Origin: Candidatus Eiseniibacteriota bacterium | GTDB taxonomy: Bacteria; Eisenbacteria; RBG-16-71-46; JABDJR01 | Direction: 5' to 3' | DNA: 64,000 bases | NCBI GenBank assembly: GCA_963783375.1 | Contig: CAWANH010000028.1 | Location: 576,001-640,000, forward strand | In this document: one piece after another, positions 1-64,000 of the stretch | How the letters are laid out: each line of letters starts with the position of its first letter | How positions within the stretch are numbered: position 1 is the stretch's first letter | Position numbers and translations under genes: made by a program | The notes under the pieces: generated by a model | The model's database searches: none | Told to the model about the DNA's origin: nothing | What the model saw: only the letters and a program-made list of their open reading frames with translations

Positions 1-870
1 GAACTGCACGAGCGCGGGATCGCGCTCTCCGCCCTCTATCCGGCCACCCAGGCCCTCTACCGGAAGGCGGGCTACGAACAGGCGGGGGCGCGGTTCGGGC
101 TGGAGATGGATCCCCGTCGGATTCACATCACCGACCGCTCGCTCCCCATGCGCCCCATGACCCCGGAAGATCGGGACGCGGTGCATGCGGCCCAATGCGA
201 GTATGGACGGCAGTTCAACGGGCACCTGGACCGGGGCGACTACATATGGAGGCGCCTGGAGGTACCCACCGAGCGCCCACTCAAGGGGTACGTGGTGGAA
301 GAGGCGGGTTCGATCGCCGGCTACCTCTTCCTCGGGCGGGAGAAGCTCCCATCCGGCTACAAGCTACACGTTGCCGATCAGGCCGCGATCACGCCCGGGG
401 CGGGGCGTCGACTCCTCTGCTTCCTCAACGACCAGCGATCCCTGGCCCGCTCGGTCCGGATGTCCAGCGGTCCCGGGGACCCGCTCCTCGCCCTTCTCTC
501 CGAGCAGCCCTACCAGCTCACCCTGGACGACTTCTGGCTCCTCCGGGTCGTCCACGTGCCCGCGGCGCTCGAAGCCCGGGGTTATGCGGAAGCGGTCCGG
601 GGCGAGCTTCACATCGAGGTGCGGGACGAGGGACTTCCCGGAAACGCGGGGCGCTGGGTCCTCACGGTGGATGGCGGAGAGGGGCGTGTCCGCTCCGGGG
701 GGGAGGGGCGTCTGCGCATGGACGTGCGGGGGCTGGCCTCCATCTATTCCGGCTATTTCTCCCCCGAGGGCGCGGCGGCGGCCGGGCTCCTGGAAGGGGA
801 CCCCGGGGACCTCCGCCGGGCGGCGGGGTTCTTCGCCGGCCCCGCCCCCTGGATGCCGGACATGTTCTAG
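1..870 (+). CDS. Eis-like GNAT acetyltransferase with C-terminal SCP2-like domain (5' truncated by window)
   Basis: Frame open from base 1 (LSALYPATQALYRKAGYE, GNAT motif). C-terminal 'LRVVHVPAALEARGY...LRMDVRGLASIYSGY...WMPDMF' is typical of the Eis family. Confidence 0.85.
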   Translation, partial: ELHERGIALSALYPATQALYRKAGYEQAGARFGLEMDPRRIHITDRSLPMRPMTPEDRDAVHAAQCEYGRQFNGHLDRGDYIWRRLEVPTERPLKGYVVEEAGSIAGYLFLGREKLPSGYKLHVADQAAITPGAGRRLLCFLNDQRSLARSVRMSSGPGDPLLALLSEQPYQLTLDDFWLLRVVHVPAALEARGYAEAVRGELHIEVRDEGLPGNAGRWVLTVDGGEGRVRSGGEGRLRMDVRGLASIYSGYFSPEGAAAAGLLEGDPGDLRRAAGFFAGPAPWMPDMF

Positions 871-916
871 AAGCGGCCCCGAACCTCCCCGGGGGGGGAT
901 CGGGGCCGGACGGCGC

Positions 917-945
917 TTGACACGGGCCTTCGGCCGGCGCATAGT
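917..945 (+). promoter_or_regulatory. sigma70-type promoter TTGACA-17bp-CATAGT for the glucan uptake operon
   Basis: Perfect -35 at 917-922 and a -10-like hexamer at 940-945, about 100 bp upstream of the ATG at 1043. Confidence 0.65.
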
Positions 946-965
946 TTGCACGGACACCGAACAAA
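945..965. promoter_or_regulatory. Putative ROK repressor operator 1 (TTTGCACGG-ACA-CCGAACAAA)
   Basis: 21-bp imperfect palindrome overlapping -10/+1; related copies at 14722 and 23399. Confidence 0.7.
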
Positions 966-1042
966 GGTCCGATCCACCTTGCGGCTTCACGACTTCCGGC
1001 CCTGTGGCCACAGATCGAGCCGACGCCATTCGGAGGCAGGGA

Positions 1043-2410
1043 ATGAGTCCCAGAAACCCGATTCTCCTCACCGCGACCCTGGCCCTGGCCGCCCTCACCA
1101 TCCTGGGCTGTGAACGGGACACCTCCGGCCTGAAACCGGTCCCGCCGGACACCGACCCGGTGGTCTTCGGGGACGCCTTCGGAAGCGGGGTCGACTTCCA
1201 GGCTTTCCTGGGCTCGAAGGTGGACGCGGTGTCCATCGACGGGGTGGAGAAGTACGAAGGCTCGGCATCGCTCAAGGTCACGGTGCCGGCTCCGGGGGCG
1301 GAGGCCGGCGGCTACGCGGGGGGCGCCTTCACCGCCGCCTACGCCCGGGACCTCTCCGGATACGACGCCCTCACCTTCTGGGCCAAGGCGAGCAAGTCCC
1401 TCACCCTCGACGTGGCCGGCCTCGGCAACGACAACACCGGCACCTCGAAGTACGAGGCGAGCCGGAGCGGGATCCACCTGGGCACCACATGGTCCCGGGT
1501 CATCATCCCCATTCCCCTCCCCGAGAAGCTGGACTACGAGCGCGGGCTCTTCTATTTCGCCGAGGGGCCCGAGGGGACCGCCGGCTCCACCGTGTGGTTC
1601 GACGCGGTGCGTTTCGAGAAGACCGGGCTCGTCTCCGACCCGCGGCCGGGCATCGCCCCCAAGATCGTGGGCGCTTTCGTGGGGGCCACGGTGACCCCGA
1701 GCGGAACCCGGACCACCTTCCTGGTGGATGGGACCGACCAGACCGTCGATCACTCCCCCGGGTACTTCACGTTCAGTTCCTCGAACGACACCGTGGCCAA
1801 GGTCATCGATGGAGTCATCCGGGCGGTGGGAACCGGGACCGCGGTCATCACCGGACGGCTGGGAACGGTGGAGGCGGGAGGGGCGGTCACCGTGCTCGTG
1901 ACCGCGGCCCCCACCACGCCCGCCCCGACCCCGACCCTCCCCGCCGGCGACGTCATCTCGCTCTTCAGCGACGCCTACACCGACGTCCCGGTGGACACCT
2001 GGTCGGCTCCCTGGGACCAGGCCGACGTGAGCGACTTCAGCATCTCGGGAAACCCGGTCAAGGCCTACACGAACCTGACCTACTGCGGGATCGAGTTCAC
2101 CTCCCAAACCATCGACGCCTCCGCGATGACCCACATCCACCTGGATGTCTGGATGCCCCAGGGGACGTCGTTCAAGGTCAAGCTGGTCGACTTCGGGGCG
2201 GACGGGGTCTACTCCGGCGGAGACGACCAGCAGCAGGAGCTCACGTTCAACGCCGGATCCTCCCCACCGCTTTCAATCGGGGTCTGGTCCGGCCTCGACA
2301 TCCCCTTGGCCGCCTACACCGCGCTCACCAGCCGGGGGCACCTGGCCCAGCTGATCCTCTCCAGCGATTCCAAGACGGTGTACGTGGACAACGTCTACCT
2401 CCACCGCTAG
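1043..2410 (+). CDS. Glycan-binding lipoprotein (CBM-like + Ig-like Big_2 + CBM-like)
   Basis: RBS GGAGG; lipobox 'LTILG-C'; 'DLSGYDALTFWAK' CBM-like motif; 'FSSSNDTVAKV' Ig-like domain; 'PTTPAPTPT..DVISLFSDAYT' module resembling glucan-binding proteins of laminarin loci. Confidence 0.75.
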   Translation: MSPRNPILLTATLALAALTILGCERDTSGLKPVPPDTDPVVFGDAFGSGVDFQAFLGSKVDAVSIDGVEKYEGSASLKVTVPAPGAEAGGYAGGAFTAAYARDLSGYDALTFWAKASKSLTLDVAGLGNDNTGTSKYEASRSGIHLGTTWSRVIIPIPLPEKLDYERGLFYFAEGPEGTAGSTVWFDAVRFEKTGLVSDPRPGIAPKIVGAFVGATVTPSGTRTTFLVDGTDQTVDHSPGYFTFSSSNDTVAKVIDGVIRAVGTGTAVITGRLGTVEAGGAVTVLVTAAPTTPAPTPTLPAGDVISLFSDAYTDVPVDTWSAPWDQADVSDFSISGNPVKAYTNLTYCGIEFTSQTIDASAMTHIHLDVWMPQGTSFKVKLVDFGADGVYSGGDDQQQELTFNAGSSPPLSIGVWSGLDIPLAAYTALTSRGHLAQLILSSDSKTVYVDNVYLHR

Positions 2411-2454
2411 AGTGCCGGAGCTGTCCGAGGTCGAATGGTCGGGAGCCGTACTCG

Positions 2455-3708
2455 ATGAAGAAACAGATCACCGGGAAGCAGGGCATCAGGCACGCCGCCG
2501 CTCAACGGCCGCGCCCGCTGGCCGATTCCATCCTGAGGCTCATCTGGCGCCAGCGCCGGATCTCCCGCGCCGAGATCGCCCGCCGCAAGCGCCTCTCCCG
2601 CTCCACCGTCTCGGAGATCGTGGGGACCCTGCTCCCCACCGGCCTCGTCGATGAGATAGGGGCCGGCCCCTCCGGAGGCGGACGGCCGCCCATCGTGCTC
2701 GAGTTCCAGGACGACGCCTGCGTCATCCTCGGGGTGGAGATGGGGGCGGCTCACGTGATGGCCGTCCTCACCGATCTTCGCGGGCGGGTGCTGGAGTGCA
2801 AGGAGCGACCCCATCCGGTTCGGAGCGACCCCGAGGGAACGCGGGCGCTCATCGTCGAGCTCTGCGATGCCTGCCTGAGCGCGCGGCCGGGCACGGCCGG
2901 CCGGCTGGTGGGAATCGGGATCGCGGCGCCGAGCCCGGTCGACCCCGGCCGTCCCGACCACCTCTCCGAGATCGTGCTCCCCGACTGGCATGGTGAGAGC
3001 GGATTCACCGAACTCCTGGCCCGGTACGGGGTTCCGATCCTGATGGACAACGACGCCAACCTGGGCGCCCTGGCCGAGGGCTGGTGGGGGGCGGGAAGCG
3101 GGGCGGACGACTTCGCCTACGTCAAGATCGCCACCGGCGTCGGCTCCGGCCACGTCATCGGGGGCCGGATCTACCGGGGGGCCACCGGGGTGGCCGGCGA
3201 GATCGGGCACATGGCCATCGATCCCCACGGCGGACCCTGCATCTGCGGCCTCCGGGGATGTCTGGCCACCCTGGTCGGCGCCCCCGCCCTGGTGGCGCGT
3301 GCCCGCTCGCTGCTCGCCGAATACCCGGAGAGCATGCTTGCCGGCACCGGGGTCACCCTCGACACCATCGTGGCCACGGCCCTCAGCGGCGATCCGCTGG
3401 CGCTCCGATTGGTGCAGGAAACCGCGGAGTACCTCGGGATCGCGGTGGCCGGCCTCCTCAACCTCATGAACCCGTCCATGGTGATCTTCGGGGGAGAAGT
3501 GGCGAGGCTGGGGGAGCTCCTCCTGGAGCCCCTCCGCGAGACCATCCGCCGGCGCACCCTGGTCAGCTCGGTCGCCGCCGCCGAGGTGCGCATGAGCGCG
3601 CTCGGCCAGCAGGCCATCGCCATCGGCGCCGCCACCCTGGTTCTCGATGCGGCGCTGGCCGACCCGGGCCTCTTCCCGACCGCGGTCCCCCGCCGGGAGG
3701 CCGGATGA
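2455..3708 (+). CDS. ROK-family transcriptional repressor (XylR/NagC-like)
   Basis: N-terminal HTH 'ISRAEIARRKRLSRSTVSEIV', GGRPP, 'DNDANLGALAE', 'GEIGH...CICGLRGCL' zinc motif. Confidence 0.92.
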   Translation: MKKQITGKQGIRHAAAQRPRPLADSILRLIWRQRRISRAEIARRKRLSRSTVSEIVGTLLPTGLVDEIGAGPSGGGRPPIVLEFQDDACVILGVEMGAAHVMAVLTDLRGRVLECKERPHPVRSDPEGTRALIVELCDACLSARPGTAGRLVGIGIAAPSPVDPGRPDHLSEIVLPDWHGESGFTELLARYGVPILMDNDANLGALAEGWWGAGSGADDFAYVKIATGVGSGHVIGGRIYRGATGVAGEIGHMAIDPHGGPCICGLRGCLATLVGAPALVARARSLLAEYPESMLAGTGVTLDTIVATALSGDPLALRLVQETAEYLGIAVAGLLNLMNPSMVIFGGEVARLGELLLEPLRETIRRRTLVSSVAAAEVRMSALGQQAIAIGAATLVLDAALADPGLFPTAVPRREAG

Positions 3709-4532
3709 GACCCCGGTTCCTACCCCGGTACTTCCGCGTCGAGATGGTGGTGGTGCTCCTCGCCTTCGCCGCCGGAGGCGCGAGCTGTGGGGAGAAGTCC
3801 GGCGGGTGGACCCTGATGTGGGAGGATGAGTTCGACGGTCCCGCGGGCCAGCCCCCGGATTCCTCGGCCTGGCGATACGACGTGGGCACGGACTGGGGCA
3901 ACGACCAGCTCGAGTACGATACCGCCCGGCCCGAGAACGTGTCGCTCGACGGCGACGGGCACCTGGCCATCGTCGCCCGCAAGGAACCCTACAACGGCGC
4001 CGACTACACCTCCGGGCGCATCAACACCTCGGGGTTCTTCGCCCAGGCGGAAGGGCGATTCGAGGCCCGGATCCGCCTCCCGCGGGGCCGGGGGCTCTGG
4101 CCCGCCTTCTGGCTCCTGGGAAATGACATCGGGACCGTCGGCTGGCCGGAGTGCGGCGAGATCGACATCATGGAGTATCGCGGGCAGGAGCCGGCGATCG
4201 TCCACGGAAGTCTCCACGGCCCCGGCTACTCCGGCGGGAGCGCCCTGACCTCCCGTTACACCCTGAGCGGCGAGACCTTCGACGCCGATTTCCACGTGTT
4301 CACGATCCAGTGGGAGCGGGACCGCATCAGCTGGTACGTGGACGGCGTGATCTACAAGGTCGTGGTCCCCAAGAACGTGCCGTCCGGGGGAAGCTGGGTG
4401 TTCGACCACCCCTTCTTCATCATCCTGGATCTCGCGGTCGGGGGGAACTTCGTGGGCCCCCCCGACGCCACCACCGTCTTCCCCCAGACCATGCTGGTCG
4501 ACTGGGTCCGGGTCTACCGGAGCGAGTCATGA
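3705..4532 (+). CDS. GH16 endo-beta-1,3-glucanase (laminarinase), probable lipoprotein
   Basis: 'LWPAFWLLG' and catalytic 'EIDIME'; 'WEDEFDG'; signal peptide ending 'GASC'; ATGA overlap with the ROK stop. Confidence 0.9.
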   Translation: MRPRFLPRYFRVEMVVVLLAFAAGGASCGEKSGGWTLMWEDEFDGPAGQPPDSSAWRYDVGTDWGNDQLEYDTARPENVSLDGDGHLAIVARKEPYNGADYTSGRINTSGFFAQAEGRFEARIRLPRGRGLWPAFWLLGNDIGTVGWPECGEIDIMEYRGQEPAIVHGSLHGPGYSGGSALTSRYTLSGETFDADFHVFTIQWERDRISWYVDGVIYKVVVPKNVPSGGSWVFDHPFFIILDLAVGGNFVGPPDATTVFPQTMLVDWVRVYRSES

Positions 4533-6202
4533 GCCGGCGCGCGCGAATCCCCGGAGTCGCGCGCATGGCCGTCATCCTTTCGGCCCTGGCCCTGTCCGCG
4601 TGCGTTCGCGACGTTCCTCGGGCGCCGGAGGGCGTGCTCGTCGTTTCCCAGGAGCAGCAGGCCTCCTGGGTCCGGAACTTCAACCCCCTCACCACCGCCA
4701 CCGCCGCCCGCTGGCCCACCCTGGCCGGGATCTACGAGCCGCTCCTCGTCTTCGACAGCGTCCGATCCGAGTACGTCCCTTGGTTGGCGGTGAAGACCGC
4801 GTGGCGGGACGGCAACACGGTGCTCCGGGTGACCACCCGGAACGGGGTGCGGTGGTCGGACGGCCAACCCTTCACCGCAAGGGATGTGGCCTTCACCTTC
4901 GATCTCCTCCGGCGGTTCCCGGCCCTGGATCGCCGCGGGGTGTGGGGGTTCATGGACGCGGTCGACGCCCCGAACGACAGCACCGTGGACTTCCGCTTCC
5001 AGCGGGTGTTCATCCCGGGCTTCGACGAGATCGCCGCTCAGCAGATCGTCCCCGAGCACGCCTGGAAAGACGTGGCCGACCCGGTCTCCTTCGCCAATGA
5101 GAACCCGGTGGCTACCGGCCCCTTCACCGAGGTCCGCGTCTTCCGGAACCAGGTCTACGAGCTGGGACGGAACCCCCACTACTGGAAGCCCGGCCTACCG
5201 AAGGTCGAAGCCCTCCGATTCCCCGCCTATCCCTCCAACGACCGCGCCAACCTCGCGCTGGTTTTCGACGAGGTGGACTGGGCGGGAAACTTCATCCCGG
5301 CGGTGGATCGCGTGTTCGTCGGACGCGATCCCGCGAACCACCACTACTGGTTCCCCCTCACCGGGAGCACGATCTTCCTCTACGCCAACACCACCCGCCA
5401 CCCCTTCGACGACGCGCGGGTGCGGAAGGCGCTCAGCATGGCCATCGATCGCGATCTCCTGGTGGACGTGGCCCTCTACCGCTATTCCCGTCCCGCCGAC
5501 GCCACCGGCCTGAGCGACGCCTACGGCTCGTGGCGGGACTCCACCGCGGTGACCGAGGGCGATTGGGTCCACCACGATGTCGCCCGCGCCAACGCCCTGC
5601 TCGACGAGGCCGGCTACCCCCTGGGAGCCGACGGCATCCGGCGACTTCCCGACGGATCGCCGTGGCGATACGACGTCCTCACCGTATCGGGCTGGTCCGA
5701 TTGGGTGCGGGCGTCCCAGGTGATCGCCCGGGGGCTCGGCGACGTCGGGATCGAGGCCTCGGTCAAGACCTACGACTTCAGCGCCTGGTTCCAGCGGGTC
5801 CAGGAGGGAGACTTCGATCTCAGCCTGGGTTGGTCCTTCGAGGGCCCCACCCCCTACCAGTTCTATCGGTGGCTGATGTCGTCGGAGACGGTGAAGCCCC
5901 AGGGGGAGGCCTCGATGGGGAACTGGCACCGGTACGGGAGCGCCGCCGCGGACACCGCCCTGGCTGCGTTCGAGCGCGAGGCCGACCCGGCCGGCCAGCG
6001 CCGCCTGGGGGACAAGCTCCAGCGGATCTTCGTGGACCAGGCCCCGGCCATCCCCCTCTATCCGAACCCCTCCTGGGCGGAGTACAACACGAGCCGGTTC
6101 GAGGGTTTCCCGTCGGAGTCGAATCCCTACGCGGATCCCTCGCCCAACAAGTTCGACCGCGGGGAGACCCTCCTCGTGCTGACGACCCTCACCCCCAGAT
6201 AG
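4529..6202 (+). CDS. ABC transporter substrate-binding lipoprotein, family 5 (oligosaccharide-binding Opp/Dpp type)
   Basis: Lipobox 'LALSA-C'; 'NFNPL', 'WSDGQPFTARDVAFTF', 'PVATGPF', 'GWSDW' as in cello/laminari-oligosaccharide SBPs. Confidence 0.9.
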   Translation: MSRRARIPGVARMAVILSALALSACVRDVPRAPEGVLVVSQEQQASWVRNFNPLTTATAARWPTLAGIYEPLLVFDSVRSEYVPWLAVKTAWRDGNTVLRVTTRNGVRWSDGQPFTARDVAFTFDLLRRFPALDRRGVWGFMDAVDAPNDSTVDFRFQRVFIPGFDEIAAQQIVPEHAWKDVADPVSFANENPVATGPFTEVRVFRNQVYELGRNPHYWKPGLPKVEALRFPAYPSNDRANLALVFDEVDWAGNFIPAVDRVFVGRDPANHHYWFPLTGSTIFLYANTTRHPFDDARVRKALSMAIDRDLLVDVALYRYSRPADATGLSDAYGSWRDSTAVTEGDWVHHDVARANALLDEAGYPLGADGIRRLPDGSPWRYDVLTVSGWSDWVRASQVIARGLGDVGIEASVKTYDFSAWFQRVQEGDFDLSLGWSFEGPTPYQFYRWLMSSETVKPQGEASMGNWHRYGSAAADTALAAFEREADPAGQRRLGDKLQRIFVDQAPAIPLYPNPSWAEYNTSRFEGFPSESNPYADPSPNKFDRGETLLVLTTLTPR

Positions 6203-6211
6203 GAGACGGGC

Positions 6212-7195
6212 ATGCGCTACATCCTGCGTCGACTCGGCTTCTATCTCCTGGCCGCCTGGGCCGCGGTGACCCTCAACTTCTTCCTGCCCCGGCTCATGCC
6301 CGGCGACCCGGCCACCGCGCTCTTCGCCCGGTTTCGGGGCCGCATGAGCCCGGAGGCCCTCGAGGCCCTCCGCCAGACCTTCGGACTCACCCGGGCCCCG
6401 CTCCTCGAGCAGTACGCCACCTACCTGGCCCACGTGTTCCGCGGCGACTTCGGCGTCTCGGTGGCGTACTTCCCTTCCCCGGTCTCCGACGTGATCGGGA
6501 CGGGGCTCGTCTGGACCCTCTTCCTGGCCGGGACCGCGGTGCTGATCAGCTTCTGCATCGGCACCCTGCTCGGGGTGGTGTCGGCCTGGTGGCGCCACGG
6601 CTGGCTCGACGCCTGGCTTCCCACCAGCCTGGCCTTCCTGGGCGCCTTCCCCTACTTCTGGCTGGCCATGGTGGCGCTCTATGTTCTCGGGTTCACCCTG
6701 GGCTGGTTTCCGCTGGGCCACGCCTACGGGGACGATCTCACCCCCGCCTTCTCCGCCGTCTTCATCGCCGATGTCGTCCGCCACGCCGCCCTCCCGGTGG
6801 CCACGGTGGTGCTGGCCACCCTTGCCGGGTGGCTCCTCTCCATGCGAAACACCATGATCGCGGTCCTGGGATCGGACTACGTGAACCTGGCCCGGGCCAA
6901 GGGGCTTCGGCCGGCGCGGGTGGTCCTCCGCTATTCGGCCCGGAACGCTCTCCTCCCCAGCGTGACCGGCTTCGGCATGGCCCTGGGATTCGTCCTGGGC
7001 GGTTCGCTCCTGACCGAGATCGTCTTCTCCTACCCCGGGGAGGGCTACCTCCTGGTCCAGGCGGTCCGGAACCAGGACTATCCGCTCATGCAGGGGATCT
7101 TCCTGTTCATCACCCTCGCCGTGCTCGGCGCGAACTGGCTGGTGGACCTCGTCTACCTCTGGCTCGACCCGCGCACCCGGGACTCGGCGTCATGA
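6212..7195 (+). CDS. ABC transporter permease (OppB/DppB-like)
   Basis: 'NFFLPRLMPGDP', EAA-like 'DYVNLARAKGL', 'EIVFSYPG'; multiple TM segments. Confidence 0.92.
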   Translation: MRYILRRLGFYLLAAWAAVTLNFFLPRLMPGDPATALFARFRGRMSPEALEALRQTFGLTRAPLLEQYATYLAHVFRGDFGVSVAYFPSPVSDVIGTGLVWTLFLAGTAVLISFCIGTLLGVVSAWWRHGWLDAWLPTSLAFLGAFPYFWLAMVALYVLGFTLGWFPLGHAYGDDLTPAFSAVFIADVVRHAALPVATVVLATLAGWLLSMRNTMIAVLGSDYVNLARAKGLRPARVVLRYSARNALLPSVTGFGMALGFVLGGSLLTEIVFSYPGEGYLLVQAVRNQDYPLMQGIFLFITLAVLGANWLVDLVYLWLDPRTRDSAS

Positions 7196-8130
7196 GCGGG
7201 GCGGCTTCCTCCCGGGCCTCCGGCTTCGCGGTCTGGAGGGACGCGGTCCTCCGCGATCGCAAGGCCACCGTGGGGGCGGTCATCGTCGGCGTGTTCCTCC
7301 TGATCGGCGTGGTAGGGCCGTGGGTGGTCGGTGATCCCAACGCCCTGGTGGGCATCCCCCTCCAACCGCCTTCGGTCCAGCACTGGCTGGGAACCACCGG
7401 CCAGGGCCAGGACGTCCTGGCCCAGCTGGTGGTCGGGACCCGAACCTCCCTCGCCGTCGGGTTCGGGGTCGGTCTGACCGTGGTGCTGGTGGGGGCCCTG
7501 GTGGGGGTCACCGCCGGCTATCTCGGCGGTCGCGCCGACGGCCTCCTCTCCCTCCTCTTCAACGTCTTTCTGGTCATCCCCGGACTCCCCCTGGCCATCG
7601 TGATCGCGGCCTACCTGCCGTCCGGTCCGCTCACCCTGGGGTTCGTGCTGGTGGTCACGGGATGGGCCTGGAACGCCCGCGTGCTCCGCGCCCAGACTCT
7701 GGCCCAGAGACGGCGCGACTTCGTGGCCGCGGCGGTGGTGGCCGGGGAGACCAACTTCCGCATCGTCACCCGTGAGATCCTCCCCACCATGACCTCGCTC
7801 CTGGTGGCGCAGGTGATCGGCAGCACGGTCTACGCGATCGGAGCCCAGGTGGGGCTCGAGTTCCTGGGGCTGGGGGACGTCTCCGCCGTGACCTGGGGCA
7901 CCAACCTCTACTGGGCCCAGAACGACTCCGCGCTCCTCACCGGGGCGTGGTGGACCTTCGCTCCCACCGGCCTCGCGGTGGCCCTGGTGGGGTTCGGGCT
8001 GACCATGCTCAACTTCGGCTTCGACGAGATCACCAACCCCCGGCTCCAGATGGAACGGGCGTGGCGCGCCTACCTGGCGCGCCGCGGCCGGAAGCCCACC
8101 CGCTCGACTCCGGTGGTGGACCATGGCTGA
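7192..8130 (+). CDS. ABC transporter permease (OppC/DppC-like)
   Basis: 'HWLGTTGQGQDV', 'LEFLGLG', 'WWTFAPTG'; ATGA overlap with the upstream permease. Confidence 0.9.
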   Translation: MSGAASSRASGFAVWRDAVLRDRKATVGAVIVGVFLLIGVVGPWVVGDPNALVGIPLQPPSVQHWLGTTGQGQDVLAQLVVGTRTSLAVGFGVGLTVVLVGALVGVTAGYLGGRADGLLSLLFNVFLVIPGLPLAIVIAAYLPSGPLTLGFVLVVTGWAWNARVLRAQTLAQRRRDFVAAAVVAGETNFRIVTREILPTMTSLLVAQVIGSTVYAIGAQVGLEFLGLGDVSAVTWGTNLYWAQNDSALLTGAWWTFAPTGLAVALVGFGLTMLNFGFDEITNPRLQMERAWRAYLARRGRKPTRSTPVVDHG

Positions 8131-9082
8131 TCCGCTGCTTTCGATCCGGGACTTCTCCGTCGACTACATCACCGACGCCGGACCGGTGCGCGCGGTGGAC
8201 CGGGTGTCGCTGGAGGTGGGGCGCGGGGAGATCCTCGGGATCGCCGGGGAGTCGGGGAGCGGCAAGTCGACCCTGGCCCAGGCGCTGCTCCGCATCCTGC
8301 CCCCGCCTGCGGTCATCTCCGGCGGGGAGGTGCGGTTCGATGGGCGGGACGTCCTGACCCTCACCGAGAGCGAACTCAGGGAACTGCGCTGGAAACGGAT
8401 CTCCATGGTGTTCCAGAGCGCCATGGATTCCCTCAACCCCGTCATCACCGTGGGCGAGCAGATCGAGGACACCCTGTTCGCCCACGGGGTCACCTCACAC
8501 CGCGAGGCCCGGGACCGGGCGGAGACGCTCCTCGAGATGGTGGGGATTCCCGGCGACCGCCTAGGGTCCTACGCGCACCAGCTCTCGGGGGGTATGCGGC
8601 AGCGGGTGGGAATCGCCATCGCCCTGGCCCTCGAACCCGACCTGGTCATCCTGGACGAGCCGACCACCGCCCTCGACGTGATCGTGGAGCGGGAGATCCT
8701 CCAGCGGATCCGCACCCTGCAACGGGAGCTGGGCTTCGCGGTGCTCTTCATCACCCACGATCTGGGGCGCATGCTGCAGTTCTCGAACCGGGTGGCGGTC
8801 TTCTACGCCGCCCGGCTGGTGGAAACCGGCCCGGCCGCGGCGCTCACCCGGACTCCGCGGCATCCCTACACCCAGGGACTCCTCCGGGCGTTCCCCTCGG
8901 CGCACGGGGCGGCCCGGGAGCTGGCCAGCATCCCCGGCTCGCCTCCGAGCCTCCTGGACCCGCCTCCGGGCTGCCGGTTCCACCCCCGCTGTCCGTTGGC
9001 GGTGGACCGCTGCCGCGTCGAGGAGCCGGAGCTCCGGCCGCTCGGCGCGGACCAGTCCGCCGCCTGTCACCTGGCCGAATAG
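8123..9082 (+). CDS. ABC transporter ATP-binding subunit (OppD-like)
   Basis: Walker A GESGSGKS, LSGGMRQR, Walker B ILDEPT, C-terminal 'GCRFHPRCP...C...ACH'. Confidence 0.95.
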   Translation: MADPLLSIRDFSVDYITDAGPVRAVDRVSLEVGRGEILGIAGESGSGKSTLAQALLRILPPPAVISGGEVRFDGRDVLTLTESELRELRWKRISMVFQSAMDSLNPVITVGEQIEDTLFAHGVTSHREARDRAETLLEMVGIPGDRLGSYAHQLSGGMRQRVGIAIALALEPDLVILDEPTTALDVIVEREILQRIRTLQRELGFAVLFITHDLGRMLQFSNRVAVFYAARLVETGPAAALTRTPRHPYTQGLLRAFPSAHGAARELASIPGSPPSLLDPPPGCRFHPRCPLAVDRCRVEEPELRPLGADQSAACHLAE

Positions 9083-9100
9083 GCCCCACCCTTCCCGGCC

Positions 9101-12100
9101 CTACATGGCGAAGCGCAGGTAGGTGCGAACCTCCCACTCGTTTCCGTTCGGTCCCGGGGCGTTCGGCTCGCAGACCGAGGCCCCGGTGGCGTCGGGCACC
9201 ATGGCCGGGCAATAGCGGGGGGAATACCGATCGAGCGACCGCCAGGTGCCGCGCACCCCCAGGCTGGTCTGGGGAAAGCCGAACCAGCGCGCGGGGCCCA
9301 GGGTTCGGGACACGTCCCCCATCAACTGCACGGGATAGGTGAGGTTGAAATCGCGATGGTAGTCGTAGGGACCCCAGTCGTTGATCTTGAGCGCGGAGGC
9401 GAAGACCATGGACCCCAGGGCCAGGCGGGCGTCGCCGCCCCACCGGTGGATGAGCCGGGGGGAGTCGCCGTTCGGCTCGCCGGTGCCCCCGTAGACATGG
9501 GCCACCAGGCGCCGGTCGGCCGAAAGCCGGGACACCACGCGGAGGTGCGCTTCCCACATCTTCCGGAGCGGGGTGCCCGCGGGGAAGGCGAAGGTCGTGC
9601 GCCCGTCCTCGAAGATTCCGATGGCCGCGTCCTGGGTGGTCTTGAAGTCCCGGTAGACGAGATCCAGGCTGGCGGCCATGGGCGCATCCTCTCGGACGTC
9701 GTTGTCCCACTGCCACATCCAGGTGGCGGGGGTGGGATCGTAGGAGAGCATCAGCTCCGCCCCCACCATCTCCCGGTTGGCGCGAACCGCGAAGGGATCC
9801 TGGAGAATGTTCCGGGGCCGGCCCGGGGAAGGGACGCCGGCCGGGACCGGGCCCACCAGGGGCTTCTGCCAGAGGAAATTCGGGCCGATCTGGAAGTTCC
9901 CCTGGTTGACCGCCAGGCCGGTGATGAGGTTCGTCTGGTTCCCGGAGCCGGTGTCGGTGAGCATCCAGCCGGTGTAGTTCTGGACCGCGGTGGGCCCGCC
10001 GTCGGCCACCAGCCCCATGTAGGCGGCCTGCCCGTACCAGTGCCAGCGACCGCTCTCGTAGGTCAGCTTGCCCTTGGCCCCGAAGGTGTCGGAGTCGCGG
10101 ACGTGGTCCTGGAGCAGCCGGTACCCGTTCCCGGACCGCTCGGCGATCTGGAAACCCTGGCCAACCTTGGTGGCGCCGCCCCGGATACCGCCGACCTGGA
10201 GCCCCCACGGCCCGTGTCCGGCGGCCAGCGCCAGGGTGGTGCGCCGGGTCCGCGGGGTGGGAACGGCGAAGGAGCTGGTCACCGCGGACTGGCTGGCGAA
10301 CTCGTCCTCGAAGAGCCCGGTGGCGGTCACCGGCCCGAAGGCCCGGGTGTACTTCACGATCGCCGCCGGGTTCGCGCCCCACCAGAGCTGCGGTCCGTAG
10401 GCGAACTTCGCTCCGCTGAAGGTCTTCTTCCCGGTCAACTCGAAGCCCACCGGCGCCACGCCGTTGTAGATGTCGAGGTTGTCCCCGTAGAAGGCGTCCC
10501 GGTAGATACCGAAGAAATCCCCTTCGTACCCCCAGTGGGTGTGTCCGGTGCGATAGAAGCCGTCCAGGACGAACCAGCGGTCGTCCCAGCTCACCGAGGA
10601 ACGGTACACCTTCACCCGCTCGATCCCCTGGAGGTCGAAGCTCCCGTCGGGACCGTCCACCGTCCGGATCCGACCCCGGTTCTCGTAGAAGATCTCGTCG
10701 ATGGGGTTGGTGGGGACGTTTCCCAGAACGTTGAGAGACAGGTTCCCGGTCACCGTGGGCGCCGGGTGCGCCTCGAAGTCGGCGAAGAAGGACTCCTTGT
10801 GGTCGAAGCCCCGGAACGCCGGATAGCCGCCTCCGGGAACCGCGGTCTTGGGGGTGCTCACGTGGCTCCCCCCGGTGCTGTAGGTCTCGAACTCGAGGCG
10901 GAGTCCGCTCAGGCGGACCCGATCGGTGGCCTGGGCCAGGAGAGCGGCGCGGTCGCCGCGGGCCTCGAGCACCGCCGCCTCGGGTTGGATGGCCGCGAAG
11001 TGGCTGCGGATAGCCTGGAGGTCCGTCCCCGCCCCGTAGGGGGCCAGCCGGAAAGCGTCGCGGAGGGCATAGTAGGCGGCCCGGGGATAGAGCTCGAACA
11101 GCCCGCGGCTGTCCGGCGGCCCCTTGGCGCAGATCCCCCACCACTCCTCGTTCATGTTGTTGTCGCCGGGGACGAAGTCCTCGACGTATCCCCCGTTCGG
11201 CCACGAGGCGTTGGTGTCGTGGATGTCGAGCCGGCTGTCCTGGCCGAACTTCCACCACCCGTCGCTCCACTGGAAGATGAACCCGCCGATGGCGTTTCCC
11301 ACCCGGCCCTTGCCGTCGGACTGCTCGTAGATCTCCTCCCACTGGCCGAGGAGGTAGCGCGCCTGCATCCGCTGGTCCTCGCGCATCTCCTTCTGGTTGA
11401 AGGCGTCCGACCCGAACTCGGTGAACATGACCGGGATCCCCAGCTTGTCCTTGACCACCTGGAAGAGATCGCGGGCGGAGATCCCCCGGTAGACGTTGGT
11501 GCCCAGGACGTCGAGGTGCGGGCACTCCTGGGCGATGACGTCGATGTACTGGACGTCGCCGTTGGCGATGGCCACCGGGCGGTCCGGGTCCTCCGCCTTC
11601 ACCACGTCGATGATGTCGCCGAAGAGGGAGTAGAGCGCGTGGGCGCGGCCCAGGTTCGCCTCGCCCTCGGGGAAGGCCTCCGGTTCGAAGCTGGTCCAGG
11701 TGAGGCCGTAGTTGTTCTCATTCCCCAGGAGCCACATCAATACCCCGGGAACCCCGCGGAACTGCTCGACCAGGTTCGCCACGTCGGCGGTGATCGCGGT
11801 CCGGATCGCCGGATCGGCGTAGTTGACGTTCGGGATCCACACCCCGTTCAGGGTGTACCCGTAGCGGCCGCAGGGGTGGTTGATGACGGTGTAGATGCCG
11901 TAGCGCTCGTAGATGTAGCGGACCCAGCGGGGGGGAATCCCCACGTACTGCCGGATGGCGTTCACCCCCATGTTCTGGAGCAGCGGCATCTCCCGGGCCA
12001 GCGCCTCCTCGATCACGTCGTCGGGCTGCTGCCAGAGGCTGTAGAGATAGTTCTCGCCGATGGGGACGTAGTCCCAGTTCATCCCGTAGACCATGAAATC

Positions 12101-12274
12101 CCGCCCGCCCACCTGGAGCCGGGTACCCGCGTCGTCGGAGACCACGCGCACGGCGGACGGGGCGGCCGCGGCGGCCTCCTGCCCCCGGGCCGCCGGGGCG
12201 CCGAGAGCCAGGGCGGCGAGCACCGCCGCGAAGGCGAGGACGGGATGGAGGGGGACGGGGCGAATCGATCTCAC
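9101..12274 (-). CDS. Exported clan GH-A (GH2-like TIM-barrel) glycosidase fused to a probable C-terminal outer-membrane beta-barrel
   Basis: GTG start at 12274 with RBS AAGGAGG, overlapping the GH1 stop; signal peptide; 'LLGNENN' acid/base and 'MFTEFG' nucleophile motifs; C-terminal ~600 aa of amphipathic beta-strands ending 'EWEVRTYLRFAM'. Confidence 0.75.
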   Translation of the reverse strand: MRSIRPVPLHPVLAFAAVLAALALGAPAARGQEAAAAAPSAVRVVSDDAGTRLQVGGRDFMVYGMNWDYVPIGENYLYSLWQQPDDVIEEALAREMPLLQNMGVNAIRQYVGIPPRWVRYIYERYGIYTVINHPCGRYGYTLNGVWIPNVNYADPAIRTAITADVANLVEQFRGVPGVLMWLLGNENNYGLTWTSFEPEAFPEGEANLGRAHALYSLFGDIIDVVKAEDPDRPVAIANGDVQYIDVIAQECPHLDVLGTNVYRGISARDLFQVVKDKLGIPVMFTEFGSDAFNQKEMREDQRMQARYLLGQWEEIYEQSDGKGRVGNAIGGFIFQWSDGWWKFGQDSRLDIHDTNASWPNGGYVEDFVPGDNNMNEEWWGICAKGPPDSRGLFELYPRAAYYALRDAFRLAPYGAGTDLQAIRSHFAAIQPEAAVLEARGDRAALLAQATDRVRLSGLRLEFETYSTGGSHVSTPKTAVPGGGYPAFRGFDHKESFFADFEAHPAPTVTGNLSLNVLGNVPTNPIDEIFYENRGRIRTVDGPDGSFDLQGIERVKVYRSSVSWDDRWFVLDGFYRTGHTHWGYEGDFFGIYRDAFYGDNLDIYNGVAPVGFELTGKKTFSGAKFAYGPQLWWGANPAAIVKYTRAFGPVTATGLFEDEFASQSAVTSSFAVPTPRTRRTTLALAAGHGPWGLQVGGIRGGATKVGQGFQIAERSGNGYRLLQDHVRDSDTFGAKGKLTYESGRWHWYGQAAYMGLVADGGPTAVQNYTGWMLTDTGSGNQTNLITGLAVNQGNFQIGPNFLWQKPLVGPVPAGVPSPGRPRNILQDPFAVRANREMVGAELMLSYDPTPATWMWQWDNDVREDAPMAASLDLVYRDFKTTQDAAIGIFEDGRTTFAFPAGTPLRKMWEAHLRVVSRLSADRRLVAHVYGGTGEPNGDSPRLIHRWGGDARLALGSMVFASALKINDWGPYDYHRDFNLTYPVQLMGDVSRTLGPARWFGFPQTSLGVRGTWRSLDRYSPRYCPAMVPDATGASVCEPNAPGPNGNEWEVRTYLRFAM

Positions 12275-13662
12275 GTGTGCCTCCTTGCCGCAAGCCGCGG
12301 CGCTTCGTCGTCGACCCCGTTCGCGGCCACGACGTCGCGATACCAGAATGCGCTGTCCTTGGGAATGCGTTGCCGGGTGGCGAAATCGACCCGGTACAGG
12401 CCGAACCTCTTGGTGTACCCGTGGGCCCACTCGAAGTTGTCGAGGAGGGACCAGACGAAATACCCGCGTAACGGAACCCCGTCGGCGAGGGCGCGGTGGG
12501 CCGCGTCGAGATGGCCGCGGAGATAGGCCACCCGGCGCGCGTCGGCCACCCGCCCTCCGACCGGGGGGGGGTCGGGAAGGGCCGCGCCGTTCTCGGTGAT
12601 GTAGATCGCGGGAGGGGCGTAGTCGCGCTGAATCCGGAGCAGGAGGTCGTGGAGCCCCTGGGGATGCACCTCCCATCCCATTTCCGTGAGGTCCCCCTCC
12701 GGAGCCACCGGCACCGCCACCGGCTCCCCGCCCTCGCCCGCTCTCACCACGATGCGGGTGTAGTAGTTGAGCCCCAGGAAGTCGAGGGGAACGGACACGG
12801 CGCGGAGGTCTCCCGAGTGGACGAAGGGCAGGTCGGCGCTTTCGAGGTGACCTCGGCGGATCCGGTCCCCGATCGCGTCCTCGGGGTAGCTCCCCAGAAA
12901 GAGAGGGTCCAGGTACCAGCGATTGAAGGAGCCGTCCAGCCGGCGGGCGGCCTCGATGTCGGCCGGGTTCGGGGACGCGGGCTGGACCGGGACGAGGTTC
13001 AGCACGATCCCCACCTCGGCCCCGGGCGCGCTCGTTCGCACCGCCTCCGCCGCCCAGCCGTGGGAAAGCAGGAGATGATGGGCGACCCGAAGCGCCTCGG
13101 CGGGATCGCGGTGACCGGGAGCGTGCTCGCCCTGTTCGTGACCCAGGGTCGCGATGCACCAGGGCTCGTTGTGGGTGCCCCACCGGGTGACCCGGTCGCC
13201 CAGCCGCGACGCGACCACCGCCGCGTACTCCGCGAAGGCCTCGGCGGTGTCCCGGGAGCCCCACCCTCCGCGAGCCTGGAGGGAGAGGGGAAGGTCCCAG
13301 TGGTACAGGGTGGCGAAGGGTTGAATGCCCGCCTCGAGCAGGCCGTCGACCAGGGCGTCGTAGAAGTCGAGCCCGGCCGGATTGACCGTGCCCCGCCCGT
13401 GGGGGAGGACCCGAGGCCAGGCGATGGAGAAGCGATAAGCCCCCAGACCGAGCCCTCTCATGAGCGCGATGTCGTCCCGCCAGAGGTGGTAGTGGTCGCA
13501 GGCGACGGCGGGGTTCGAACCGTCGGCGATCCGCCCGGGGATCGAAGCGAACCGGTCCCATATCGATTCGCCGCGTCCGTCTTCCCGGGCGCCGCCCTCG
13601 ATCTGCAACGCGGAGGTGGCGACGCCCCAGGTGAATCCGTCGGGGAAGGCGAGAGAGGTCAT
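12271..13662 (-). CDS. bglA: GH1 beta-glucosidase
   Basis: 'FPDGFTWGVATSALQIEG', 'YRFSIAWPR', 'THNEP', 'YITENG', 'DNFEWAHGY'; no signal peptide. Confidence 0.95.
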   Translation of the reverse strand: MTSLAFPDGFTWGVATSALQIEGGAREDGRGESIWDRFASIPGRIADGSNPAVACDHYHLWRDDIALMRGLGLGAYRFSIAWPRVLPHGRGTVNPAGLDFYDALVDGLLEAGIQPFATLYHWDLPLSLQARGGWGSRDTAEAFAEYAAVVASRLGDRVTRWGTHNEPWCIATLGHEQGEHAPGHRDPAEALRVAHHLLLSHGWAAEAVRTSAPGAEVGIVLNLVPVQPASPNPADIEAARRLDGSFNRWYLDPLFLGSYPEDAIGDRIRRGHLESADLPFVHSGDLRAVSVPLDFLGLNYYTRIVVRAGEGGEPVAVPVAPEGDLTEMGWEVHPQGLHDLLLRIQRDYAPPAIYITENGAALPDPPPVGGRVADARRVAYLRGHLDAAHRALADGVPLRGYFVWSLLDNFEWAHGYTKRFGLYRVDFATRQRIPKDSAFWYRDVVAANGVDDEAPRLAARRHT

Positions 13663-13668
13663 GGCGAA

Positions 13669-14694
13669 TCAGCTCCCCGGGGCGCGGACGCCCGGTGGGT
13701 ACAGATGGCAACGGACGAGTCGGCCGTCGAAGGGGCGCGGCCCGGGCTCTTCAGCGCGACAGAGGTCGTGAACTTCGGGACAACGGTGGGCGAAGGGACA
13801 GCCCCCGGAGCCGGCCGGCGCCTCGGGCCGCCGGGACGGATCCCGGGAGGGTACGGGGGCCACATCGTCCCGGCCCGCTCCGCTCACGTCGGCGATCGAG
13901 GCCAACAGGGCCCGGGTGTAGGGATGGGCGGGCGCGCTCACCACGGCCTCCCCCGGCCCATCCTCCACCACGCGGCCGCGGAAGAGAACCAGGATCCGGT
14001 CCGCCAGGTAGCGCGCGGAGGCGAGATCATGGGTGATCAGGAGGATGGCCAGACCGCGCTCGCGTTTCAGCTCGGCGAGGAGGTTCAGCACTCCCATCCG
14101 GATGGAGACGTCCAGCATCGAGGTCGGCTCGTCGGCCACCAGGAGGTCCGGTTCGACGGCCAGGGCGCGGGCGATGGCCACCCGCTGGCGCTGGCCCCCG
14201 GAAAGCTCGTAGGGGTGGCGGTCGATGAACTCCTCCGCCGGCCGGAGGCCGACGGTGTGCAGCAGTTCCATGGCCCGGGACCTGGCGTCGGCGCGGGTAG
14301 CCCGCCGGTGGCGAAGGAGCGGGCGCACCAGATGATGGGCGACGTCGTGAACCGAGTTCAGGGAGCCGAAGGGGTCCTGGAAGACCATCTGAACCCGGCC
14401 GCGATAGGCGAGGGAGGCGTGCCGGCGTTCGCGGGCCAGCACGTTGTCACCGTCCAGGAGGATCTCGCCGCCGTCCGGCGTCTCCAGACGCAACACGAGA
14501 CGGGCCACCGTGCTCTTCCCGCTCCCGGACTCCCCCACCAGGGCCACCGCCTCGCCCCGGCTGATCTGGAAGGCCACGTCCTCGGCCGCTACCACCCGGC
14601 GTTTCTTCCCAAATAGTCCACTGGAATCAAAGGACTTACAAAGGCCTCGGATCTCGAGAAGCGGTGCTTTGGGAACTCCCGTATGAGCGTCCAC
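13669..14694 (-). CDS. ABC transporter ATP-binding subunit (OppF-like)
   Basis: GESGSGKS, 'VQMVFQDPFGSLN', LSGGQRQR, 'VADEPTSMLD', C-terminal Cys cluster. Confidence 0.93.
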   Translation of the reverse strand: MDAHTGVPKAPLLEIRGLCKSFDSSGLFGKKRRVVAAEDVAFQISRGEAVALVGESGSGKSTVARLVLRLETPDGGEILLDGDNVLARERRHASLAYRGRVQMVFQDPFGSLNSVHDVAHHLVRPLLRHRRATRADARSRAMELLHTVGLRPAEEFIDRHPYELSGGQRQRVAIARALAVEPDLLVADEPTSMLDVSIRMGVLNLLAELKRERGLAILLITHDLASARYLADRILVLFRGRVVEDGPGEAVVSAPAHPYTRALLASIADVSGAGRDDVAPVPSRDPSRRPEAPAGSGGCPFAHRCPEVHDLCRAEEPGPRPFDGRLVRCHLYPPGVRAPGS

Positions 14695-14721
14695 CGGGTC
14701 TCCTAGGAAGTGAAGAAATAC

Positions 14722-14742
14722 TTTGTTTGTCTACCGAACATA
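14722..14742. promoter_or_regulatory. Putative ROK repressor operator 2 (TTTGTTTGT-CTA-CCGAACATA)
   Basis: Same 21-bp pattern as 945-965; lies just downstream of a minus-strand TTGACA promoter. Confidence 0.7.
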
Positions 14743-14768
14743 GTGTATCCTGATGGTGTGCTTGTCAA
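14740..14768 (-). promoter_or_regulatory. sigma70-type promoter for the oppF-bglA-GH/barrel operon
   Basis: TTGACA on the minus strand at 14768-14763; -10 candidates CACTAT (17-bp spacer) or TACACT (15-bp spacer). Confidence 0.6.
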
Positions 14769-14965
14769 GGATCCGCCGTGTCCGGGGGACGATTTTCGAG
14801 ACTGGATGACCGGCCGAAACCGCCGCCCTACCGGCCCGAGGAATCGGACCCAGCTCCCGGCGGCGCTCCGGACTCCCGGCGTTCGACCGCAAGCACGATG
14901 AGCAGCGACGATTTCCGATCCTGCTACCCGCGACTGGCTCGTGCCCACATCAAGGGAGGCTCGTG

Positions 14966-15613
14966 ATGCTGATGAAGAGTTGGCTACCCCGTGTTGCATG
15001 CTCCGCCGTTCTCCTGCTCCTTCTCGCCGCGCCCGCGACGAACGCCTCGGCACAGAACGTTCTCGCGAACCCCGGGTTCGAGAGCGGACTCACCGGCTGG
15101 ACCCCGTTCGGCAACGCCTATGCCGAAGCCTCGAACCCTCCGCAGTTCGTGCCGCTCAGCGGCACCGGACTCGCTTCCATGTTCGGAAATTTCTCCGGCG
15201 GCTTCAACGTGACCGGAATCTTCCAGGAGTTCGCCTGCTCGCCGGGCGACCAGTGGCAGATCTCCTCGAACGCCCGCTTCTGGAGCGGTGACCCGATGAT
15301 CGGGAGCCAGGCCGCCGGCGGGAACTGGGTCGTCCAGAAGATGGCCTTCTTCGACGCCAGCAACGCCGAAATCGGCGGGGCCGAGTCGATCATTCTCGAC
15401 GGCAGCTACACGGCCGACGTCTGGCATCCGGCCGCTCCGGTGGTCGGCGTCGCCCCCGCGGGAACCGTCAAGGTACAGGCTCTGATCCTCTACCTCCAGC
15501 CGGCCTTCGACGGCGGCGCCGCTCATGTCGACGACGTGGAGTTCGTCAACGTGACCAGCGTTCCCGTCGAGGAGACCACCTGGGGACACGTCAAGTCGCT
15601 CTACGCCCAGTAG
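14966..15613 (+). CDS. Secreted single-CBM-like protein with C-terminal 'TWGHVKSLY' motif
   Basis: RBS AGGGAGG; signal peptide ending ASA; 'NVLANPGFESGLTGW' CBM4-like start; ends 'VPVEETTWGHVKSLYAQ'. Confidence 0.75.
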   Translation: MLMKSWLPRVACSAVLLLLLAAPATNASAQNVLANPGFESGLTGWTPFGNAYAEASNPPQFVPLSGTGLASMFGNFSGGFNVTGIFQEFACSPGDQWQISSNARFWSGDPMIGSQAAGGNWVVQKMAFFDASNAEIGGAESIILDGSYTADVWHPAAPVVGVAPAGTVKVQALILYLQPAFDGGAAHVDDVEFVNVTSVPVEETTWGHVKSLYAQ

Positions 15614-15630
15614 AAGCTTCAACTAACGGC

Positions 15631-15670
15631 GGGCAGGGATGAGGCGCAAAGCGGGATCTCATCCCTGCCC
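15631..15670 (+). terminator. Strong intergenic stem-loop (13-bp perfect stem); terminator or mRNA-stabilising element
   Basis: GGGCAGGGATGAG (15631-15643) pairs with CTCATCCCTGCCC (15658-15670); only a weak T-tract follows. Confidence 0.55.
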
Positions 15671-15727
15671 GGTCCTTTCGCAGCCGGGCGGCCGGTCGGC
15701 GGCCCGCCGCCCAAAAGGAGGGTCACC

Positions 15728-17146
15728 ATGAAACGCCCTCTCGCCGGAATCCTCTTCGTCCTGACTCTCTTCGCGGTATCGATCTTCCCCTCGACTTCGT
15801 CCGCGGCGACCAATCTCCTGGCCAACCCCGGCTTCGAGGACGGGGGCGGCTCCTACAACGGCTGGTTCACCTTCGGGGCCGGCGTGCAGCTCTCGCTCCC
15901 GGCCGGAGACAATATCATCCATACCGGAGCCGCCGCCTCGAAGGTCTACGGGGAGTTCACCGGGTGCCCCGGTTCGCCCCAGTTCGACGTCGGGGGGTTC
16001 GGGCAGGCCTTCACCCCCACCGCGGGACAGATTTACGAACTCAGCGGATACTCCTTCGTCTCCAGCGGCGATCCCATCCCCGGCACCGATACCTGCGTCC
16101 GGAACCGCATGATCGCCAAGATCGTCTTCTTCGATGCCGCGGTCGGCGGGGCCGAGCTGTCCTCGAACGAGATCATCATCGGCGACGGCAACACCGTGAC
16201 CGATCAGTGGCACGCCTTCTCGGTTTCGGCCCCGGCTCCGGCAGGAGCGCTCCGGGTGGAGGCTCTCTTCCTCTATCTCCAGCCCGCCTGCGACGGCGGG
16301 TCTGTCTTCGTGGACGACGCCTCGTTCACCGAGAGCGCGCCGGCCTCCGTGTCCAACCTCCTGGCCAACCCGAGCTTCACCTCCGGCCTCACCGGATGGT
16401 CCATCTTCGGCAACGTCTATCCCGACAGCCGCTCCTTCGCCGTACGGACCCCCACCGGCAGCGCCAAGATGTACTCGACCTTCACCCCCGACTCCCCCTC
16501 CGGCATGTTCCAGTCCTTCGCGGCGACTCCGGGATCGGCCTGGCAGCTGTCCGCCTACGCCCTGACCACGTGCGTGGAGGACGCGATCACCGGGAGCAAC
16601 GACAACTACGTGCTGGCGAGGATCGTCTTCCGCGACTCGGGCGGGATCGAGGTCGGCTCCACCGACACGGTGGTCCTGGACAACACCGCGCCCCTCGGCA
16701 CCTGGACGAAACACACGGTCATCGCGGTCAACGCCCCGGCGGGCACCGCCACGGTGGAGCCCTATCTCCTCTTCATCTCGCCGACGCTCATGGACAAGGC
16801 GGCCTGGGTGGACGACGTCTCCTTCCAGGAGCTGGATCCCACCGGCGTCGGAGACGACCCGCGGCCGCTCGCCTTCGAGCTGCACCAGAACGCGCCGAAC
16901 CCCTTCAGCCGGTCGACCCGGGTCGCGTTCGACCTCGAGGCGGCCGACGCGGTGAATCTGGAGGTCTACGACATCGCCGGCCGCCTGGTGACCACCCTGT
17001 TCGAAGGCCGACTCTCCGCCGGACCGCATGCGGTGGCGTGGGATGGGATGACCGCGAGCGGCGCCCGGGCCGCCGCCGGCATCTATCGGTACCGGCTCCG
17101 GACCTCGGCGGGCGAGGTTTCCCGGAACATGATCCTGATCCGGTGA
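15728..17146 (+). CDS. Secreted tandem CBM-like protein with C-terminal FlgD-Ig domain
   Basis: RBS AAGGAGG; two 'NLLANP.F...GW..FG' modules; 'LHQNAPNPFSRST...VYDIAGRLV...WDG...GIYRYRL' FlgD-Ig/CTD. Confidence 0.8.
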   Translation: MKRPLAGILFVLTLFAVSIFPSTSSAATNLLANPGFEDGGGSYNGWFTFGAGVQLSLPAGDNIIHTGAAASKVYGEFTGCPGSPQFDVGGFGQAFTPTAGQIYELSGYSFVSSGDPIPGTDTCVRNRMIAKIVFFDAAVGGAELSSNEIIIGDGNTVTDQWHAFSVSAPAPAGALRVEALFLYLQPACDGGSVFVDDASFTESAPASVSNLLANPSFTSGLTGWSIFGNVYPDSRSFAVRTPTGSAKMYSTFTPDSPSGMFQSFAATPGSAWQLSAYALTTCVEDAITGSNDNYVLARIVFRDSGGIEVGSTDTVVLDNTAPLGTWTKHTVIAVNAPAGTATVEPYLLFISPTLMDKAAWVDDVSFQELDPTGVGDDPRPLAFELHQNAPNPFSRSTRVAFDLEAADAVNLEVYDIAGRLVTTLFEGRLSAGPHAVAWDGMTASGARAAAGIYRYRLRTSAGEVSRNMILIR

Positions 17147-17159
17147 GGCAGGCGATCCC

Positions 17160-18224
17160 GTGAACCGTCTTGCCCTGGTGCTTCTCGCCGCCGTCGGCCT
17201 GAGCTTGGCCGGACCGGCCGGCGGTCGGGAGCCCCTCGACGCCGCGGTTTCGAACCCGGACCCGACCTTCGACCGGGAAGCGCCGTTCACCAAACGGCCC
17301 TTCCCGGTCCAGTCCGACGCCGGCTGGATCGGAACCGGCATCGCCTACGGTCCGCACCGGGACGGCGAGTCGCCCGGAGGGGCGCAGCCCACGCGGGAAG
17401 AGCTGCGTGAGGACCTGCACCTTCTCGCCGCGCACTGGAAGCTAGTTCGCCTCTACGGCTCCACCGGCCCGGCCCGGACCATCCTCGAGGTGATCCGCGC
17501 GGACCGGCTCGACATGAAGGTGATGCTGGGGGTCTGGATCGATCCCGAGGCGCGCCGGGACACCACGGGCGCGGTGATCGAGGAGCTCCCCGAGGGCCCG
17601 GCGGCGAACCGCCGGGAGATCGAGTCGGGGGTGGCCCTGGCCTCGGAGTACCCGGACATCGTGATTGCCCTCTGCGTGGGAAACGAAACCCAGGTCTTCT
17701 GGTCGTCCCACCGGGTGGCCGCGGACCGCCTGATCGATGCCTTGCGCGAGGTACGGGCCCGGACCACGGTTCCGGTCACCACCTCCGACGACTACAACTT
17801 CTGGAACAAGCCGGAGAGCGGAGCGGTGGCCGGGGAGATCGACTTCATCACCGTGAACGGCCATCCGCTGTGGAACGGCGCCCAGATCGAGAACGCCCTG
17901 GGATGGACCCGGACGATCCTCGCCGGACTCCGGGCCGACCATCCCGGTGACGCCGTCATCCTGGGCGAGACGGGGTGGGCCACCGAACGGGACACGGTGG
18001 GAGAGCAGGCGACGCTCATGAAGGGCGAGGTCGGTGAGGACCAGCAGGCGATCTACTACCGGGCGGTGACCGCCTGGTCGGATTCGGCGCGGGTCCCGAC
18101 CTTCTTTTTCGAGGCCTTCGACGAGAACTGGAAGGGCGGCGATCGTCCGGCCGACGTCGAGAAGCACTGGGGGCTCTATCGGGCGGACCGGACCCCCAAG
18201 AAGGCGCTCGCCGCCGGGCGGTGA
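17160..18224 (+). CDS. GH17-family beta-1,3-glucanase, exported
   Basis: Signal peptide; 'IAYGPHRDG', 'VGNE', 'LGETGWAT', 'FFFEAFDENWK', 'EKHWGL'. Confidence 0.85.
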   Translation: MNRLALVLLAAVGLSLAGPAGGREPLDAAVSNPDPTFDREAPFTKRPFPVQSDAGWIGTGIAYGPHRDGESPGGAQPTREELREDLHLLAAHWKLVRLYGSTGPARTILEVIRADRLDMKVMLGVWIDPEARRDTTGAVIEELPEGPAANRREIESGVALASEYPDIVIALCVGNETQVFWSSHRVAADRLIDALREVRARTTVPVTTSDDYNFWNKPESGAVAGEIDFITVNGHPLWNGAQIENALGWTRTILAGLRADHPGDAVILGETGWATERDTVGEQATLMKGEVGEDQQAIYYRAVTAWSDSARVPTFFFEAFDENWKGGDRPADVEKHWGLYRADRTPKKALAAGR

Positions 18225-18287
18225 CCGCGGGGTTCGGGACGGGTTCGGTCGATCGGGGTCCTGGGGGAAACGGGGAGTCTACCGGGC

Positions 18288-21200
18288 ATGAGCACGAGAA
18301 TCGTCGAGGTTTCGGATCGGGCGGCCGCCGAATCGAGGGAATCGGTCGGGGAGGACTACGCCCGGATCGAGAGTCCCCACCGGATGCCCTCCTTCCTCAT
18401 GAGCATCCCCACCGACACCGACCTCTGGATGTTCATCACCTCCCGCGGGGGACTCACCGCCGGGCGGGTGGACGCGGACGGAAGCCTCTTCCCCTACGAG
18501 ACGGTGGACAAGCTCCACGACGGGCCGTATCACACCGGACCGATCACCCTGCTCCGGGTGCGGCGGGATGGCGAAGCCGAGGTCCTCTGGGAACCCTTGT
18601 CGACCGGGGGGACGGCGGGTTCCGGGTGGAGCGGACCCTCTACAAGAGCCCCATCGGGAACCGGATCGTGTTCGAGGAGCTGAACCTGGACCTGGGACTT
18701 CTCTTCCGGTACCGGTGGGCGGGCTGCAATGAGTTCGGCTGGGTGCGGACCGCGGTCCTGGAGAACCTCGGCGGGGAGCCGGTGTCCGTCTCCCTCCTGG
18801 ACGGCCTGCGAAACGTCCTCCCCTGGGGGGCGCCGCTCTCCCTCTACCAGCAGTCGAGTTCCCTGGTCGACGCCTACCGGCGGACCGACGGTGATCCGGA
18901 AACCGGGCTCGTCACATTCTCCCTCACCGCCAAGGTCACCGACCGCCCCGAGCCCGCCGAGGTCCTCCGGGCCAACGCCGTCTGGTGCACCGGGCTCCCG
19001 AATCCCGGGATCCACCTGTCCCTGGAGGCGGTGGAGGCGTTTCGCCGCGGAGACGCCATGGCCGTTGAGTCCGTCCTGACCGGACGCCGCGGAAACTACC
19101 TGGTCCACGCGTCGGTGGATCTCGGGCCGGGGGAACGCGCGCGCTGGCACCTGGCCGCCGACGTCGGCAAGAGTCACGTGGAACTCGCCGCCCTGCGCGA
19201 TCGGTTGCTCCGGAAAGGGAATCCGGGGGAGGCGATCGAGGTCGCGCTCCGGGCGGCCGACGAGAGCCTGGTGGGGATCGTGGCGGCGGCGGACGGCCTT
19301 CAGCTCACCGGCGACGGGGCGGCGACCATGCACCACTTCGCCAACGTGCTCTTCAACGTCATGCGCGGAGGAACCTTCCACCGGAACTACGCGGTTCCGA
19401 CCGCCGATTTCGGTGAGTTCCTCCGGGCGCGGAACCCGGCCGTGGCGGAGCGCCACCGGGGCCGGATCGAGTCGCTTCCCGGCGAGATCACGGCGCGTGA
19501 GCTGGTGCTGGCCGCCCGGGAGAGCGGGGACCCCTCCCTCGAACGGCTGGCCCACGAGTACCTTCCCCTCTGGTTCGGACGCCGCCATGGGGATCCGAGC
19601 CGCCCCTGGAACCGCTTCACCATCCACGTGAGGAATCCGGACGGGGGGCGGATCCTCCGCTACGAGGGCAACTGGCGGGACATCTTCCAGAACTGGGAGG
19701 CATTGAGCTTCAGCTACCCCGACTTCCTGCCGGGCATGGTGGCGAAGTTCGTCAACGCCTCCACGGTGGACGGCTTCAATCCGTACCGGGTCACCCGCGA
19801 CGGGATCGAGTGGGAGGTCGCCGATCCGGACGATCCCTGGAGCCACATCGGCTACTGGGGCGACCACCAGATCGTCTACCTCCTCAAGTTCCTGGAGGCC
19901 CTGCCCCGGTTCCTGCCCGGCGCGCTGGAGGGGCTTCTGGGGCGGGAGATCTTCTCCTACGCCGACGTCCCCTATCGCCTGAAGCCCTACCCGGCCATCG
20001 TGGAGAACCCGCGGACCACCATCGAGTACGACGACACGCTGGCCGCCCGGATCGAAGACCGGGTGCGCGCCACGGGGACGGACGGAAGGCTCGTCCCGGG
20101 TCCCGATGGAGCGGTCTATCACGTGTCGCTCCTGGAGAAGCTCCTCGTACCCGCCCTCTCCAAGCTCTCGAATCTCGTCGCGGACGGCGGGATCTGGATC
20201 AACACCCAGCGCCCGGAATGGAACGACGCCAACAACGCCCTGGTCGGAAACGGCGTATCCGTGGTCACCCTGGGATATCTCCGCCGCTACCTGGCGTTCC
20301 TGGAACGCACGCTCGGCGAGGCGGACGACGGGCCGGCACGGGTCTCCACCGAGGTGGCGACCTGGTTCCGGCGGGTGCACTCGGTCCTGAGCGATTCGCA
20401 GGCGATGCCCGGGTCCGGGCCGGTGAGCGACACGGACCGAAAACGCCTCCTGGACGCTCTGGGCTCGGCGTTCTCCGACTATCGCGAGGCGGTCTACGCC
20501 GGGGGGTTCTCGGGAAAGGTACCGCTCGACGCCGCGGACGTCGCCGGGTTCTGCCGGACGGCCCTTCGTCACGTCGATCACGCGGTCCGCGCGAATCGCC
20601 GCGAGGACGGGCTCTATCACGCGTACAACCTTCTCGAGGTTCATCCGGACCGGGCGGACGCGCCCCTCCGGCCGCTCTACGAGATGCTGGAGGGGCAGGT
20701 GGCCGCGCTCAGCTCGGGATTGGTGGATCCGGAGGAGGCGGTGGGGCTGATCGCCGCGTTGTTCGGGAGCCGCCTCTACCGGCCCGATCAGCGGAGCTTC
20801 CTCCTCTACCCGGAGCGTACCCTTCCCGCGTTCATGGACCGGAACGTGGTCCCGGAGAAGGGCGCGCGAGCGGTTCCGTTGCTCTCGGCGCTGCTCGATT
20901 CCGGCGAGACCTCGGTCCTCGAGCGCGACGCCGCGGGCGTGCTCCGCTTCCACGGCGACTTCGAGAACGCCCACGATCTCGCCGCCGCCCTGGACCGGCT
21001 GGCGGAAAGCCGGCCGGAGGCCGTGGCCAGCGACCGGCAGGCGACGCTCGATCTCTTCGAGTCGGTCTTCAACCACCGCGCCTTCACCGGCCGCTCCGGC
21101 GCCATGTACGGTTTCGAGGGCCTGGGGTGCGTCTACTGGCACATGGTGGCCAAGCTGCTCCTGGCGGTGCAGGAGATCGTCGTCCGCGCCCACCGGGAGC

Positions 21201-21745
21201 GCCGGCCCGCGGATGTCCTCGCCGAACTCGTACGGGGCTACTACCGGATCCGGTCCGGGCTCGGGTTCGAGAAGACCGCGGCGGAGTACGGCGCCTTCCC
21301 CACCGACCCCTACTCCCACACCCCGGCCCACGGCGGGGCCCAGCAGCCCGGCATGACCGGCCAGGTGAAGGAGGAGATCCTGACCCGGCTCGGGGAGCTG
21401 GGGGTCCAGGTGGAGGACGGGACCCTGGGGTTCCGGCCGGTTCTCCTGCGACGGCGCGAGTTCGTGGCCGAGGCCGCCGAGTACGGTTATCCGGACCTGG
21501 AAGGCACGCATCGCACCGTCGAGGTCCCGGCGGGCGGCCTGGCCTTCAGCTTCTGCCAGGTCCCGGTGGTCTATCGGCTGGAGTCCGGGGAGCCCTGGAT
21601 CCGCCTGACCATGAAGAACGGGGAGTCGGCCCGGATCGACGGCGACCGGCTGGGGACGGCAGTGAGCCGCTCGATCTTCGCCCGCACCGGCGAGGTGGCG
21701 CGGATCGAGGTCGGGGTGCCGGAGAACGCCCTCCTGAAGATCTAG
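18288..21745 (+). CDS. GH149 beta-1,3-glucan phosphorylase (apparent frameshift at G6 run 18606-18611)
   Basis: N-terminal 'FLMSIPTDTDLWMFITSRGGLTAGR...LFPYETVDK' in one frame; 'GRRHGDPSRPWNRF', 'YEGNWRDIFQNWEAL', 'QRPEWNDANNAL', 'FPTDPYSHTP', 'QPGMTGQVKE' in another; adding one G joins them. Confidence 0.82.
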
Positions 21746-21751
21746 GCCGCC

Positions 21752-23359
21752 CTAGTCGACGAGCACCACGCGGCGGGTCTCGACGGTGCTCCCGGTGCGA
21801 AGCCGGTAGAGGTATACCCCCGAGGCCACGCGGTTCCCCGAAGCGTCGCGCCCGTCCCAGCTCACCTGGTGATCCCCGGCGGGAACGAACCCGTCCACCA
21901 GCGTCCGCACCGCGCGGCCGGCCACGTCGTAGACGGTGAGCGTGGCCGGGGCGTCGGCGGCCATGGTGTAGGCGATCGTGGTGCGCGCCCCGAACGGATT
22001 GGGGCGGGCCAGCCGCAGGTACGAGGCCGGGCCGGCCGGCACCGTCCCCGGCGGAACGCCGACCGTGCTGCCCTCGGGCACGAAGGTGAAGGCGTCCAGG
22101 ACGACTTCCTGATTGCTCGCGGGAGGGGTCCCGTTCACCTGCCAGAGATTCAGGTGCACCCGGGGCTGTTCCGGGCGGGGGATGTGGGGGCCGGTGTAGG
22201 TCCACTCGTGGATCATGTTGGCCGCCGACTCGTCGGCCGGACCGCCCCGCCAGCTCCGGAACTCCACCCGGTCGGGGAGCCAGCGGAAGGCATGGCTGGT
22301 CAGCTCGCCGGGGCTGAAGGTGGCGGCGAAGCGGTTGATGTTGCCGGGATAGTCGTAGGGCTGGGCCACGAACTGGCCGAGGTCGTTCGCCGGGTTGCCC
22401 CACCGGCTGAACTCCACGTCGATCTCGTTGTAGGGGTTCCACCAGAGGTAGCCGGGGTCATAGCAGGGACCGTACTGCCAGATGAAGATCCCGAAGACGA
22501 TGTTGGGATCGAGGGTGTCCAGGTCCCCGTAGGTGGTGAAGATGTAGTCGCCGTAGCCCAGGGCGTCGACGGGGGTAACCTCGGTGCTGTACCACGAGCC
22601 ACCGATCTTCTTGACCGTGAGGTGGAGCCGGTCGTTCGCGTCCACCCAGGTGCAGCTCGAGCTGTTGCAGAAGAGGCTGGGGCCCGGGCCGTAGTAGCCC
22701 GGGCCCTTGACCCGCCAGGTGCGTCCGCTGAACTGGAGCGTGGTCCCCCCGGGAAAGTCGTTCCACTGGATGTCGTCCAGGGTGGGGGCGCTCAGGCTGT
22801 TGAATTCGGCCTCGTCGAAGTACACGTCCGGCACCGGCGCCCCCGGGGCCTGGAGGGCGCCGAGGAGGAGCCGCGCGGTGGCGGTCCCGGTGGGGGCGGG
22901 CTGGGTGGTCACCGAGACGTCCTGGACCGCGTCCACCGGCGTCGAGGCGTCGGCCACGGTGTGGGACTCGTAGGAGATGAGGTTCCCCCCGGAATCCCGC
23001 CACTCGATGTTCAATATGGCCTGGCACTGGCCGGTGAGGGGATTCACGGCGGTGTGCCATCCCCGGACCGAGGCCTCGAAGGTCTCCCCGGGAACCGCGT
23101 CCAGGCTCTGCCAGTAGCCGGACACATCCCAGCCGCCGGTGTTCGGCCCGGAGACCCGGGCGGCGAGGTGGCCGTGGGTGGCGTTCGGGGAGGACCCCAC
23201 CGACCCGAACTGGTTCCAGCCCCCGAAGACCGGCCCGCCCGAGCCGCGCAGCTCGAAGCTGGGGTTGGCCAGGATGCACTGGGCGTTCGCCGCCCCGGCC
23301 CAGACCAGGGCCGCGATCGCCAGGGCGACTGCGGAGACGCGGGTTCCCGGATGGCGCAT
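21752..23359 (-). CDS. Secreted CBM + GH16-like catalytic domain + FlgD-Ig protein
   Basis: Signal peptide; 'ILANPSFE..GWNQFG' CBM-like module; 'YNEIDVEFSRWG' ExDxE motif; C-terminal 'ARPNPF...VYDVAGRAVR...WDGRD...SGVYLYRL'. Confidence 0.8.
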   Translation of the reverse strand: MRHPGTRVSAVALAIAALVWAGAANAQCILANPSFELRGSGGPVFGGWNQFGSVGSSPNATHGHLAARVSGPNTGGWDVSGYWQSLDAVPGETFEASVRGWHTAVNPLTGQCQAILNIEWRDSGGNLISYESHTVADASTPVDAVQDVSVTTQPAPTGTATARLLLGALQAPGAPVPDVYFDEAEFNSLSAPTLDDIQWNDFPGGTTLQFSGRTWRVKGPGYYGPGPSLFCNSSSCTWVDANDRLHLTVKKIGGSWYSTEVTPVDALGYGDYIFTTYGDLDTLDPNIVFGIFIWQYGPCYDPGYLWWNPYNEIDVEFSRWGNPANDLGQFVAQPYDYPGNINRFAATFSPGELTSHAFRWLPDRVEFRSWRGGPADESAANMIHEWTYTGPHIPRPEQPRVHLNLWQVNGTPPASNQEVVLDAFTFVPEGSTVGVPPGTVPAGPASYLRLARPNPFGARTTIAYTMAADAPATLTVYDVAGRAVRTLVDGFVPAGDHQVSWDGRDASGNRVASGVYLYRLRTGSTVETRRVVLVD

Positions 23360-23398
23360 GGGTCACTCCGTGGCACGCAAGAGAGGACGGCCCAACGC

Positions 23399-23419
23399 TT
23401 TGGGCGACTGCCGCACAAA
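23399..23419. promoter_or_regulatory. Putative ROK repressor operator 3 (TTTGGGCGA-CTG-CCGCACAAA)
   Basis: Same 21-bp pattern, 40 bp upstream of the minus-strand GH16 gene and next to an AT-rich promoter-like stretch (TGTGTTAAAT / TAAAAT on the minus strand). Confidence 0.65.
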
Positions 23420-23574
23420 GCCATTTAACACATTGCTATTTTAGCACTTAAACGCCATCAGGATCACCAGAAAAGAGCGGCGTTCGCCGGAGAGCCGCGG
23501 TCGGTCCCGGGGTTCGGGGGGGTGAGAATCCGAGGCGAGGGCCGTTCACGATGCGACCGCGGTTGCCGGCGCCC

Positions 23575-24396
23575 TCAGGGCAGGACGGTCAGCTTACGCG
23601 CCCGGTTCCCCGACTCCGTCTCCAGGTAGATGAAGTATACGCCGGCCGCGACCGGGTTTCCCCGGTCGTCCCGCCCGGTCCAGGTCGACTCGTAGGCCCC
23701 CGCCGGGAGGTCCTCGTCGAGGAGCATCCCCACCAGCCGTCCCCGCTGATCGAAGGCGCGCAGCCTCACGCGGCCCGGCGCCGGGACCTGGAAACGGATG
23801 CGGGAGTGGCCCCGGGCGGGGTTGGGGACCCCCGGCAAGAGCGCCAGGACGGGAGCGACGGGTCCCGGAACCTGGAGATACGCCGGGCCGTGCCAGGTGC
23901 GGTCTCCGGCGCGGCCCCACTCCTCCAGCCAGTAGGCGACCCGCCCCGCCGGAGGCGCCGGGTCGGTGAACCGATACTCCTCGGCGCCTCGGAGAGGCGT
24001 TTCGGTGAGCTGCACGCGAGGTCCCTCACCGAGCTGGCGATGGACCTGAAAACCAACCAGATCGCCCGCATCGTCGAGGGCGCGCCAGGACAGTTCGGCT
24101 CCCCGCGGGGTCCAGAGGGCGTGAAACCACAGGAACCGGACCGGGGTGGGCACACCGTCCAGGGTCCCCGGCCAGAACCCGAGCCAGAGGGCGCGGGATT
24201 CGCCGCCGGCCGCTCCGATCGCCGGTTGACCGAGGCTGACCGTCGCGGATCCCCCGGGTCCGGAGAGCGACATCGCGCCCGAGCTGAAGGCGACGGGGCC
24301 GAGCCGGGTTTGACCGGCCAGCGGGGACGCGAGCAGCGCACTCCCCGCCACCGCGATGAGGACGCCGAGCCGCATTGCCGATCGCCGCGCGCCCAT
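23575..24396 (-). CDS. Small secreted FlgD-Ig (CTD) protein, partner of the fibre gene (in frame with the upstream ORF in this assembly)
   Basis: Own signal peptide 'MRLGVLIAVAGSALLASPLAG', 'SLGQPAIG...GFW' module, C-terminal 'VPNPARG...FDQRGRLV...WTGRDD...GVYF'. Confidence 0.65.
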   Translation of the reverse strand: MGARRSAMRLGVLIAVAGSALLASPLAGQTRLGPVAFSSGAMSLSGPGGSATVSLGQPAIGAAGGESRALWLGFWPGTLDGVPTPVRFLWFHALWTPRGAELSWRALDDAGDLVGFQVHRQLGEGPRVQLTETPLRGAEEYRFTDPAPPAGRVAYWLEEWGRAGDRTWHGPAYLQVPGPVAPVLALLPGVPNPARGHSRIRFQVPAPGRVRLRAFDQRGRLVGMLLDEDLPAGAYESTWTGRDDRGNPVAAGVYFIYLETESGNRARKLTVLP

Positions 24397-24400
24397 GGGG

Positions 24401-27400
24401 CTACTCCCCCCCGCGGCCCGCGCCCCGTCGCGAGCTGCGGACCCGGTCGTCTCCGCCGCCTCGATCCGGGAGACCCGCTCCAGCAATTGCTTCATCTGGC
24501 TCTCGAGAGCGCTCAGCCGGCGGTCCCGATCGGCCAGCGCGGCCCGGAGCGGGGCGACCGGGGCCCCGACCCCCACCGCCGTCCGGACGAGCTTCGTGCC
24601 GGGAGCGCCGCTGGACGCCCAGGCCGTGCCCACGATCCACTGAGCCTGCTCGGGGGTGAGATCCTCCGGCGCCACCGCGAAGGCGGAGCCGTCGCCCCGG
24701 CCCGAGGCGACCACCGCGTCCCCGGCCCGGACCGGGCCCTCGACCTTCACCCCCACCTGGCCGATGAAGGCGATCTTCTCGAAACCGTCCGCGTGATCCC
24801 CGTCCGGCCGGTTCCCCAGGACGAGAGGGCTTCGGGAGACCACCATGACCGCGTGGGCGCCCTCGGTGCGGCGGGTCACCGCGCCGTCGAAGACGCCGAC
24901 CACATCCCCCGGCTCGAACCGTTCCGAGGGATCGAGGCGGGGCATCCACTCCGCGTAGTCGGAGCCCGGGCCGGAGAACGTCACCCCTCCGGCTCCGTCA
25001 CCCTCGACGGCCCCGGCGCTCCCGGTTCCGGTGACGAAGCTGATGAAGTTCACCGACGAGCCCGGGGTCGTCGTTCCCACCTTGAGGGCGAGGACGTCGG
25101 GGCTCGTGCCGGCACTGGCGTTCTCGATCACCGCGACGTGGTTGGGGATGCTGGCCGCGCCGTTGGCGTTCCCCAGGATATGGAGGCCCGTGGCCGGGCT
25201 GTCGGTGCCCACCCCGACCTTGCCGTCGAAGTGGAACACGTCGTCGTCGCGGTCGTAGAAGAACGCGTCGGCGCCGTCCGTGCCGGTTCCCTCGCTGGTC
25301 CGCTCCAGCACCAGGCGGTTCGGCGAGGTCCGCCAGAGGAGCTGCACTCCCTGATCGGGGGTGTCGTCGTCGAAGATGATTCCGTTGGGCCCGGCGGACC
25401 CGCCTCCCCCGAGCATGATCCCGGTGCCGCCGTTCGGATCCAGGACGTGGAGCTGTTCCCGGGGGGAATTGGTGCCGATCCCGACCCCACCCAGGGCCCG
25501 GATCAGGAACTGGCGGTCGCCGGTGGAGGGGAAGGGAACCAGGTAGCCCCCGTTCGTCTGGCCGTCGTTCCACACGAAAGTCCCCAGGTGCGAGGCCTGT
25601 GCGCCCCGCCCGGCGGCGAAGGAGTGGAGACCCGCGGCCTCGTTTTCCCAGCCACCGGGGACGACGGAGTACTGCCCGGTGGCCGTGTTGTGGAAGCCGC
25701 CGGTGACGACCGAATGGTCTCCCTCCGCAGTATTGGCGTAGGTGGGGAACTGATCCGACCCTCCACCTCCGACGAAGGACCCGTCTCCGCTGGCGGTGTT
25801 CGAAGCGCCGCCGGCCACCGTGGACGCGCGACCCGAGGCGACATTGCCCGCACCGGCCAGCACGATGGAGAGGCTGCCGGTCGCCTCGTTCCTCGAACCC
25901 CCGCCCACGAAACTGATGTAGCCCGAGCTGGTGTTGTGGTTCCCACCGGCCACGCAGGAGCTGGACCCGGAAGCCGCATTCGAGTTTCCGCCCCCGATCG
26001 TCGCATACGACCCCTGGGCGGAGTTGCCGGTGCCGCCGGAAACCGTGGCTCCATCGGCAATCGCGTCATTGCCGGAGCCTCCGCCCACGGTGGCGTTGCC
26101 TCCTTTAGCCTGGTTCGACCGGCCTCCGCTGATCGTGGCCATGAGCCCCGACGCTCGGTTCTCCTGGCCGCCCCCGATGGTGCACCCGCGATCCCAGGCT
26201 TTGTTGAAGCCGCCCCCGGCCACCGTCGTGTTGTCGTCGAGAGCCGAGTTCTCCTGGCCACCCCCGACCATGGAATACTGTCCCAGGGCCGAATCCGCCT
26301 CGCCACCCCCGATGAAGCTGTGCTCACCGGAGGCGATGTTATCGGTGCCGCCTCCGATCGCGGCCAGATTTCGGGCCAGGTTGTGGACCCCGCCGGCGAC
26401 CGTCCCCCCCAGCCCGTCGACGACGTTGCGATCTCCACCCCCCACGGTGGCGTAGCGTCCGTCGAGAAGATCCGCGTTCTCGTTCCCCGCCCGATTGTTG
26501 CGGCCGCCGGCGACCGTTCCGAAGTTGTCCGTGATCTGGTTGGCCAGCTCGGGATCACCCCCGCCACCGATGCTCGCGCCACGCACGCCGGCACTCACGT
26601 TGTTGGACGCGCTCCCCCCGATGACGTTGGGCGTATCTCCCGGCTCCAAGCGGAGCGCTCGCTGGTTGTTCACCCGCAGTTCCAGCGCCTGATCGTCGGT
26701 GGTTCCGAGGAAGGAGGTGGCGGGGTTCGTTCCGGCGTTGCCGGAGAGGCCCCACGCGCCGCCGGTGGCTCCCGCCGCGGTGGTCTGGAGCGTTCCATCG
26801 GGGAACATGATCCCGTCCACGCCCGGCGCGCCGCCGACGTGGAGCGCGGCCTGGGGATCGTTGACGTTGATCCCGACCCCCCCGCCGGCCCGCACCAGGA
26901 ACTGGTTCTCGCCGGTGGACTCGAAGGTCTGGTCGATGCCGTCGGCCCACACGAAGGTGCCGTCGTCGCCGGGACGCACCCGGGCCCGGAGCCCCGCGGC
27001 GAAGCTGTTGGCGCCGTGGGCCTCGTTCTCGTTCCCCCCCGGAACCGTGGCCGCGAAGCCGGTGGCCTGGTTTCCGGTTCCGCCGGCCACGGTCGTGTAC
27101 GCCGATCCGGCCCGGTTGGACTCGCCGCCGCCCACCGTGGACGCCCACCCGTTGGCCTGGTTGCTCTTTCCGCCTCCGACGGTGGCGAAGGGACCGTTCA
27201 TCGGGTCGTCCGAGTCGCCGCCGGCCAGGTGCCCGGCCCCGCCGCCGATCGTCCCGTAGTGGGCGGAAACGCGGTTCCCCCCGACCTCCGGGGCGTCGGT
27301 TCCTCCGCCCCCCGCGATCGTCGCGCCCACCACCCCGGCACCTACGGTGTTGGCCTCCGATCCCCCGATCAGGTTCCGGCCGGTGCCGAAGTCGTTGCCG

Positions 27401-28866
27401 GTGGCGACCCCCGGCTCCAGGCGCAAGGCCCGCTTGCCGTCGACATGAACCTCCAGCGGGGCGTCGTTCGATGTGCCCAGGTACTGCGCGACCGGATCGG
27501 TGACGGCGTTCCCGCCGAGTTTCCAGGCCGTCGTGTCCTGGCCGTTCCCCCCGCCGGCATGGATCGTGATCGTGTGGCCGGCCTGGTCCAGGGTCACGTT
27601 GTCCCCGGCGGCCAGGGTCACCGCGTCGGCCAGCCCGTTCACCGAGGTCACCGCGGCGCCGGGAGCCAGCTTCGCCAGGCTCACCGCCCCGTTGGCGAGC
27701 TTGCCCGCCGTCACCGCCCCGTCCGCGAGCTTCGCGGTCGAAACGCCCCCGCTCTTCACGTTGATCGTGGCCACCGGCCCGTTGGGGTTGGTCAGGGCGA
27801 GCGCGCCGTCCGTGTTCTGAACCCCCTGAATTCCCGAGGCCCCTTCCCCGAGGACGGAGTTGATGATCAGGGTGTCGCCGCTGGTGGAGACGGTCGTTCC
27901 TCCCGAGCCCGATACGATCACCCCGTCGGTCAGGCCGTTGAGGTCGGTCACCGCCGCCCCGGTCGCGAGCTCCGGGTTCGGGTAAGTCCCGGCGAGATCG
28001 CCGCCGGCGGGTCCGGCCGGGGTCCGTGGATCGGCCAGCCGCGAATCCTGATCCGTCACGTATCGGTTGTCGTTCGACGGCTGCCCGTGCGTGCCGGCCA
28101 GGGCGCCCTTCTCGCCGGGCGTGGGGTCGTTCGCGTTGTCGTGGGTGGGATGGTCCAGCGCCAGCTTGCTCTCCGGGATGCCGCCCGAGGCCAGATCGAC
28201 GGTCACGGTGGGACCGGTGGGATCCGACACCTTCAGGAAGCCGTCGCTGTTCTGCACCCCCAGGATCCCGGAGCCGCCCTCCCCGATGATGGAGGTGACG
28301 ATCAGGGTGTCCCCGGACGTTGAGATCGTCGTTCCCCCCCCTCCTTTCAGGTGCAGCGCGCCCGCCAGCCCGTTGAGGGCGGTCACCACCGCCCCGGGGG
28401 AGATCTTTGCCCCGGTCACCGCGCCGTCCGCGAGCGCCCTGCTGCCGACCGCCCCCTCCGCCAGCTTCGCGCCGGTGATCGCGCCGTCCTCCACGGAGGC
28501 CGCGGCCAAACTGTAGGGAACCGAGGTCAGGGGGATCCGGGGCGCGAACTCGGGGTCCGGCGCCAGTTGGATCCCCACATAGTAGGGAGCGTCGAAATTC
28601 AGCCCGAACGGAACCGTCTCCCCGAGGACCACGCTGAAGACGCCTCCGCTGGTAGAGACATCAAGAGTCTCCGTCCAGAGCGGCTCGCCTGCCTCGGCCG
28701 TATCGTAGATGCCGAAGACGGCCTCGTACACGCCGTCGGGAACCGCGTTGCCGTCCGTATCCCGGAGGACCCCCTGGACCGACAGGGTGCGCGGGACGGC
28801 CGCGGCGGCGGCGCCGACGGACACCGCCAAGGTGAGCAACGCGGTGAGGACGATCAGATGCTTCAC
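24401..28866 (-). CDS. Large secreted trimeric fibre/adhesin-like protein (YadA-head-like GGGxxNxA repeats, C-terminal intramolecular-chaperone-like domain and coiled coil)
   Basis: GTG start at 28866 with RBS AAGGAG; signal peptide; 'LSVQGVLRD...PRIPLTSVPYS' N-domain; DGAVTxAKLA repeats; many GGGxxNxAxG repeats; 'SDYAEW...PGDVV...IAFIGQVGVKV'. The 3' end is uncertain (see findings). Confidence 0.75.
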
Positions 28867-28927
28867 GGGAACCACTCCTTCCGATCGGGCGGGGGGGGGG
28901 AACCGGCGGATCGCGCGGCGCCCCCGG

Positions 28928-29104
28928 CTATTTCTCCGGGGGCCTCGGTTCAACGAGCCAGCCGGCCAGTTCCTCGACGGACGTGAACCGGAATTCGGCC
29001 CCGCCGGGAAACCGGACCGCCTTGCCCCGGCACTCCCCGGGACGCCGGACGAGGACGAGCAGGATGCGTTCGGGTCTCGAGTGAGGCTTCTCGGGCTTGG
29101 TCAT
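28928..29104 (-). CDS. Small hypothetical protein (58 aa)
   Basis: Compact ORF 'ILLVLVRR...CRGKAVRF...FRFTSVEELAGWL' between the regulator and the fibre gene, in the fibre orientation. Confidence 0.55.
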   Translation of the reverse strand: MTKPEKPHSRPERILLVLVRRPGECRGKAVRFPGGAEFRFTSVEELAGWLVEPRPPEK

Positions 29105-29203
29105 GGGGGAATCCTTGACCGGACCGCTCACAAATCACTCACAGGATTCGGTTGCAGTCATTTAGTATCCACTCAACCCGATCTCCGGCTTCAGGTTGTG
29201 GAA

Positions 29204-32200
29204 ATGTCGCTCCTACGATCCAAAATCCGGGCGCCCTCGCTGCCTCCCCACGCCATCGAGCGGGCCCGGCTCAGGGACAGGCTTCTGGAACCGGCCTGGA
29301 GGCTCGTCGTGCTCCAGGCCCCGGCGGGTTACGGCAAGACGGTGCTTGCCGCCCAGGTCCAGGCATCGGAGCCGGACCGGACCGCCTGGCTATACCTGGA
29401 GCCCGAAGATGCCGATCCACGGCGCTTCTGCCGGTACCTCGCGGGCGCCCTTCGGGAAGTTCTCCCCGCGCTGGCCGGCACCGAGATCACGAAGCCCGCG
29501 AACGGGGGGGAATTCGATCCGGACGCCTGGGTCGAGGACCTGCTCCTGTTCTTCCACGAGTTCCACAGTTCGCGGGTCCGGCTCGTGCTCGACAACTTCG
29601 AATCGGTGGCCGACGAGCCGGTCGTGAACCGGGTCGTCGATCGCCTGCTCCGGCACGCCGGCGAGGCCATGAGCCTTCTCATCACGACCCGAAGCGACCC
29701 GGGTTTCCCGCTCCAGAAACTGGTCGAGCGGAAGGAGGCCCTCAAGCTCACCGCTCGGAATCTGGCGTTCGACCTCGATGAGTTCAAGAGCGCCGCGCGG
29801 GCCCAGGGGAAGAAGATCCCGCCGACCGACCTGGAGTCGGTGTGGGCGCAGAGCGAGGGTTGGTGCGTGTACCTGGGACTGGGACTGGGGACCGGACCGG
29901 AGGCCCGCCCGCTCTCCCCGGCCTCATCCGGCATCACCGGTTACCTCGAGGAGGAGATCCTCCGCCGCATGCCGGAGAATCAAGCGCGCGTGCTGCGCGA
30001 CACCTGCGTCCTGGACGTGGTTTCCGCCGAGGGGATGGATGCCCTGGGCTTGAACGGGGAGAACTTCCACGAACAGGTCCTGGAACTGGGTCGCCGGGGG
30101 GTACCTCACCTCACCGTGATGGAAGGCGAAGCCGTCCGTCTTCATCCCTTGGTCCGGGGGAAACTGCTTCAGGATCTGCGGCAAAGCCCGCCGACGGAGG
30201 GAAAGCGGAACCTCCTGGACCGGGCGAGCGGGTTCTACCGGTCCCGGGGGCGGAGCGACGCCGCGGTACGGATCCTGCTCGAACTCGAAGCCTACGAACC
30301 GGCCCTGGAGACCCTGTCCGCGAGCTGGGTGGAGCTCGAGGAACAGCAACTCCTTCCCCAGGTGGCCGGCTGGTTGGAGATGTTGCCCCACGGCTATCGC
30401 TCCCATCCGCTCTTCGCGCTGAGCCGGCTTCGGGTGTTCCGCTTCGAGGGCGAGAACCTCCAGATGATCGAATACGCGAACCGTCTGCGCGCCGAGGGAA
30501 CCCTGACCGAAGATTCCCCGGTCTACCCTCAGCTGTGGACCCTCGAGGCCTGGGCCCGGGCCCATCTCGGCAGCGCCAGCTACGGGGAGCTCCGGGCGGA
30601 ATGGGAGCAGCTCCGGGAACGGCTCGACCCCGGAAGCCGGCTCTCGGCCGAATACACCCTCATCGTGGCCGCCCTGTACGACCTGAAGTTCGCCGCGGCG
30701 GATGAGCACACCGGAAGGGCGCTCGCCCTGACCCCTTCCGACTCGGTGACGAATCGCGCGAGGATCCTGAACGCCAGAGGGGTCGTGCTCCACGAGATGG
30801 GGCGTTCCCGCGAAGCCTGCAAGCTGTTCGAGGAGGCCATCTCGAAGTGCCGGCGCCACGGCGAGACGACTTACCAGACCCTGAACCTCCTGGGCAAGGC
30901 ATTCCTCTGCAAGGACGTCGGGCGGTTCCAGGAATCGCTCGAGGTGACCCGGGAGTGTCTGGACGTCGCCCGCGACTCCGGATCCACCCGGTTGGTCCTG
31001 ATCGCTCACGCGGCCCGCACCCGGGGAGAGGTGTTCTGGTACACCGGCCGCTGGACCGATGCCTTTGCCGAGCTGGAGGAATCGTACCGTCTGTTCCAGG
31101 ACTCCAACCGGCACGAGGCGCTGGCGACCGGGGTCCTGATCGATCACTGGCAATCGATCCGGGGGAAACGATCCGATCTCGTTTCCGACGACGACTTCCA
31201 GGGGCGCTTGTCGGTCTCCGAGGCGCGGGTTCGCTATCTCATCCGGAGAAGCCGGGGGGAGACCCGCGCCGGGGATGCCGGGGCCGGCGCCCGCTCCGCC
31301 CGGGAAGGACGGGAGATGGCGCGGGAGATGCCCGCCTGGCAGGCGACGGCGTGGTTCACCGAAGCGTGGGCGCGCGACTCCCTCGGGGATCGAACGGAGT
31401 GCGCCGCCGCCCTGGCCGCGGGACTGGGCATCCTCGAGGAACTGGACCGCTCCGCCTACCCGCTCGCCGACCCGGAGCTCACCGGGTGGCTGTCGGCGGA
31501 GGCCGTGGCCCGGGACATCCGGGTGGAACGCGCGCTGTCCCTGGTCACCGGCGAGAGCCGGATCGACCTTCAGCCGGCCTGGAGCCGGGCCCTCGATCTC
31601 GCGGGGCGGCCGGGACCCGAGAAGGTGAGGCTGGTCGGGGCGGCGGTCCGCCTTCGGATCCGCGGTCTCGACGACCTCGTCGCCGCGTGCACCCAGGTCC
31701 CGGATCCGCCCAAACACGCCTATGCGGCCATGGCGGCGACGGCCCCGCTGCCTTCGCTTCGGGTCCGGCTGTTCGGGCCCTTCGAGGTGCTGGAAAGCGG
31801 GCGCGAGATCCGCTTCCCGAGAACGGCCGCCCGCCGGATCCTCGAGATCCTGCTCCTGGAGCACCCGCGGCCGGTTCACGAAGAGCGCCTCCTGGACCTG
31901 ATCTGGCCGGACGCGGAGCCCTCGAAGGCGAAGCGGAACCTTCAGACCTGCGTCAACGAGCTCCGGAGAAGCCTCGACCCGCACCACCGCCCGCGACGGG
32001 ATTCGTACATAAACTTCCGGAACGAGCACTATGAGCTCGACCTCCCCCCCGGATCCTCCGTCGACCTTCACGAGTTCCGCCGTGAAGTGTCGGGCTCCCA
32101 CGACCCCGCCCGGACGCGGCCCGTGTCGACGGAGCGGCGGAGCCGGGCGCTGGACCTCTACGTCGGGGATCTCCTGGAGGAGGAGCCGTACGAGGAGTTC

Positions 32201-32512
32201 GCGATCGAGCCTCGGGAGAGAGCCCGCGCGCTGATGCTCGAGGGATCGAGCGCTCTCGCATCCGCGCTCATTGAAGCGGGGGAGGAACGAGCGGACGGCG
32301 TTCTTCGGCGGGGCCTCGAGGTGGATCCTCTCTGGGCCGAGGGGGTCGCCCTCCTGATGGCTCATCTCAGGAACCGGGGCCGGGCGCTCGCGGCCATCCG
32401 GCTCTACCGGGAATACGAGGCCCGGCTGGACCAGGAGCTCGGGGTCGAGCCGGACGCACCGCTGCGCCGGATCTTCATGGACCTTACCGAGCCGTCCCGG
32501 GAGGGGGACTGA
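29204..32512 (+). CDS. MalT-like STAND ATPase-TPR transcriptional regulator with C-terminal wHTH-BTAD (SARP-like)
   Basis: 'LLRSKIRAP..IERARL', Walker A 'APAGYGKT', 'LVLDNFE', 'SEGW', 'YLEEEIL', TPR-like helices, 'VRLFGPFEV...LIWPD...LYVGDLL...LGVEPD'. Confidence 0.88.
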   Translation: MSLLRSKIRAPSLPPHAIERARLRDRLLEPAWRLVVLQAPAGYGKTVLAAQVQASEPDRTAWLYLEPEDADPRRFCRYLAGALREVLPALAGTEITKPANGGEFDPDAWVEDLLLFFHEFHSSRVRLVLDNFESVADEPVVNRVVDRLLRHAGEAMSLLITTRSDPGFPLQKLVERKEALKLTARNLAFDLDEFKSAARAQGKKIPPTDLESVWAQSEGWCVYLGLGLGTGPEARPLSPASSGITGYLEEEILRRMPENQARVLRDTCVLDVVSAEGMDALGLNGENFHEQVLELGRRGVPHLTVMEGEAVRLHPLVRGKLLQDLRQSPPTEGKRNLLDRASGFYRSRGRSDAAVRILLELEAYEPALETLSASWVELEEQQLLPQVAGWLEMLPHGYRSHPLFALSRLRVFRFEGENLQMIEYANRLRAEGTLTEDSPVYPQLWTLEAWARAHLGSASYGELRAEWEQLRERLDPGSRLSAEYTLIVAALYDLKFAAADEHTGRALALTPSDSVTNRARILNARGVVLHEMGRSREACKLFEEAISKCRRHGETTYQTLNLLGKAFLCKDVGRFQESLEVTRECLDVARDSGSTRLVLIAHAARTRGEVFWYTGRWTDAFAELEESYRLFQDSNRHEALATGVLIDHWQSIRGKRSDLVSDDDFQGRLSVSEARVRYLIRRSRGETRAGDAGAGARSAREGREMAREMPAWQATAWFTEAWARDSLGDRTECAAALAAGLGILEELDRSAYPLADPELTGWLSAEAVARDIRVERALSLVTGESRIDLQPAWSRALDLAGRPGPEKVRLVGAAVRLRIRGLDDLVAACTQVPDPPKHAYAAMAATAPLPSLRVRLFGPFEVLESGREIRFPRTAARRILEILLLEHPRPVHEERLLDLIWPDAEPSKAKRNLQTCVNELRRSLDPHHRPRRDSYINFRNEHYELDLPPGSSVDLHEFRREVSGSHDPARTRPVSTERRSRALDLYVGDLLEEEPYEEFAIEPRERARALMLEGSSALASALIEAGEERADGVLRRGLEVDPLWAEGVALLMAHLRNRGRALAAIRLYREYEARLDQELGVEPDAPLRRIFMDLTEPSREGD

Positions 32513-32558
32513 CCCTCCGGCGGCGCCCCGGATTCTCCGGGACGGGGAGACCGGCCGG

Positions 32559-33932
32559 TCACGCGGGGTTCGCCGCCGGGAGCCCCAGGTCGCCGGCCAC
32601 CCTGCGATTCAGCCGAAGATTGTTCCGGCAGGAGAGGTTGCCGGCCAAGGTGAAGAACGGCTGGCGTCCCCGGAGCAGGTTGGCCCCCACCCGGCGCGCG
32701 ATCCGCGGCACGGAATAGAAGGTGCGGTTGCACGAGTCCATTTCATTCAGGATCTCGCTTCTGGAGAGGTGATTGTAGATGCTCACCGGATTGGTCAACG
32801 TATAGTGCATCCAGTCTTTCGGAAACGCGTTGGCGACGATGCGACCCTCCGCCTCCATCCGGTCCCACAGGCTCGTGCCCGGTAACGGGGTCAGGAACAG
32901 CACGTTCATGATGTCCACCCCGTAGCGGTTGGCGGCATCGGCGATCTCCCGCCCGATCCCCGGCTCGTCCACGTCCAATCCCATGATGAACGAGCCGCAC
33001 ACCAGAATCCCGTGACGCTGTACCCGGCGGACGGAGGCCCGGAAGTCGCGTCCTTTCTGGATGTTGAACTTCTTGTGGACCTCGATCAGCCCCGCGACAT
33101 TCGGGGACTCGAAACCGATGAACACCCCGGCGCAGCCGGCCTGGGCGGCCAGTCGAAGCAGTTCCTCGTCGTCCGCCATGTTGATGGTGGCCTGGGCGAT
33201 CCACTTCTTGCCGAGGTTCGCGTCGATGAGGGCCCGGAACAACCGTTTGGCCCGGGCGATATGATCGCGCCGGGTCCCGATCAGGTTGTCGTCCACGACC
33301 AGGACGTACTTCTCCTTGATCGACTTGAACTCCCGCACGACGTCCTCGATCGGACGATGCCGGTAGGTTCCTCCGTTGAACGCGGTGACGCTGCAAAAGC
33401 TGCAGCCGAGCGGGCAGCCCCGCGCGGTCTGGATCGAGCCGACGTGATAGCCGGTCGGGAGCAGATCATGCCTGGCCAGAGGGACCCGCTCTATCTCGGC
33501 CTGCGTGCCCTCGTATACCGGCTTCAAGGCGCCGGCCCGGGCATCCTCCAGCACCTGGGACCAGATGTTCTCCGCTTCGCCCGTCACCACCGTATCGACG
33601 AGCGCCGAGGCCTCGGCCAGCCGCATGGTGGCATGGATTCCACCCATCACGACCGGCACGCCCAGGGCACGAAACTGCTTCCCGACTTCGTAGGCGCGGG
33701 GCGCCTGTGATGTGAACGCGGTAACTCCCACCAGATCGGGGCGTGGCACGGCCGTGTAGTCCGGGATGCCGAGATTCTCGTCGATGATCGTGACGTCCCA
33801 ATCGGGAGGAGTCAGGCCGGCCAGGACGAGCAGTCCGAGCGGTTTCCAGATGCGGTACCGGTTCCACCGATTCTCGTCGACCTTCACCATCCCGACGATG
33901 GGGTTCCGCGGATTGATCAGAAGTAGGCGCAT
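32559..33932 (-). CDS. B12-binding domain radical SAM protein
   Basis: 'PLGLLVLAGLTP', 'MGGIHAT', 'RGCPLGCSFC' CxxxCxxC, 'IGFES', 'LTPLPGT'. Confidence 0.92.
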   Translation of the reverse strand: MRLLLINPRNPIVGMVKVDENRWNRYRIWKPLGLLVLAGLTPPDWDVTIIDENLGIPDYTAVPRPDLVGVTAFTSQAPRAYEVGKQFRALGVPVVMGGIHATMRLAEASALVDTVVTGEAENIWSQVLEDARAGALKPVYEGTQAEIERVPLARHDLLPTGYHVGSIQTARGCPLGCSFCSVTAFNGGTYRHRPIEDVVREFKSIKEKYVLVVDDNLIGTRRDHIARAKRLFRALIDANLGKKWIAQATINMADDEELLRLAAQAGCAGVFIGFESPNVAGLIEVHKKFNIQKGRDFRASVRRVQRHGILVCGSFIMGLDVDEPGIGREIADAANRYGVDIMNVLFLTPLPGTSLWDRMEAEGRIVANAFPKDWMHYTLTNPVSIYNHLSRSEILNEMDSCNRTFYSVPRIARRVGANLLRGRQPFFTLAGNLSCRNNLRLNRRVAGDLGLPAANPA

Positions 33933-34098
33933 ACGGACAATTACCACGCAATGCAAAGGGTCGAGCAATTCGGGCCGGCGCCCGTGAAAAGCAGTCTACA
34001 AGCCGCCGGTCGGAGGCACAAGGGGTCGCGGGACCCGGTCGTTCGAACCGCCGGCGCGAAGGCCGGGGACTCGAGTCGCCACGGGGATCGGCGGCCCG

Positions 34099-34791
34099 CT
34101 ACCTGGTCGCGCTGCCGGTCACGACCGGCACGAAGACCGCCACCATGAGGGCGACCTGCATCGCTTCCACGGCCTCTTTGGTGGCCTCGGCCGCCACGTT
34201 TCCGTCGATCAGCTTCTCGATGCGCTGCTTGTGCAGCTCGAGGGTCTTCTTCTCCACCGCATGCTGAAGCAACCCGGTGCGCTTGGCCAATGCGATCAAC
34301 ACCACCGTTCGCGGATCCACCCGGGTGACGGACCCGACGACGGCTCGGCGTATCCGGCGAACGATCTCCTGCTCGGGTCGCGAGTCGGCTTCGGGATAGA
34401 TCGTCCGGTCGAAGACCAGGAGAACGTGGTCCTTCTCCTCCCGGAGCACGCCATCCTCGACCAGGCGCCCGGCGACCCGGTGCTTGAGCCGCTTGATGCT
34501 CGCCAGCTTGAGGATCCACTCCGCCGGCTTTCTGCGCTTCTCATCCCCGGCGATCATCCCGAGACACTCATCGAGAAGCGGATCCCCCAGGGGAGTGGAG
34601 TTCTTCACAACGACACGCGCCTTTCCCTTCTCGCCGTCGACGCCGAGACGCCCGGCGAGCAGGAGTTCGGCCATGAGCGCTCCCCCGGCGGCCTGGTCGA
34701 AGGACGCGCCGAAGTGGACGGTCCCCTTCTCGTCGTTCAAGGCCAGGAGCAGGATCTCCTCGTGCAGGTAGAGAGGCCGGCTTCTTCTCAT
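34099..34791 (-). CDS. GOLPH3/Vps74 (GPP34) family protein
   Basis: 'LYLHEEILLLAL', 'GALMAELLLAGRL', 'GDPLLDECL', 'LVEDGVL...LLVF..TIYP'; RBS AGGAG. Confidence 0.8.
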   Translation of the reverse strand: MRRSRPLYLHEEILLLALNDEKGTVHFGASFDQAAGGALMAELLLAGRLGVDGEKGKARVVVKNSTPLGDPLLDECLGMIAGDEKRRKPAEWILKLASIKRLKHRVAGRLVEDGVLREEKDHVLLVFDRTIYPEADSRPEQEIVRRIRRAVVGSVTRVDPRTVVLIALAKRTGLLQHAVEKKTLELHKQRIEKLIDGNVAAEATKEAVEAMQVALMVAVFVPVVTGSATR

Positions 34792-34927
34792 CTCACTCCT
34801 CTCCCGCGCCCATGAGGCGCGTTCGACCGCCCGGCGCCGCCTCGCCCTCGCCCGGTGCTCCGGAGCGTCCCCGGCCGGCGGGGGGCCGCCCCCCGCGGGG
34901 AGCCCGGGCCGAGCGCCCGGACCCGCA

Positions 34928-35867
34928 TCACCACGGAAGGAGCCGCGCACCCCCTTCGGTGAACTCCTCCCAGAACGCCTCGAGACGCGCCCGGTCGGAC
35001 GGGGACACGCGATACCCCCCGGCCTCCAGGTTGACCTGAAGCTGCTCCGGCGTCCGCATTCCCGGAATCACGCCGCTCACCTCGTCGTAGGCCAGCGCGT
35101 AGCCGAGCGCCTTCCCGGCGAGCACGCCGCCGTCGGCGGTGAGCCACGCCAACCGGGAAACCAACTCCGCCCGTCGCGCGATCTCCTCCGGGCTCCACCG
35201 GGAGCGGACTCCGGTGAACCGGCTCGCGGCGCCGAACCGTCCGGTGAGCCACCCGCTGTCCAGGGGGATCTTCGCGATGATGCCCGCGCCCCGTTCGCTC
35301 ACCCGCGGGAACGCGCGGCGCACCTCCTGGTGGAGGATGTTGAAGCGAACCTCCAGCACCTCGCTCCGGGTGTTCGCCAGGCAGGCTTCCGCGTCGCCGG
35401 AGCGGTCGAGGCTGGCCCCGAAGTGCCGGATCTTCCCCTCGCCCCGCGCCGTCTCCAGCTCGTCCCACAAGGGGTCGGTCCCGGCATACATGGCCGGTTC
35501 GGGGTTGTGCAACAGGAGCACGTCCAGGTGGTCGGTCCGCAGCCGGCGGAGGCTCTCATCCAGGCTCTCCCGGAACCACCCCACCGAGAAGTCGTCGGAG
35601 CCGTCGGGCCGGTGGCCGAACTTGGTGACCAGGACCGCCCGGTCCCGCTTCCCCGACAGGGCCTCGCCCAGCAGTCGTTCGCTTCGGCCCGCGCCGTAGT
35701 TGGGCGAGGTGTCGAAAAGGGTGACGCCGCCCTCGACGGCCTCGGCGACGAGGCGCAAGGCGGCGCGATCGTCCATCGCCCCCCAGGCGGTGCCACCGCC
35801 GAGTTGCCACCCCCAAGACCGATCTCCGAGGCTTCGAGCCCGGTCCGCCCAGTTTACGTCGACGCAT
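34928..35867 (-). CDS. Aldo/keto reductase (two apparent indels near the 5' end)
   Basis: 'FDTSPNYGAGRSE', 'LVTKFG', 'SLRRLRTDHLDVLLLH', 'VIPGMRT'. The N-terminus MRRRKLG/RTGLEASEIGLG/WQLGG is split over three frames. Confidence 0.82.
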
Positions 35868-36964
35868 ACAGCTTCCTTCGCACCCGGTTCGCCCGATGGG
35901 TCGGGCGCGCCGGTGATCGATCCGGCCGGGCGCGGCGGGTCCCGCGATCAGGCTCGCCGAAGACCGCGGGACGGGCGCGGCGCGGCGTTTCCCCCCGCCG
36001 CTGGTGGCGGCGGAGCGCCGCCCGGATGAGCTGGAGGGTGAACCCCTCGTGGCCGGCCGGGTCCCGGGCCAGGCAGAGATCGGCGCTTCCCGCATCGGCG
36101 GGCGGATAGTAGACGCCGCAGTTGGCGTTGATCTCCAGCATGTACGGCGTGCCCTCGAGGTCCACCCTGAGATCGCACCGGCCGAAGCGCGCGCCGTTCA
36201 AGGCCAGGAAGAATCGCGCGCACTCGTCCCGCAAACGGGCGTCCAGAACCGGATCGGTGACCGGAATCGACATCATCCGGTCGTACTCCACCCACTTCAT
36301 GCGCTCGTGCTTGAAGCTTTCCCCCGGGGGGAATCGGTACTGCATGGGGGTGTAGGTGGTGGGCCGCCGGGGATCGTCGGGGTTCTCGGCCACCAGCACC
36401 GTGCACTCGGTCCCTTCGATGAACTCCTCGATGAGGGCCGAGCCATAGCGGGACATGATCTTCCTGGCCTGGCGCCGGAGGCCCGCCGGCGTCCGCACCC
36501 GCGAGAGACGGCTCAAGGCCACGCTGGAATAGCTGCTGGGGTGCTTCACGAAGAGCGGAAAGCGGAGGGTGGACGCCGCCCGCTCCACCTCGGCGGCGTC
36601 GTGCGCCATCACGTAGGCCGGGGTGGCGATGCCCTCGGCGCGGCAGGCCGCCTTCATCATCTCCCGGGTCGGCTCGTAGAACTCCGAGGTGGCGCCGGTG
36701 AAGGGAACCCCGTGCTCCTCCAGGGTCTGCACGACCTCGATCCCCGGGATGTCCTGGTCGTCGGCCCCGTCGCAGAGGTTGAAAAAGACGTCGAAGCCCT
36801 CCCCGATAAGACGGGTCACCGTCTCCACCGAGGTCGCCTTCTTCCCGAGCGTGGCCACCGTCCACTCCGCCTCGGGGAAGAACGGCCGCGGATCGCAGGG
36901 CCAATCGTCCGAGGGGAACGGATCGGCGTCGAGATCCTGGGTCGTCAACAAGACAGATGCGCAT
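35854..36964 (-). CDS. D-Ala-D-Ala ligase-like ATP-grasp protein (one apparent indel near 36950)
   Basis: 'FFNLCDGA', 'VPFTGA', 'FPLFVKHP..SS', 'LIEEFIEGTECTV', 'GRCDLR', 'LEINANCG'. The start MRICL joins LTTQD after a frameshift. Confidence 0.8.
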
Positions 36965-37165
36965 CGGCGCGGGAGCCTACCCGTTTTCGCGCGAGGTGTC
37001 CACGACATCGGGACGGGGCCGGATCGGCGCGGCCGACGGATGTATTCGATTGCAACCACACGTCTTGCAGCCAACCGGATGGCGCCGCGTTCCACCCGCG
37101 ACCGATACTCCGCGCCGCTCCCGATCGAGCTTGTCCCGGCCATTCCCTTCTGGGACACTCCCCGC

Positions 37166-37422
37166 ATGGCACGCGTGGTCTTCACCTCCCACTTGAAACG
37201 GCACGTCGATCGCCGACCTCCGCGGTCTCGGGGGAAACGGTGCGGGACGTCCTGGGGGCGGTGTTCGCCGGCAACCCGAAGCTCGGACCCTACGTCCTCG
37301 ACGAGCAGGGGGAGATCCGGCGTCACGTGGTGGTGTTCGTGGACGGTGAGCGAGCGGGCCTGAACGACCCCGTGAACGACTCGAGCGAGATCCACGTCAT
37401 GCAGGCCCTCTCCGGAGGGTAG
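37166..37422 (+). CDS. MoaD/ThiS-family ubiquitin-like protein (apparent indel near 37212)
   Basis: MARVVFTSHLKRHVD, then after a frameshift 'GETVRDVL...YVLDEQGEIRRHVVVFVDG...QALSGG' with a C-terminal GG. Confidence 0.8.
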
Positions 37423-37461
37423 GTCCCTTTCCCTCGGTCCGCCCCGCGAAGGAGAACCCCC

Positions 37462-38549
37462 ATGAGCCAGCGCCTCTTCGTCGCCACCCGGAAGGGCCTC
37501 TTCTCCCTGAACCGCGAAAAGGGGAAACGTGGGAAGTGGAAGATCGCCCGCACCGCCTTCCTGGGCTCTCCGGTCGGCATGGTGCTCCCCGACACCCGCG
37601 ACCGCACCCTCTACGCCGCCCTGACCCTCGGCCATTTCGGGGCGAAGCTCCATCGCTCCCCCGACCGCGGAAAGACCTGGGAGGATGCGCCGTCCCCGCC
37701 TTCCCCAAGTCCGAGGCCCCGGAGGTCGCGAAGGGATCGACCCTGAAGCAGGTCTGGTGCCTGGAAGCGGGGGAAAGGACGAAGCCGGGACGCTCTGGGC
37801 CGGCACCATCCCCGGCGGGCTCTTCCGCTCCACCGACCGGGCGACACATGGAAAATGATCAAGGCGCTCTGGAATCTCCCGGAACGCGGAAAGTGGATCG
37901 GCGGCGGCTACGACGGGTCCGGCATTCACTCGATCTGCGTCGATCCGCGCGACCCGCAGGCACCTGACGGTCGGCATATCGATCGGCGGGGTCTGGCACA
38001 GCGAGGATGGCGGCGAAAGCTGGAAGTCCGGACCGGGGATGTTCGCGGAGTACATGCCGCCGGACCGCCGCGAGGACCCGGTCATGCAGGACCCCCACCG
38101 CATCGTGCGGAACGAGGCCGACCCCGACGTCCTCTGGTGCCAGCACCACAACGGTGTCTTCCGCTCCGCCGACCGCGGGCGCACCTGGGAGACCATCACG
38201 GTCAAGCCTTCGGTGTTCGGCTTCGCGGTGGCAGGCCACCCCAGGGACCCGAGGACCGCGTGGTTGGTTCCCGCGATCAAGGACGAGTGCCGGGTGCCGG
38301 TGGGCGGGAAGATGGTGGCCGTCCGCACCCGGGACGAAGGGAAGAGCTTCAAGACGCTTCGACCGGGCTGCCCCAGAGCGCGCCTACGACCTGGTCTACC
38401 GGCACGGGCTGGACGTGGGCACCGAAGGCAAGATGCTGGCCTTGGGCTCCACCACCGGCTCGCTCTGGATCTCCGAGGACTCCGGGGACTCCTGGAAGAC
38501 GTTCTCGGCCAACCTGCCGCCGGTTTACTGCGTGCGGTTCGAGAAGTAG
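37462..38549 (+). CDS. BNR/Asp-box beta-propeller (exo-alpha-sialidase-like) protein, several apparent indels
   Basis: 'LFVATRKGLF', 'GHFGAKLHRS.DRGKTW', 'IHSICVDPRDP', 'QDPHRIV', 'QHHNGVFRS', 'AYDLVYRHGLD', 'SEDSGDSW' spread across frames. Confidence 0.75.
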
Positions 38550-38658
38550 TGTCCCGTCCCGGGAGTTCGTGGTCCCGGTCCGGGCATCGTCGGCGCGCGG
38601 TGACGGGCGCCGGGGTCTCGGGGGGCGCGCACCCCGGTCCGGGCGCGCGCGGAGCGCC

Positions 38659-39567
38659 ATGCCGAACGAGGGATACACCTACCGCGAGCGACTGGGAGCC
38701 CTTCCTCCCGGCACGACCCTGCTCGGCTACCTGAGCGAGCGCTACCCGCACTCCTCGGCGGAGGCGTGGCGCGACCGGATCGAGGCGGGCCTGGTCACCG
38801 TGGACGGCGCCCCCGCCGGTCCGGACACCGCGCTCACGCCGGGCCGGGAGGTCGCCTGGCTCCGGCCCCCATGGGTGGAACCGGAGGCGCCCTGCGCGTA
38901 CGCGCTCCTCTACCGGGACGCGGAGATCCTGGCGGTGGCCAAGCCGGCGGGACTGCCCACCCTTCCCGGCGGCGGCTACCTGGAGCACACCCTCCTGGCG
39001 GTGGTGCGGCGCCGCTATCCCGAGGCATCGCCGCTCCACCGGTTGGGGCGGTGGACGTCGGGGCTCGTCCTGTTCGCGCGCACCCCCGGGGCCCTGGCCG
39101 TTCTCTCCGAGGCCTGGCGAAAGGGCCGGGTGCAAAAGCGCTACCGCGCGCTCGCCTCCGGGCGGGCGGAGCGGAAACGCTTCTCGGTGGAGCTTCCCAT
39201 CGGTCCGGTGCCGCACGCCGTCCTCGGCACGGTCCACGGCGTCTCGCCCACCGGCCGGCGCGCGGTGAGCGACGTGCGGGTCCTGGAGGAACGGGCGGAC
39301 ATGTTCCTGGCCGACGTGGAGATCGAAACCGGCCGGCCCCACCAGATCCGGATTCATCTCGCCGGCGCCGGCCACCCCCTGGTCGGTGACCCCCTGTACC
39401 CGGTGGGAGGCGTGCCGGCCATGGGAACCACCGCCCTGCCCGGAGATCCGGGCTACCTCCTCCACGCCGCCGAACTCCGGTTCCCCCATCCACAAACCGG
39501 GCGCCTGCTTCGCCTTCGCTCGGAGCCGCCCCCGCCCCTTCGTCTCTCCGATCCACGACGCGGATAG
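38659..39567 (+). CDS. RluA/RluD-family pseudouridine synthase
   Basis: S4-like N-terminus, 'AVAKPAGL', '[10 protein letters not shown]' (canonical catalytic Asp reads Gly here), '[11 protein letters not shown]', 'GDPLY'. Confidence 0.85.
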
Positions 39568-39688
39568 CCGGTCCCCGGGGCTCCCGTCACACGCCCCCGA
39601 GGAAACCGTAATCACTCTCCGAAGGGAAACCGGAAGCCGGACGCCGCCGAGCGCGGGGCGCCCACCCCTCCGGAGAAAGCGAGCGACC

Positions 39689-40399
39689 ATGTTAGGCTTG
39701 AAATCATCAGCTTCTACCTTCGGCGCATGCCTGGCTGCGGCGGCGATGATCTCCGGCTGTTCCGCGGGAAGGCCCGGGGACGGATCCGTGTCGAGGGACC
39801 GGAACGCTCCGGCCATGGCGGCCGCCGACCGGGACGCGGGAGCGGATCCCGCCCGAATGCAATCGGAAGCCGGCGCGGGCAAGGCCGATCGGAGCGGCAC
39901 GACCATGAGCGATCGGAACACCATGGACAAGGACGGGAAGAGCGAGGGGATGATGAGCGGCGAGAAGACGATGAATCCGGACGGGAAGATCGTGAAGAGC
40001 GAGGCTGAATGGAAGAAGGAACTCACTCCGGAGGAGTACCGCGTGACCCGGGAGAAAGGCACCGAGATGGCCTTCACCGGTAAGTACTGGAACGAGCACC
40101 GGGCGGGGATCTACGTCTGCGTGGCCTGCGGGGAACCGCTCTTCAGCTCCGACACCAAGTACGACTCGGGATCGGGCTGGCCGAGCTTCTGGGATCCGAT
40201 CGACGAGCACAACGTCGATACGGTCCGGGACCGGAGCCTCGGGATGGCCCGAACCGAGGTCACCTGCCACCGATGCGGCGCCCACCTCGGACACGTCTTC
40301 AACGACGGCCCCAGGCCGACCGGCCTTCGCTACTGCATCAACTCCGCCGCGCTCGAGTTCGACCCGGCCAAGGACAAGCCCGGGTCCGGAACCCCCTGA
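39689..40399 (+). CDS. msrB: Peptide-methionine (R)-S-oxide reductase MsrB with N-terminal lipoprotein-like extension
   Basis: '[20 protein letters not shown]', 'CVACG', 'SGSGWPSF', '[19 protein letters not shown]'; N-terminal 'AMISG-C'. Confidence 0.9.
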
Positions 40400-40580
40400 C
40401 CGTGCCCGGGCGGCCCCGGGGATCGGGACGGCCCGGTCCGGTCCCCGGGGACGCCCGACCACGCGGCAACGCGTTTCGGGACATGGGGATGGGTTCGAAC
40501 CCCGACCATCCGTGCGGAACTCCGTAACCGATCCCCCGACCCTGCATCCCTCCCGGTGAACCTCATTCGAGCAAGGGAGG

Positions 40581-40976
40581 ATGACGCAAGTGGAAATGGA
40601 AATCGTGTTCCCCCACGGGGATAGGGTGGACGCAAAGATGGGCTCCATGGTCATCACGACCGATCAGGACGGCTCCGCGCCCGCCCCCTTTCAGCTCTTT
40701 CTGGCGTCGATCGGGACCTGCGCCGGGATCTACGTGTCGAGCTTCTGCCGGCAGCGGGGGATCCCCACCGACGACATTCGGATCCGCCAGCGGATGCGGG
40801 CCAATCCCACCACCCGGATGGTGGAGCAGATCGATCTGGACATCGTCCTTCCCGAGACCTTTCCCGAGCAGTACAAGGAGGCGGTGATCCGGTCCGCCCA
40901 GCTCTGCGCGGTGAAAAAGCACCTGGAGCACCCGCCGGCCATCGCGGTCCGGACCGTCACCGAGGCCGCCGTCTAG
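40581..40976 (+). CDS. OsmC-like protein
   Basis: 'TDQDGSAPAPFQLFLASIGTCAGIYV..FC', 'LCAVKKHL'. Confidence 0.85.
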   Translation: MTQVEMEIVFPHGDRVDAKMGSMVITTDQDGSAPAPFQLFLASIGTCAGIYVSSFCRQRGIPTDDIRIRQRMRANPTTRMVEQIDLDIVLPETFPEQYKEAVIRSAQLCAVKKHLEHPPAIAVRTVTEAAV

Positions 40977-41336
40977 CCCGCCCGGGGCTCCTGAAGTTTC
41001 GTTGCGAGACCTCCGGTCCGGGGGGCACGGCTCCCCGGACCGGCGCATACACAGCCCTTAGGCCGCTGCCCGACCCGGGTTCTGAGCGAAGTCGCCGCGA
41101 TTTCGGGGCGCTCCTTCAGACTCAGCCCGATCGGGCGGCGGCCCGTTCTTTTCCGCGTCCGCCGGAACAAGTCTTCCCGATCCCTCCACCACCCTTCCCT
41201 TCCGTGCTAGTCTCCTACGCTTTGACTCGAATCCACGAGGTTCCGGCGGGATGCGCCCGCCCCGGCGAGGCTTCCGGCCGCGCCGCCGCGCCTCGTGACG
41301 ACGGGCGGACACAAGCGAAGGAGTCGGACGGATACC

Positions 41337-41738
41337 ATGCTGGGCTTTGAGAACCCGGCCACCTATACCCGGGTGGGGATCATCTACATCATCCTGAGCC
41401 TACCCGCCTGGGGGCTCCTGATCGCCGGGAAGCTGTTCGAGATCCGGAACTTCTATCTCCTCATCTCGGTCATGGGGCTGCCCCTCGGCGCGCTCTTCCT
41501 GGGGTTCGGGACCGGGCGCCGGGCCCTCAATTCCCGCAGCGACAACGCGCTCCGAATCTCCTACATCGCCCTGGCTTTCATCGCCTTCCTGTTCCTCTTC
41601 GAGCTCATGGTCCGGGGCGGGGCTTCGCTCTTCATCACCGCGGTCCTGTTTTGCGCGATGGCCGGGTCGTTCCTGTCGCTCCTGACCCTGGTGTTCCTCG
41701 TCGCCGCGCTCTTTCCCGAACGCCCGCCGGATCGCTGA
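41337..41738 (+). CDS. Hypothetical four-TM membrane protein
   Basis: RBS AAGGAG; four hydrophobic segments; directly upstream of the ClC gene. Confidence 0.65.
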   Translation: MLGFENPATYTRVGIIYIILSLPAWGLLIAGKLFEIRNFYLLISVMGLPLGALFLGFGTGRRALNSRSDNALRISYIALAFIAFLFLFELMVRGGASLFITAVLFCAMAGSFLSLLTLVFLVAALFPERPPDR

Positions 41739-41742
41739 CGCC

Positions 41743-43836
41743 ATGTCTACGCACCATCACGGCTCCAACCAGATCGTCCGGCGCCTGCGGCTCATGCTGC
41801 TGAAGGGGGAGCGGCGACTCGGATCGATAGGGCACCAGATCAGGACCCCCGAGAACACCGTTACCCTCGCGGTGGCCGCGCTCATCGGCATCCTGGCCGG
41901 GCTGGGGTCGGTCGTGCTTCGCGAGCTGATCTTCTACTTCCAGCGTCTCGGGTATCACGTGCAATCCCCGTCGGTGGCCTACCTGACGGCGCTGCCCTGG
42001 TGGCTCAAGCTGGTGATCCCTACCGTGGGCGGGCTCGGGGTGGGGCTCATCGTCCGCTACTTCGCCCCCGAGGCGAAGGGGCACGGCGTTCCCGAGGTCA
42101 TGGAAGCGGTGGCGGTGCGCGGCGGCATGATCCGCAAGCGCGTCTCCATCGCCAAGGCGGTGGCCTCGGCGCTCAGCATCGCCAGCGGCGGGTCCACCGG
42201 TCGCGAGGGGCCGATCATCCAGATCGGCGCGGCCATCGGATCCACCATCGGCCGCTACGTGGGGCTCAATCCCCAACGGGTGAAGGTGTACGTGGCCTGC
42301 GGGGCGGCGGCGGGGATCGCCTCCGCCTTCAACGCCCCCCTGGCCGGAGCCATTTTCGCCGCCGAGATCATCCTCGCCGACTTCGGGGTGCCCCGGCTGG
42401 GACCGGTGGTGGTGGCTTCGGTGTCGGCCACCGCCATGTCCCGGTCCCTCCTGGGCGACGAGCGCGCCTTCGTCGTTCCCGCCTACCAGCTCAAGACGGC
42501 CTGGGAATTCCTACCCTACCTGCTCCTCGGCCTCCTGTGCGGCCTGACCGCGGTGGCCTTCATCAAGCTCCTCTACAAGGTGGAGGACCGGTTCGACAAC
42601 AGCCGGATCCCCTCAGTGGCGCGTCCCGCGGTGGGCGGATTCATGGTCGGAATCATCTCCCTGGCGGTGCCGCAGATCCTGGGAATCGGCTACGAGGGGA
42701 TCACCAACGCGGTCCTCGGGGAAGGCGTGTGGTACGTCCTCATGGGATTGGCGGTGGCCAAACTGGTGGCCACCAGCATCACCCTGGGATCGGGCGGATC
42801 GGGGGGGATCTTCGCGCCCAGCCTCTTCCTGGGGGCCACGGTGGGCGGAGCCCTCGGACACGTCGTGCACAGCCTCTTCCCGGATGTAACCGCGGCCCAC
42901 GGAGCCTATGCCCTGGTCGGGATGGGAGGGGTGGTGGCCGCCACCACCCACGCCCCCATCACCGCGATCCTGATCCTCTTCGAGATGACCGGAAGCTACA
43001 AGATCATCCTCCCCCTCATGTTCACGGTGATCGGCGCGGTCTTCCTGAGCAGCCGGTTGAACCGGGAGTCCATCTATACCGAGAAGCTGGCGCGCCGGGG
43101 CCTGGACGTGCGCGGCGGCCGGGAGATGAACGTGCTCCGCGCCCAGAAGGTCCACGAGGTCATGAAGGATTCCGTGGAGGTGGTGCCGGTGACCGCGCCC
43201 ATGTCGGATCTGGTGAGCCGGGCGGTGGAAAGCCCCCACACCCAGTTCTTCGTGAAGGACGGAAAAGACAGGTTCGTCGGGGTGATCCATGCCGCCGAGG
43301 TGCGCCGGGTGCTGTTCGAACGAAGCCTGGGCGGGGTGGTGATCGCCGCCGACCTCATGGAGCCGGTCTCCATGTACCTGGTGCCCGACGACTCCCTGGA
43401 TCAGGCCATGCGCCTGTTCGGCCAGTCCTCCAACGAGGAGATCCCGGTGGTGGACCACCTCGAACCGGGGGAGCTTCTGGGAGTGCTTTCCCGCGCCGAT
43501 TGCATCGACGCCTACAACCGGGCCATCTCCCGCCTGGATGCCGCCGGCGAGATCGCCTACGGGAGCAAGCTCCTGGGGCGGACCCACGAAATCACCGTTT
43601 CCGAGGGATTCCGGATGTTGGAGCTGGAGACCCCCGCCGCTTTCCACGGGAAGGACCTCCGGAGCCTCGAGCTTCCCACCCGCCACGGGGTGCAGGTCCT
43701 GCTGGTCCGGCGTACCCATCTCCAGAAGGGAACGCTGGACTCCATACCCCCGCGCGCGGATCTCGTCCTGCGGCCGGGAGATCACCTGATCCTGGCCGGC
43801 CCTCCCGAAGCCATCGCGCGATTCAAGAGCTTCTGA
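41743..43836 (+). CDS. ClC chloride channel/antiporter with CBS pair and TrkA-C domain
   Basis: 'GHGVPEV', 'GREGP', 'GGIFAP', 'SIYTEKL', CBS repeats, C-terminal 'GKDLRSLEL...LRPGDHL'. Confidence 0.92.
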   Translation: MSTHHHGSNQIVRRLRLMLLKGERRLGSIGHQIRTPENTVTLAVAALIGILAGLGSVVLRELIFYFQRLGYHVQSPSVAYLTALPWWLKLVIPTVGGLGVGLIVRYFAPEAKGHGVPEVMEAVAVRGGMIRKRVSIAKAVASALSIASGGSTGREGPIIQIGAAIGSTIGRYVGLNPQRVKVYVACGAAAGIASAFNAPLAGAIFAAEIILADFGVPRLGPVVVASVSATAMSRSLLGDERAFVVPAYQLKTAWEFLPYLLLGLLCGLTAVAFIKLLYKVEDRFDNSRIPSVARPAVGGFMVGIISLAVPQILGIGYEGITNAVLGEGVWYVLMGLAVAKLVATSITLGSGGSGGIFAPSLFLGATVGGALGHVVHSLFPDVTAAHGAYALVGMGGVVAATTHAPITAILILFEMTGSYKIILPLMFTVIGAVFLSSRLNRESIYTEKLARRGLDVRGGREMNVLRAQKVHEVMKDSVEVVPVTAPMSDLVSRAVESPHTQFFVKDGKDRFVGVIHAAEVRRVLFERSLGGVVIAADLMEPVSMYLVPDDSLDQAMRLFGQSSNEEIPVVDHLEPGELLGVLSRADCIDAYNRAISRLDAAGEIAYGSKLLGRTHEITVSEGFRMLELETPAAFHGKDLRSLELPTRHGVQVLLVRRTHLQKGTLDSIPPRADLVLRPGDHLILAGPPEAIARFKSF

Positions 43837-43918
43837 CCCGGGCTCGCGCCGCGGTGGTGTCGATCAGGGGCGCCGGGGATGGGACGCGCGGAGCGGCGGC
43901 GGGCCCGGGCGGGGCGGC

Positions 43919-44440
43919 TCACGGCGCCGGGCGGGACCTCGCCGCCGCCCGGCGAAGCCGTTCCAGGGTGACCTCTTTTCCCCCGTAGCCCGCCAGGATC
44001 ACCGGATTCCTTCCGGCGGGATCGGTGACCACGAGGGTGGGAAAGGAGGTCACGCCGAACCGTTTCTGGAGCGCGGCGACGGCATGGGAGTTCCGCCCGT
44101 CCTCGGCCACCCGATCCGCGACCCGGACGGGAACGAACAGGCGGTCGATTTCCGCCGCGGCCGCGGAATCGGCGAAGACGCTTCGCTCGAGCGCCCGACA
44201 GGGACCGCACCATGCCGCGGTGAAATCGTAGAGGACCGGCTTCCGCGCCGCCATGCCCATCAACGGGCCGGCCTCGGGAGAGCGCCAGGTCACCCGGTCC
44301 CGGATCTCCCCCGCCTTTCCCGAATGGTTCACCATCCCCAGAGCCGCCCGTCCGGCCAGGAGCGCGGCGGCCAACGCCACCAGGAGCCGCGGGGTGCGCC
44401 GGGTGGAGAGCGCGGCCGCTCCCGGGTCAATCCGCGGCAT
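43919..44440 (-). CDS. Membrane-anchored thioredoxin-family protein
   Basis: 'VLYDFTAAWCGPC', 'FPTLVV'. Confidence 0.85.
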   Translation of the reverse strand: MPRIDPGAAALSTRRTPRLLVALAAALLAGRAALGMVNHSGKAGEIRDRVTWRSPEAGPLMGMAARKPVLYDFTAAWCGPCRALERSVFADSAAAAEIDRLFVPVRVADRVAEDGRNSHAVAALQKRFGVTSFPTLVVTDPAGRNPVILAGYGGKEVTLERLRRAAARSRPAP

Positions 44441-45131
44441 AGGAGATCTCTTTCCGATTCACCGCCGCCACGGCCAGGGCAAGCGCGAGGGTGACGGTCG
44501 AGAAATAGGAGACGACGCGGAACCAGTCCGGGTCCCCGGCGAGGATCGCGTGGAGGTTCGGGTCCGGGGTCAGGAACCCGACCATCTCGGCGGCCACCCC
44601 GCGAAGGGTCCGGCTTCCGACCATGCCGCCCACGGTGTCGAGGAAATAGCCGATGAAGGAGAATGCGACGTAGAGGCCCAGGTCACCGAACCCGTTCAGG
44701 AGCGACGAAAAGAGAACGAAGACCGCGGCCACCCCGAAAGCGGTGAACACGTGCTCCGGGAACTGGAGCGCCCAGGCTGCCGGTGTCATTCCGCCGCCAT
44801 GGAGCGCTCCGATCCCGGCGAGGAGGATCTCCGCGGAGGCGATGACGGCGCCGGCGATTCCGAGTCCCACCCACCGGCTGATCACGTATTCGCTGCGCCG
44901 GATGGGTCGGGTGAAGAGGACCTGGAGCACGCCGGCGGAGACATCCCGACCGACGATCCCCGCGCCCAGGATCATCACCAGGACCGCGGTCGAACCGGTC
45001 CCGACCCGTCCCCCGCCCGATCCGATGAAGCTGGGGAGGATCGCCATGGCCGCGAAGACGGCGACCAGGGCGATCCGGGGCGGCGAGACCAGCCACCGAT
45101 CGAAGGTGGCGACGATCAGGGTCCGGTTCAC
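44427..45131 (-). CDS. ABC-2 type transporter permease
   Basis: Six TM segments, 'GVLQVLFTRPIRRSEY'; GTG start overlapping the ATPase stop. Confidence 0.85.
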   Translation of the reverse strand: MNRTLIVATFDRWLVSPPRIALVAVFAAMAILPSFIGSGGGRVGTGSTAVLVMILGAGIVGRDVSAGVLQVLFTRPIRRSEYVISRWVGLGIAGAVIASAEILLAGIGALHGGGMTPAAWALQFPEHVFTAFGVAAVFVLFSSLLNGFGDLGLYVAFSFIGYFLDTVGGMVGSRTLRGVAAEMVGFLTPDPNLHAILAGDPDWFRVVSYFSTVTLALALAVAAVNRKEISYAAD

Positions 45132-46060
45132 GAGGGCTCCTCCTCCAGGAAGAGACGCTCCAGCCGGCTCTCCTCGGGCACCGCCTCCACGACCCGATGC
45201 CCCGCGCCTACCAGGGCGGCGAGGAGTGCGGCGGCGTCCGCGTCGGTCTTCACCGTGAACACGGCCCCGAGGGACCGGAAATCCGCGAGGCGGGCCCCGG
45301 AGGCCTCGGCGAGGGCGGACACCGCGTCCCGGGTCCAGCCGGGACGGCCGCCCCCCATGGTGAGCCGGACCCGCAGGAGACGCGCCCGGGTGGTTCCCGC
45401 GTTCAGAGTCTCCACCGAGTCGACCTTTCCCCGCCGGACGAAGATCACCCGGGTGCAGGTCCGCTCCACCTGATCGACGTGGTGGGAGTTGAGGACGATG
45501 GTGGCGCCTTCGTCGCGAAGTTCGCCAAGCAGGCGTCGGAAGAGGACCGTACCCCCCGGATCGAGTCCCGAGGTGGGCTCGTCCAGGAACAGGTAGCGGG
45601 GGCGGCCGAGCATGGCCTGGGCCAGGCCCAGGCGTTGAAGCATCCCGCGGGAGTACTTCCCGATCCGGCGCCGCCCCGCCTCCGCCGGGAGTCCCACCCG
45701 GGAAAGGGCGGCCGCGACGTCGCCCGCCCGTCGCGCCGGATCGAGCCGGGTCAGGGCATGGTGAAAGCGGAGAAGATCCGAACCGGTCCTCCACCGGTCC
45801 AGGGCGGGGCGCTCGGGGAGGTACCCGGTCCCGGCGCGGACGGGAAGGGAATCGGGTGGGAAACCGTCCAGGGTGATCCGGCCCGAGTCCGGACGCAGGA
45901 ATCCCAGGAGGCATCCCATGAGGGTGGTCTTCCCCGCGCCGTTGGGACCGATGACGCCGATCGCCTCCCCCGGGGCCACTTCGAAGCTGATGCCGTCGAG
46001 CGCGAGCACCGAGCCGCCGCGATACCTCTTGACCAGGTCGTGAACCTCGATTCCGGGCAT
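45128..46060 (-). CDS. ABC transporter ATP-binding protein
   Basis: GPNGAGKTT, 'YSRGMLQR', 'FLDEPTSGLD'. Confidence 0.92.
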   Translation of the reverse strand: MPGIEVHDLVKRYRGGSVLALDGISFEVAPGEAIGVIGPNGAGKTTLMGCLLGFLRPDSGRITLDGFPPDSLPVRAGTGYLPERPALDRWRTGSDLLRFHHALTRLDPARRAGDVAAALSRVGLPAEAGRRRIGKYSRGMLQRLGLAQAMLGRPRYLFLDEPTSGLDPGGTVLFRRLLGELRDEGATIVLNSHHVDQVERTCTRVIFVRRGKVDSVETLNAGTTRARLLRVRLTMGGGRPGWTRDAVSALAEASGARLADFRSLGAVFTVKTDADAAALLAALVGAGHRVVEAVPEESRLERLFLEEEPS

Positions 46061-46195
46061 GATTCTCGGCTCTTCCGAACGGGGATCGCGGAAGTCGAGA
46101 ACAACTATAGGGACAGGTATTGGAAGGTTCAACCGGGCGCACAAATTTCCTGTTATCACGCACCCAGAAATTCGCGTAGGCATTCGAGCCCGCCC

Positions 46196-46224
46196 TTGAC
46201 AGCCCGGCGGGGCACGCCTAGCGT
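46196..46224 (+). promoter_or_regulatory. sigma70-type promoter TTGACA-17bp-TAGCGT
   Basis: Perfect -35 with canonical spacing upstream of the ORF at 46350. Confidence 0.5.
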
Positions 46225-46349
46225 CCTCCGCGAGAGGCTGCGGAGGAAGGGGGGCCGCGGCGCGCCATCGGCGCCTCCGTCCCGGGACGGACCGGGATTT
46301 CGAGCGTCGCCGGGCTCGCCCGCGGGCATATCGCGCGGGGATCAACATC

Positions 46350-47009
46350 ATGAATCGGAACGTTTTCCTGGGCTGCCTCGGAGTGGCGGTCGTGGTGGTG
46401 CTGGTGGCCGGCACCCTGTTCTATCTGAACGTCATCCGCCCCACCCGCGCCATCCTGCCCGACCTTCAACAGCTCGGCGAACTCGAGGCCATGAACGCGC
46501 AGATCACCGCGAAGGATTCCTTCACCCCGCCGCCGGACGGTTCCCTCACCCCCGAGGAGCTGGACCGGTTCGTCCACGTCCAGACCGAGATGAAGGACTC
46601 CCTGGGGACTACCTTCCTGCCTCTCGACGCCAAGGCCCACCGGGTGCGAAGCCTCGAGGAGGGGGACAAAGGGGGCCGGGTGGGGCTCCGGGACGCCATA
46701 CGTTCCTTCGAGGGCCTTGGTCCGCTCATGGTCGAGGCCAAGCAAGCGCAGGTGGCCGCTCTCAACGATCAGGAGTTCTCGTACGGCGAGTACCGCTGGG
46801 TGCGCGAGCGCTTCTACCGCGCCCGGGGCTACCAGGACGTGGGGCTCTACCTCGAGGACTTCGCGCGGAGCCTGGGGAAGGGGAAGATGCCCAGCCCGCC
46901 ATCGGCCACCGACACGACCTCCGTCGTACCGTCGGCGGACCGGACGCTCACCTCGGCCTATGCGGATTCGGTGAACGCCTGGTACCCATTCCTGGTGTTC
47001 GGGCTCTAG
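46350..47009 (+). CDS. Hypothetical membrane-anchored protein
   Basis: N-terminal TM 'FLGCLGVAVVVVLVAG'; host-like codon usage. Confidence 0.7.
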   Translation: MNRNVFLGCLGVAVVVVLVAGTLFYLNVIRPTRAILPDLQQLGELEAMNAQITAKDSFTPPPDGSLTPEELDRFVHVQTEMKDSLGTTFLPLDAKAHRVRSLEEGDKGGRVGLRDAIRSFEGLGPLMVEAKQAQVAALNDQEFSYGEYRWVRERFYRARGYQDVGLYLEDFARSLGKGKMPSPPSATDTTSVVPSADRTLTSAYADSVNAWYPFLVFGL

Positions 47010-47090
47010 GCGGGCGAATTCCCTCTCCGGAAAACGCGCCGTCTGCGCGCCGCTCTGCGGTTCCCGCCGGGCACCCGGGGAAACTGGGCA

Positions 47091-48419
47091 CTAGCGCCCG
47101 TCCGGGGCCGACGTCCCCACGCCGTCCCGGAACCGGCTCCAGAAGTCGGATTCCCGTAGCGGCGGCCACGCGTTCAATCGGCCCCAGATAGGCCGCATGC
47201 GGTTCCGGAACTCTTCGGGGGAGAGGTTTTCGGAGTCGGGGTCGCCGCCCTTCAGCCGGTTGTCGAGGAAGACGTTGCCCGCGATGGGGAAGGCGGACGG
47301 TACCGCGTGGCGGGCGATCGGCATCTGGTAGCAGTAGGGCTCGCCGCTGTCGTAGCGGGGGTCCTGGCCGGTCCGGACCAGCACGTTCTGCACGAATCGT
47401 CCGGGGGGAGGCGGAAGCTCGCTCCCCCGAACGATCGACGCCCCGCAGGCGCCGGTGTCGTACACCACGTTCCGTTCGTAGATCCCCGCCGGACGCCCGT
47501 AGCCGGCGTCCCACAGGGTGAGGCCCCAGGTGGCCACGTGCTCCACCACGTTCTCGCGCGCGGTCAGCTGGGCGTCCACGAAGGCCCCGATCCCCTTCCA
47601 GTAGCGTCGGACCAGGTTCCCCTGGACGGTGGCGAAGGCGTTCCAGGTGCATCCGATGCCCACCCCGCGCCCGCCCCCGATCCGGGAGCCGCGAGCCAGA
47701 TCCACACCGTCGATGACGTTGGCTTCGATCACCGCCTGCGCCCCCCGGTAGAGGGCGATGCCGTCCCAGGAATTGCGGAGGATGCGGTTCCCGCGCAGGG
47801 TCATCACCGAGCCCTCGCGCCCGCACACCCCGATGATCCCCACCACGGTCCTGGTCACCGTGGTGGAGTCGCCGATATTGTCGCGGATGATGCAGTTGGA
47901 GAGGCTCACCGATCCGCGCTTGACCACGATCGCCGCATCGGTGGCCGAGGCCGCGGTGTCGCGCTCGCCCCCGGTCACCGTCACCCCGCTGATCGCGCAG
48001 TTGTGGCAGTCCTCGAACAGAATGCCGTAACCGGCGTGGGTGCGGATCACCGCCTGCCCGTCGCCGGGTCCGAGGATCCGGAGATCGTCGCCCTTGACGA
48101 TCATCCCCACCGTGGCCGTGACCTGGGTGGACTCCACCGGGCAGTTCCCGCAGGTCGGCTCGATGTAGGGCTCGGGCGCAAGGTCGTAGATCCCCGGGGC
48201 CAGCCGGATCACCGTGCCGGGAGCGGCCTGGGCCACCGCGTCTTCCAGGGTTCCCACCGAGTCCGCCGCGGCGGAGTCGGGGGGCGCCACCGGCACCTCG
48301 GCGGCGCGGGCGGGGGGGAGCGCGACCGTGCCGAGCACGCCGGTGAGAAGGACCGCTCCGAGGCCCCGGAGCGCCCGCCGCCATGCCCGGACCGGCTTCA
48401 GGATATCCTCAGTCGCCAT
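47091..48419 (-). CDS. Exported right-handed parallel beta-helix protein
   Basis: Signal-like N-terminus, 'GTVIRLAPGIY', repeated N-x-I/V beta-helix rungs. Confidence 0.75.
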   Translation of the reverse strand: MATEDILKPVRAWRRALRGLGAVLLTGVLGTVALPPARAAEVPVAPPDSAAADSVGTLEDAVAQAAPGTVIRLAPGIYDLAPEPYIEPTCGNCPVESTQVTATVGMIVKGDDLRILGPGDGQAVIRTHAGYGILFEDCHNCAISGVTVTGGERDTAASATDAAIVVKRGSVSLSNCIIRDNIGDSTTVTRTVVGIIGVCGREGSVMTLRGNRILRNSWDGIALYRGAQAVIEANVIDGVDLARGSRIGGGRGVGIGCTWNAFATVQGNLVRRYWKGIGAFVDAQLTARENVVEHVATWGLTLWDAGYGRPAGIYERNVVYDTGACGASIVRGSELPPPPGRFVQNVLVRTGQDPRYDSGEPYCYQMPIARHAVPSAFPIAGNVFLDNRLKGGDPDSENLSPEEFRNRMRPIWGRLNAWPPLRESDFWSRFRDGVGTSAPDGR

Positions 48420-49023
48420 GGCGCTCCCTCAAGTAAGGGGAAAGCCGGAGCAGAAGCTGGACGCGCTCGAACTCGTCCACCCATTCCGCAATCCCCGCGC
48501 GCACCTCGTCCGCATCGAGGGGAGCGGGGCCGATCGGACAAGCGGGGCCGAGCTGGTTCCGGGCCATGGCCCGATAAGCGGCCAGGGAACGGTCCCCGTA
48601 GCGGCTCACCTCGAAGAAATCCTCGTTCAGGAACACCGCCACCGGCACCTTGGCCGCCCCGCTCAAACGAAGCTCGTCCCGAAGCTCGGGGTTCCCGTCG
48701 CGATCCAGGATGCGGAGGGTGACCGCGGGCGCCGCTTCCTCGATCCGCCGGAGGATGGGAACCTGACGCACGCAGTCACCGCACCAGACGCCGGAAAGAA
48801 CCAGCAGGTTCACCCGGCGGTCGAGCGAGGCGAGGAGGGCGCGTTGATCGTCGCTCAACTGCAGTTGCTCGTCCGCCTCGCGCCAGCGGGCCCGGTGCTG
48901 CTCCTTGGCGCCGCCCACGTATTCGTCGTAGGAAAGCCCCTTCTCGAACCAACCGCGGAAGAAATCGGTCCGGCGGTCGAAGTACTTGCTGGTGTCCAGG
49001 TGCGGGTCTGCGGCCATGGGCAT
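48409..49023 (-). CDS. Thioredoxin-like protein
   Basis: 'LSGVWCGDCVRQVP', 'KVPVAVFL'. Confidence 0.82.
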   Translation of the reverse strand: MPMAADPHLDTSKYFDRRTDFFRGWFEKGLSYDEYVGGAKEQHRARWREADEQLQLSDDQRALLASLDRRVNLLVLSGVWCGDCVRQVPILRRIEEAAPAVTLRILDRDGNPELRDELRLSGAAKVPVAVFLNEDFFEVSRYGDRSLAAYRAMARNQLGPACPIGPAPLDADEVRAGIAEWVDEFERVQLLLRLSPYLRERHGD

Positions 49024-49203
49024 GATCCTTCCGGTCCCCCGAAAACAAACGACGAAGCGCAAGAGGGTTGATGGTAGCACGGAGGGGACGGAAGGCGCGG
49101 CGCGCCCCGGAAGGCGTTTCCCGCCCGGACCGTTCACGGACCGGCTGCGGCGACGGTGATTCGATCGCCGGCTCGGCCGGCGCCCGGACCGAACCGGGCC
49201 CGC

Positions 49204-49902
49204 TCAGACCAGCGCGCGCTTCACCGCGCGGAGCACGCGATCGAGATCCTCGGGTTTGAGCTTTCCGGTGAAGGTGTTCTGCTGGCTGGGATGGTAGGTG
49301 TCGAAGAGCGCGGGGCCGACGGGAAGCGTGTGTTGCGCACCGTGTCCGAAGGGGTGGTCCTTCATGGTGAGAGCCGTACCGCGCTCCTTCAGGTGCCGCA
49401 GGTAGGCGTCGTGGGCGAACTTCCCCAGGGCGAGGACCACCCGGAGCCGGGGGAGGTTCGCCAGTTCCTCGACCAGGTACTCCCGGCAGTTTTCGGTTTC
49501 CCGCGGGGCGGGCTTGTTGGCGGGCGGGGCGCACCGTACCGCGGCCGCCACGAACGCATCGGTCAGACGAAGGCCGTCGTCGCGCGAGTCGGAGTTCGGC
49601 TGGTTGGCGAAACCGGCGCGATGCAATGCGGCGAAGAGGAAATCCCCGGAGCGGTCCCCGGTGAACACCCGCCCGGTGCGGTTGGCGCCGTGGGCGGCGG
49701 GGGCGAGCCCCAGCACGTAGACCCGGGCCCGGGGATCCCCGAACCCCGGCACCGGCTTCCCCCAGTAGTCCCAGTCCGCGAACGAACGCCGCTTCTCCCG
49801 GGCGATGCGTTCGCAGTAGGTCCGGAGCCGGGCGCAACGGCTGCAGGCGACCACCCGCTTTTCCAGTGCGGCGAGCTTCCGTTCGGCGTTGGGCCGGGCC
49901 AT
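49204..49902 (-). CDS. udgB: Uracil-DNA glycosylase, family 5 (UdgB-like, Fe-S)
   Basis: 'CSRCARL', 'GLAPAAHGANRTGRVFTGD', 'VRCAPPANKP', 'YHPSQQNT'. Confidence 0.9.
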   Translation of the reverse strand: MARPNAERKLAALEKRVVACSRCARLRTYCERIAREKRRSFADWDYWGKPVPGFGDPRARVYVLGLAPAAHGANRTGRVFTGDRSGDFLFAALHRAGFANQPNSDSRDDGLRLTDAFVAAAVRCAPPANKPAPRETENCREYLVEELANLPRLRVVLALGKFAHDAYLRHLKERGTALTMKDHPFGHGAQHTLPVGPALFDTYHPSQQNTFTGKLKPEDLDRVLRAVKRALV

Positions 49903-49904
49903 CC

Positions 49905-50636
49905 CTAGACGGGGTCCGCTTCGGGGGCGAGGTCCCACCGGCTTCGGAGCCACGCCTCGAAACCGTGTTCCGGGGTGAGGTCCTCGAACACCTCGCTCGC
50001 CCCCGCCTCCCTGAGGGCCGGGATCGAAACCGGGCCGGTGGCCACCCCCGCGGTGAGGTAGCCGTTGTCGCGCCCGGCGGCCACGTCGTGGATCGTGTCC
50101 CCCACCACCAGTACGTCCCCGGGGGCGAACGCCCGGCCGGTGAGTCGTTCCGCCCGCTCCCGCGCCGCCCGGGCCATGGCCGGCCGGTCGTGCCCGTCTC
50201 CCCCGAACCCCCCGACCGGGAAGTAGCGGTTGAGGTCGAAGCGGTCGAGCTTGATCCGCGCGCCGGCCTCGATGTTGCCGGTCAGAAGCCCCAGGGCGAG
50301 CGAGGGGTTCGCGTCCAGACGGGGAAGGAGTTCGGCCACCCCCGGACAGGGGGCGAGGTTCTCCGCCTGGGCCACGGTTCGGCGAAGGTGGCGGACATAG
50401 GCCTCCTCCAGCTCCCCGGTGCGGGCGTGGTAGGCGTCCGAGGCGACTTCGAGCACCCGGGCCATGTCGGCAAGGATGTAGGGATCGCTGTTTCCGGCGA
50501 AGAGCACGGTCCGGACCGCCGGGTTGTCCTCGGCGGGGACGCCGTGGACCTCGGCGAAGGCGCGCTCCAGGGCGATCCGGCCCATGCCGTGTCCCTTGAT
50601 CAGGGTGCCGTCGACGTCGAAGAGGATGAGGTGCAT
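49905..50636 (-). CDS. HAD-superfamily hydrolase
   Basis: 'LFDVDGTL', 'LLTGN', 'VVGDTIHD'. Confidence 0.9.
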   Translation of the reverse strand: MHLILFDVDGTLIKGHGMGRIALERAFAEVHGVPAEDNPAVRTVLFAGNSDPYILADMARVLEVASDAYHARTGELEEAYVRHLRRTVAQAENLAPCPGVAELLPRLDANPSLALGLLTGNIEAGARIKLDRFDLNRYFPVGGFGGDGHDRPAMARAARERAERLTGRAFAPGDVLVVGDTIHDVAAGRDNGYLTAGVATGPVSIPALREAGASEVFEDLTPEHGFEAWLRSRWDLAPEADPV

Positions 50637-50667
50637 GCGGCGAGTATAGCGTTTAAGCTCACCGGCC

Positions 50668-52770
50668 ATGAGTCGTTGGCCGGCCGCCGTCGTGGCCCTG
50701 CTCCTGGGAGCGACCCTCGGCGCCACCGCGTTGAACCTCGCCTCGCGGGGGCACCCGGTGACGCTCCCCCTCGACGACGCCTACATCTATCTCCAGTACG
50801 CGCGCACCGCGGCCGCGGGGAGCCCCGGGAGCTACTACCCCGGCGGGTCCCGCTCCTCGGGATTCACCAGCCCGCTCTGGGTGACGCTGCTGAGCGCGGA
50901 GGCGGGGTTTCTGCCCCGGGCCGGGAAAGGCGGGGCGAGCGCGCTCCCCGCCGCGGCGCTCCTCCTGGATGCTCTCGCCGCCGCGTTGACCCTCTGGCTG
51001 GCGTGGCGGCTGGCCGAGCGCCACGGCGCCGGCCCGGCGGGAGCGTGGGCCGCCCCCATGATCTGCCTCCTCACCCCCCTTTGGTTCTTCGGGGCCATGA
51101 ACGGGATGGAGACGGGGGCGGCGATGGCGGCGTTTCTGGCCGCGGCCTGGGTGCTGGCCGGCGGGGCCCCGGCGTGGCTGATCTTCACCGCGCTCGTCCG
51201 CCCCGAGGGCGCGGCGCTCGCCCTGGGGGTTCTGGCCTGGACCACGCTCCGGCGCCGCAAGGGGCGGGTCGGCCTGGGGACCGCGATCGCGGTGGCCGGG
51301 GCGGCGCTCTTGACCCTGGGGCTTCCCTGGCTTCTCACCGGCCACCCGGCCGCGGCCTGGACGGCCAAAGCGCTTCTCACCGAGCCCAAGCCGGAGGTGC
51401 GTGGGTTCTATTTTCCGCGGTTGGGATATTTTTACGGCCGCGCCCTATGGTTCGGGCTCACCGGAGGCCGCCCGCAGCCGCCGCTCGACGTCGCCGCCGA
51501 CGTGTTCCGCACCACGGCCTGGAGTGCCTGGGTATGGGTGCTGGTCATGGGGGGCGGCGCGCTGGCCGCGCTCGGCGGCCGGCGGGGACGCGGACCGCTC
51601 CTTTTGTGGGCGCTCCTCTCGGCCGGCGCGCTCACCGCGGTGGCCTGGGACGCCCAGAACTACCGCTACCTGATCGCCGCCTATCCGCTCCTCGCGGTGG
51701 CCGCGACCGCGGGGTGGTTCGGGCGCGGCCGGGACGGAGGCTCGCCGGCGCCGCGCCGGTCGGGCGCGCTTGCGGTCCGGCGGATCGCGGGGGGCGTGGC
51801 GCTCCTGGCTCTCATCGCGGGCTCGGTGTCCGCCGGCCGAGGCCTCGCCGCCGACGTGATCTGGCTCTACCGGGGGGCGCTGGAACGGCTGGCCGCCGAC
51901 CAGGTCCGAACCGGGGAGTGGATTCGCGGGAACCTGCCGCCCGGAGCCTTCGTGGCCGCCCACGACGTGGGGGCGATCGCGTTCTACGGGGAGCGGCCGG
52001 TGGTGGACCTGGTCGGGCTCACCTCGCCGTCCCTGGCCGGGGCCTATCGCCACGGCGAGGGGGCGCTCTGGGAAGCGCTTTCCGATCTTCCCGGGGACCG
52101 GCGACCGGTCGCGGCGGCGGTGGTCCCGGCCTGGATGCCCTATCTCGCCCGGACCACCTGGTTCGGAGAGACGCTCTGGTCCGCGGAGGGTCGCCGCGGC
52201 CGGCGCGGACCGGTGAGCCGCGACATGGAGGTCCACCGGCTGGTCTGGCCGGGGCCGGACGCGGGGGACGGCTCGCCGGACGGCGGCCCGGCCGAGCGCC
52301 CGGCGGCGATGCGGACCCTGGCCGGGCTGGGGTGGCGGGAGACCGACGGGGTGGACGTGGCCGACCTGGCCTCGGAGGGCGCGCACCGATACCGCCAGGA
52401 GGGCACGGCCGAGCCCACCCTGGTCCGCGATCTCCCCTTCACCGATCCATCCATTCCCCGGACCGCCCACGCGATAGACGGCGGGCGCGACGTGGCAGGG
52501 AGCGCGCGGTTCCGGCTGACGGTGGATCCGGCCGGGGGAGCGGCGCTCCTGGTGGTGCGCACCGCGTCGGCCGGGGGGACCTTGCTGACCGTGCGGGTGG
52601 GAGCGTGGTCGGACACGCTCCGGGTGCCGCATGGAGAGAACGCGTTCGCCGAACCGGGGGTGGAGGTGCCGGATGCGGTCGTGGCCGCCTCGGAGGGACG
52701 GCTGGACGTCGTCGTCGCGGGCTCCGGCTATCGCGCCTTCGACTGGTGGGCGCTCCAGAAACGTCCTTGA
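50668..52770 (+). CDS. Polytopic membrane protein, GT-C-like glycosyltransferase
   Basis: 'LDDAYIYLQYAR', 'GFTSPLW', 'NGMET', 'RPEG', 'HDVGAIAFY..VVDLVGL'. Confidence 0.7.
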   Translation: MSRWPAAVVALLLGATLGATALNLASRGHPVTLPLDDAYIYLQYARTAAAGSPGSYYPGGSRSSGFTSPLWVTLLSAEAGFLPRAGKGGASALPAAALLLDALAAALTLWLAWRLAERHGAGPAGAWAAPMICLLTPLWFFGAMNGMETGAAMAAFLAAAWVLAGGAPAWLIFTALVRPEGAALALGVLAWTTLRRRKGRVGLGTAIAVAGAALLTLGLPWLLTGHPAAAWTAKALLTEPKPEVRGFYFPRLGYFYGRALWFGLTGGRPQPPLDVAADVFRTTAWSAWVWVLVMGGGALAALGGRRGRGPLLLWALLSAGALTAVAWDAQNYRYLIAAYPLLAVAATAGWFGRGRDGGSPAPRRSGALAVRRIAGGVALLALIAGSVSAGRGLAADVIWLYRGALERLAADQVRTGEWIRGNLPPGAFVAAHDVGAIAFYGERPVVDLVGLTSPSLAGAYRHGEGALWEALSDLPGDRRPVAAAVVPAWMPYLARTTWFGETLWSAEGRRGRRGPVSRDMEVHRLVWPGPDAGDGSPDGGPAERPAAMRTLAGLGWRETDGVDVADLASEGAHRYRQEGTAEPTLVRDLPFTDPSIPRTAHAIDGGRDVAGSARFRLTVDPAGGAALLVVRTASAGGTLLTVRVGAWSDTLRVPHGENAFAEPGVEVPDAVVAASEGRLDVVVAGSGYRAFDWWALQKRP

Positions 52771-52811
52771 CGGCGGTCCATGGGTTATTTTACGTTTTGC
52801 CAATTGGCGAA
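52767..52811 (+). promoter_or_regulatory. ars operon promoter with ArsR-type inverted repeat
   Basis: TTGACG (52767-52772), -10-like TACGTT, and palindrome TTTGCCAATTGGCGAA (52796-52811) before arsR. Confidence 0.55.
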
Positions 52812-52838
52812 TTGACGACGTAACCAACGGGAGGCAAG

Positions 52839-53204
52839 GTGCGCACGTTTCTCCATGCCGCCAAGGCCCTGGGCGACGCGAGCCGGGTCCGGATCCTCCT
52901 GGCCCTCCGCGAGCGCGAACTCTGCGTCTGCCAGATCACCGAGCTCCTGGGCCATGCCCCATCCACCGTGTCCCGCCACATGGCGGTGCTCAAGCACGCC
53001 CGCTTCGTGGAGAGCCGGAAGGACGGCCGCTGGATCTACTACCGCCGGACCGGCGGCGACGCGCCGGAGACGGTGCGCGACGCCCTGGCCTGGCTCGACG
53101 CGTCCTTCGACGCCGACCCGAGTCGAAGCGAGGACGAAACGCACCTGGAACGCATCCTGAGCGTCACCCCGGAGGAACTGTGTCGGACCAACGCGGCCGG
53201 TTGA
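52839..53204 (+). CDS. arsR: ArsR-family metalloregulator
   Basis: 'ALGDASRVRIL...ELCVCQI...STVSRHM...GRWIYY'. Confidence 0.9.
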   Translation: MRTFLHAAKALGDASRVRILLALRERELCVCQITELLGHAPSTVSRHMAVLKHARFVESRKDGRWIYYRRTGGDAPETVRDALAWLDASFDADPSRSEDETHLERILSVTPEELCRTNAAG

Positions 53205-53740
53205 ACGACGACCGCCCCGCCGGGGACGCGCGACCCGGCCGGCGGGACACACCGGGCGACGACCGCCCGTCCGGGGATAGGCGGCCGGACCCGGCCGGGA
53301 AGCTCCGCATCCTGTTCCTCTGCACGGGAAATTCCTGCCGGAGCCAGATGGCCGAGGGATTCGCCCGCGCCTTGAAGGGGGATCGGGTGGAGGCGCACTC
53401 CGCCGGAGTGGAGGTCCACGGCTTGAACCCGCTCGCGGTGCGGGCCATGGCCGAGGCCGGGGTGGACATCTCCGCCCAGCGCTCCAAGAACGTCTTCGAG
53501 GTGCTGGAGATCCCGTTCGCGCTGGTGGTCACGGTCTGCGACAGCGCCCGGGAACGCTGTCCGATCTTCCCGCGATGGACCCGCGCCCTCCACGTGAGCT
53601 TCGACGATCCTCCGTTCCTGGCCCGTGGGGCCGCGAGCGAGGAGGAAGCCATGGAGCACTATCGCCGGGTGCGGGACGAGATACGCGCCTTCGTCGAGGG
53701 CATGGACGCCGAGCTGGACGCCCTGGAGACGCGCCCGTGA
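53201..53740 (+). CDS. arsC: Arsenate reductase (LMW-PTP/thioredoxin type)
   Basis: '[16 protein letters not shown]', 'VTVCD..RERCP', 'FDDP'; probable TTG start overlapping the arsR stop. Confidence 0.88.
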
Positions 53741-54825
53741 CCCCCGGAGTGACCCGCCGCCTGAAGGTCCTGGACCGGTACCTCACCCTCTGGATCTTCC
53801 TGGCCATGGCCGTTGGGGTGGCCCTGGGGCGGCTGGTCCCGGGGACCGCGGCCTTCATCCAGCGATTCCAAACCGGAACCACCAACCTCCCGATCGCGGT
53901 CGGGCTCATTCTCATGATGTACCCGCCCCTGGCCAAGGTCCGCTACGAGGAGCTGGGTGAGGTGTTCCGGAACCGCCGGATCCTCGGGCTCTCGCTCTTC
54001 GAGAACTGGGTGATCGGCCCGGCGCTCATGTTCGCCCTGGCGGTGACGTTCCTTCGCGGCTACCCCGAGTACATGACCGGCCTGATCCTGATCGGCCTCG
54101 CCCGTTGCATCGCCATGGTGATCGTCTGGAACGAGCTGGCGCGGGGGGACACCGAATACGCGGCGGGCCTGGTGGCTCTGAACAGCGTGTTCCAGGTGCT
54201 CTTCTACAGCGTCTACGCCTGGGTGTTCATCACCTGGCTGCCTCCGCTCTTCGGACTTCGGGGAAGCGTGGTGCCGGTGTCCATGGGCCAGATCGCCGAG
54301 AGCGTGTTCATCTACCTGGGGATCCCGTTCCTGGCCGGTCTCCTGACCCGGCTCACCCTGGTGCGCCTTCGCGGGAAGGTCTGGTACCACGAGCGGTTCA
54401 TCCCGCGCCTGAGCCCGGTGACCCTGATCGCGCTCCTGTTCACGATCCTGGTGATGTTCGGGCTCAAGGGGGACCGCATCCTGAGCATCCCCCTCGACGC
54501 GGCGCGGATCGCCCTGCCGCTCCTGATCTACTTCGTGGTCATGTTCCTGGTGAGCTTCTGGCTCGGCCGGGAGGCGGGGGCGGACTACCCCAAGACCGCC
54601 GCGTTGTCGTTCACCGCGGCCAGCAACAACTTCGAGCTGGCCATCGCGGTGGCGGTGGCGGTGTTCGGGATCGACTCCGGCGTGGCCTTCGCCGCGGTCA
54701 TCGGGCCCCTGGTCGAGGTGCCGGTCCTGATCGGGCTGGTCAACGTGGCGCTCTGGTTCCGGCGACGCTACTTCGAGGCGCGGGGGGAGTCGGTGATCGG
54801 CGCCGCCTCGCCCCAGAGAAAGTAG
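53737..54825 (+). CDS. acr3: Acr3-family arsenite efflux transporter
   Basis: '[13 protein letters not shown]', 'MMYPPLAKV', 'ARCIAMV', '[11 protein letters not shown]', 'GPLVEVP'. Confidence 0.95.
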
Positions 54826-55493
54826 CGCCCGGTCACGCGCGCCCGCGCCCGCCACCCGAGACTTTCGAGCCGCCGCTCGAGGTCCTCCGGCTCGTAGAAG
54901 ATCTTCACGATCCGGTACTCGCGGCCGTCGTTCAGGCGCCGGGTGACGGTGTCCGCTTCCGGCCCCTTCAGGCGGTGGTCCCGCGCGGTGGAGGTCGGGT
55001 CGTAGCGCGAATCCACGAAGAACACCCGGCCCCCGGGAGCGAGGACGCGCTTCACCATGGCCCAGAACCCGGCGAACCGCTCGGCGGAGACGTGGGAGAG
55101 CCAGAAGGCGAAGAAGATCGCGTCGTATCGCCTGCCGGACCGCCAGGAGAATATGTCGGCCTGGACGTGGGCGGCGCGTTCGGTCCCCACCCGGGCGCGG
55201 TTGAGCTTCAAGACCTCGGCGGCGGCGTCCACCACCGTCACGTGATCGGCGTGGCGGACCAGGTATCGCGTCCAGAGCCCCGTCCCCCCGGCCAGTTCCA
55301 GCACCCGGCCGCGGGGAGCGAACCGTTCGAGGGCTTCCCGCGTTTCCTCGGCCTCGGCAAACCACCGGGCGTTGAGCTCCGGGCCCCGGTCGTAGCGCCC
55401 CTGGCGGAAGTACCACTGGTCGTACTCGCCGGCGCGGGCCCGGTAATAGTCGATCTGATCCCGCACGCGCGGGTCGGGGTGCCCGGTCTTCAT
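54768..55493 (-). CDS. Class I SAM-dependent methyltransferase
   Basis: '[10 protein letters not shown]', '[12 protein letters not shown]', 'FWLSHV', 'LAPGGRV'; 3' end overlaps acr3 by 58 bp. Confidence 0.85.
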
Positions 55494-55551
55494 GGTTCTG
55501 TCTCCCGTCTCGGGCGGATCCTCACCGGCGCGTTCCGTCGGCGCAAACCCC

Positions 55552-56463
55552 CTACCAGAAGGCCACCGTGACCCCCACCGCCACCACCACGGCGGCGGCG
55601 AAGATCAGGAGATAGCCCAGCCACAGGCCCACCAGCTTTCCCAGGGTCTTGAGAACGGATTGAGCGTAGACCCGGCGCATGGCTCTGAACAGATAGGCAA
55701 CCACCATCAGGAAGGCCAGGCCCTGGAGAGCACCGCCGACGCGTGGCCCGATCATCCTCCCGGCCAACAGGGCCACGGCCAGAAGGAGGAACGCGAAGGT
55801 GTGAAGGTGGAGGGCGAAGACGAGGTGCTCGATGTAGAGGCGTCGCGTTCGGATGTGGAGCAGCCAGAGCATCAGCGCGAAGAGAGGCATGAGCAGGAAC
55901 ATGAGCCGCGGGAGGGCGCTTCGGATCTCCCGGTTCAGCCGATCCTCGTCGGCGGAGGCCTTGGCGAGGGTCCTGGCCAGGAATCCGGGCAGTCCGGCCA
56001 GAGTGTCCGGAGCGGCTCCGGTCGTCGACTCCGAGCCGGCGGTGAGGGTGTCCAGGGCTGCGGTCGTCGTCGAATCCGGGCGGATGCCGATGATGACCGG
56101 CGCCGAAAGGTCGCTCGCTCCGACCTGAATGAGGCGGCTCTGGTTGAGGGCCAGGGCGGCGAAGAACACCACGCTCACGATCAGGTAGAACCGGAAGGGC
56201 GGGAGGTAGCGGACCCGGCGGCCGGCCATGTATTCCTGAGTCAGAAAGCCCGGCCGGAGGAGCAGCGGCCGGATGCTCCGGAAGAACCTGGAGTCGAAGG
56301 AGAGGACCTCGCCGAACGCTTCCGAGACCAGCTTTCGGAAGGGGATGCGTCGATCCTCGTCCTCCTGGCCGCACTCGTGGCAGAAACGGCCGGCCAGGGC
56401 CGCGCAGCAGTTCAGGCAGTTGCGGCCACCGGCGTCCTTCCTGGATTCTGGGCTGTCGCTCAT
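55552..56463 (-). CDS. DUF3667-like membrane protein with N-terminal zinc ribbon
   Basis: 'CLNC...FCHECGQ', 'LLLRPGFLT.EY..GRRVRYLPPFRFY', 'EHLVFALH'. Confidence 0.8.
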   Translation of the reverse strand: MSDSPESRKDAGGRNCLNCCAALAGRFCHECGQEDEDRRIPFRKLVSEAFGEVLSFDSRFFRSIRPLLLRPGFLTQEYMAGRRVRYLPPFRFYLIVSVVFFAALALNQSRLIQVGASDLSAPVIIGIRPDSTTTAALDTLTAGSESTTGAAPDTLAGLPGFLARTLAKASADEDRLNREIRSALPRLMFLLMPLFALMLWLLHIRTRRLYIEHLVFALHLHTFAFLLLAVALLAGRMIGPRVGGALQGLAFLMVVAYLFRAMRRVYAQSVLKTLGKLVGLWLGYLLIFAAAVVVAVGVTVAFW

Positions 56464-56801
56464 CGAGTCCCGCTCCGGTTCGCGCCGCGCCTCCGGCGCG
56501 GGGATCGAGGCGCCGCCGGCCGCCTCGGTGTGGTGGCGGGCCCGGCCGGGCCGGGGCCCCTCCTCCACGATGGATCGGCGTGCGCCGGCTCTCCTCCGGT
56601 CGCGGGGCGGAGTGTACCCGGGTACGTGGCGGTTCCGGAAGCCCGGGGGCTCTTCGCTTGTTCCAAGGGATTGCGTCTGATAATCTGACTATTGGTAGGA
56701 TTTGTGTCACGGATGCTCCGCTGTATCCGCACAAAGTCCGTTCCCCTACCGACAGACTTTTCCGGTATCAATGGCCGACCCCGGAAGTGCAGGGTGCGTG
56801 C

Positions 56802-57527
56802 ATGGCAGCCAGGCGCGAACATGTGGAGCCGCCAACCCCGATCCCCGGGACCGCGTCGGTCAGGTGGACGGATGCATTGGACGGCGTCGCTCCGGATCCC
56901 GTCGGCGCTCTCGCCGAATCGATCGGTTCGGGCCCCACGGTCTCGGTCATCTTCACCCCCTCACGATGCGAGAAGCGGGTCGCCCGTGCCTGCGCGCGCC
57001 TCGAGATTCCGGTTTATCTTCCCCTTCGCGAAGGCCGCCGGGCGAAGTCGGGGGACCGCTTCAAGGTGCCGCTCTTTCCCGGCTACGTGTTCGCGTCGTT
57101 GAGCGCGGAGAGCCGACGAGCGCTGGTCGGCCACACGAGGATCGCCCGGGTCATTCCGGTAGCCCGGCCGGATGGACTTCTGGAGGAGCTTCGCCAGATC
57201 CACCGGGCGCTTGCGGCGCGGCCAGATCTCGAGTCCGCCCCGGCCCTGTCCCGGGGGCGACGAGTCCGGGTGATGGCGGGTCCGATGACCGGGGTGGTGG
57301 GCCTGATCGCCGACCGGCGAATCCGCCGAAGCCGACTTCGCCTGGTTTTGAACGTCACCATGCTCGGTCGCGGCGCCGAGGTGAACATCGACGCCGCCGA
57401 CGTCGAACTGGTTTCCGCGCCCACGAACTCTCCGGTGGCCGGTCCCGGCCGGCGGTGCCGGGGTGGGTTTCGCGGTGGACCGTGGCTCGACGATGATGGA
57501 GGAAAGCGCCCGACAGAACCGATCTGA
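56802..57527 (+). CDS. Specialised NusG paralogue (RfaH/UpxY/LoaP-like transcription antiterminator)
   Basis: NGN domain 'EKRVA...YLPL...VPLFPGYVF' and KOW 'GRRVRVMAGPMTGVVG...LVLNVTMLGR'; not in a secE-rplK context; start uncertain. Confidence 0.82.
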   Translation: MAARREHVEPPTPIPGTASVRWTDALDGVAPDPVGALAESIGSGPTVSVIFTPSRCEKRVARACARLEIPVYLPLREGRRAKSGDRFKVPLFPGYVFASLSAESRRALVGHTRIARVIPVARPDGLLEELRQIHRALAARPDLESAPALSRGRRVRVMAGPMTGVVGLIADRRIRRSRLRLVLNVTMLGRGAEVNIDAADVELVSAPTNSPVAGPGRRCRGGFRGGPWLDDDGGKRPTEPI

Positions 57528-57685
57528 GAGGGACCGCGGGGATTCGGAGTCGAACCCGCGACGGCTCAGGCGTCTGTCGTGGCCTTCAGGGCTTCCGGTA
57601 GCCTGCCATTCGGCCGGTGAAGAGGACGAAGTCCGCCCTTCTCCCGGAGTGCGATAGGACATTCCCCGTCCGTGAGTGGGATGTC

Positions 57686-58765
57686 ATGCGGGTGGAATCG
57701 ATCGGATTTCATGCGGGGCCGGCCGACGCGGGGTCGGTCGGTGCGCGCTCGCCCGAGGCCGGGGCGGTTCGGGACGGCGACGGCGCGCTCGGACCCTCCC
57801 GTCCCCCCAAGCTGTTGGACCGGGTCCGCACGGTTATCCGAGCCCGGCACTACAGCGCCAGCACCGAGAAGGCCTATGTGGGGTGGGTGCGGCGGTATGT
57901 GCTGTTCCACGGCAAGCGACATCCGGAGACGCTCGGCGAGGCGGAGATCACCGAGTTCCTGTCGGCGCTCGCGACCCGGCGGCGGGTCAGCGCTTCAACT
58001 CAGAACCAGGCCCTGAGCGCGCTGCTCTTTCTCTACCGGGACGTTCTCGGGCGTGAGATGACGTGGATGGACGGCATCGTCCGCGCCAAGCGCCCGATCC
58101 GGCTCCCGGTGGTGCTGAGCCGGGACGAGGTTCGGGCGATCCTGGGGCAGATGAACGGAACGCCGTGGCTGATGGCGTCCCTCTTGTATGGAGCGGGCCT
58201 GAGGCTCATGGAGTGCTGCCGTCTCCGGGTGAAGGACGTGGACTTCGGGAGGGGGGAACTCCTCGTCCGCGACGGGAAGGGGCGAAAGGATCGGGTGACG
58301 TTGCTCCCGAGGCGGCCGCGCGAGCCGTTGTCGACCCACCTCGACCGGGTCCGGTCGTTGCATCGGAGGGATTTGAAGGAGGGAGCGGGGAGCGTCGCGC
58401 TTCCCGACGCCCTGGCGGTCAAGTACCCCCGGGCGGCCTGGGAATGGGCCTGGCAGTGGGCCTGGCAGTGGGTCTTCCCGGCCACCCGGTCCTACGTGGA
58501 GCGGGGGACCGGCGAGCGACGCCGGCACCACCTGCACGAGTCGGTTCTCCAGCGGGCGATCAAGGAGGCTGTCCGCCGGGCGGGGGTCCCGAAACCGGCA
58601 ACCTCGCACACGCTCCGTCACTCGTTCGCCACCCACTTGCTGGAGGCGGGCTACGATATCCGGACCATCCAGGAACTCCTGGGCCACAGCGACGTCAGCA
58701 CGACCATGATCTACACCCACGTCCTGAATCGCGGCGGGCGGGGCGTGCGGAGCCCGCTGGATTGA
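57686..58765 (+). CDS. intI: Integron integrase (tyrosine recombinase)
   Basis: 'RHYS..TEKAY..W', '[14 protein letters not shown]', '[11 protein letters not shown]', 'DGKGRKDR', integron-specific insertion 'LPDAL..KYP..WQWVFP...RRHH', '[12 protein letters not shown]', 'LLGH', 'TTMIYTHV'; start uncertain. Confidence 0.95.
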
Positions 58766-59000
58766 GTTCGCGTGCGGCGACGGCGGGGAAGTCTGCCGTG
58801 CAGGTGCGGTGTGCGAGGCTATTTGGGCTATCTTGCGGTCGGGTACTTTGCTATGTGTATCTGGCTATCCATCGCGCAGGCGCTGCATATCCACCGACGG
58901 CGGGGGTTTCCAGTAGAGGCACCGCCTTGATTATGGGGAGGTTCCCCCCGGCCGCATACCTGACTACTCGACCGCCCCGCGTCATGTTCCGCGGGATATC

Positions 59001-59024
59001 GAAGTCGGATACTTCACGTTAGGT
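59001..59024 (+). mobile_element. attI: attI site (core GTTAGGT at 59018-59024)
   Basis: GTTAGGTGAC is the exact complement of GTCACCTAAC at the first attC; no attC hairpin upstream; small palindrome GAAGT-CGGAT-ACTTC at 59001-59015. Confidence 0.75.
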
Positions 59025-59043
59025 GACAGAAGTGAGGCTGACG

Positions 59044-59517
59044 ATGAACGGTCTCGGTATCCACCGCCTTTTTGGGGCGCTTTTCTTGGGGATGTGCCTC
59101 CATGGCTGCGGCAATGATGCCCCGACAACTCCAGTTGCCGGCAAAGTGAGCGTCATGGTAAGTGCATCGCAGTACTCAAAGACGCATCTCGACTACGTAT
59201 CGGCGATCCTCAGCAACGCGAGCGCGGATACGGTCTACGTATTCGAATGTACCGCCGTGGCCACCCTGGAGCGGGAAGAACAGGATGGCACGTGGGTTGA
59301 CTTGGGTCCGTGGTACTTCATGTGCGACGGCCCGGCTTGGCCACTTCCAATAGAGTCGACTGGGTTCCGTCCACTGCCGACCATTCCGAGTGAACATGTG
59401 GCCGGGCTCGCGACAGGACGCTACAGGATCCGTGTTGCCGTCTACGCAGACTCCAACATGGGCACGCTTCTCCCCGAGGAACAGCGGGTCTCGCGAGCGT
59501 TCAGTGTGACTGACTGA
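59044..59517 (+). CDS. Cassette 1: hypothetical lipoprotein (Ig-like)
   Basis: Lipobox 'MCLHG-C'; sole ORF between attI and attC1. Confidence 0.7.
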   Translation: MNGLGIHRLFGALFLGMCLHGCGNDAPTTPVAGKVSVMVSASQYSKTHLDYVSAILSNASADTVYVFECTAVATLEREEQDGTWVDLGPWYFMCDGPAWPLPIESTGFRPLPTIPSEHVAGLATGRYRIRVAVYADSNMGTLLPEEQRVSRAFSVTD

Positions 59518-59534
59518 ATCGTCTGCGGCGGGTC

Positions 59535-59634
59535 ACCTAACCTCCCGCTGCAGCCGTCGCCCGCGCGGGGGGGGAGGGAGATGGCGGGAAGGGCAGGAAC
59601 CGCGCCGGCGCGGCTGAGCGGGAAGGCGTTATGC
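59535..59634 (+). mobile_element. attC: attC site 1 (100 bp)
   Basis: R'' ACCTAAC, L'' GCTGCAGC, L' GCTGAGC, R' GTTATGC. Confidence 0.88.
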
Positions 59635-59660
59635 TTATCGACTGAAGGGGTGAACCTGAG

Positions 59661-60239
59661 TTGACGCCAACACTCATTGTCGTTGCCGGCCCCAATGGCT
59701 CTGGTAAGACAACGTTTGCGACGACCTATCAGGCGGAGACTGGCGGTATTCTGCTATCCACAGACTTCATTGCAGATGACCTTCGCCGGGCCGGAACCCC
59801 GGTCAGCGAGTTCGATGCTGGGCGCAGGTTCTTTGCCAAACTCAACCGCCTCCTCGAGGACGGCCAAAATCTCATCGTGGAGTCCACTGCAGCGGGGCGG
59901 GGGCTCACGAAGCACATCGATCGCGCCAGGGCTCTGGGCTACCAGACAAGTATCGTGTTCATCTTTCTCGAGTCAGCTGACATGTGCGTTGCCAGGGTGG
60001 AAGAGCGCGTCCGGAAGGGCGGGCACAGGGTCGCCGAAGAGGACATCCGGCGCCGTTACCCACGTAGTATCATGCACTTCTGGGATCTTCATCGCTTGGC
60101 CTTTCAGCGGTGGTATCTGTTCTATAATTCAGGAAGCCAGTTTGCCGCTGTGGCGGCGGGCACGGGTCCGGAAACGTCGATCTTCGACGACGCCCTTTTC
60201 GCGCAATTTCAGAGCATCGTTGAAGGGGTAAGCGAATGA
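59661..60239 (+). CDS. Cassette 2: zeta-toxin-like P-loop kinase/ATPase
   Basis: 'VVAGPNGSGKTT', 'IVEST', 'RVEERVRKGGH', 'IRRRY.RS'. Confidence 0.8.
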   Translation: MTPTLIVVAGPNGSGKTTFATTYQAETGGILLSTDFIADDLRRAGTPVSEFDAGRRFFAKLNRLLEDGQNLIVESTAAGRGLTKHIDRARALGYQTSIVFIFLESADMCVARVEERVRKGGHRVAEEDIRRRYPRSIMHFWDLHRLAFQRWYLFYNSGSQFAAVAAGTGPETSIFDDALFAQFQSIVEGVSE

Positions 60240-60439
60240 GCGAGCCACAACCCAAACCCAACGGGGATCTCCAGGCGGAACTCCGTACCTTTCAACGCAT
60301 CGGAAGCCGTGCCGTCCTCAAGGCCCAGGAGGAGAGTCGGCGGCTCCGCGTCCCCAATGTCTACTCCCACCGGGGGCGCGTATACTTTGAGCTCCCTGAC
60401 GGCGAGCTTTCCCTGTCTGATCCTCTCGCAGAGAAGTAG
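60236..60439 (+). CDS. Cassette 2: small protein coupled to the zeta-like gene (putative antitoxin)
   Basis: ATGA overlap; 67 aa 'RAVLKAQEESRRLRVPNVYS..GRVYFE'. Confidence 0.65.
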   Translation: MSEPQPKPNGDLQAELRTFQRIGSRAVLKAQEESRRLRVPNVYSHRGRVYFELPDGELSLSDPLAEK

Positions 60440-60445
60440 GTAGAA

Positions 60446-60576
60446 ACATAACTGGCGGTTGAACCTGCCATGCCAACCTGGCACGGCCTTGGCTGTACGC
60501 CAGCTTCGCCTTGCCCAGAAAGGCCCCCAGCCAAGGCCGTGCCAGCTCGGCTTGCAGGTTAACCTGGACGTTAGGC
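60446..60576 (+). mobile_element. attC: attC site 2 (131 bp)
   Basis: R'' ACATAAC, L'' GTTGAACC, long stem CTGGCACGGCCTTGGCT/AGCCAAGGCCGTGCCAG, L' GGTTAAC, R' GTTAGGC. Confidence 0.9.
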
Positions 60577-60600
60577 CAGAAGGGATGCAAGACGTAAGAG

Positions 60601-60816
60601 ATGGGTAAGGACAAGGGCTTCACCCCACAAGCTGCGCGGCATTGGGGAGCGCTTGATCCTCGTCTCCAGACTCGATTGCTGAACAACGTGTGGTGCGTGC
60701 GATGCGGCCCCTCAACGTCGATCGTTGGCTTCACCGGACGAATCACGCATGGCGACTTGCTCTTGGAGGGTTCTTGTGGGCGATGCGGAGGCCCCGTGGC
60801 GCGAGTCATAGAATGA
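60601..60816 (+). CDS. Cassette 3: small zinc-ribbon protein
   Basis: 'VWCVRCG...GSCGRCGG' with two CxxC motifs. Confidence 0.65.
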   Translation: MGKDKGFTPQAARHWGALDPRLQTRLLNNVWCVRCGPSTSIVGFTGRITHGDLLLEGSCGRCGGPVARVIE

Positions 60817-60978
60817 AGGTGAGGCTCCCCCTCCTTGGCCATTCTCCCGTCTTCTTGCTTTTCGGCAGCCAATTCTTCGCATCGCTTGACGAAGTCATTG
60901 CAACGCATTGAAATACATAGGGTTGCCTGCTGGACTCTGCTGGAATCGAGAGTTCAGGGAATGAGGTAAACTGACGGC

Positions 60979-61218
60979 ATGTCGCCAACCGTGCTCAGGT
61001 CGGGCCCGTACCGTTTCTTCTTCTTCAGCAATGAGGCGGGTGAAGCGGTTCATATTCACGTTCAGCGGGAGAGAATGCTCGCGAAGTTTTGGCTTGATCC
61101 GGTTCAAGTGGCGCGCTCTACCGGCTTTTCGCCACGCGAGCTGAGACGAATCGAGAGCATCATAGCCAAAAGCAGAACGCTGCTCTTGGAGGCATGGAAT
61201 GAGTACTTCGCCAATTGA
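60979..61218 (+). CDS. Cassette 3: DUF4160-family protein (putative toxin)
   Basis: 'PTVLRSGPYRFFFFSNE...HIHV...AKFWLDP...WNEYF'. Confidence 0.85.
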   Translation: MSPTVLRSGPYRFFFFSNEAGEAVHIHVQRERMLAKFWLDPVQVARSTGFSPRELRRIESIIAKSRTLLLEAWNEYFAN

Positions 61219-61459
61219 AGTCCGGCCTTTGGCCCGCACCGCCGAAGTGACCGATGACGAACTGATTGTTGGGCTCGCCGACGGCAGGGTTATCAAAGTG
61301 CCTCTTGTTTGGTTTCCGCGACTCTTGCAAGCCAGTCCCGCCGCACGCCGAAAGTGGGAACTGCTCGGAGATGGCGAAGGCATCCATTGGCCGGATGCGG
61401 ATGAAGATCTCAGTGTTGAAGGTCTTCTGGCGGGTAATTCGGCCAGGGGTGTGGCCTAA
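61199..61459 (+). CDS. Cassette 3: DUF2442-family protein (putative antitoxin)
   Basis: 'LADGR...VPLVWFPRL..AS...GIHWPDADEDLSVEGLL'; stop codon lies in the attC3 R'' box. Confidence 0.85.
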   Translation: MSTSPIEVRPLARTAEVTDDELIVGLADGRVIKVPLVWFPRLLQASPAARRKWELLGDGEGIHWPDADEDLSVEGLLAGNSARGVA

Positions 61460-61513
61460 CAACAGCATGCAGCGGACGGCGCCTCGCGCCGCCGCAGATA
61501 CTGGACGTTAGCC
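61454..61513 (+). mobile_element. attC: attC site 3 (60 bp)
   Basis: R'' GCCTAAC (TGGCCTAAC complements GTTAGGCCA at attC2), L'' CATGCAGC, R' GTTAGCC. Confidence 0.85.
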
Positions 61514-61535
61514 AGACTGAAGGCAGGTTCCGCAG

Positions 61536-62207
61536 ATGGGGCTATACGAAGTGACGACAAGGGCCGCGGGTGTGGGCGCCGGACGTGCTCCCCTCACCTT
61601 GGCCCTGATAGGCGGGTGCCTGCTTGCATCCCTGCCCCTGCTCCTGATGCCTTCCCTTCGCAACACGCTTGGCAGCGGCGCGTCGCGACCTGTCGTCGGC
61701 CTCGTGACTTCGCCCTTTGTTCACGGCTTTTCCACGGCATCGCTCGTCCCTCATCTGGCTGGCAACCTCGCGCTGCTTTGGTACGCAGGGTCGCTCGTGG
61801 AAAGAGGTCTAGGGACGGCTCGCTTCGCCGTTCTGACGCTCTGTGCGTTGGGTGCCTACATGGCTATCCAGACGTTCGGCGCTCTCGAAGTAAACGGGGC
61901 ATCAGTATTCGTCTGGGCCTACGCACCCCCTCTGGCCCTGCTGCACCGATACTGTCTGCGAACCTCCTCGCGAGCCTCCGGTGGCGATGACATGACTGCC
62001 ACTCCGATAGTGCTGGTCATCATGTGGGTCGTCGTGCCGTTGCTGATGACTGCCGTTCCCTACGCCTTCGGCTGGTCCGGAGGTCTGGTCCGCGCGTTCG
62101 TGGTGGCCAACACCTTCCACATCAGCGCCACGGTCGTCGGGATCGGCGCTGCCTGGGCATGGCGGCAACAGCTGACCTCCGCAGCGGCCGAGATGGGTCA
62201 TGGGTAA
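61536..62207 (+). CDS. Cassette 4: rhomboid-like intramembrane protease
   Basis: 'VTSPFVH...HLAGNLALLWYAGSLVERGLG', 'NGAS', TM6 His 'TFHISA'. Confidence 0.72.
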   Translation: MGLYEVTTRAAGVGAGRAPLTLALIGGCLLASLPLLLMPSLRNTLGSGASRPVVGLVTSPFVHGFSTASLVPHLAGNLALLWYAGSLVERGLGTARFAVLTLCALGAYMAIQTFGALEVNGASVFVWAYAPPLALLHRYCLRTSSRASGGDDMTATPIVLVIMWVVVPLLMTAVPYAFGWSGGLVRAFVVANTFHISATVVGIGAAWAWRQQLTSAAAEMGHG

Positions 62208-62262
62208 CGGGACCGGTGCCTATGGTGACAGGGCAAGGAACCAACAAGCGAAATGGGCCACT

Positions 62263-62655
62263 ATGACAGATGGGAAACGCAGTGCTGAGTTAGCTGTGGG
62301 CTGGATCGAAGCGTGGATAAGGATGGACCTGGAGTGGTTGAGGGAACGGCTGGCTCCCGATTTCGTTCACACCAACCCGTTCGGCTGCCTCGAGGGATGT
62401 GACCATTACCTAGAAACCGTGGGGCCCATGGCCCGAAAGAGCGTGCAAGAGCTCAAGATCAGAGAGGTGCTCGCGGACGGGAATCAAGCAGCGGTCTGGT
62501 TCGAAAACCGGACACCCAAGGGAGTGATTCCATCCTGCGACTGGGTTCGCGTCGAAAGCGGCATGATCAAGGAAATCCAGTCGTTCTACGACAGCACGAA
62601 GGTGCGTGAAGTCCTGTCACCTGACGAGCAGGAGGATCTCGGTGATTCCTATTAG
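62263..62655 (+). CDS. Cassette 4: SnoaL/NTF2-like protein
   Basis: 'WIEAWIRMDLEWLRERLAPDFVH..PFG', 'LADGNQAAVW', 'IKEIQSFYD'. Confidence 0.8.
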   Translation: MTDGKRSAELAVGWIEAWIRMDLEWLRERLAPDFVHTNPFGCLEGCDHYLETVGPMARKSVQELKIREVLADGNQAAVWFENRTPKGVIPSCDWVRVESGMIKEIQSFYDSTKVREVLSPDEQEDLGDSY

Positions 62656-62720
62656 CACGACGGCCAGCGGTACCCTTCGGAATAGTGATCTGCACGCGGT
62701 CAAGGCAGCGCATCTTGGCT

Positions 62721-62784
62721 GGCTAACAACCGGTTGCAGCGGACGGTTCGCCGCGCGGCCCGCCGCTGAACCGGAGCGTTAGCC
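62721..62784 (+). mobile_element. attC: attC site 4 (64 bp)
   Basis: R'' GGCTAAC (CTGGCTAAC complements GTTAGCCAG at attC3), L'' GTTGCAGC, L' GCTGAAC, R' GTTAGCC. Confidence 0.9.
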
Positions 62785-62935
62785 CCACAACGGCCGCAAT
62801 GGGGCAGCGACCCAACGAACACGAAGATCATTGGTGCTGGCGGCTTGCATCCACCGGCCGCAGCGCTGCTCGATCCAGCGAGATGCCTGTCGTCTTCTAC
62901 TAGTAACACACTCGTGCAGGCAGTAGGATGCGCAG

Positions 62936-64000
62936 ATGAACGTTGTTCTGGCTCTCCTCGCAACTGGACTCGTGACCGCTGCACTGGCTCAGGCACCTTC
63001 GGATTCAATAGGCGAGTTTCTCGCGACCGAAATGCCGAGGTCGGGTGCGCCGGGGCTCGCTTATGCGGTGGTCGAAGGTGATGAGGTCCGGACCGGAAGC
63101 GCCGGGCCCGTGACGGCCGATACGCCATTCCTCATTGGCTCCATCTCCAAGAGCTTCACCGCCATGGCTGTGATGAGGCTGTCAGAAGCCGGAAAGGTCG
63201 AGCTTCAAGCGCCAGTCTCGCGCTATCTCGCTGTCTTCGAGGACCGCCCCTCCGGCGCCATCACCCTCCGGCAGCTGCTCGGCCACACCAGCGGCTATTC
63301 AACCTGGCAAGGCAACGACACGCACACCGATCGCACGAGCAGCCGGGATGAACTTCAGCGCCAGGTCGCGCGAATCGCTCGATGGACTCCGGCGCACGCG
63401 CCCGACACGCGTTGGCAGTACTCCAATGCGAACTACCTGATCCTTGGCGCTGTGATCGAGGCAGTGAGCGGCGAGGACTTCGCGAGCTACATTGAAAAGG
63501 AGATTCTCGAGCCGATCGGGATGAAGGCGAGCTTCGTCTCCGACGGGGAAGACCATGACGCGATGGCGGTCGGCCATCAGCCCTGGTTCGCCTCGAAGCG
63601 ACCGCTCGAGGACAATCGCACGAATCGCGCCAACGCGCCTGCGGGCGGCATCGTCGCTACTGCCTCGGACATGGCCCTTTATCTGGCGGTCATGATGAAC
63701 GGACGGGACGATGTCATCAGCGCAGCGAGTAAGGCCGCCATGCTGCGCCCGGCCAGCACGGCTTCTCCTTACTACGGCTTCGGCTGGTCCATCGACTCCC
63801 ACAATGGCACGTTCTCTCACTCGGGCCTCACACCCGGCGTCGAGACGCTGGCGGTCCTGATGCCGGAGAATCGCAAGGGCGTCGTCATTCTCGTCAATTC
63901 GAACAGCGGATTCGGATTTGGGGAAAACGCACGGCTCTTCGATGGAGTCAGCGCGCGAGCCCTGGGCCTGGATGACCCCGGAAGCGGGAGTAGTTGGGGT
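62936..64000 (+). CDS. Cassette 5: exported serine hydrolase of the beta-lactamase/PBP (class C-like) family, 3' truncated by window
   Basis: Translated manually (not in the ORF track): signal peptide MNVVLALLATG..., SxxK 'GSISKSFT', 'LLGHTSG', 'WQYSNANY', 'FSHSG'. Confidence 0.85.
   Translation, partial: MNVVLALLATGLVTAALAQAPSDSIGEFLATEMPRSGAPGLAYAVVEGDEVRTGSAGPVTADTPFLIGSISKSFTAMAVMRLSEAGKVELQAPVSRYLAVFEDRPSGAITLRQLLGHTSGYSTWQGNDTHTDRTSSRDELQRQVARIARWTPAHAPDTRWQYSNANYLILGAVIEAVSGEDFASYIEKEILEPIGMKASFVSDGEDHDAMAVGHQPWFASKRPLEDNRTNRANAPAGGIVATASDMALYLAVMMNGRDDVISAASKAAMLRPASTASPYYGFGWSIDSHNGTFSHSGLTPGVETLAVLMPENRKGVVILVNSNSGFGFGENARLFDGVSARALGLDDPGSGSSWG

Follow-up and report, generated by a model that had tools for sequence, protein, structure and literature searches.

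Much marine carbon is stored as laminarin. Where Gram-negative bacteria take it up, SusC/SusD or another TonB-dependent receptor is usually held responsible. Laminarin gene clusters that lack susCD have been noted, with the importer left unnamed (PMC10811738). A cluster in a 64,000-nucleotide stretch of a Candidatus Eiseniibacteriota genome (the window) raises the question of how such a sugar could enter the cell. To judge by its gene content (Table 1), the cluster is a beta-1,3-glucan locus with an oligosaccharide ABC importer. A profile scan of the window found no TonB-dependent receptor. This agrees with the sequence-only reading, an earlier note on the same DNA, which had reported an ABC importer and no such receptor. 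SusD (PF07980) had no match in the 97%-complete genome, and the three plug-bearing receptors of the genome all lie outside the window. The candidate for the entry step is a protein that joins a glycosidase to a predicted outer-membrane barrel. Of the roles considered for this barrel, that of an entry channel is the most likely, and the fusion is read here, with a probability of about 0.55, as a TonB-independent channel for beta-1,3-gluco-oligosaccharides that carries its enzyme in the periplasm.

Table 1. Genes, protein regions and sites of the cluster (positions in the window)
Positions	Strand	Feature	Basis or remark
944..966	.	Operator-like palindrome upstream of the lipoprotein-ROK-GH16-ABC operon	Second-best site in genome
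1043..2410	+	Partner lipoprotein, lipobox LG/C, 455 aa	No Pfam family; Ig-like and CBM-like look-alikes
2455..3708	+	ROK-family repressor	Family match
3705..4532	+	GH16 with lipobox, likely endo-beta-1,3-glucanase	Family match
4529..6202	+	Family-5 solute-binding protein	Nearest solved relative Vibrio chitooligosaccharide-binding protein, E 8e-85
6212..7195	+	ABC permease 1	Family match
7192..8130	+	ABC permease 2	Family match
8123..9082	+	ABC ATPase 1, convergent with fusion gene	Family match
9101..12274	-	Fusion gene: GH-A glycosidase and predicted outer-membrane barrel	ORF translation and AlphaFold model, 1057 aa
9104..10918	-	Predicted 24-stranded beta-barrel, residues 453-1057	AlphaFold, structure matches, covariation
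10925..10984	-	Linker helix, residues 431-450	AlphaFold; missing in enzyme-free barrels
10991..12151	-	Clan GH-A (beta/alpha)8 domain, residues 42-428	Pfam PF02836 30.5 bits; Z 29.2 LaGH157, Z 27.8 GH158(Pro)
11417..11419	-	E286, predicted nucleophile	Alignment to GH158 motifs
11717..11719	-	E186, predicted acid/base, preceded by N185	Alignment to GH158 motifs
12182..12274	-	Sec-type signal peptide, residues 1 to ~31, no lipobox Cys	By-eye reading; low pLDDT
12271..13662	-	GH1 beta-glucosidase, directly upstream of fusion	TIGR03356 611 bits, cut-off 478.5
13669..14694	-	ABC ATPase 2, first gene in operon of fusion	Family match
14721..14743	.	Operator-like palindrome, divergent region upstream of fusion operon	Best site in genome
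14963..15613	+	Secreted 216-aa protein, CBM-like by eye	No Pfam family
15728..17146	+	Secreted protein, two CBM-like repeats (by eye), C-terminal FlgD-Ig domain	
17160..18224	+	GH17 beta-1,3-glucanase family	Family match
18288..21745	+	GH149 beta-1,3-glucan phosphorylase	Family match
21752..23359	-	Secreted protein, GH16-like EIDVE motif (by eye), FlgD-Ig tail	
23398..23420	.	Weaker operator-like site upstream of gene 21752-23359	Fifth-best in genome

The fusion ORF begins with a GTG start codon, is preceded by an AAGGAGG ribosome-binding site, and overlaps the stop codon of the GH1 gene at its 5' end. Its product runs from a signal peptide through a GH-A TIM barrel and a linker helix to the C-terminal barrel. 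The AlphaFold model of the full chain (pLDDT 91.7) places the TIM barrel at residues 42-428, the helix at 431-450, and 24 long strands at 453-1056. The sequence-only reading had described the signal peptide, the GH-A domain with both Glu motifs and the helical linker, and all of the motifs that it quoted are found in the translation. Its expectation that such proteins would be annotated just as 'glycosidase' was also borne out, as the database names of the relatives, which number in the thousands, are only 'glycosidase' or 'GH2'. The fusion is found far outside Bacteroidota as well. No RNA holder was listed for the fusion gene.

The catalytic domain has the (beta/alpha)8 fold of clan GH-A in the model, with N185-E186 after strand 4 and E286 after strand 7. 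In an alignment of 132 rows, E186 is kept in 106 of the 109 non-gap rows and E286 in 107 of 111. The match to PF02836 (GH2) is above the cut-off of 21 bits and covers residues 90-307 only. The flanking sugar-binding and Ig domains of GH2 have no Pfam match, nor is there room for them in the fusion model. A profile search with the domain favoured GH158 (E 2e-9) over GH2 (9e-5). In the model comparisons, the nearest solved folds are the endo-beta-1,3-glucanases of GH158 (6PAL, 9ORO) and GH157 (9FZ9), which share the clan GH-A fold at 17-20% identity. The N-E acid/base and TE(F/W)G nucleophile motifs of GH158 line up with those of the fusion. The two families differ from the fusion in their accessory Ig or sandwich domain, which in GH158 is a C-terminal eight-stranded Ig-like domain packed against the TIM barrel; the model has the helix and the membrane barrel in its place. 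The GH-A domain is probably a separate family that is at present labelled GH2.

GH2 and GH5 enzymes score just 2-3 Z units under GH157/GH158 in the structure search, so the assignment of a substrate draws mostly on gene context. It is improbable, though conceivable, that the barrel imports another beta-glucan (beta-1,6, mixed-linkage or cello-oligosaccharides) or that the enzyme is an exo-enzyme or a transglycosylase. Besides these close scores, GH30 (beta-1,6) is present in 27/49 distant fused loci, and the accessory Ig domain that is absent from the fusion shapes specificity in GH158 (PMC13195107). Against this, among 41 related genomes, GH149 was found in all 21 that carry the fusion and in one of the 20 that do not, there as one fragment. 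The likely counterpart of the fusion in Formosa is also laminarin-induced.

Searches with the full model were flooded by matches to the GH domain, and the barrel was therefore folded separately. Modelled alone, it has a pLDDT of 92.9 and a pTM of 0.87. The strands are joined alternately by long loops and by turns of mostly 2-3 residues, and hydrophobic and polar faces alternate along them, weakly in strands 1 and 4. Covariation, which was calculated without AlphaFold, gives the same picture. Within the top 300 pairs, 45 of the 63 strand-strand pairs join neighbouring strands, and the first and last strands are joined by E461-R1054 at rank 60. A pair at rank 64 links D593 of loop L3 to H745 of strand 13. 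The conserved parts are loops L3, L4, L7, L8, and L11 and the 21-residue turn T8. A signal peptide, an even number of antiparallel amphipathic strands, and short turns and long loops on opposite faces are all features of an outer-membrane barrel, and all are present in the predicted structure. The last strand, which the sequence-only reading called beta-signal-like, alternates and Y1052 is conserved, but it ends in Met in place of the usual aromatic residue. Close relatives mostly end in L, I or M, and distant enzyme-free relatives in YxYxF.

All 50 of the structure matches listed for the barrel model are membrane beta-barrels. The outcome that the sequence-only reading had named as contrary to its claim, soluble beta-sandwich domains, therefore did not occur. 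That the region is nevertheless of this kind is scarcely credible. No supporting evidence for it was found beyond the missing terminal aromatic residue and the BOMP result for the Formosa candidate given below, and two high-confidence barrel models and the first-to-last covariation oppose it. The ~600-aa C-terminal barrel of the earlier note is thus upheld, and at the level of predicted structure the region is confirmed as an outer-membrane barrel of an unnamed family. Neither this barrel nor the enzyme-free barrels matched a Pfam or NCBIfam family above cut-off, and a sequence search of the PDB returned no match for the C-terminal half. An Atlas search gave clusters without names and one lead, DUF6029, at 0.93. 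No description of the barrel was found in the papers searched, and the available portions of PMC13440311, PMC11345257, and PMC12175321 do not mention it.

The best structural matches have at most 12% identity, and the best TM against solved barrels is 0.40. Among the matches listed, AlgE is first (Z 16.4, rmsd 5.6, 283 residues). The 18-stranded barrels OprD/Occ, AlgE, and Campylobacter MOMP score Z 14.5-16.4, with most matches over about strands 2-18/19, and so cover only part of the fusion barrel. The fusion differs from them in its 24 predicted strands, 6-10% identity, N-terminal enzyme, and inner loops that are acidic and aromatic instead of cationic. The long conserved T8 resembles the periplasmic gate turn T8 of AlgE (PMC4118822). 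Among the matches listed, those that span the whole barrel are the ushers FimD and PapC (Z 12.9 and 11.8, respectively; 8% identity). Fimbrial ushers have a 24-stranded barrel with plug and chaperone-binding domains and belong to a pilus operon. The fusion has neither kind of domain, and no pilus genes were found among the neighbours scanned. In these model comparisons no solved barrel stands out as a near relative, which does not in itself prove a new fold.

AlgE is an exporter, and its place at the head of the listed matches, together with its T8 gate, would also fit an AlgE/PgaA-like barrel that exports a self-made beta-glucan, with the GH domain editing or clearing the polymer and GH149 working in the synthetic direction. 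GH149 is described as reversible (PMC5827456). This reading appears very improbable. No glucan synthase was found among the genes scanned around the fusion, an importer-type ABC system or an MFS transporter is present in most related loci, and the Formosa candidate responds to laminarin. Three operator-like sites were found in the cluster, where 0.29 would be expected. The sugar repressor with these sites, the importer-type binding protein, and the lack of a synthase in the scanned genes suggest import.

The proposed import channel has a functional parallel in Vibrio, where ChiP is a chitoporin and CBP a periplasmic binding protein (PMC10406626, PMC8449061). As in the ChiP/CBP/ABC system, a TonB-independent sugar-specific pore (here predicted) would hand its sugar to a family-5 binding protein, and that of the window is nearest to CBP among solved structures. 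ChiP differs in that it is a smaller trimeric porin (Z 11.9), has no fused enzyme, and takes another substrate. SusC/SusD loci such as 1,3GUL of B. uniformis (PMC7157763) also place an outer-membrane barrel before a lipoprotein, GH16, and beta-glucosidase. SusC has a plug and 22 strands. The fusion has 24 predicted strands, no plug (PF07715) or PF00593 match, an enzyme in the same chain, and a partner in which no SusD fold was detected.

Loci from other genomes were explored with flanks of up to 10 kb on each side. GH16 was found in 46/49 related loci of at least 20 kb. TonB-dependent receptors were found in 6/49 long loci, 0/15 same-class loci, and 0/22 enzyme-free loci, by a home-built profile of 7 seeds, 5 of which are among its 6 matches. 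In 22 of 80 metagenome loci, several of them near-duplicates, the barrel has its own signal peptide and no enzyme; another nine of the 80, truncated or ambiguous, were excluded. In 17 of these 22 loci the fetched DNA also contains GH16 or a family-5 binding protein. That enzyme-free barrels occur beside GH16 and ABC importers argues for a role as a channel and not just as an anchor. On the question in the earlier note of whether homologous loci lack susCD, one related locus, L088, has SusC/D directly upstream.

Cultured carriers include B. finegoldii and, probably, Formosa. The locus of B. finegoldii consists of a regulator, the fusion, the lipoprotein, GH16, and GH3, with no SusC/D. In Formosa, FORMB_24670 ('GH2') is the first gene of laminarin PUL 2, for which no receptor or SusD is listed (PMC6246565 Table S3). 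From gene order only, it is probably the ortholog of the fusion. It makes up 1.19% of the membrane proteome on laminarin versus 0.006% on glucose, and 0.18% of the soluble fraction (PMC6246565 Table S3). The two Formosa laminarin receptors reach 0.46% and 0.45% of the membrane proteome (PMC6246565 Table S3), so that on laminarin this likely ortholog is more abundant there than either of them. In the extracellular fraction it reaches 0.67%, and the receptors 0.20-0.22% (PMC6246565). BOMP gave FORMB_24670 only category 1, the same as for PKD proteins (PMC6246565). Formosa also has two laminarin-induced SusC/D loci besides PUL 2 (PMC6246565). These loci, the SusC/D of L088, and a genome with no SusD at all mean that the barrel would be an alternative route and not a substitute; in saying that it replaces SusC, the sequence-only reading went too far. 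Formosa further encodes an MFS-GH17 fusion, FORMB_24740, which its authors call undescribed elsewhere (PMC6246565). It too joins a transporter and a glycosidase in one chain at a laminarin locus, but it is an inner-membrane permease rather than an outer-membrane barrel.

On which side of the membrane the enzyme lies can be approached through topology and covariation. Strand 1 starts on the short-turn side, and the best covarying pair between the GH domain and the barrel, D371 with R566 of periplasmic turn T2 (rank 24), has its charges swapped in two sequence clusters. The remaining pairs of this type are scattered on both faces like noise, at an effective depth of ~223. From the topology and this one pair, the enzyme is probably periplasmic. 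The order of signal peptide, enzyme, helix, and C-terminal barrel is also that of autotransporters, and the helix that precedes strand 1, with its 20 residues, could span the lumen as it does in them. The barrel could thus export its own glycosidase and display it on the surface, with the channel role secondary, and the extracellular abundance of FORMB_24670 would fit, although the receptors are found in that fraction as well. Surface display is judged unlikely. Autotransporters (type Va) have a 12-stranded translocator domain, whereas 24 strands are predicted here, and the fusion has no autotransporter Pfam match. Enzyme-free barrels persist in glucan loci, the conserved inward loops, L3 with its D593-H745 pair among them, would crowd the lumen, and D371-R566 points to the periplasmic face.

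The lipoprotein gene at the start of the cluster is conserved and had been missed in the earlier note. No Pfam or NCBIfam family was found for its product above cut-off. Among the 41 related genomes, it is present in 20 of the 21 carriers and, as a full match, in none of the 20 others. Its N-domain was found in 39/49 loci of the related-locus set, or 47/49 if C-domain matches are included; on reading, most of the misses are genes cut at the fetch edge, and L033 and L041 have no cluster. In distant fused loci the N-domain is found in 3/49, and in enzyme-free loci in 0/22. A complex of barrel and lipoprotein was predicted at 0.36, versus 0.00 for the best control, by a mark that 116 of 157 solved complexes and 2 of 215 mismatched pairs pass, 18 of the 157 and both mismatched pairs at 0.60 or below. 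At least 47% of contacts agree between runs, with a partner pLDDT of at least 85. The prediction gives weak support to a pairing of the two proteins.

Such a partner raises the possibility of a gated active importer, in which the lipoprotein would form a lid like SusD, and TonB or some other periplasmic partner would open a gate of T8 and the loops. The genome has 8 TonB_C matches above cut-off, so energised gating is possible. The barrel is also large, and TonB-dependent receptors head the Foldseek list (TM ~0.34). Gated import is nonetheless quite unlikely, since there is no plug domain, the lipoprotein is missing in most distant loci, and nothing but barrel size is reflected in the receptor matches (rmsd ~15).

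For the preferred reading, the diffusion channel, the following route can be proposed. The GH16 lipoprotein and the secreted proteins would cut and bind laminarin-type glucan outside the cell, and the partner lipoprotein could hold the glycan at the pore mouth. Oligomers would then enter by diffusion, through a lumen that the conserved loops L3, L7, and L8, rich in aromatic and acidic residues, and the long periplasmic turn T8 make narrower. As chains emerge, the tethered GH-A domain would cut them, which would maintain a steep gradient. Short oligomers would finally be passed by the family-5 binding protein and the ABC importer into the cytoplasm, where GH149 and GH1 act.

The fusion family is a concrete candidate importer for laminarin clusters that lack susCD. 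If the proposal is true, outer-membrane biology gains a sugar channel of 24 strands as well as a fusion of enzyme and pore, and the genome-based prediction of such loci changes. More tentatively, and at somewhat less than even odds, the locus may represent the founding architecture of an uptake system that is independent of TonB and SusC/D. It would combine a 24-stranded porin of a new family, a periplasmic glucanase that pulls chains through by cutting, and a non-SusD lipoprotein cap. Its users would range from Bacteroides of the gut to phyla of the sea and of sediments, and an appreciable part of the laminarin taken up in the sea may pass through it. One minor feature of the cluster is a one-base frameshift in the GH149 gene near position 18605, which is probably an assembly error.

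The fusion gene starts with a GTG codon 3' of an AAGGAGG site; this start shares bases with the stop codon of GH1, the gene upstream. The sole Pfam match is a weak one to the GH2 TIM barrel (residues 90-307, 30.5 bits). No indel was listed for the gene in the contigs of a near-identical population (one run). In an AlphaFold model built on a 132-row alignment, residues 42-428 form a TIM barrel. Its best structural match is LaGH157 (Z 29.2, rmsd 3.0, 314 residues), followed by GH158(Pro) (Z 27.8) and, close after, by a GH2 (27.3) and a GH5 (26.9). The Foldseek top ten for the full model were all GH157 or GH158, and only two GH158 sequences passed an E of 1e-5 in a profile search. N185-E186 and E286 line up with the GH158 motifs, and E186 is conserved in 106 of 109 non-gap rows and E286 in 107 of 111. 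The residues of these motifs in BuGH158, N136, E137, and E220, are essential there (PMC7157763). The sequence-only reading of a clan GH-A TIM barrel with both catalytic glutamates is borne out by this model and conservation. From the fold matches, motif alignment, and conservation, this appears to be an intact enzyme of clan GH-A, with beta-1,3-glucanase as the likeliest activity. The domain fits none of GH2, GH157, and GH158 well, and the fusion falls outside every family tested.

The full-length model (pLDDT 91.7) and the barrel-alone model (92.9, pTM 0.87) both show 24 long strands across residues 453-1056. Long loops alternate with short turns, mostly of 2-3 residues. Covariation among 294 sequences, which is independent of AlphaFold, joins neighbouring strands in 45 of the 63 top strand-strand pairs, and strands 1 and 24 are paired at rank 60. 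All 50 structural matches listed are membrane barrels, at 12% identity or less. AlgE (Z 16.4, rmsd 5.6, 283 residues), MOMP (15.4), and OccD2 (15.1) align with some 18 of the strands; the ushers FimD (12.9) and PapC (11.8) cover the full barrel. Foldseek agreed, with TM at most 0.40. Thus, the beta-barrel proposed for the C-terminal region holds in both models, and the protein can be described, as a predicted structure, as a glycosidase joined to a probable outer-membrane barrel. That this barrel is real is very likely. No plug domain was found in the fusion. Among the connections, conservation across 45 non-redundant rows is highest for loop L4, T8 (a 21-residue periplasmic turn), and loops L11, L3, L7, and L8. 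L3 and T8 are acidic and aromatic-rich, as would fit a sugar-binding constriction. The gates of AlgE are described as L2 and T8 (PMC4118822), so this barrel could be a bigger relative of the OprD/AlgE type with its 18 strands.

Of 7997 scored candidates, 5085 passed an E of 0.001, possibly including one-domain-only matches. The best 120 relatives (62-99% identity across at least 85% of length) are named 'glycosidase', as had been anticipated, or 'GH2 TIM barrel-domain protein' or 'hypothetical'. Some relatives have Eisenbacteria or Krumholzibacteriota as source names. A species-genome scan gave at least 612 relatives among at least 615 stretches, and the best 80 are from Gemmatimonadota, Ignavibacteria, Bacteroidota, Myxococcales, Calditrichota, and others. 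Among the variants, relative P0127 has a tandem pair of GH domains ahead of the barrel (by eye), P0253 has an N-terminal CBM4_9, and in locus L192 the fusion is accompanied by a separate GH-A gene (L192:12297-14123).

Features of the window
Feature	Coordinates	Strand	Remark
Lipoprotein	1043-2410	+	
ROK repressor, GH16 with lipobox, two permeases, one ATPase		+	With lipoprotein
Family-5 binding protein	4529-6202	+	With lipoprotein
Fusion ORF	12274-9101	-	1057 aa
Second ATPase, GH1		-	With fusion
First secreted protein	15728-17146		Beyond fusion operon
GH17			Beyond fusion operon
GH149	18288-21745		Beyond fusion operon
Second secreted protein	21752-23359		Beyond fusion operon
Third secreted protein	23575-28953		Beyond fusion operon
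ArsR-like regulator, Acr3-like permease	52839-54825		By eye
Integrase-like ORF and stretch behind it	57617-64000		By eye

The nearest solved relatives of the family-5 binding protein are Vibrio chitooligosaccharide-binding proteins (E 8e-85). It has an apparent lipobox (ALSA|C), which is unusual for a diderm periplasmic binding protein. GH149 is broken by a one-base frameshift near 18605, which is probably an assembly error, since three runs, from three studies, gave contigs with the extra base. Of 102 fetched loci, 31 have the palindrome CTTTGTT-N9-AACAAAG, typically right before the fusion or lipoprotein gene. The window holds three sites within three mismatches (0.29 expected), ranking first, second, and fifth in the genome, and each precedes one of three transcription units. 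The sites are presumably bound by the ROK repressor.

The window has an ABC importer and no TonB-dependent receptor, as first read. Three plug-bearing receptors lie elsewhere in the host genome (97% complete), in which no SusD was found; a custom receptor profile added one candidate to these three, along with a weak, short match. Among 41 related genomes, whose kin are not independent, 21 carry the fusion. GH149 is in the same 21, plus one fragment in another genome, and the lipoprotein is in 20 of the 21, against one weak partial match in the other 20. Two few-contig genomes (G004, G021) have many frameshifts in both fusion and GH149, probably long-read assembly errors.

Same-class loci have an ABC binding protein in 14 of 15 and a TonB-dependent receptor in none. 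Of the 80 genome loci, 49 span at least 20 kb; these possess GH16 (46), the lipoprotein N-domain (39), an MFS transporter (39), an ABC binding protein (5), and a receptor (6), and MFS and ABC importers never occur together in them. One locus, L088, has SusC/D directly upstream. In Bacteroides finegoldii the locus has a regulator, the fusion, the lipoprotein, GH16, and GH3 but lacks SusC/D. This SusC/D-free beta-glucan locus lies on a 'plasmid' (L021, NZ_OY725931.1) with valS, rpsA, and glutamine synthetase genes, which looks like a chromosomal piece. Gemmatimonadota MFS transporters (L031:14888-17005, L032, L034, L035, L037, L038, L042, L043, L045, L047, L068) contain an inserted lipoprotein C-terminal domain, possibly a sugar-binding module built into the inner-membrane permease. 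Open frames of about 1110-1135 aa in L058 (1340-4744), L030, L036, and L052 match MFS and GH3; these probable fusions parallel the MFS-GH17 fusion of Formosa.

The barrel also occurs without the enzyme: 22 of 80 metagenome loci encode it as a protein of about 590 aa with a signal peptide of its own, and the complete ones finish in YxYxF. In 17 of the 22, a GH16 or family-5 binding protein gene lies nearby, and none of them has a receptor. A channel is the best reading of this enzyme-free barrel, since it is retained beside glucanases and importers. The lipoprotein is an accessory because none of these 22 loci and only 3 of 49 distant fused metagenome loci have its N-domain. A barrel-lipoprotein complex prediction scored 0.36 versus 0.00 for the best control, weakly supporting a complex. 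A different lipoprotein, perhaps an analogous partner, lies directly behind the barrel gene in the distant loci L142 (11854-12525), L166 (7911-8612), and L131 (2866-4566), one with a weak CBM11 match.

The literature searched, mostly outside subscription journals and bioRxiv supplements, contained no description of the barrel or fusion. Muricauda laminarin loci include a 'GH2' that precedes GH16 and GH149 (PMC13188888) and is probably the fusion gene. Formosa PUL 2 runs from FORMB_24670 ('GH2') through a hypothetical protein, GH16, PKD, GH149, GH17, GH30, and MFS to a further GH17, and neither a receptor nor SusD is listed in it (PMC6246565). This order agrees with Bacteroidota loci such as L097, and from gene order, not sequence, FORMB_24670 would be orthologous to the fusion. 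On laminarin, it is 196-fold up in the membrane fraction, to 1.19%, and its membrane level is 6.5 times the soluble one; by that comparison the laminarin receptors are enriched 14- to 17-fold (PMC6246565). It was also seen in bloom metaproteomes (PMC6246565). The proposal that the barrel replaces SusC goes too far: Formosa also expresses two SusC/D laminarin loci (PMC6246565), so in this organism the barrel appears to complement SusC. The accessible text of other reports names the locus type variant B, with the barrel unmentioned (PMC6298971), and describes expressed laminarin loci without susCD (PMC10811738).

Strand 1 begins on the short-turn face of the predicted barrel; therefore, a periplasmic enzyme is the default. 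The 20-residue helix ahead of strand 1 could instead cross the lumen. The top GH-to-barrel covarying pair, at rank 24, joins D371 to R566 in turn T2, the remaining such pairs being noise. Its charges are acid-base (weight 101) or base-acid (weight 10), the swap being seen in two clusters. The loop after strand 8 of a TIM barrel is on the catalytic face; because D371 sits there, the pair would point the catalytic cleft to the pore exit. A periplasmic enzyme is thus the likelier placement. The best explanation of the protein's role is a channel that would import beta-1,3-glucan fragments, with a probability of about 0.7 for some kind of import; this keeps the proposed outer-membrane entry for beta-glucan and drops the replacement of SusC. 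The full model, a passive pore with a periplasmic enzyme, is somewhat favoured. Such a system would work similarly to those of chitoporin or maltoporin, plus a built-in enzyme.

The three secreted proteins of the table have C-terminal FlgD-Ig domains. TIGR04183, the T9SS sorting-domain model, additionally matches the first two; these tails hint at a T9SS-like export route in the lineage. The second has an EIDVE motif, which resembles the GH16 catalytic motif; Pfam finds no GH16 in it, and it is a possible divergent glucanase. The ArsR-like and Acr3-like genes could form an arsenic-resistance operon. The integrase-like ORF, presumably of integron type by its motifs, is followed by a stretch of lower GC (0.60-0.64) that is possibly a cassette array.

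Follow-up and report, generated by a model that had tools for sequence, protein, structure and literature searches.

Integrons may be subject to processive anti-termination. On the furthest-reaching interpretation, only slightly more likely than not, polysaccharide operons would have supplied a dedicated clade of NusG paralogues together with an ops-like site; the two would serve at least two recombinase platforms (one without the IntI-specific insertion and with 160-bp sites) and would lift position-dependent silencing beyond the first cassettes. Taken more narrowly, it appears probable that cassette arrays have acquired, in this paralogue, a locus-specific anti-polarity factor of the RfaH/UpxY kind. 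The case was found in a 64,000-nucleotide stretch of a Candidatus Eiseniibacteriota genome (hereafter the window; contig CAWANH010000028.1, positions 576,001 to 640,000), where a module of paralogue gene, signal and cassette array is laid out as listed in Table 1, and the same module recurs at other loci.

Table 1 Features of the module and its cassette array (positions within the window).
Feature	Position	Strand	Remarks
Specialised NusG paralogue	56802..57527	+	241 aa; tails extended at both ends; NGN and beta C-terminal domain
Candidate RNA hairpin	57595..57617	+	Opens at conserved (C/G)GTAG; from alignments; sequence variable among copies
Ops-like core	57619..57635	+	GA-N-RGG, mini-hairpin GAC-GAA-GTC (57625-57633), then C|G
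Integron integrase IntI	57686..58765	+	TIGR02249, 462 bits; tree; co-oriented with array
attI	58995..59025	+	Core GTTAGGT at 59019; conserved in four intI loci and in integrase-less G036b
Cassette 1 ORF	59047..59517	+	No family found
attC 1	59535..59634	+	Training member of the attC model
Cassette 2	59661..60439	+	AAA_33/zeta-like P-loop protein, overlapped by a 67-aa partner
attC 2	60446..60576	+	
Cassette 3 region	60601..61459	+	71-aa ORF; DUF4160 and DUF2442 pair, toxin-antitoxin-like, weak DhiT match
attC 3	61454..61513	+	
Cassette 4 region	61536..62655	+	Rhomboid-family and SnoaL-like ORFs
attC 4	62721..62784	+	
Cassette 5	62936..64000	+	Serine hydrolase, beta-lactamase fold; under all class C cut-offs shown
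attC 5	64357-64424	+	Past the window end; closes cassette 5

The integron is recognizable from an attI adjoining the integrase gene and an array of attC-bounded cassettes. IntI covers the whole TIGR02249 profile (cut-off 265 bits), carries the integron-specific insertion and is the only match above cut-off in the genome. The attI is conserved in G000, G049, G036a and G037a; a pattern search gave no match to it in G048. Beyond the four attC sites of the window, six more at E ≤ 0.005 extend the array to 68963, and nine of the ten genome-wide matches to the attC model at E ≤ 0.01 fall inside this array, seven of whose ten sites belonged to the model's training set. Thirty-six called genes in a row, spanning 32 kb, lie on the forward strand, and GC content drops from 0.69 to about 0.60 into the array. 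A defence-system scan of 16 cassette proteins returned one methyltransferase-type match and one weak match, neither of them informative.

A preliminary description of this DNA had placed a NusG paralogue within about 160 bp of intI, followed by attI and at least five cassettes on the same strand, with no obvious intrinsic terminator in between and no polysaccharide or PKS operon nearby. This arrangement is borne out: the gap between paralogue stop and intI is 158 bp, no terminator-like site lies between 57527 and 57686, and the translations of the neighbouring ORFs include no polysaccharide or PKS genes. A sigma-70 consensus scan, a stringent one given the 69% GC of the organism, found no promoter match in 56400-59100. 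The idea that transcription is extended through attC hairpins needs amending, since attC sites are reported, in the part of a review available, as not being terminators, and on that account attC hairpins were set aside as intrinsic terminators. Terminator-like sites in the array are at chance level (13 versus 14.4 and 7 versus 8.8).

The paralogue scores 33.3 bits with the Pfam NusG profile PF02357 (cut-off 22.2), which identifies its NGN domain. The Pfam KOW profile gave no score in the profile search; a C-terminal KOW beta-barrel is indicated by the AlphaFold model of residues 46-205 (mean pLDDT 95, pTM 0.87), in which the NGN domain is joined to an all-strand C-terminal domain, and by full-length Foldseek matches to NusG, the best matches overall being NusG, Spt5 and RfaH structures. 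Its best NCBIfam match is UpxY (NF033644; 46.4 bits against a cut-off of 100), and it likewise falls below the cut-offs for RfaH (TIGR01955; 30.1 against 144.5), LoaP (NF033641; 30.1 against 125) and housekeeping NusG (TIGR00922; 27.5 against 135.7). The housekeeping NusG of the genome is encoded on contig C22, and the window gene is a second copy that adjoins a long same-strand locus and a conserved cis site capable of forming a non-template hairpin, both traits of specialised NusG paralogues. In the KOW loop the paralogue has TMLGR where housekeeping NusG has SIFGR, that is, MLG instead of the IFG described as the Rho-contact loop of NusG (PMC7593976, available part). The F of this loop is kept in none of nine paralogue copies; the housekeeping NusG retains IFG, and Rho is encoded too. 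The gene is under purifying selection (dN/dS 0.29-0.46 in six pairs). No shared promoter motif was found upstream of it in ten copies.

Between the paralogue gene and the array lies a conserved mini-hairpin with the consensus GGA/GC-GNA-GT/CC. Of 153 loci, 25 have it downstream of the gene, and in the window no copy lies upstream. Its base pairs covary: the free stem position is Watson-Crick paired in 23 of the 25 loci, against a mean of 11 in shuffles, none of 20,000 of which reached 23, although this test overstates covariation because related loci share base pairs. Control regions gave nine matches, three of them paired. In the G-C variants the sequence is GCGNAGC, as reported for Bacteroides opsX hairpins (PMC11685472, in the section available). 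The ops-like core is likely the pause and loading site for the paralogue, and the hairpin ahead of it possibly a pause hairpin. An Rfam search of the signal in 12 loci returned no family and one chance match, and a known RNA family was therefore rejected. At six distant paralogue loci checked, polysaccharide or exosortase genes come after the signal in every case. Elsewhere in the window's own genome, one site nearly equals the signal on the motif matrix (26.0 versus 26.3) and lies antisense within a gene; of seven genomic sites inspected besides the signal itself, most fall within genes or antisense to them, no polysaccharide operon begins at any, and none made a convincing trans target.

Ten members of the paralogue clade have sequence context. 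Four lie upstream of IntI and an attC array in the order paralogue-intI-array (G000, G048, G036a and G037a; two families), and one, G036b, lacks an integrase: attI and attC sites begin about 300 bp past its signal. Two more (G037b and metagenome locus L115) are followed by an opposite-strand IntI-like recombinase and then by an array on the paralogue's strand; in one the sequence stops at an opposite-strand IntI-like recombinase, one has cassette-like genes downstream, and one has no integron. A recombinase gene is thus next in seven of the ten. Those of G037b and L115 share 35-38% identity with IntI, under the TIGR02249 cut-off, and their arrays consist of attC-like repeats of about 160 bp, missed by the short attC model and detected by a repeat search, with an end motif found 21 times in G037b and three times in L115. 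Given the opposite-strand recombinases and the integrase-less locus, the gene follows the strand of the array, not that of the integrase, and it is always on the array strand. These contexts come from four genomes and two metagenome contigs, related and not independent; ten further clade proteins come without context. Individual loci vary: G048 keeps gene and signal with an in-frame TAG in intI, G036c has one strong attC only, and in G036d the gene is split over two frames and no array was seen. G036a, b and c are closely related to one another, and the upstream neighbours of the gene differ between loci.

The clade is supported by 98 bootstrap but only 71 SH-aLRT in a NusG tree computed without the long row L200, and its reach so far is narrow (clustering at 50% identity gives about 17 groups of sequences). 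IntI-like matches occur in four of 160 paralogue loci fetched, all four in the clade, and in none of 23 sister-clade loci (1.5-kb flanks). In the IntI tree (40 rows, leaving out three recombinases that lack the IntI insertion), the integrases of G000, G048, G036a and G037a form one clade with that of G049 (97/91). The G049 integron, sister to G000, has no paralogue module, consistent with a single gain and a single loss. The adjacency that the preliminary description wished to see checked is thus found again in relatives, where it has been inherited along with one IntI clade. Its term "integron-dedicated" suits this small clade apart from a single member, L117, which has the core signal and no integron within 1.2 kb; it does not suit the wider family.

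Of 206 genomes of the phylum screened, 66 were TIGR02249-positive and only four of these carry the module, which is optional for integrons of the phylum. In the stretches fetched, arrays lacking it reach the same length (8-16 attC sites in G049, G047 and G015), and internal promoters can express large integron arrays according to the available part of PMC2945992. We surveyed intI orientation at 36 loci without the paralogue, 16 of which had no attC match in the DNA fetched; in all 20 informative loci intI was co-oriented with the array. The inverted intI had been proposed as part of the device, a suggestion that we reject: it is the phylum norm without the paralogue, and two paralogue loci have the recombinase on the opposite strand. 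In a second phylum, relatives of the insertion-lacking recombinase were found in six of 168 genomes, and none of the five fetched had a long-repeat array.

If anti-termination operates here, a promoter upstream of the paralogue gene would give rise to a single transcript, and at about 57634, where GAC-GAA-GTC on the non-template strand could fold like ops, polymerase would come to a pause. The paralogue would bind the paused polymerase at the signal and displace housekeeping NusG. As its loop lacks the IFG that contacts Rho, it would dampen Rho polarity across the lower-GC, poorly translated cassettes, might also aid ribosome loading, and expression would extend beyond the first few cassettes.

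An integron might instead have inserted once behind a paralogue-signal unit left over from another operon, and the pair could then have been passed on, duplicated and relocated as one without affecting the cassettes. All IntI cases falling in one IntI clade, the loss of the gene in G049, the close kinship of G036a, b and c, the absence of the gene from most integrons of the phylum, and L117, whose paralogue heads something else, would agree with such a history. We nevertheless consider it unlikely: the paralogue is linked to two recombinase types in opposite orientations and always on the array strand, signal and attI are retained where intI is absent, the upstream neighbours differ, and both the selection on the gene and the covariation of the signal speak against a passive passenger. 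A further thought is that the unit limits or gates the cassettes, with the signal as a checkpoint or attenuator and the protein pro-pausing or acting mainly in trans. Some UpxY proteins are indeed pro-pausing (PMC11685472, as far as available), the arrays hold toxin-antitoxin-like genes, and an RNA hairpin stands ahead of the core; the signal has no T-run terminator, however, most of the seven other genomic sites inspected are within or antisense to genes and none leads a polysaccharide operon, and the same signal precedes such operons, for which NusG paralogues are described as activators. Gating is, on balance, distinctly unlikely.

That intI begins about 50 bp past the signal in the window, and that a recombinase so often comes next, could also mean that the module controls the integrase, boosting a co-oriented intI or running antisense through a convergent recombinase and so setting the shuffling rate. 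The integrase-less G036b, with its signal and attI, and the interrupted intI of G048 argue against this, and opposite effects would be required in the two orientations, which makes it very unlikely as the explanation; it is compatible with cassette anti-polarity, and both can hold.

For cassette anti-polarity, a close parallel is UpxY/opsX of Bacteroides capsule operons, where the paralogue is likewise encoded within the operon to be controlled and a GCGNAGC-type non-template hairpin has an RNA hairpin upstream (PMC11685472, available part). There, however, opsX is part of the leader that precedes upxY and the operon makes polysaccharide, whereas the window site lies downstream of the paralogue gene and an integron cassette array follows. 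RfaH/ops of E. coli shares the NGN-KOW architecture and the loss of the IFG Rho loop, and RfaH is proposed to express foreign genes which would otherwise be kept silent by NusG and Rho (both from the accessible part of PMC7593976); RfaH has an autoinhibited alpha-to-beta fold switch, with which the beta C-domain in the single AlphaFold model of our paralogue would be compatible. LoaP, TaA and ActX also adjoin long same-strand target clusters (PMC7819879, available part), which are antibiotic or pilus operons and not integrons. Chromosomal integrons with an inverted integrase, already described (PMC4889954 and PMC9668308, in the parts available), agree in having IntI above cut-off, attI and an attC array on the intI strand; the window adds an elongation-factor gene and a signal upstream. 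Also close in layout are NusG paralogues before polysaccharide operons in Planctomycetota, with gene-signal-operon order and core signal in common, on a separate tree branch and with biosynthetic genes downstream. The module looks borrowed from this unit, which was seen in our analysis and was not found in print.

In integron theory the first cassettes are expressed and distal ones are stored. A dedicated elongation factor would, if real, be a new control layer through which a long stretch of captured genes is expressed together. As the preliminary description had supposed, our literature search found no description of integrons under anti-termination control, nor any work in print joining NusG-paralogue anti-termination to integron expression, two fields that this reading would link. 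With a gene of only 241 aa and a site of 40 bp, the claim is testable in a laboratory reporter, and the two might be developed into a means of expressing entire cassette libraries. Mobile carriers were rejected: among viral contigs, a single-protein query found none, and an alignment query found only distant relatives (best segments 24-41% identical). One chance motif match fell in a portal gene, and one plasmid gave a distant match.

The open reading frame at the head of the window's integron encodes a NusG-family protein, on which a Pfam match, a structure model and a fold search agree, with profile scores under the cut-offs of the UpxY, RfaH, LoaP and NusG models. The window spans G000:C28:576001–640000, and the housekeeping NusG of its own genome (G000) is encoded at a separate place. 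Close relatives of the paralogue comprise nine copies in five of the 206 genomes of the phylum; the copy in G039 lies outside the window's clade and has a polysaccharide operon downstream. This 21-row clade, which includes eight phylum copies and those of metagenome loci L115 and L117 (98 bootstrap, 71 SH-aLRT), is small, as 17 representatives scored above 207 bits, ahead of a score gap.

The adjacency of paralogue and integron noted in the window recurs in relatives: among the ten clade copies with DNA (ten further members are known as proteins alone), arrays lie downstream in seven contexts, two are suggestive and one is negative, in a sample of few and related genomes, two of them long contigs whose apparent frameshifts or stops may be errors. 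The proposal that the paralogue may be integron-dedicated fits the small clade, L117 excepted, but not the wider family, where IntI-like matches occurred in 4 of 160 fetched loci, all four within the clade. In the sister clade of a second phylum (L274–L296, from 23 of its 168 genomes), the 23 loci, with 1.5-kb flanks, contained neither IntI-like matches nor the signal described below; synteny is conserved there, the paralogues often following a nucleotidyltransferase-like gene and preceding a very large secreted-looking protein (names from translations). We conclude that the module of gene, signal and array is real and kept in a small clade.

Coordinates of features in the window and related loci, and downstream contexts of the clade copies (G, genomes, with letters for separate paralogue copies; L, fetched loci)
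Feature	Position	Observation
NusG paralogue	window 56802–57527 (+)	
ops-like signal	window 57625–57633 (mini-hairpin)	
intI duplication	window 58440–58470	12-bp tandem, four extra residues in integron-specific region
attI	window 58995–59025	conserved site
Arsenic-resistance-like operon	window 52839–54825	upstream; ArsR-like regulator, arsenate-reductase-like and Acr3-like genes (judged from translations)
Cassette-like genes	G000:C28 ~646000–665126 (L001–L002)	~19 kb, same strand, beyond last detectable attC
Solo attC-like match	G000:C3:72459–72590	outside array
Exact 21-nt signal match	L301 (G060:C277:2950–2970)	no paralogue found in G060
In-frame TAG in G048 intI	L021:8456–8458	paralogue and signal apparently intact
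G036 arrays	L023:16536–17160; L025:9574–11226	tandem near-identical cassettes, ~310-bp spacing, no clear ORF; broken up by IS and reverse-transcriptase fragments
Recombinase/long-repeat loci	L028:4234–20000 and L250:1–7900 (G037); L115:2071–6460; L026:4791–6221	
Context of G000, G048, G036a, G037a		co-oriented IntI and attC array downstream
Context of G036b		attI and attC sites downstream, no integrase in between
Context of G037b, L115		opposite-strand tyrosine recombinase under IntI cut-off, then same-strand ~160-bp attC-like hairpin array
Context of G036d		contig ends at recombinase like that of G037b/L115
Context of G036c		cassette-like genes downstream, one strong attC
Context of L117		no integron within 1.2 kb

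Alignment of the DNA after the paralogue stop codon revealed an ops-like core in all ten clade copies with DNA, 87–224 bp downstream of the gene, laid out as GA-N-RGG, stem G(A/G)C, loop G(A/G)A and then either G(T/C)C or a shorter variant of it. When the middle bases of the stem were allowed to vary, the core was found downstream in 25 of 153 loci and paired at the free position in 23 (13 A-T, 9 G-C, 1 C-G); control regions, three per locus, gave nine matches, three of them paired. In a shuffle test the mean was 11 paired loci and none of 20000 shuffles reached 23, a figure that overstates the covariation because related loci share pairs. A 21-nt signal pattern occurred at seven places in the 206 genomes, four of them immediately after a paralogue copy. 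The signal in the window is one base off and therefore unmatched by this pattern; it ranks first in G000, by a narrow margin, with a matrix built without the window copy. The exact match in G060 is possibly due to chance. Core spacing, with G at -10, a pyrimidine at -1 and G at +1, agrees with the elemental pause consensus, and the signal had no Rfam match. In its G-C form, the core matches YGCGNAGCR, the hairpin that PMC11685472 reports for opsX of Bacteroides; unlike opsX, it sits after the paralogue gene. The core also lies behind paralogues of Planctomycetota and other loci, and in the six loci checked the next genes encode a sugar dehydrogenase, flippase, glycosyltransferase or exosortase. 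In the Planctomycetota and other metagenome loci L047, L048, L058, L064, L065, L068, L071, L119, L127 and L174, it sits between the paralogue gene and a polysaccharide operon; our searches turned up no account of such an order.

In the window, intI starts 158 bp past the paralogue stop and is the sole integron integrase of G000. A covariance model trained on 19 attC sites matched four sites inside the window and six further, reaching position 68963 (seven of the ten are training members), and GC falls from ~0.69 to ~0.60 at attI. With a simple gene caller, 36 consecutive + genes extend from the paralogue to position 89126, ninth in length among 705 same-strand runs. The cassette-like stretch past the last attC suggests a decayed older array, and the intI duplication is either a real variant or an assembly error.

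Across the phylum, the integron integrase model TIGR02249 matched in 66 of 206 genomes (63 above cut-off), only four of which carry the module. The tree comparison suggested in the preliminary description bore out co-inheritance: the four paralogue-linked IntI fall in one clade with that of G049 (97/91). G049, whose IntI is sister to the window's IntI in this tree, has neither paralogue nor signal, and the pattern fits one gain and one loss. The inverted intI, earlier read as part of an antitermination device, is a phylum trait: among informative loci that lack the paralogue, 20 of 20 have intI co-oriented with the array.

According to PMC7593976, foreign genes in E. coli are kept silent by NusG together with Rho, RfaH opposes this after loading at ops, and the I-F-G loop contacts Rho. 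G000 has Rho and a housekeeping NusG retaining this loop, the F of which is kept in none of nine clade copies. The earlier idea of transcription extended through attC hairpins calls for revision, since attC sites are reported to hinder translation and not to terminate transcription (PMC8876359). From this precedent and these features, the paralogue would load at the signal, suppress polarity across the array and perhaps also assist ribosome loading. Site loading with polarity suppression is its likely role; pausing, binding and any effect on expression we infer. What most strongly points to cassettes as the target is geometry: loci differ in the type and strand of the integrase and even in whether one is present, while the order and strand of gene, signal and array are constant. 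Alternatively, large arrays can be expressed from internal promoters (PMC2945992). Paralogue-free arrays are no shorter than others in the stretches fetched, and no promoter was identified for the module. Anti-polarity at cassette arrays seems to us a reasonably probable mechanism.

In the literature searched (few subscription journals, supplements outside scope), we found no paper treating integrons together with a NusG paralogue or RfaH, and none combining integron, NusG, attC and Rho-dependent; neighbourhood tables in the supplements of PMC7593976, outside this scope, could bear on novelty. The module is best understood as a regulator of known kind, applied to a target class for which we found no description.

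The long-repeat loci pair a tyrosine recombinase, which has an IntI-type N-terminal domain and lacks the IntI-specific insertion, with a divergent array of ~160-bp attC-like hairpins, and may represent an integron-like platform of another kind. Since the IntegronFinder authors (PMC4889954) do not count recombinases near attC that lack the IntI domain as IntI, canonical IntI might serve these arrays in trans, which leaves the strand argument intact. The arrays contain toxin-antitoxin-like genes and secreted-looking proteins, and their end motif occurs 21 times in G037b and 3 times in L115.
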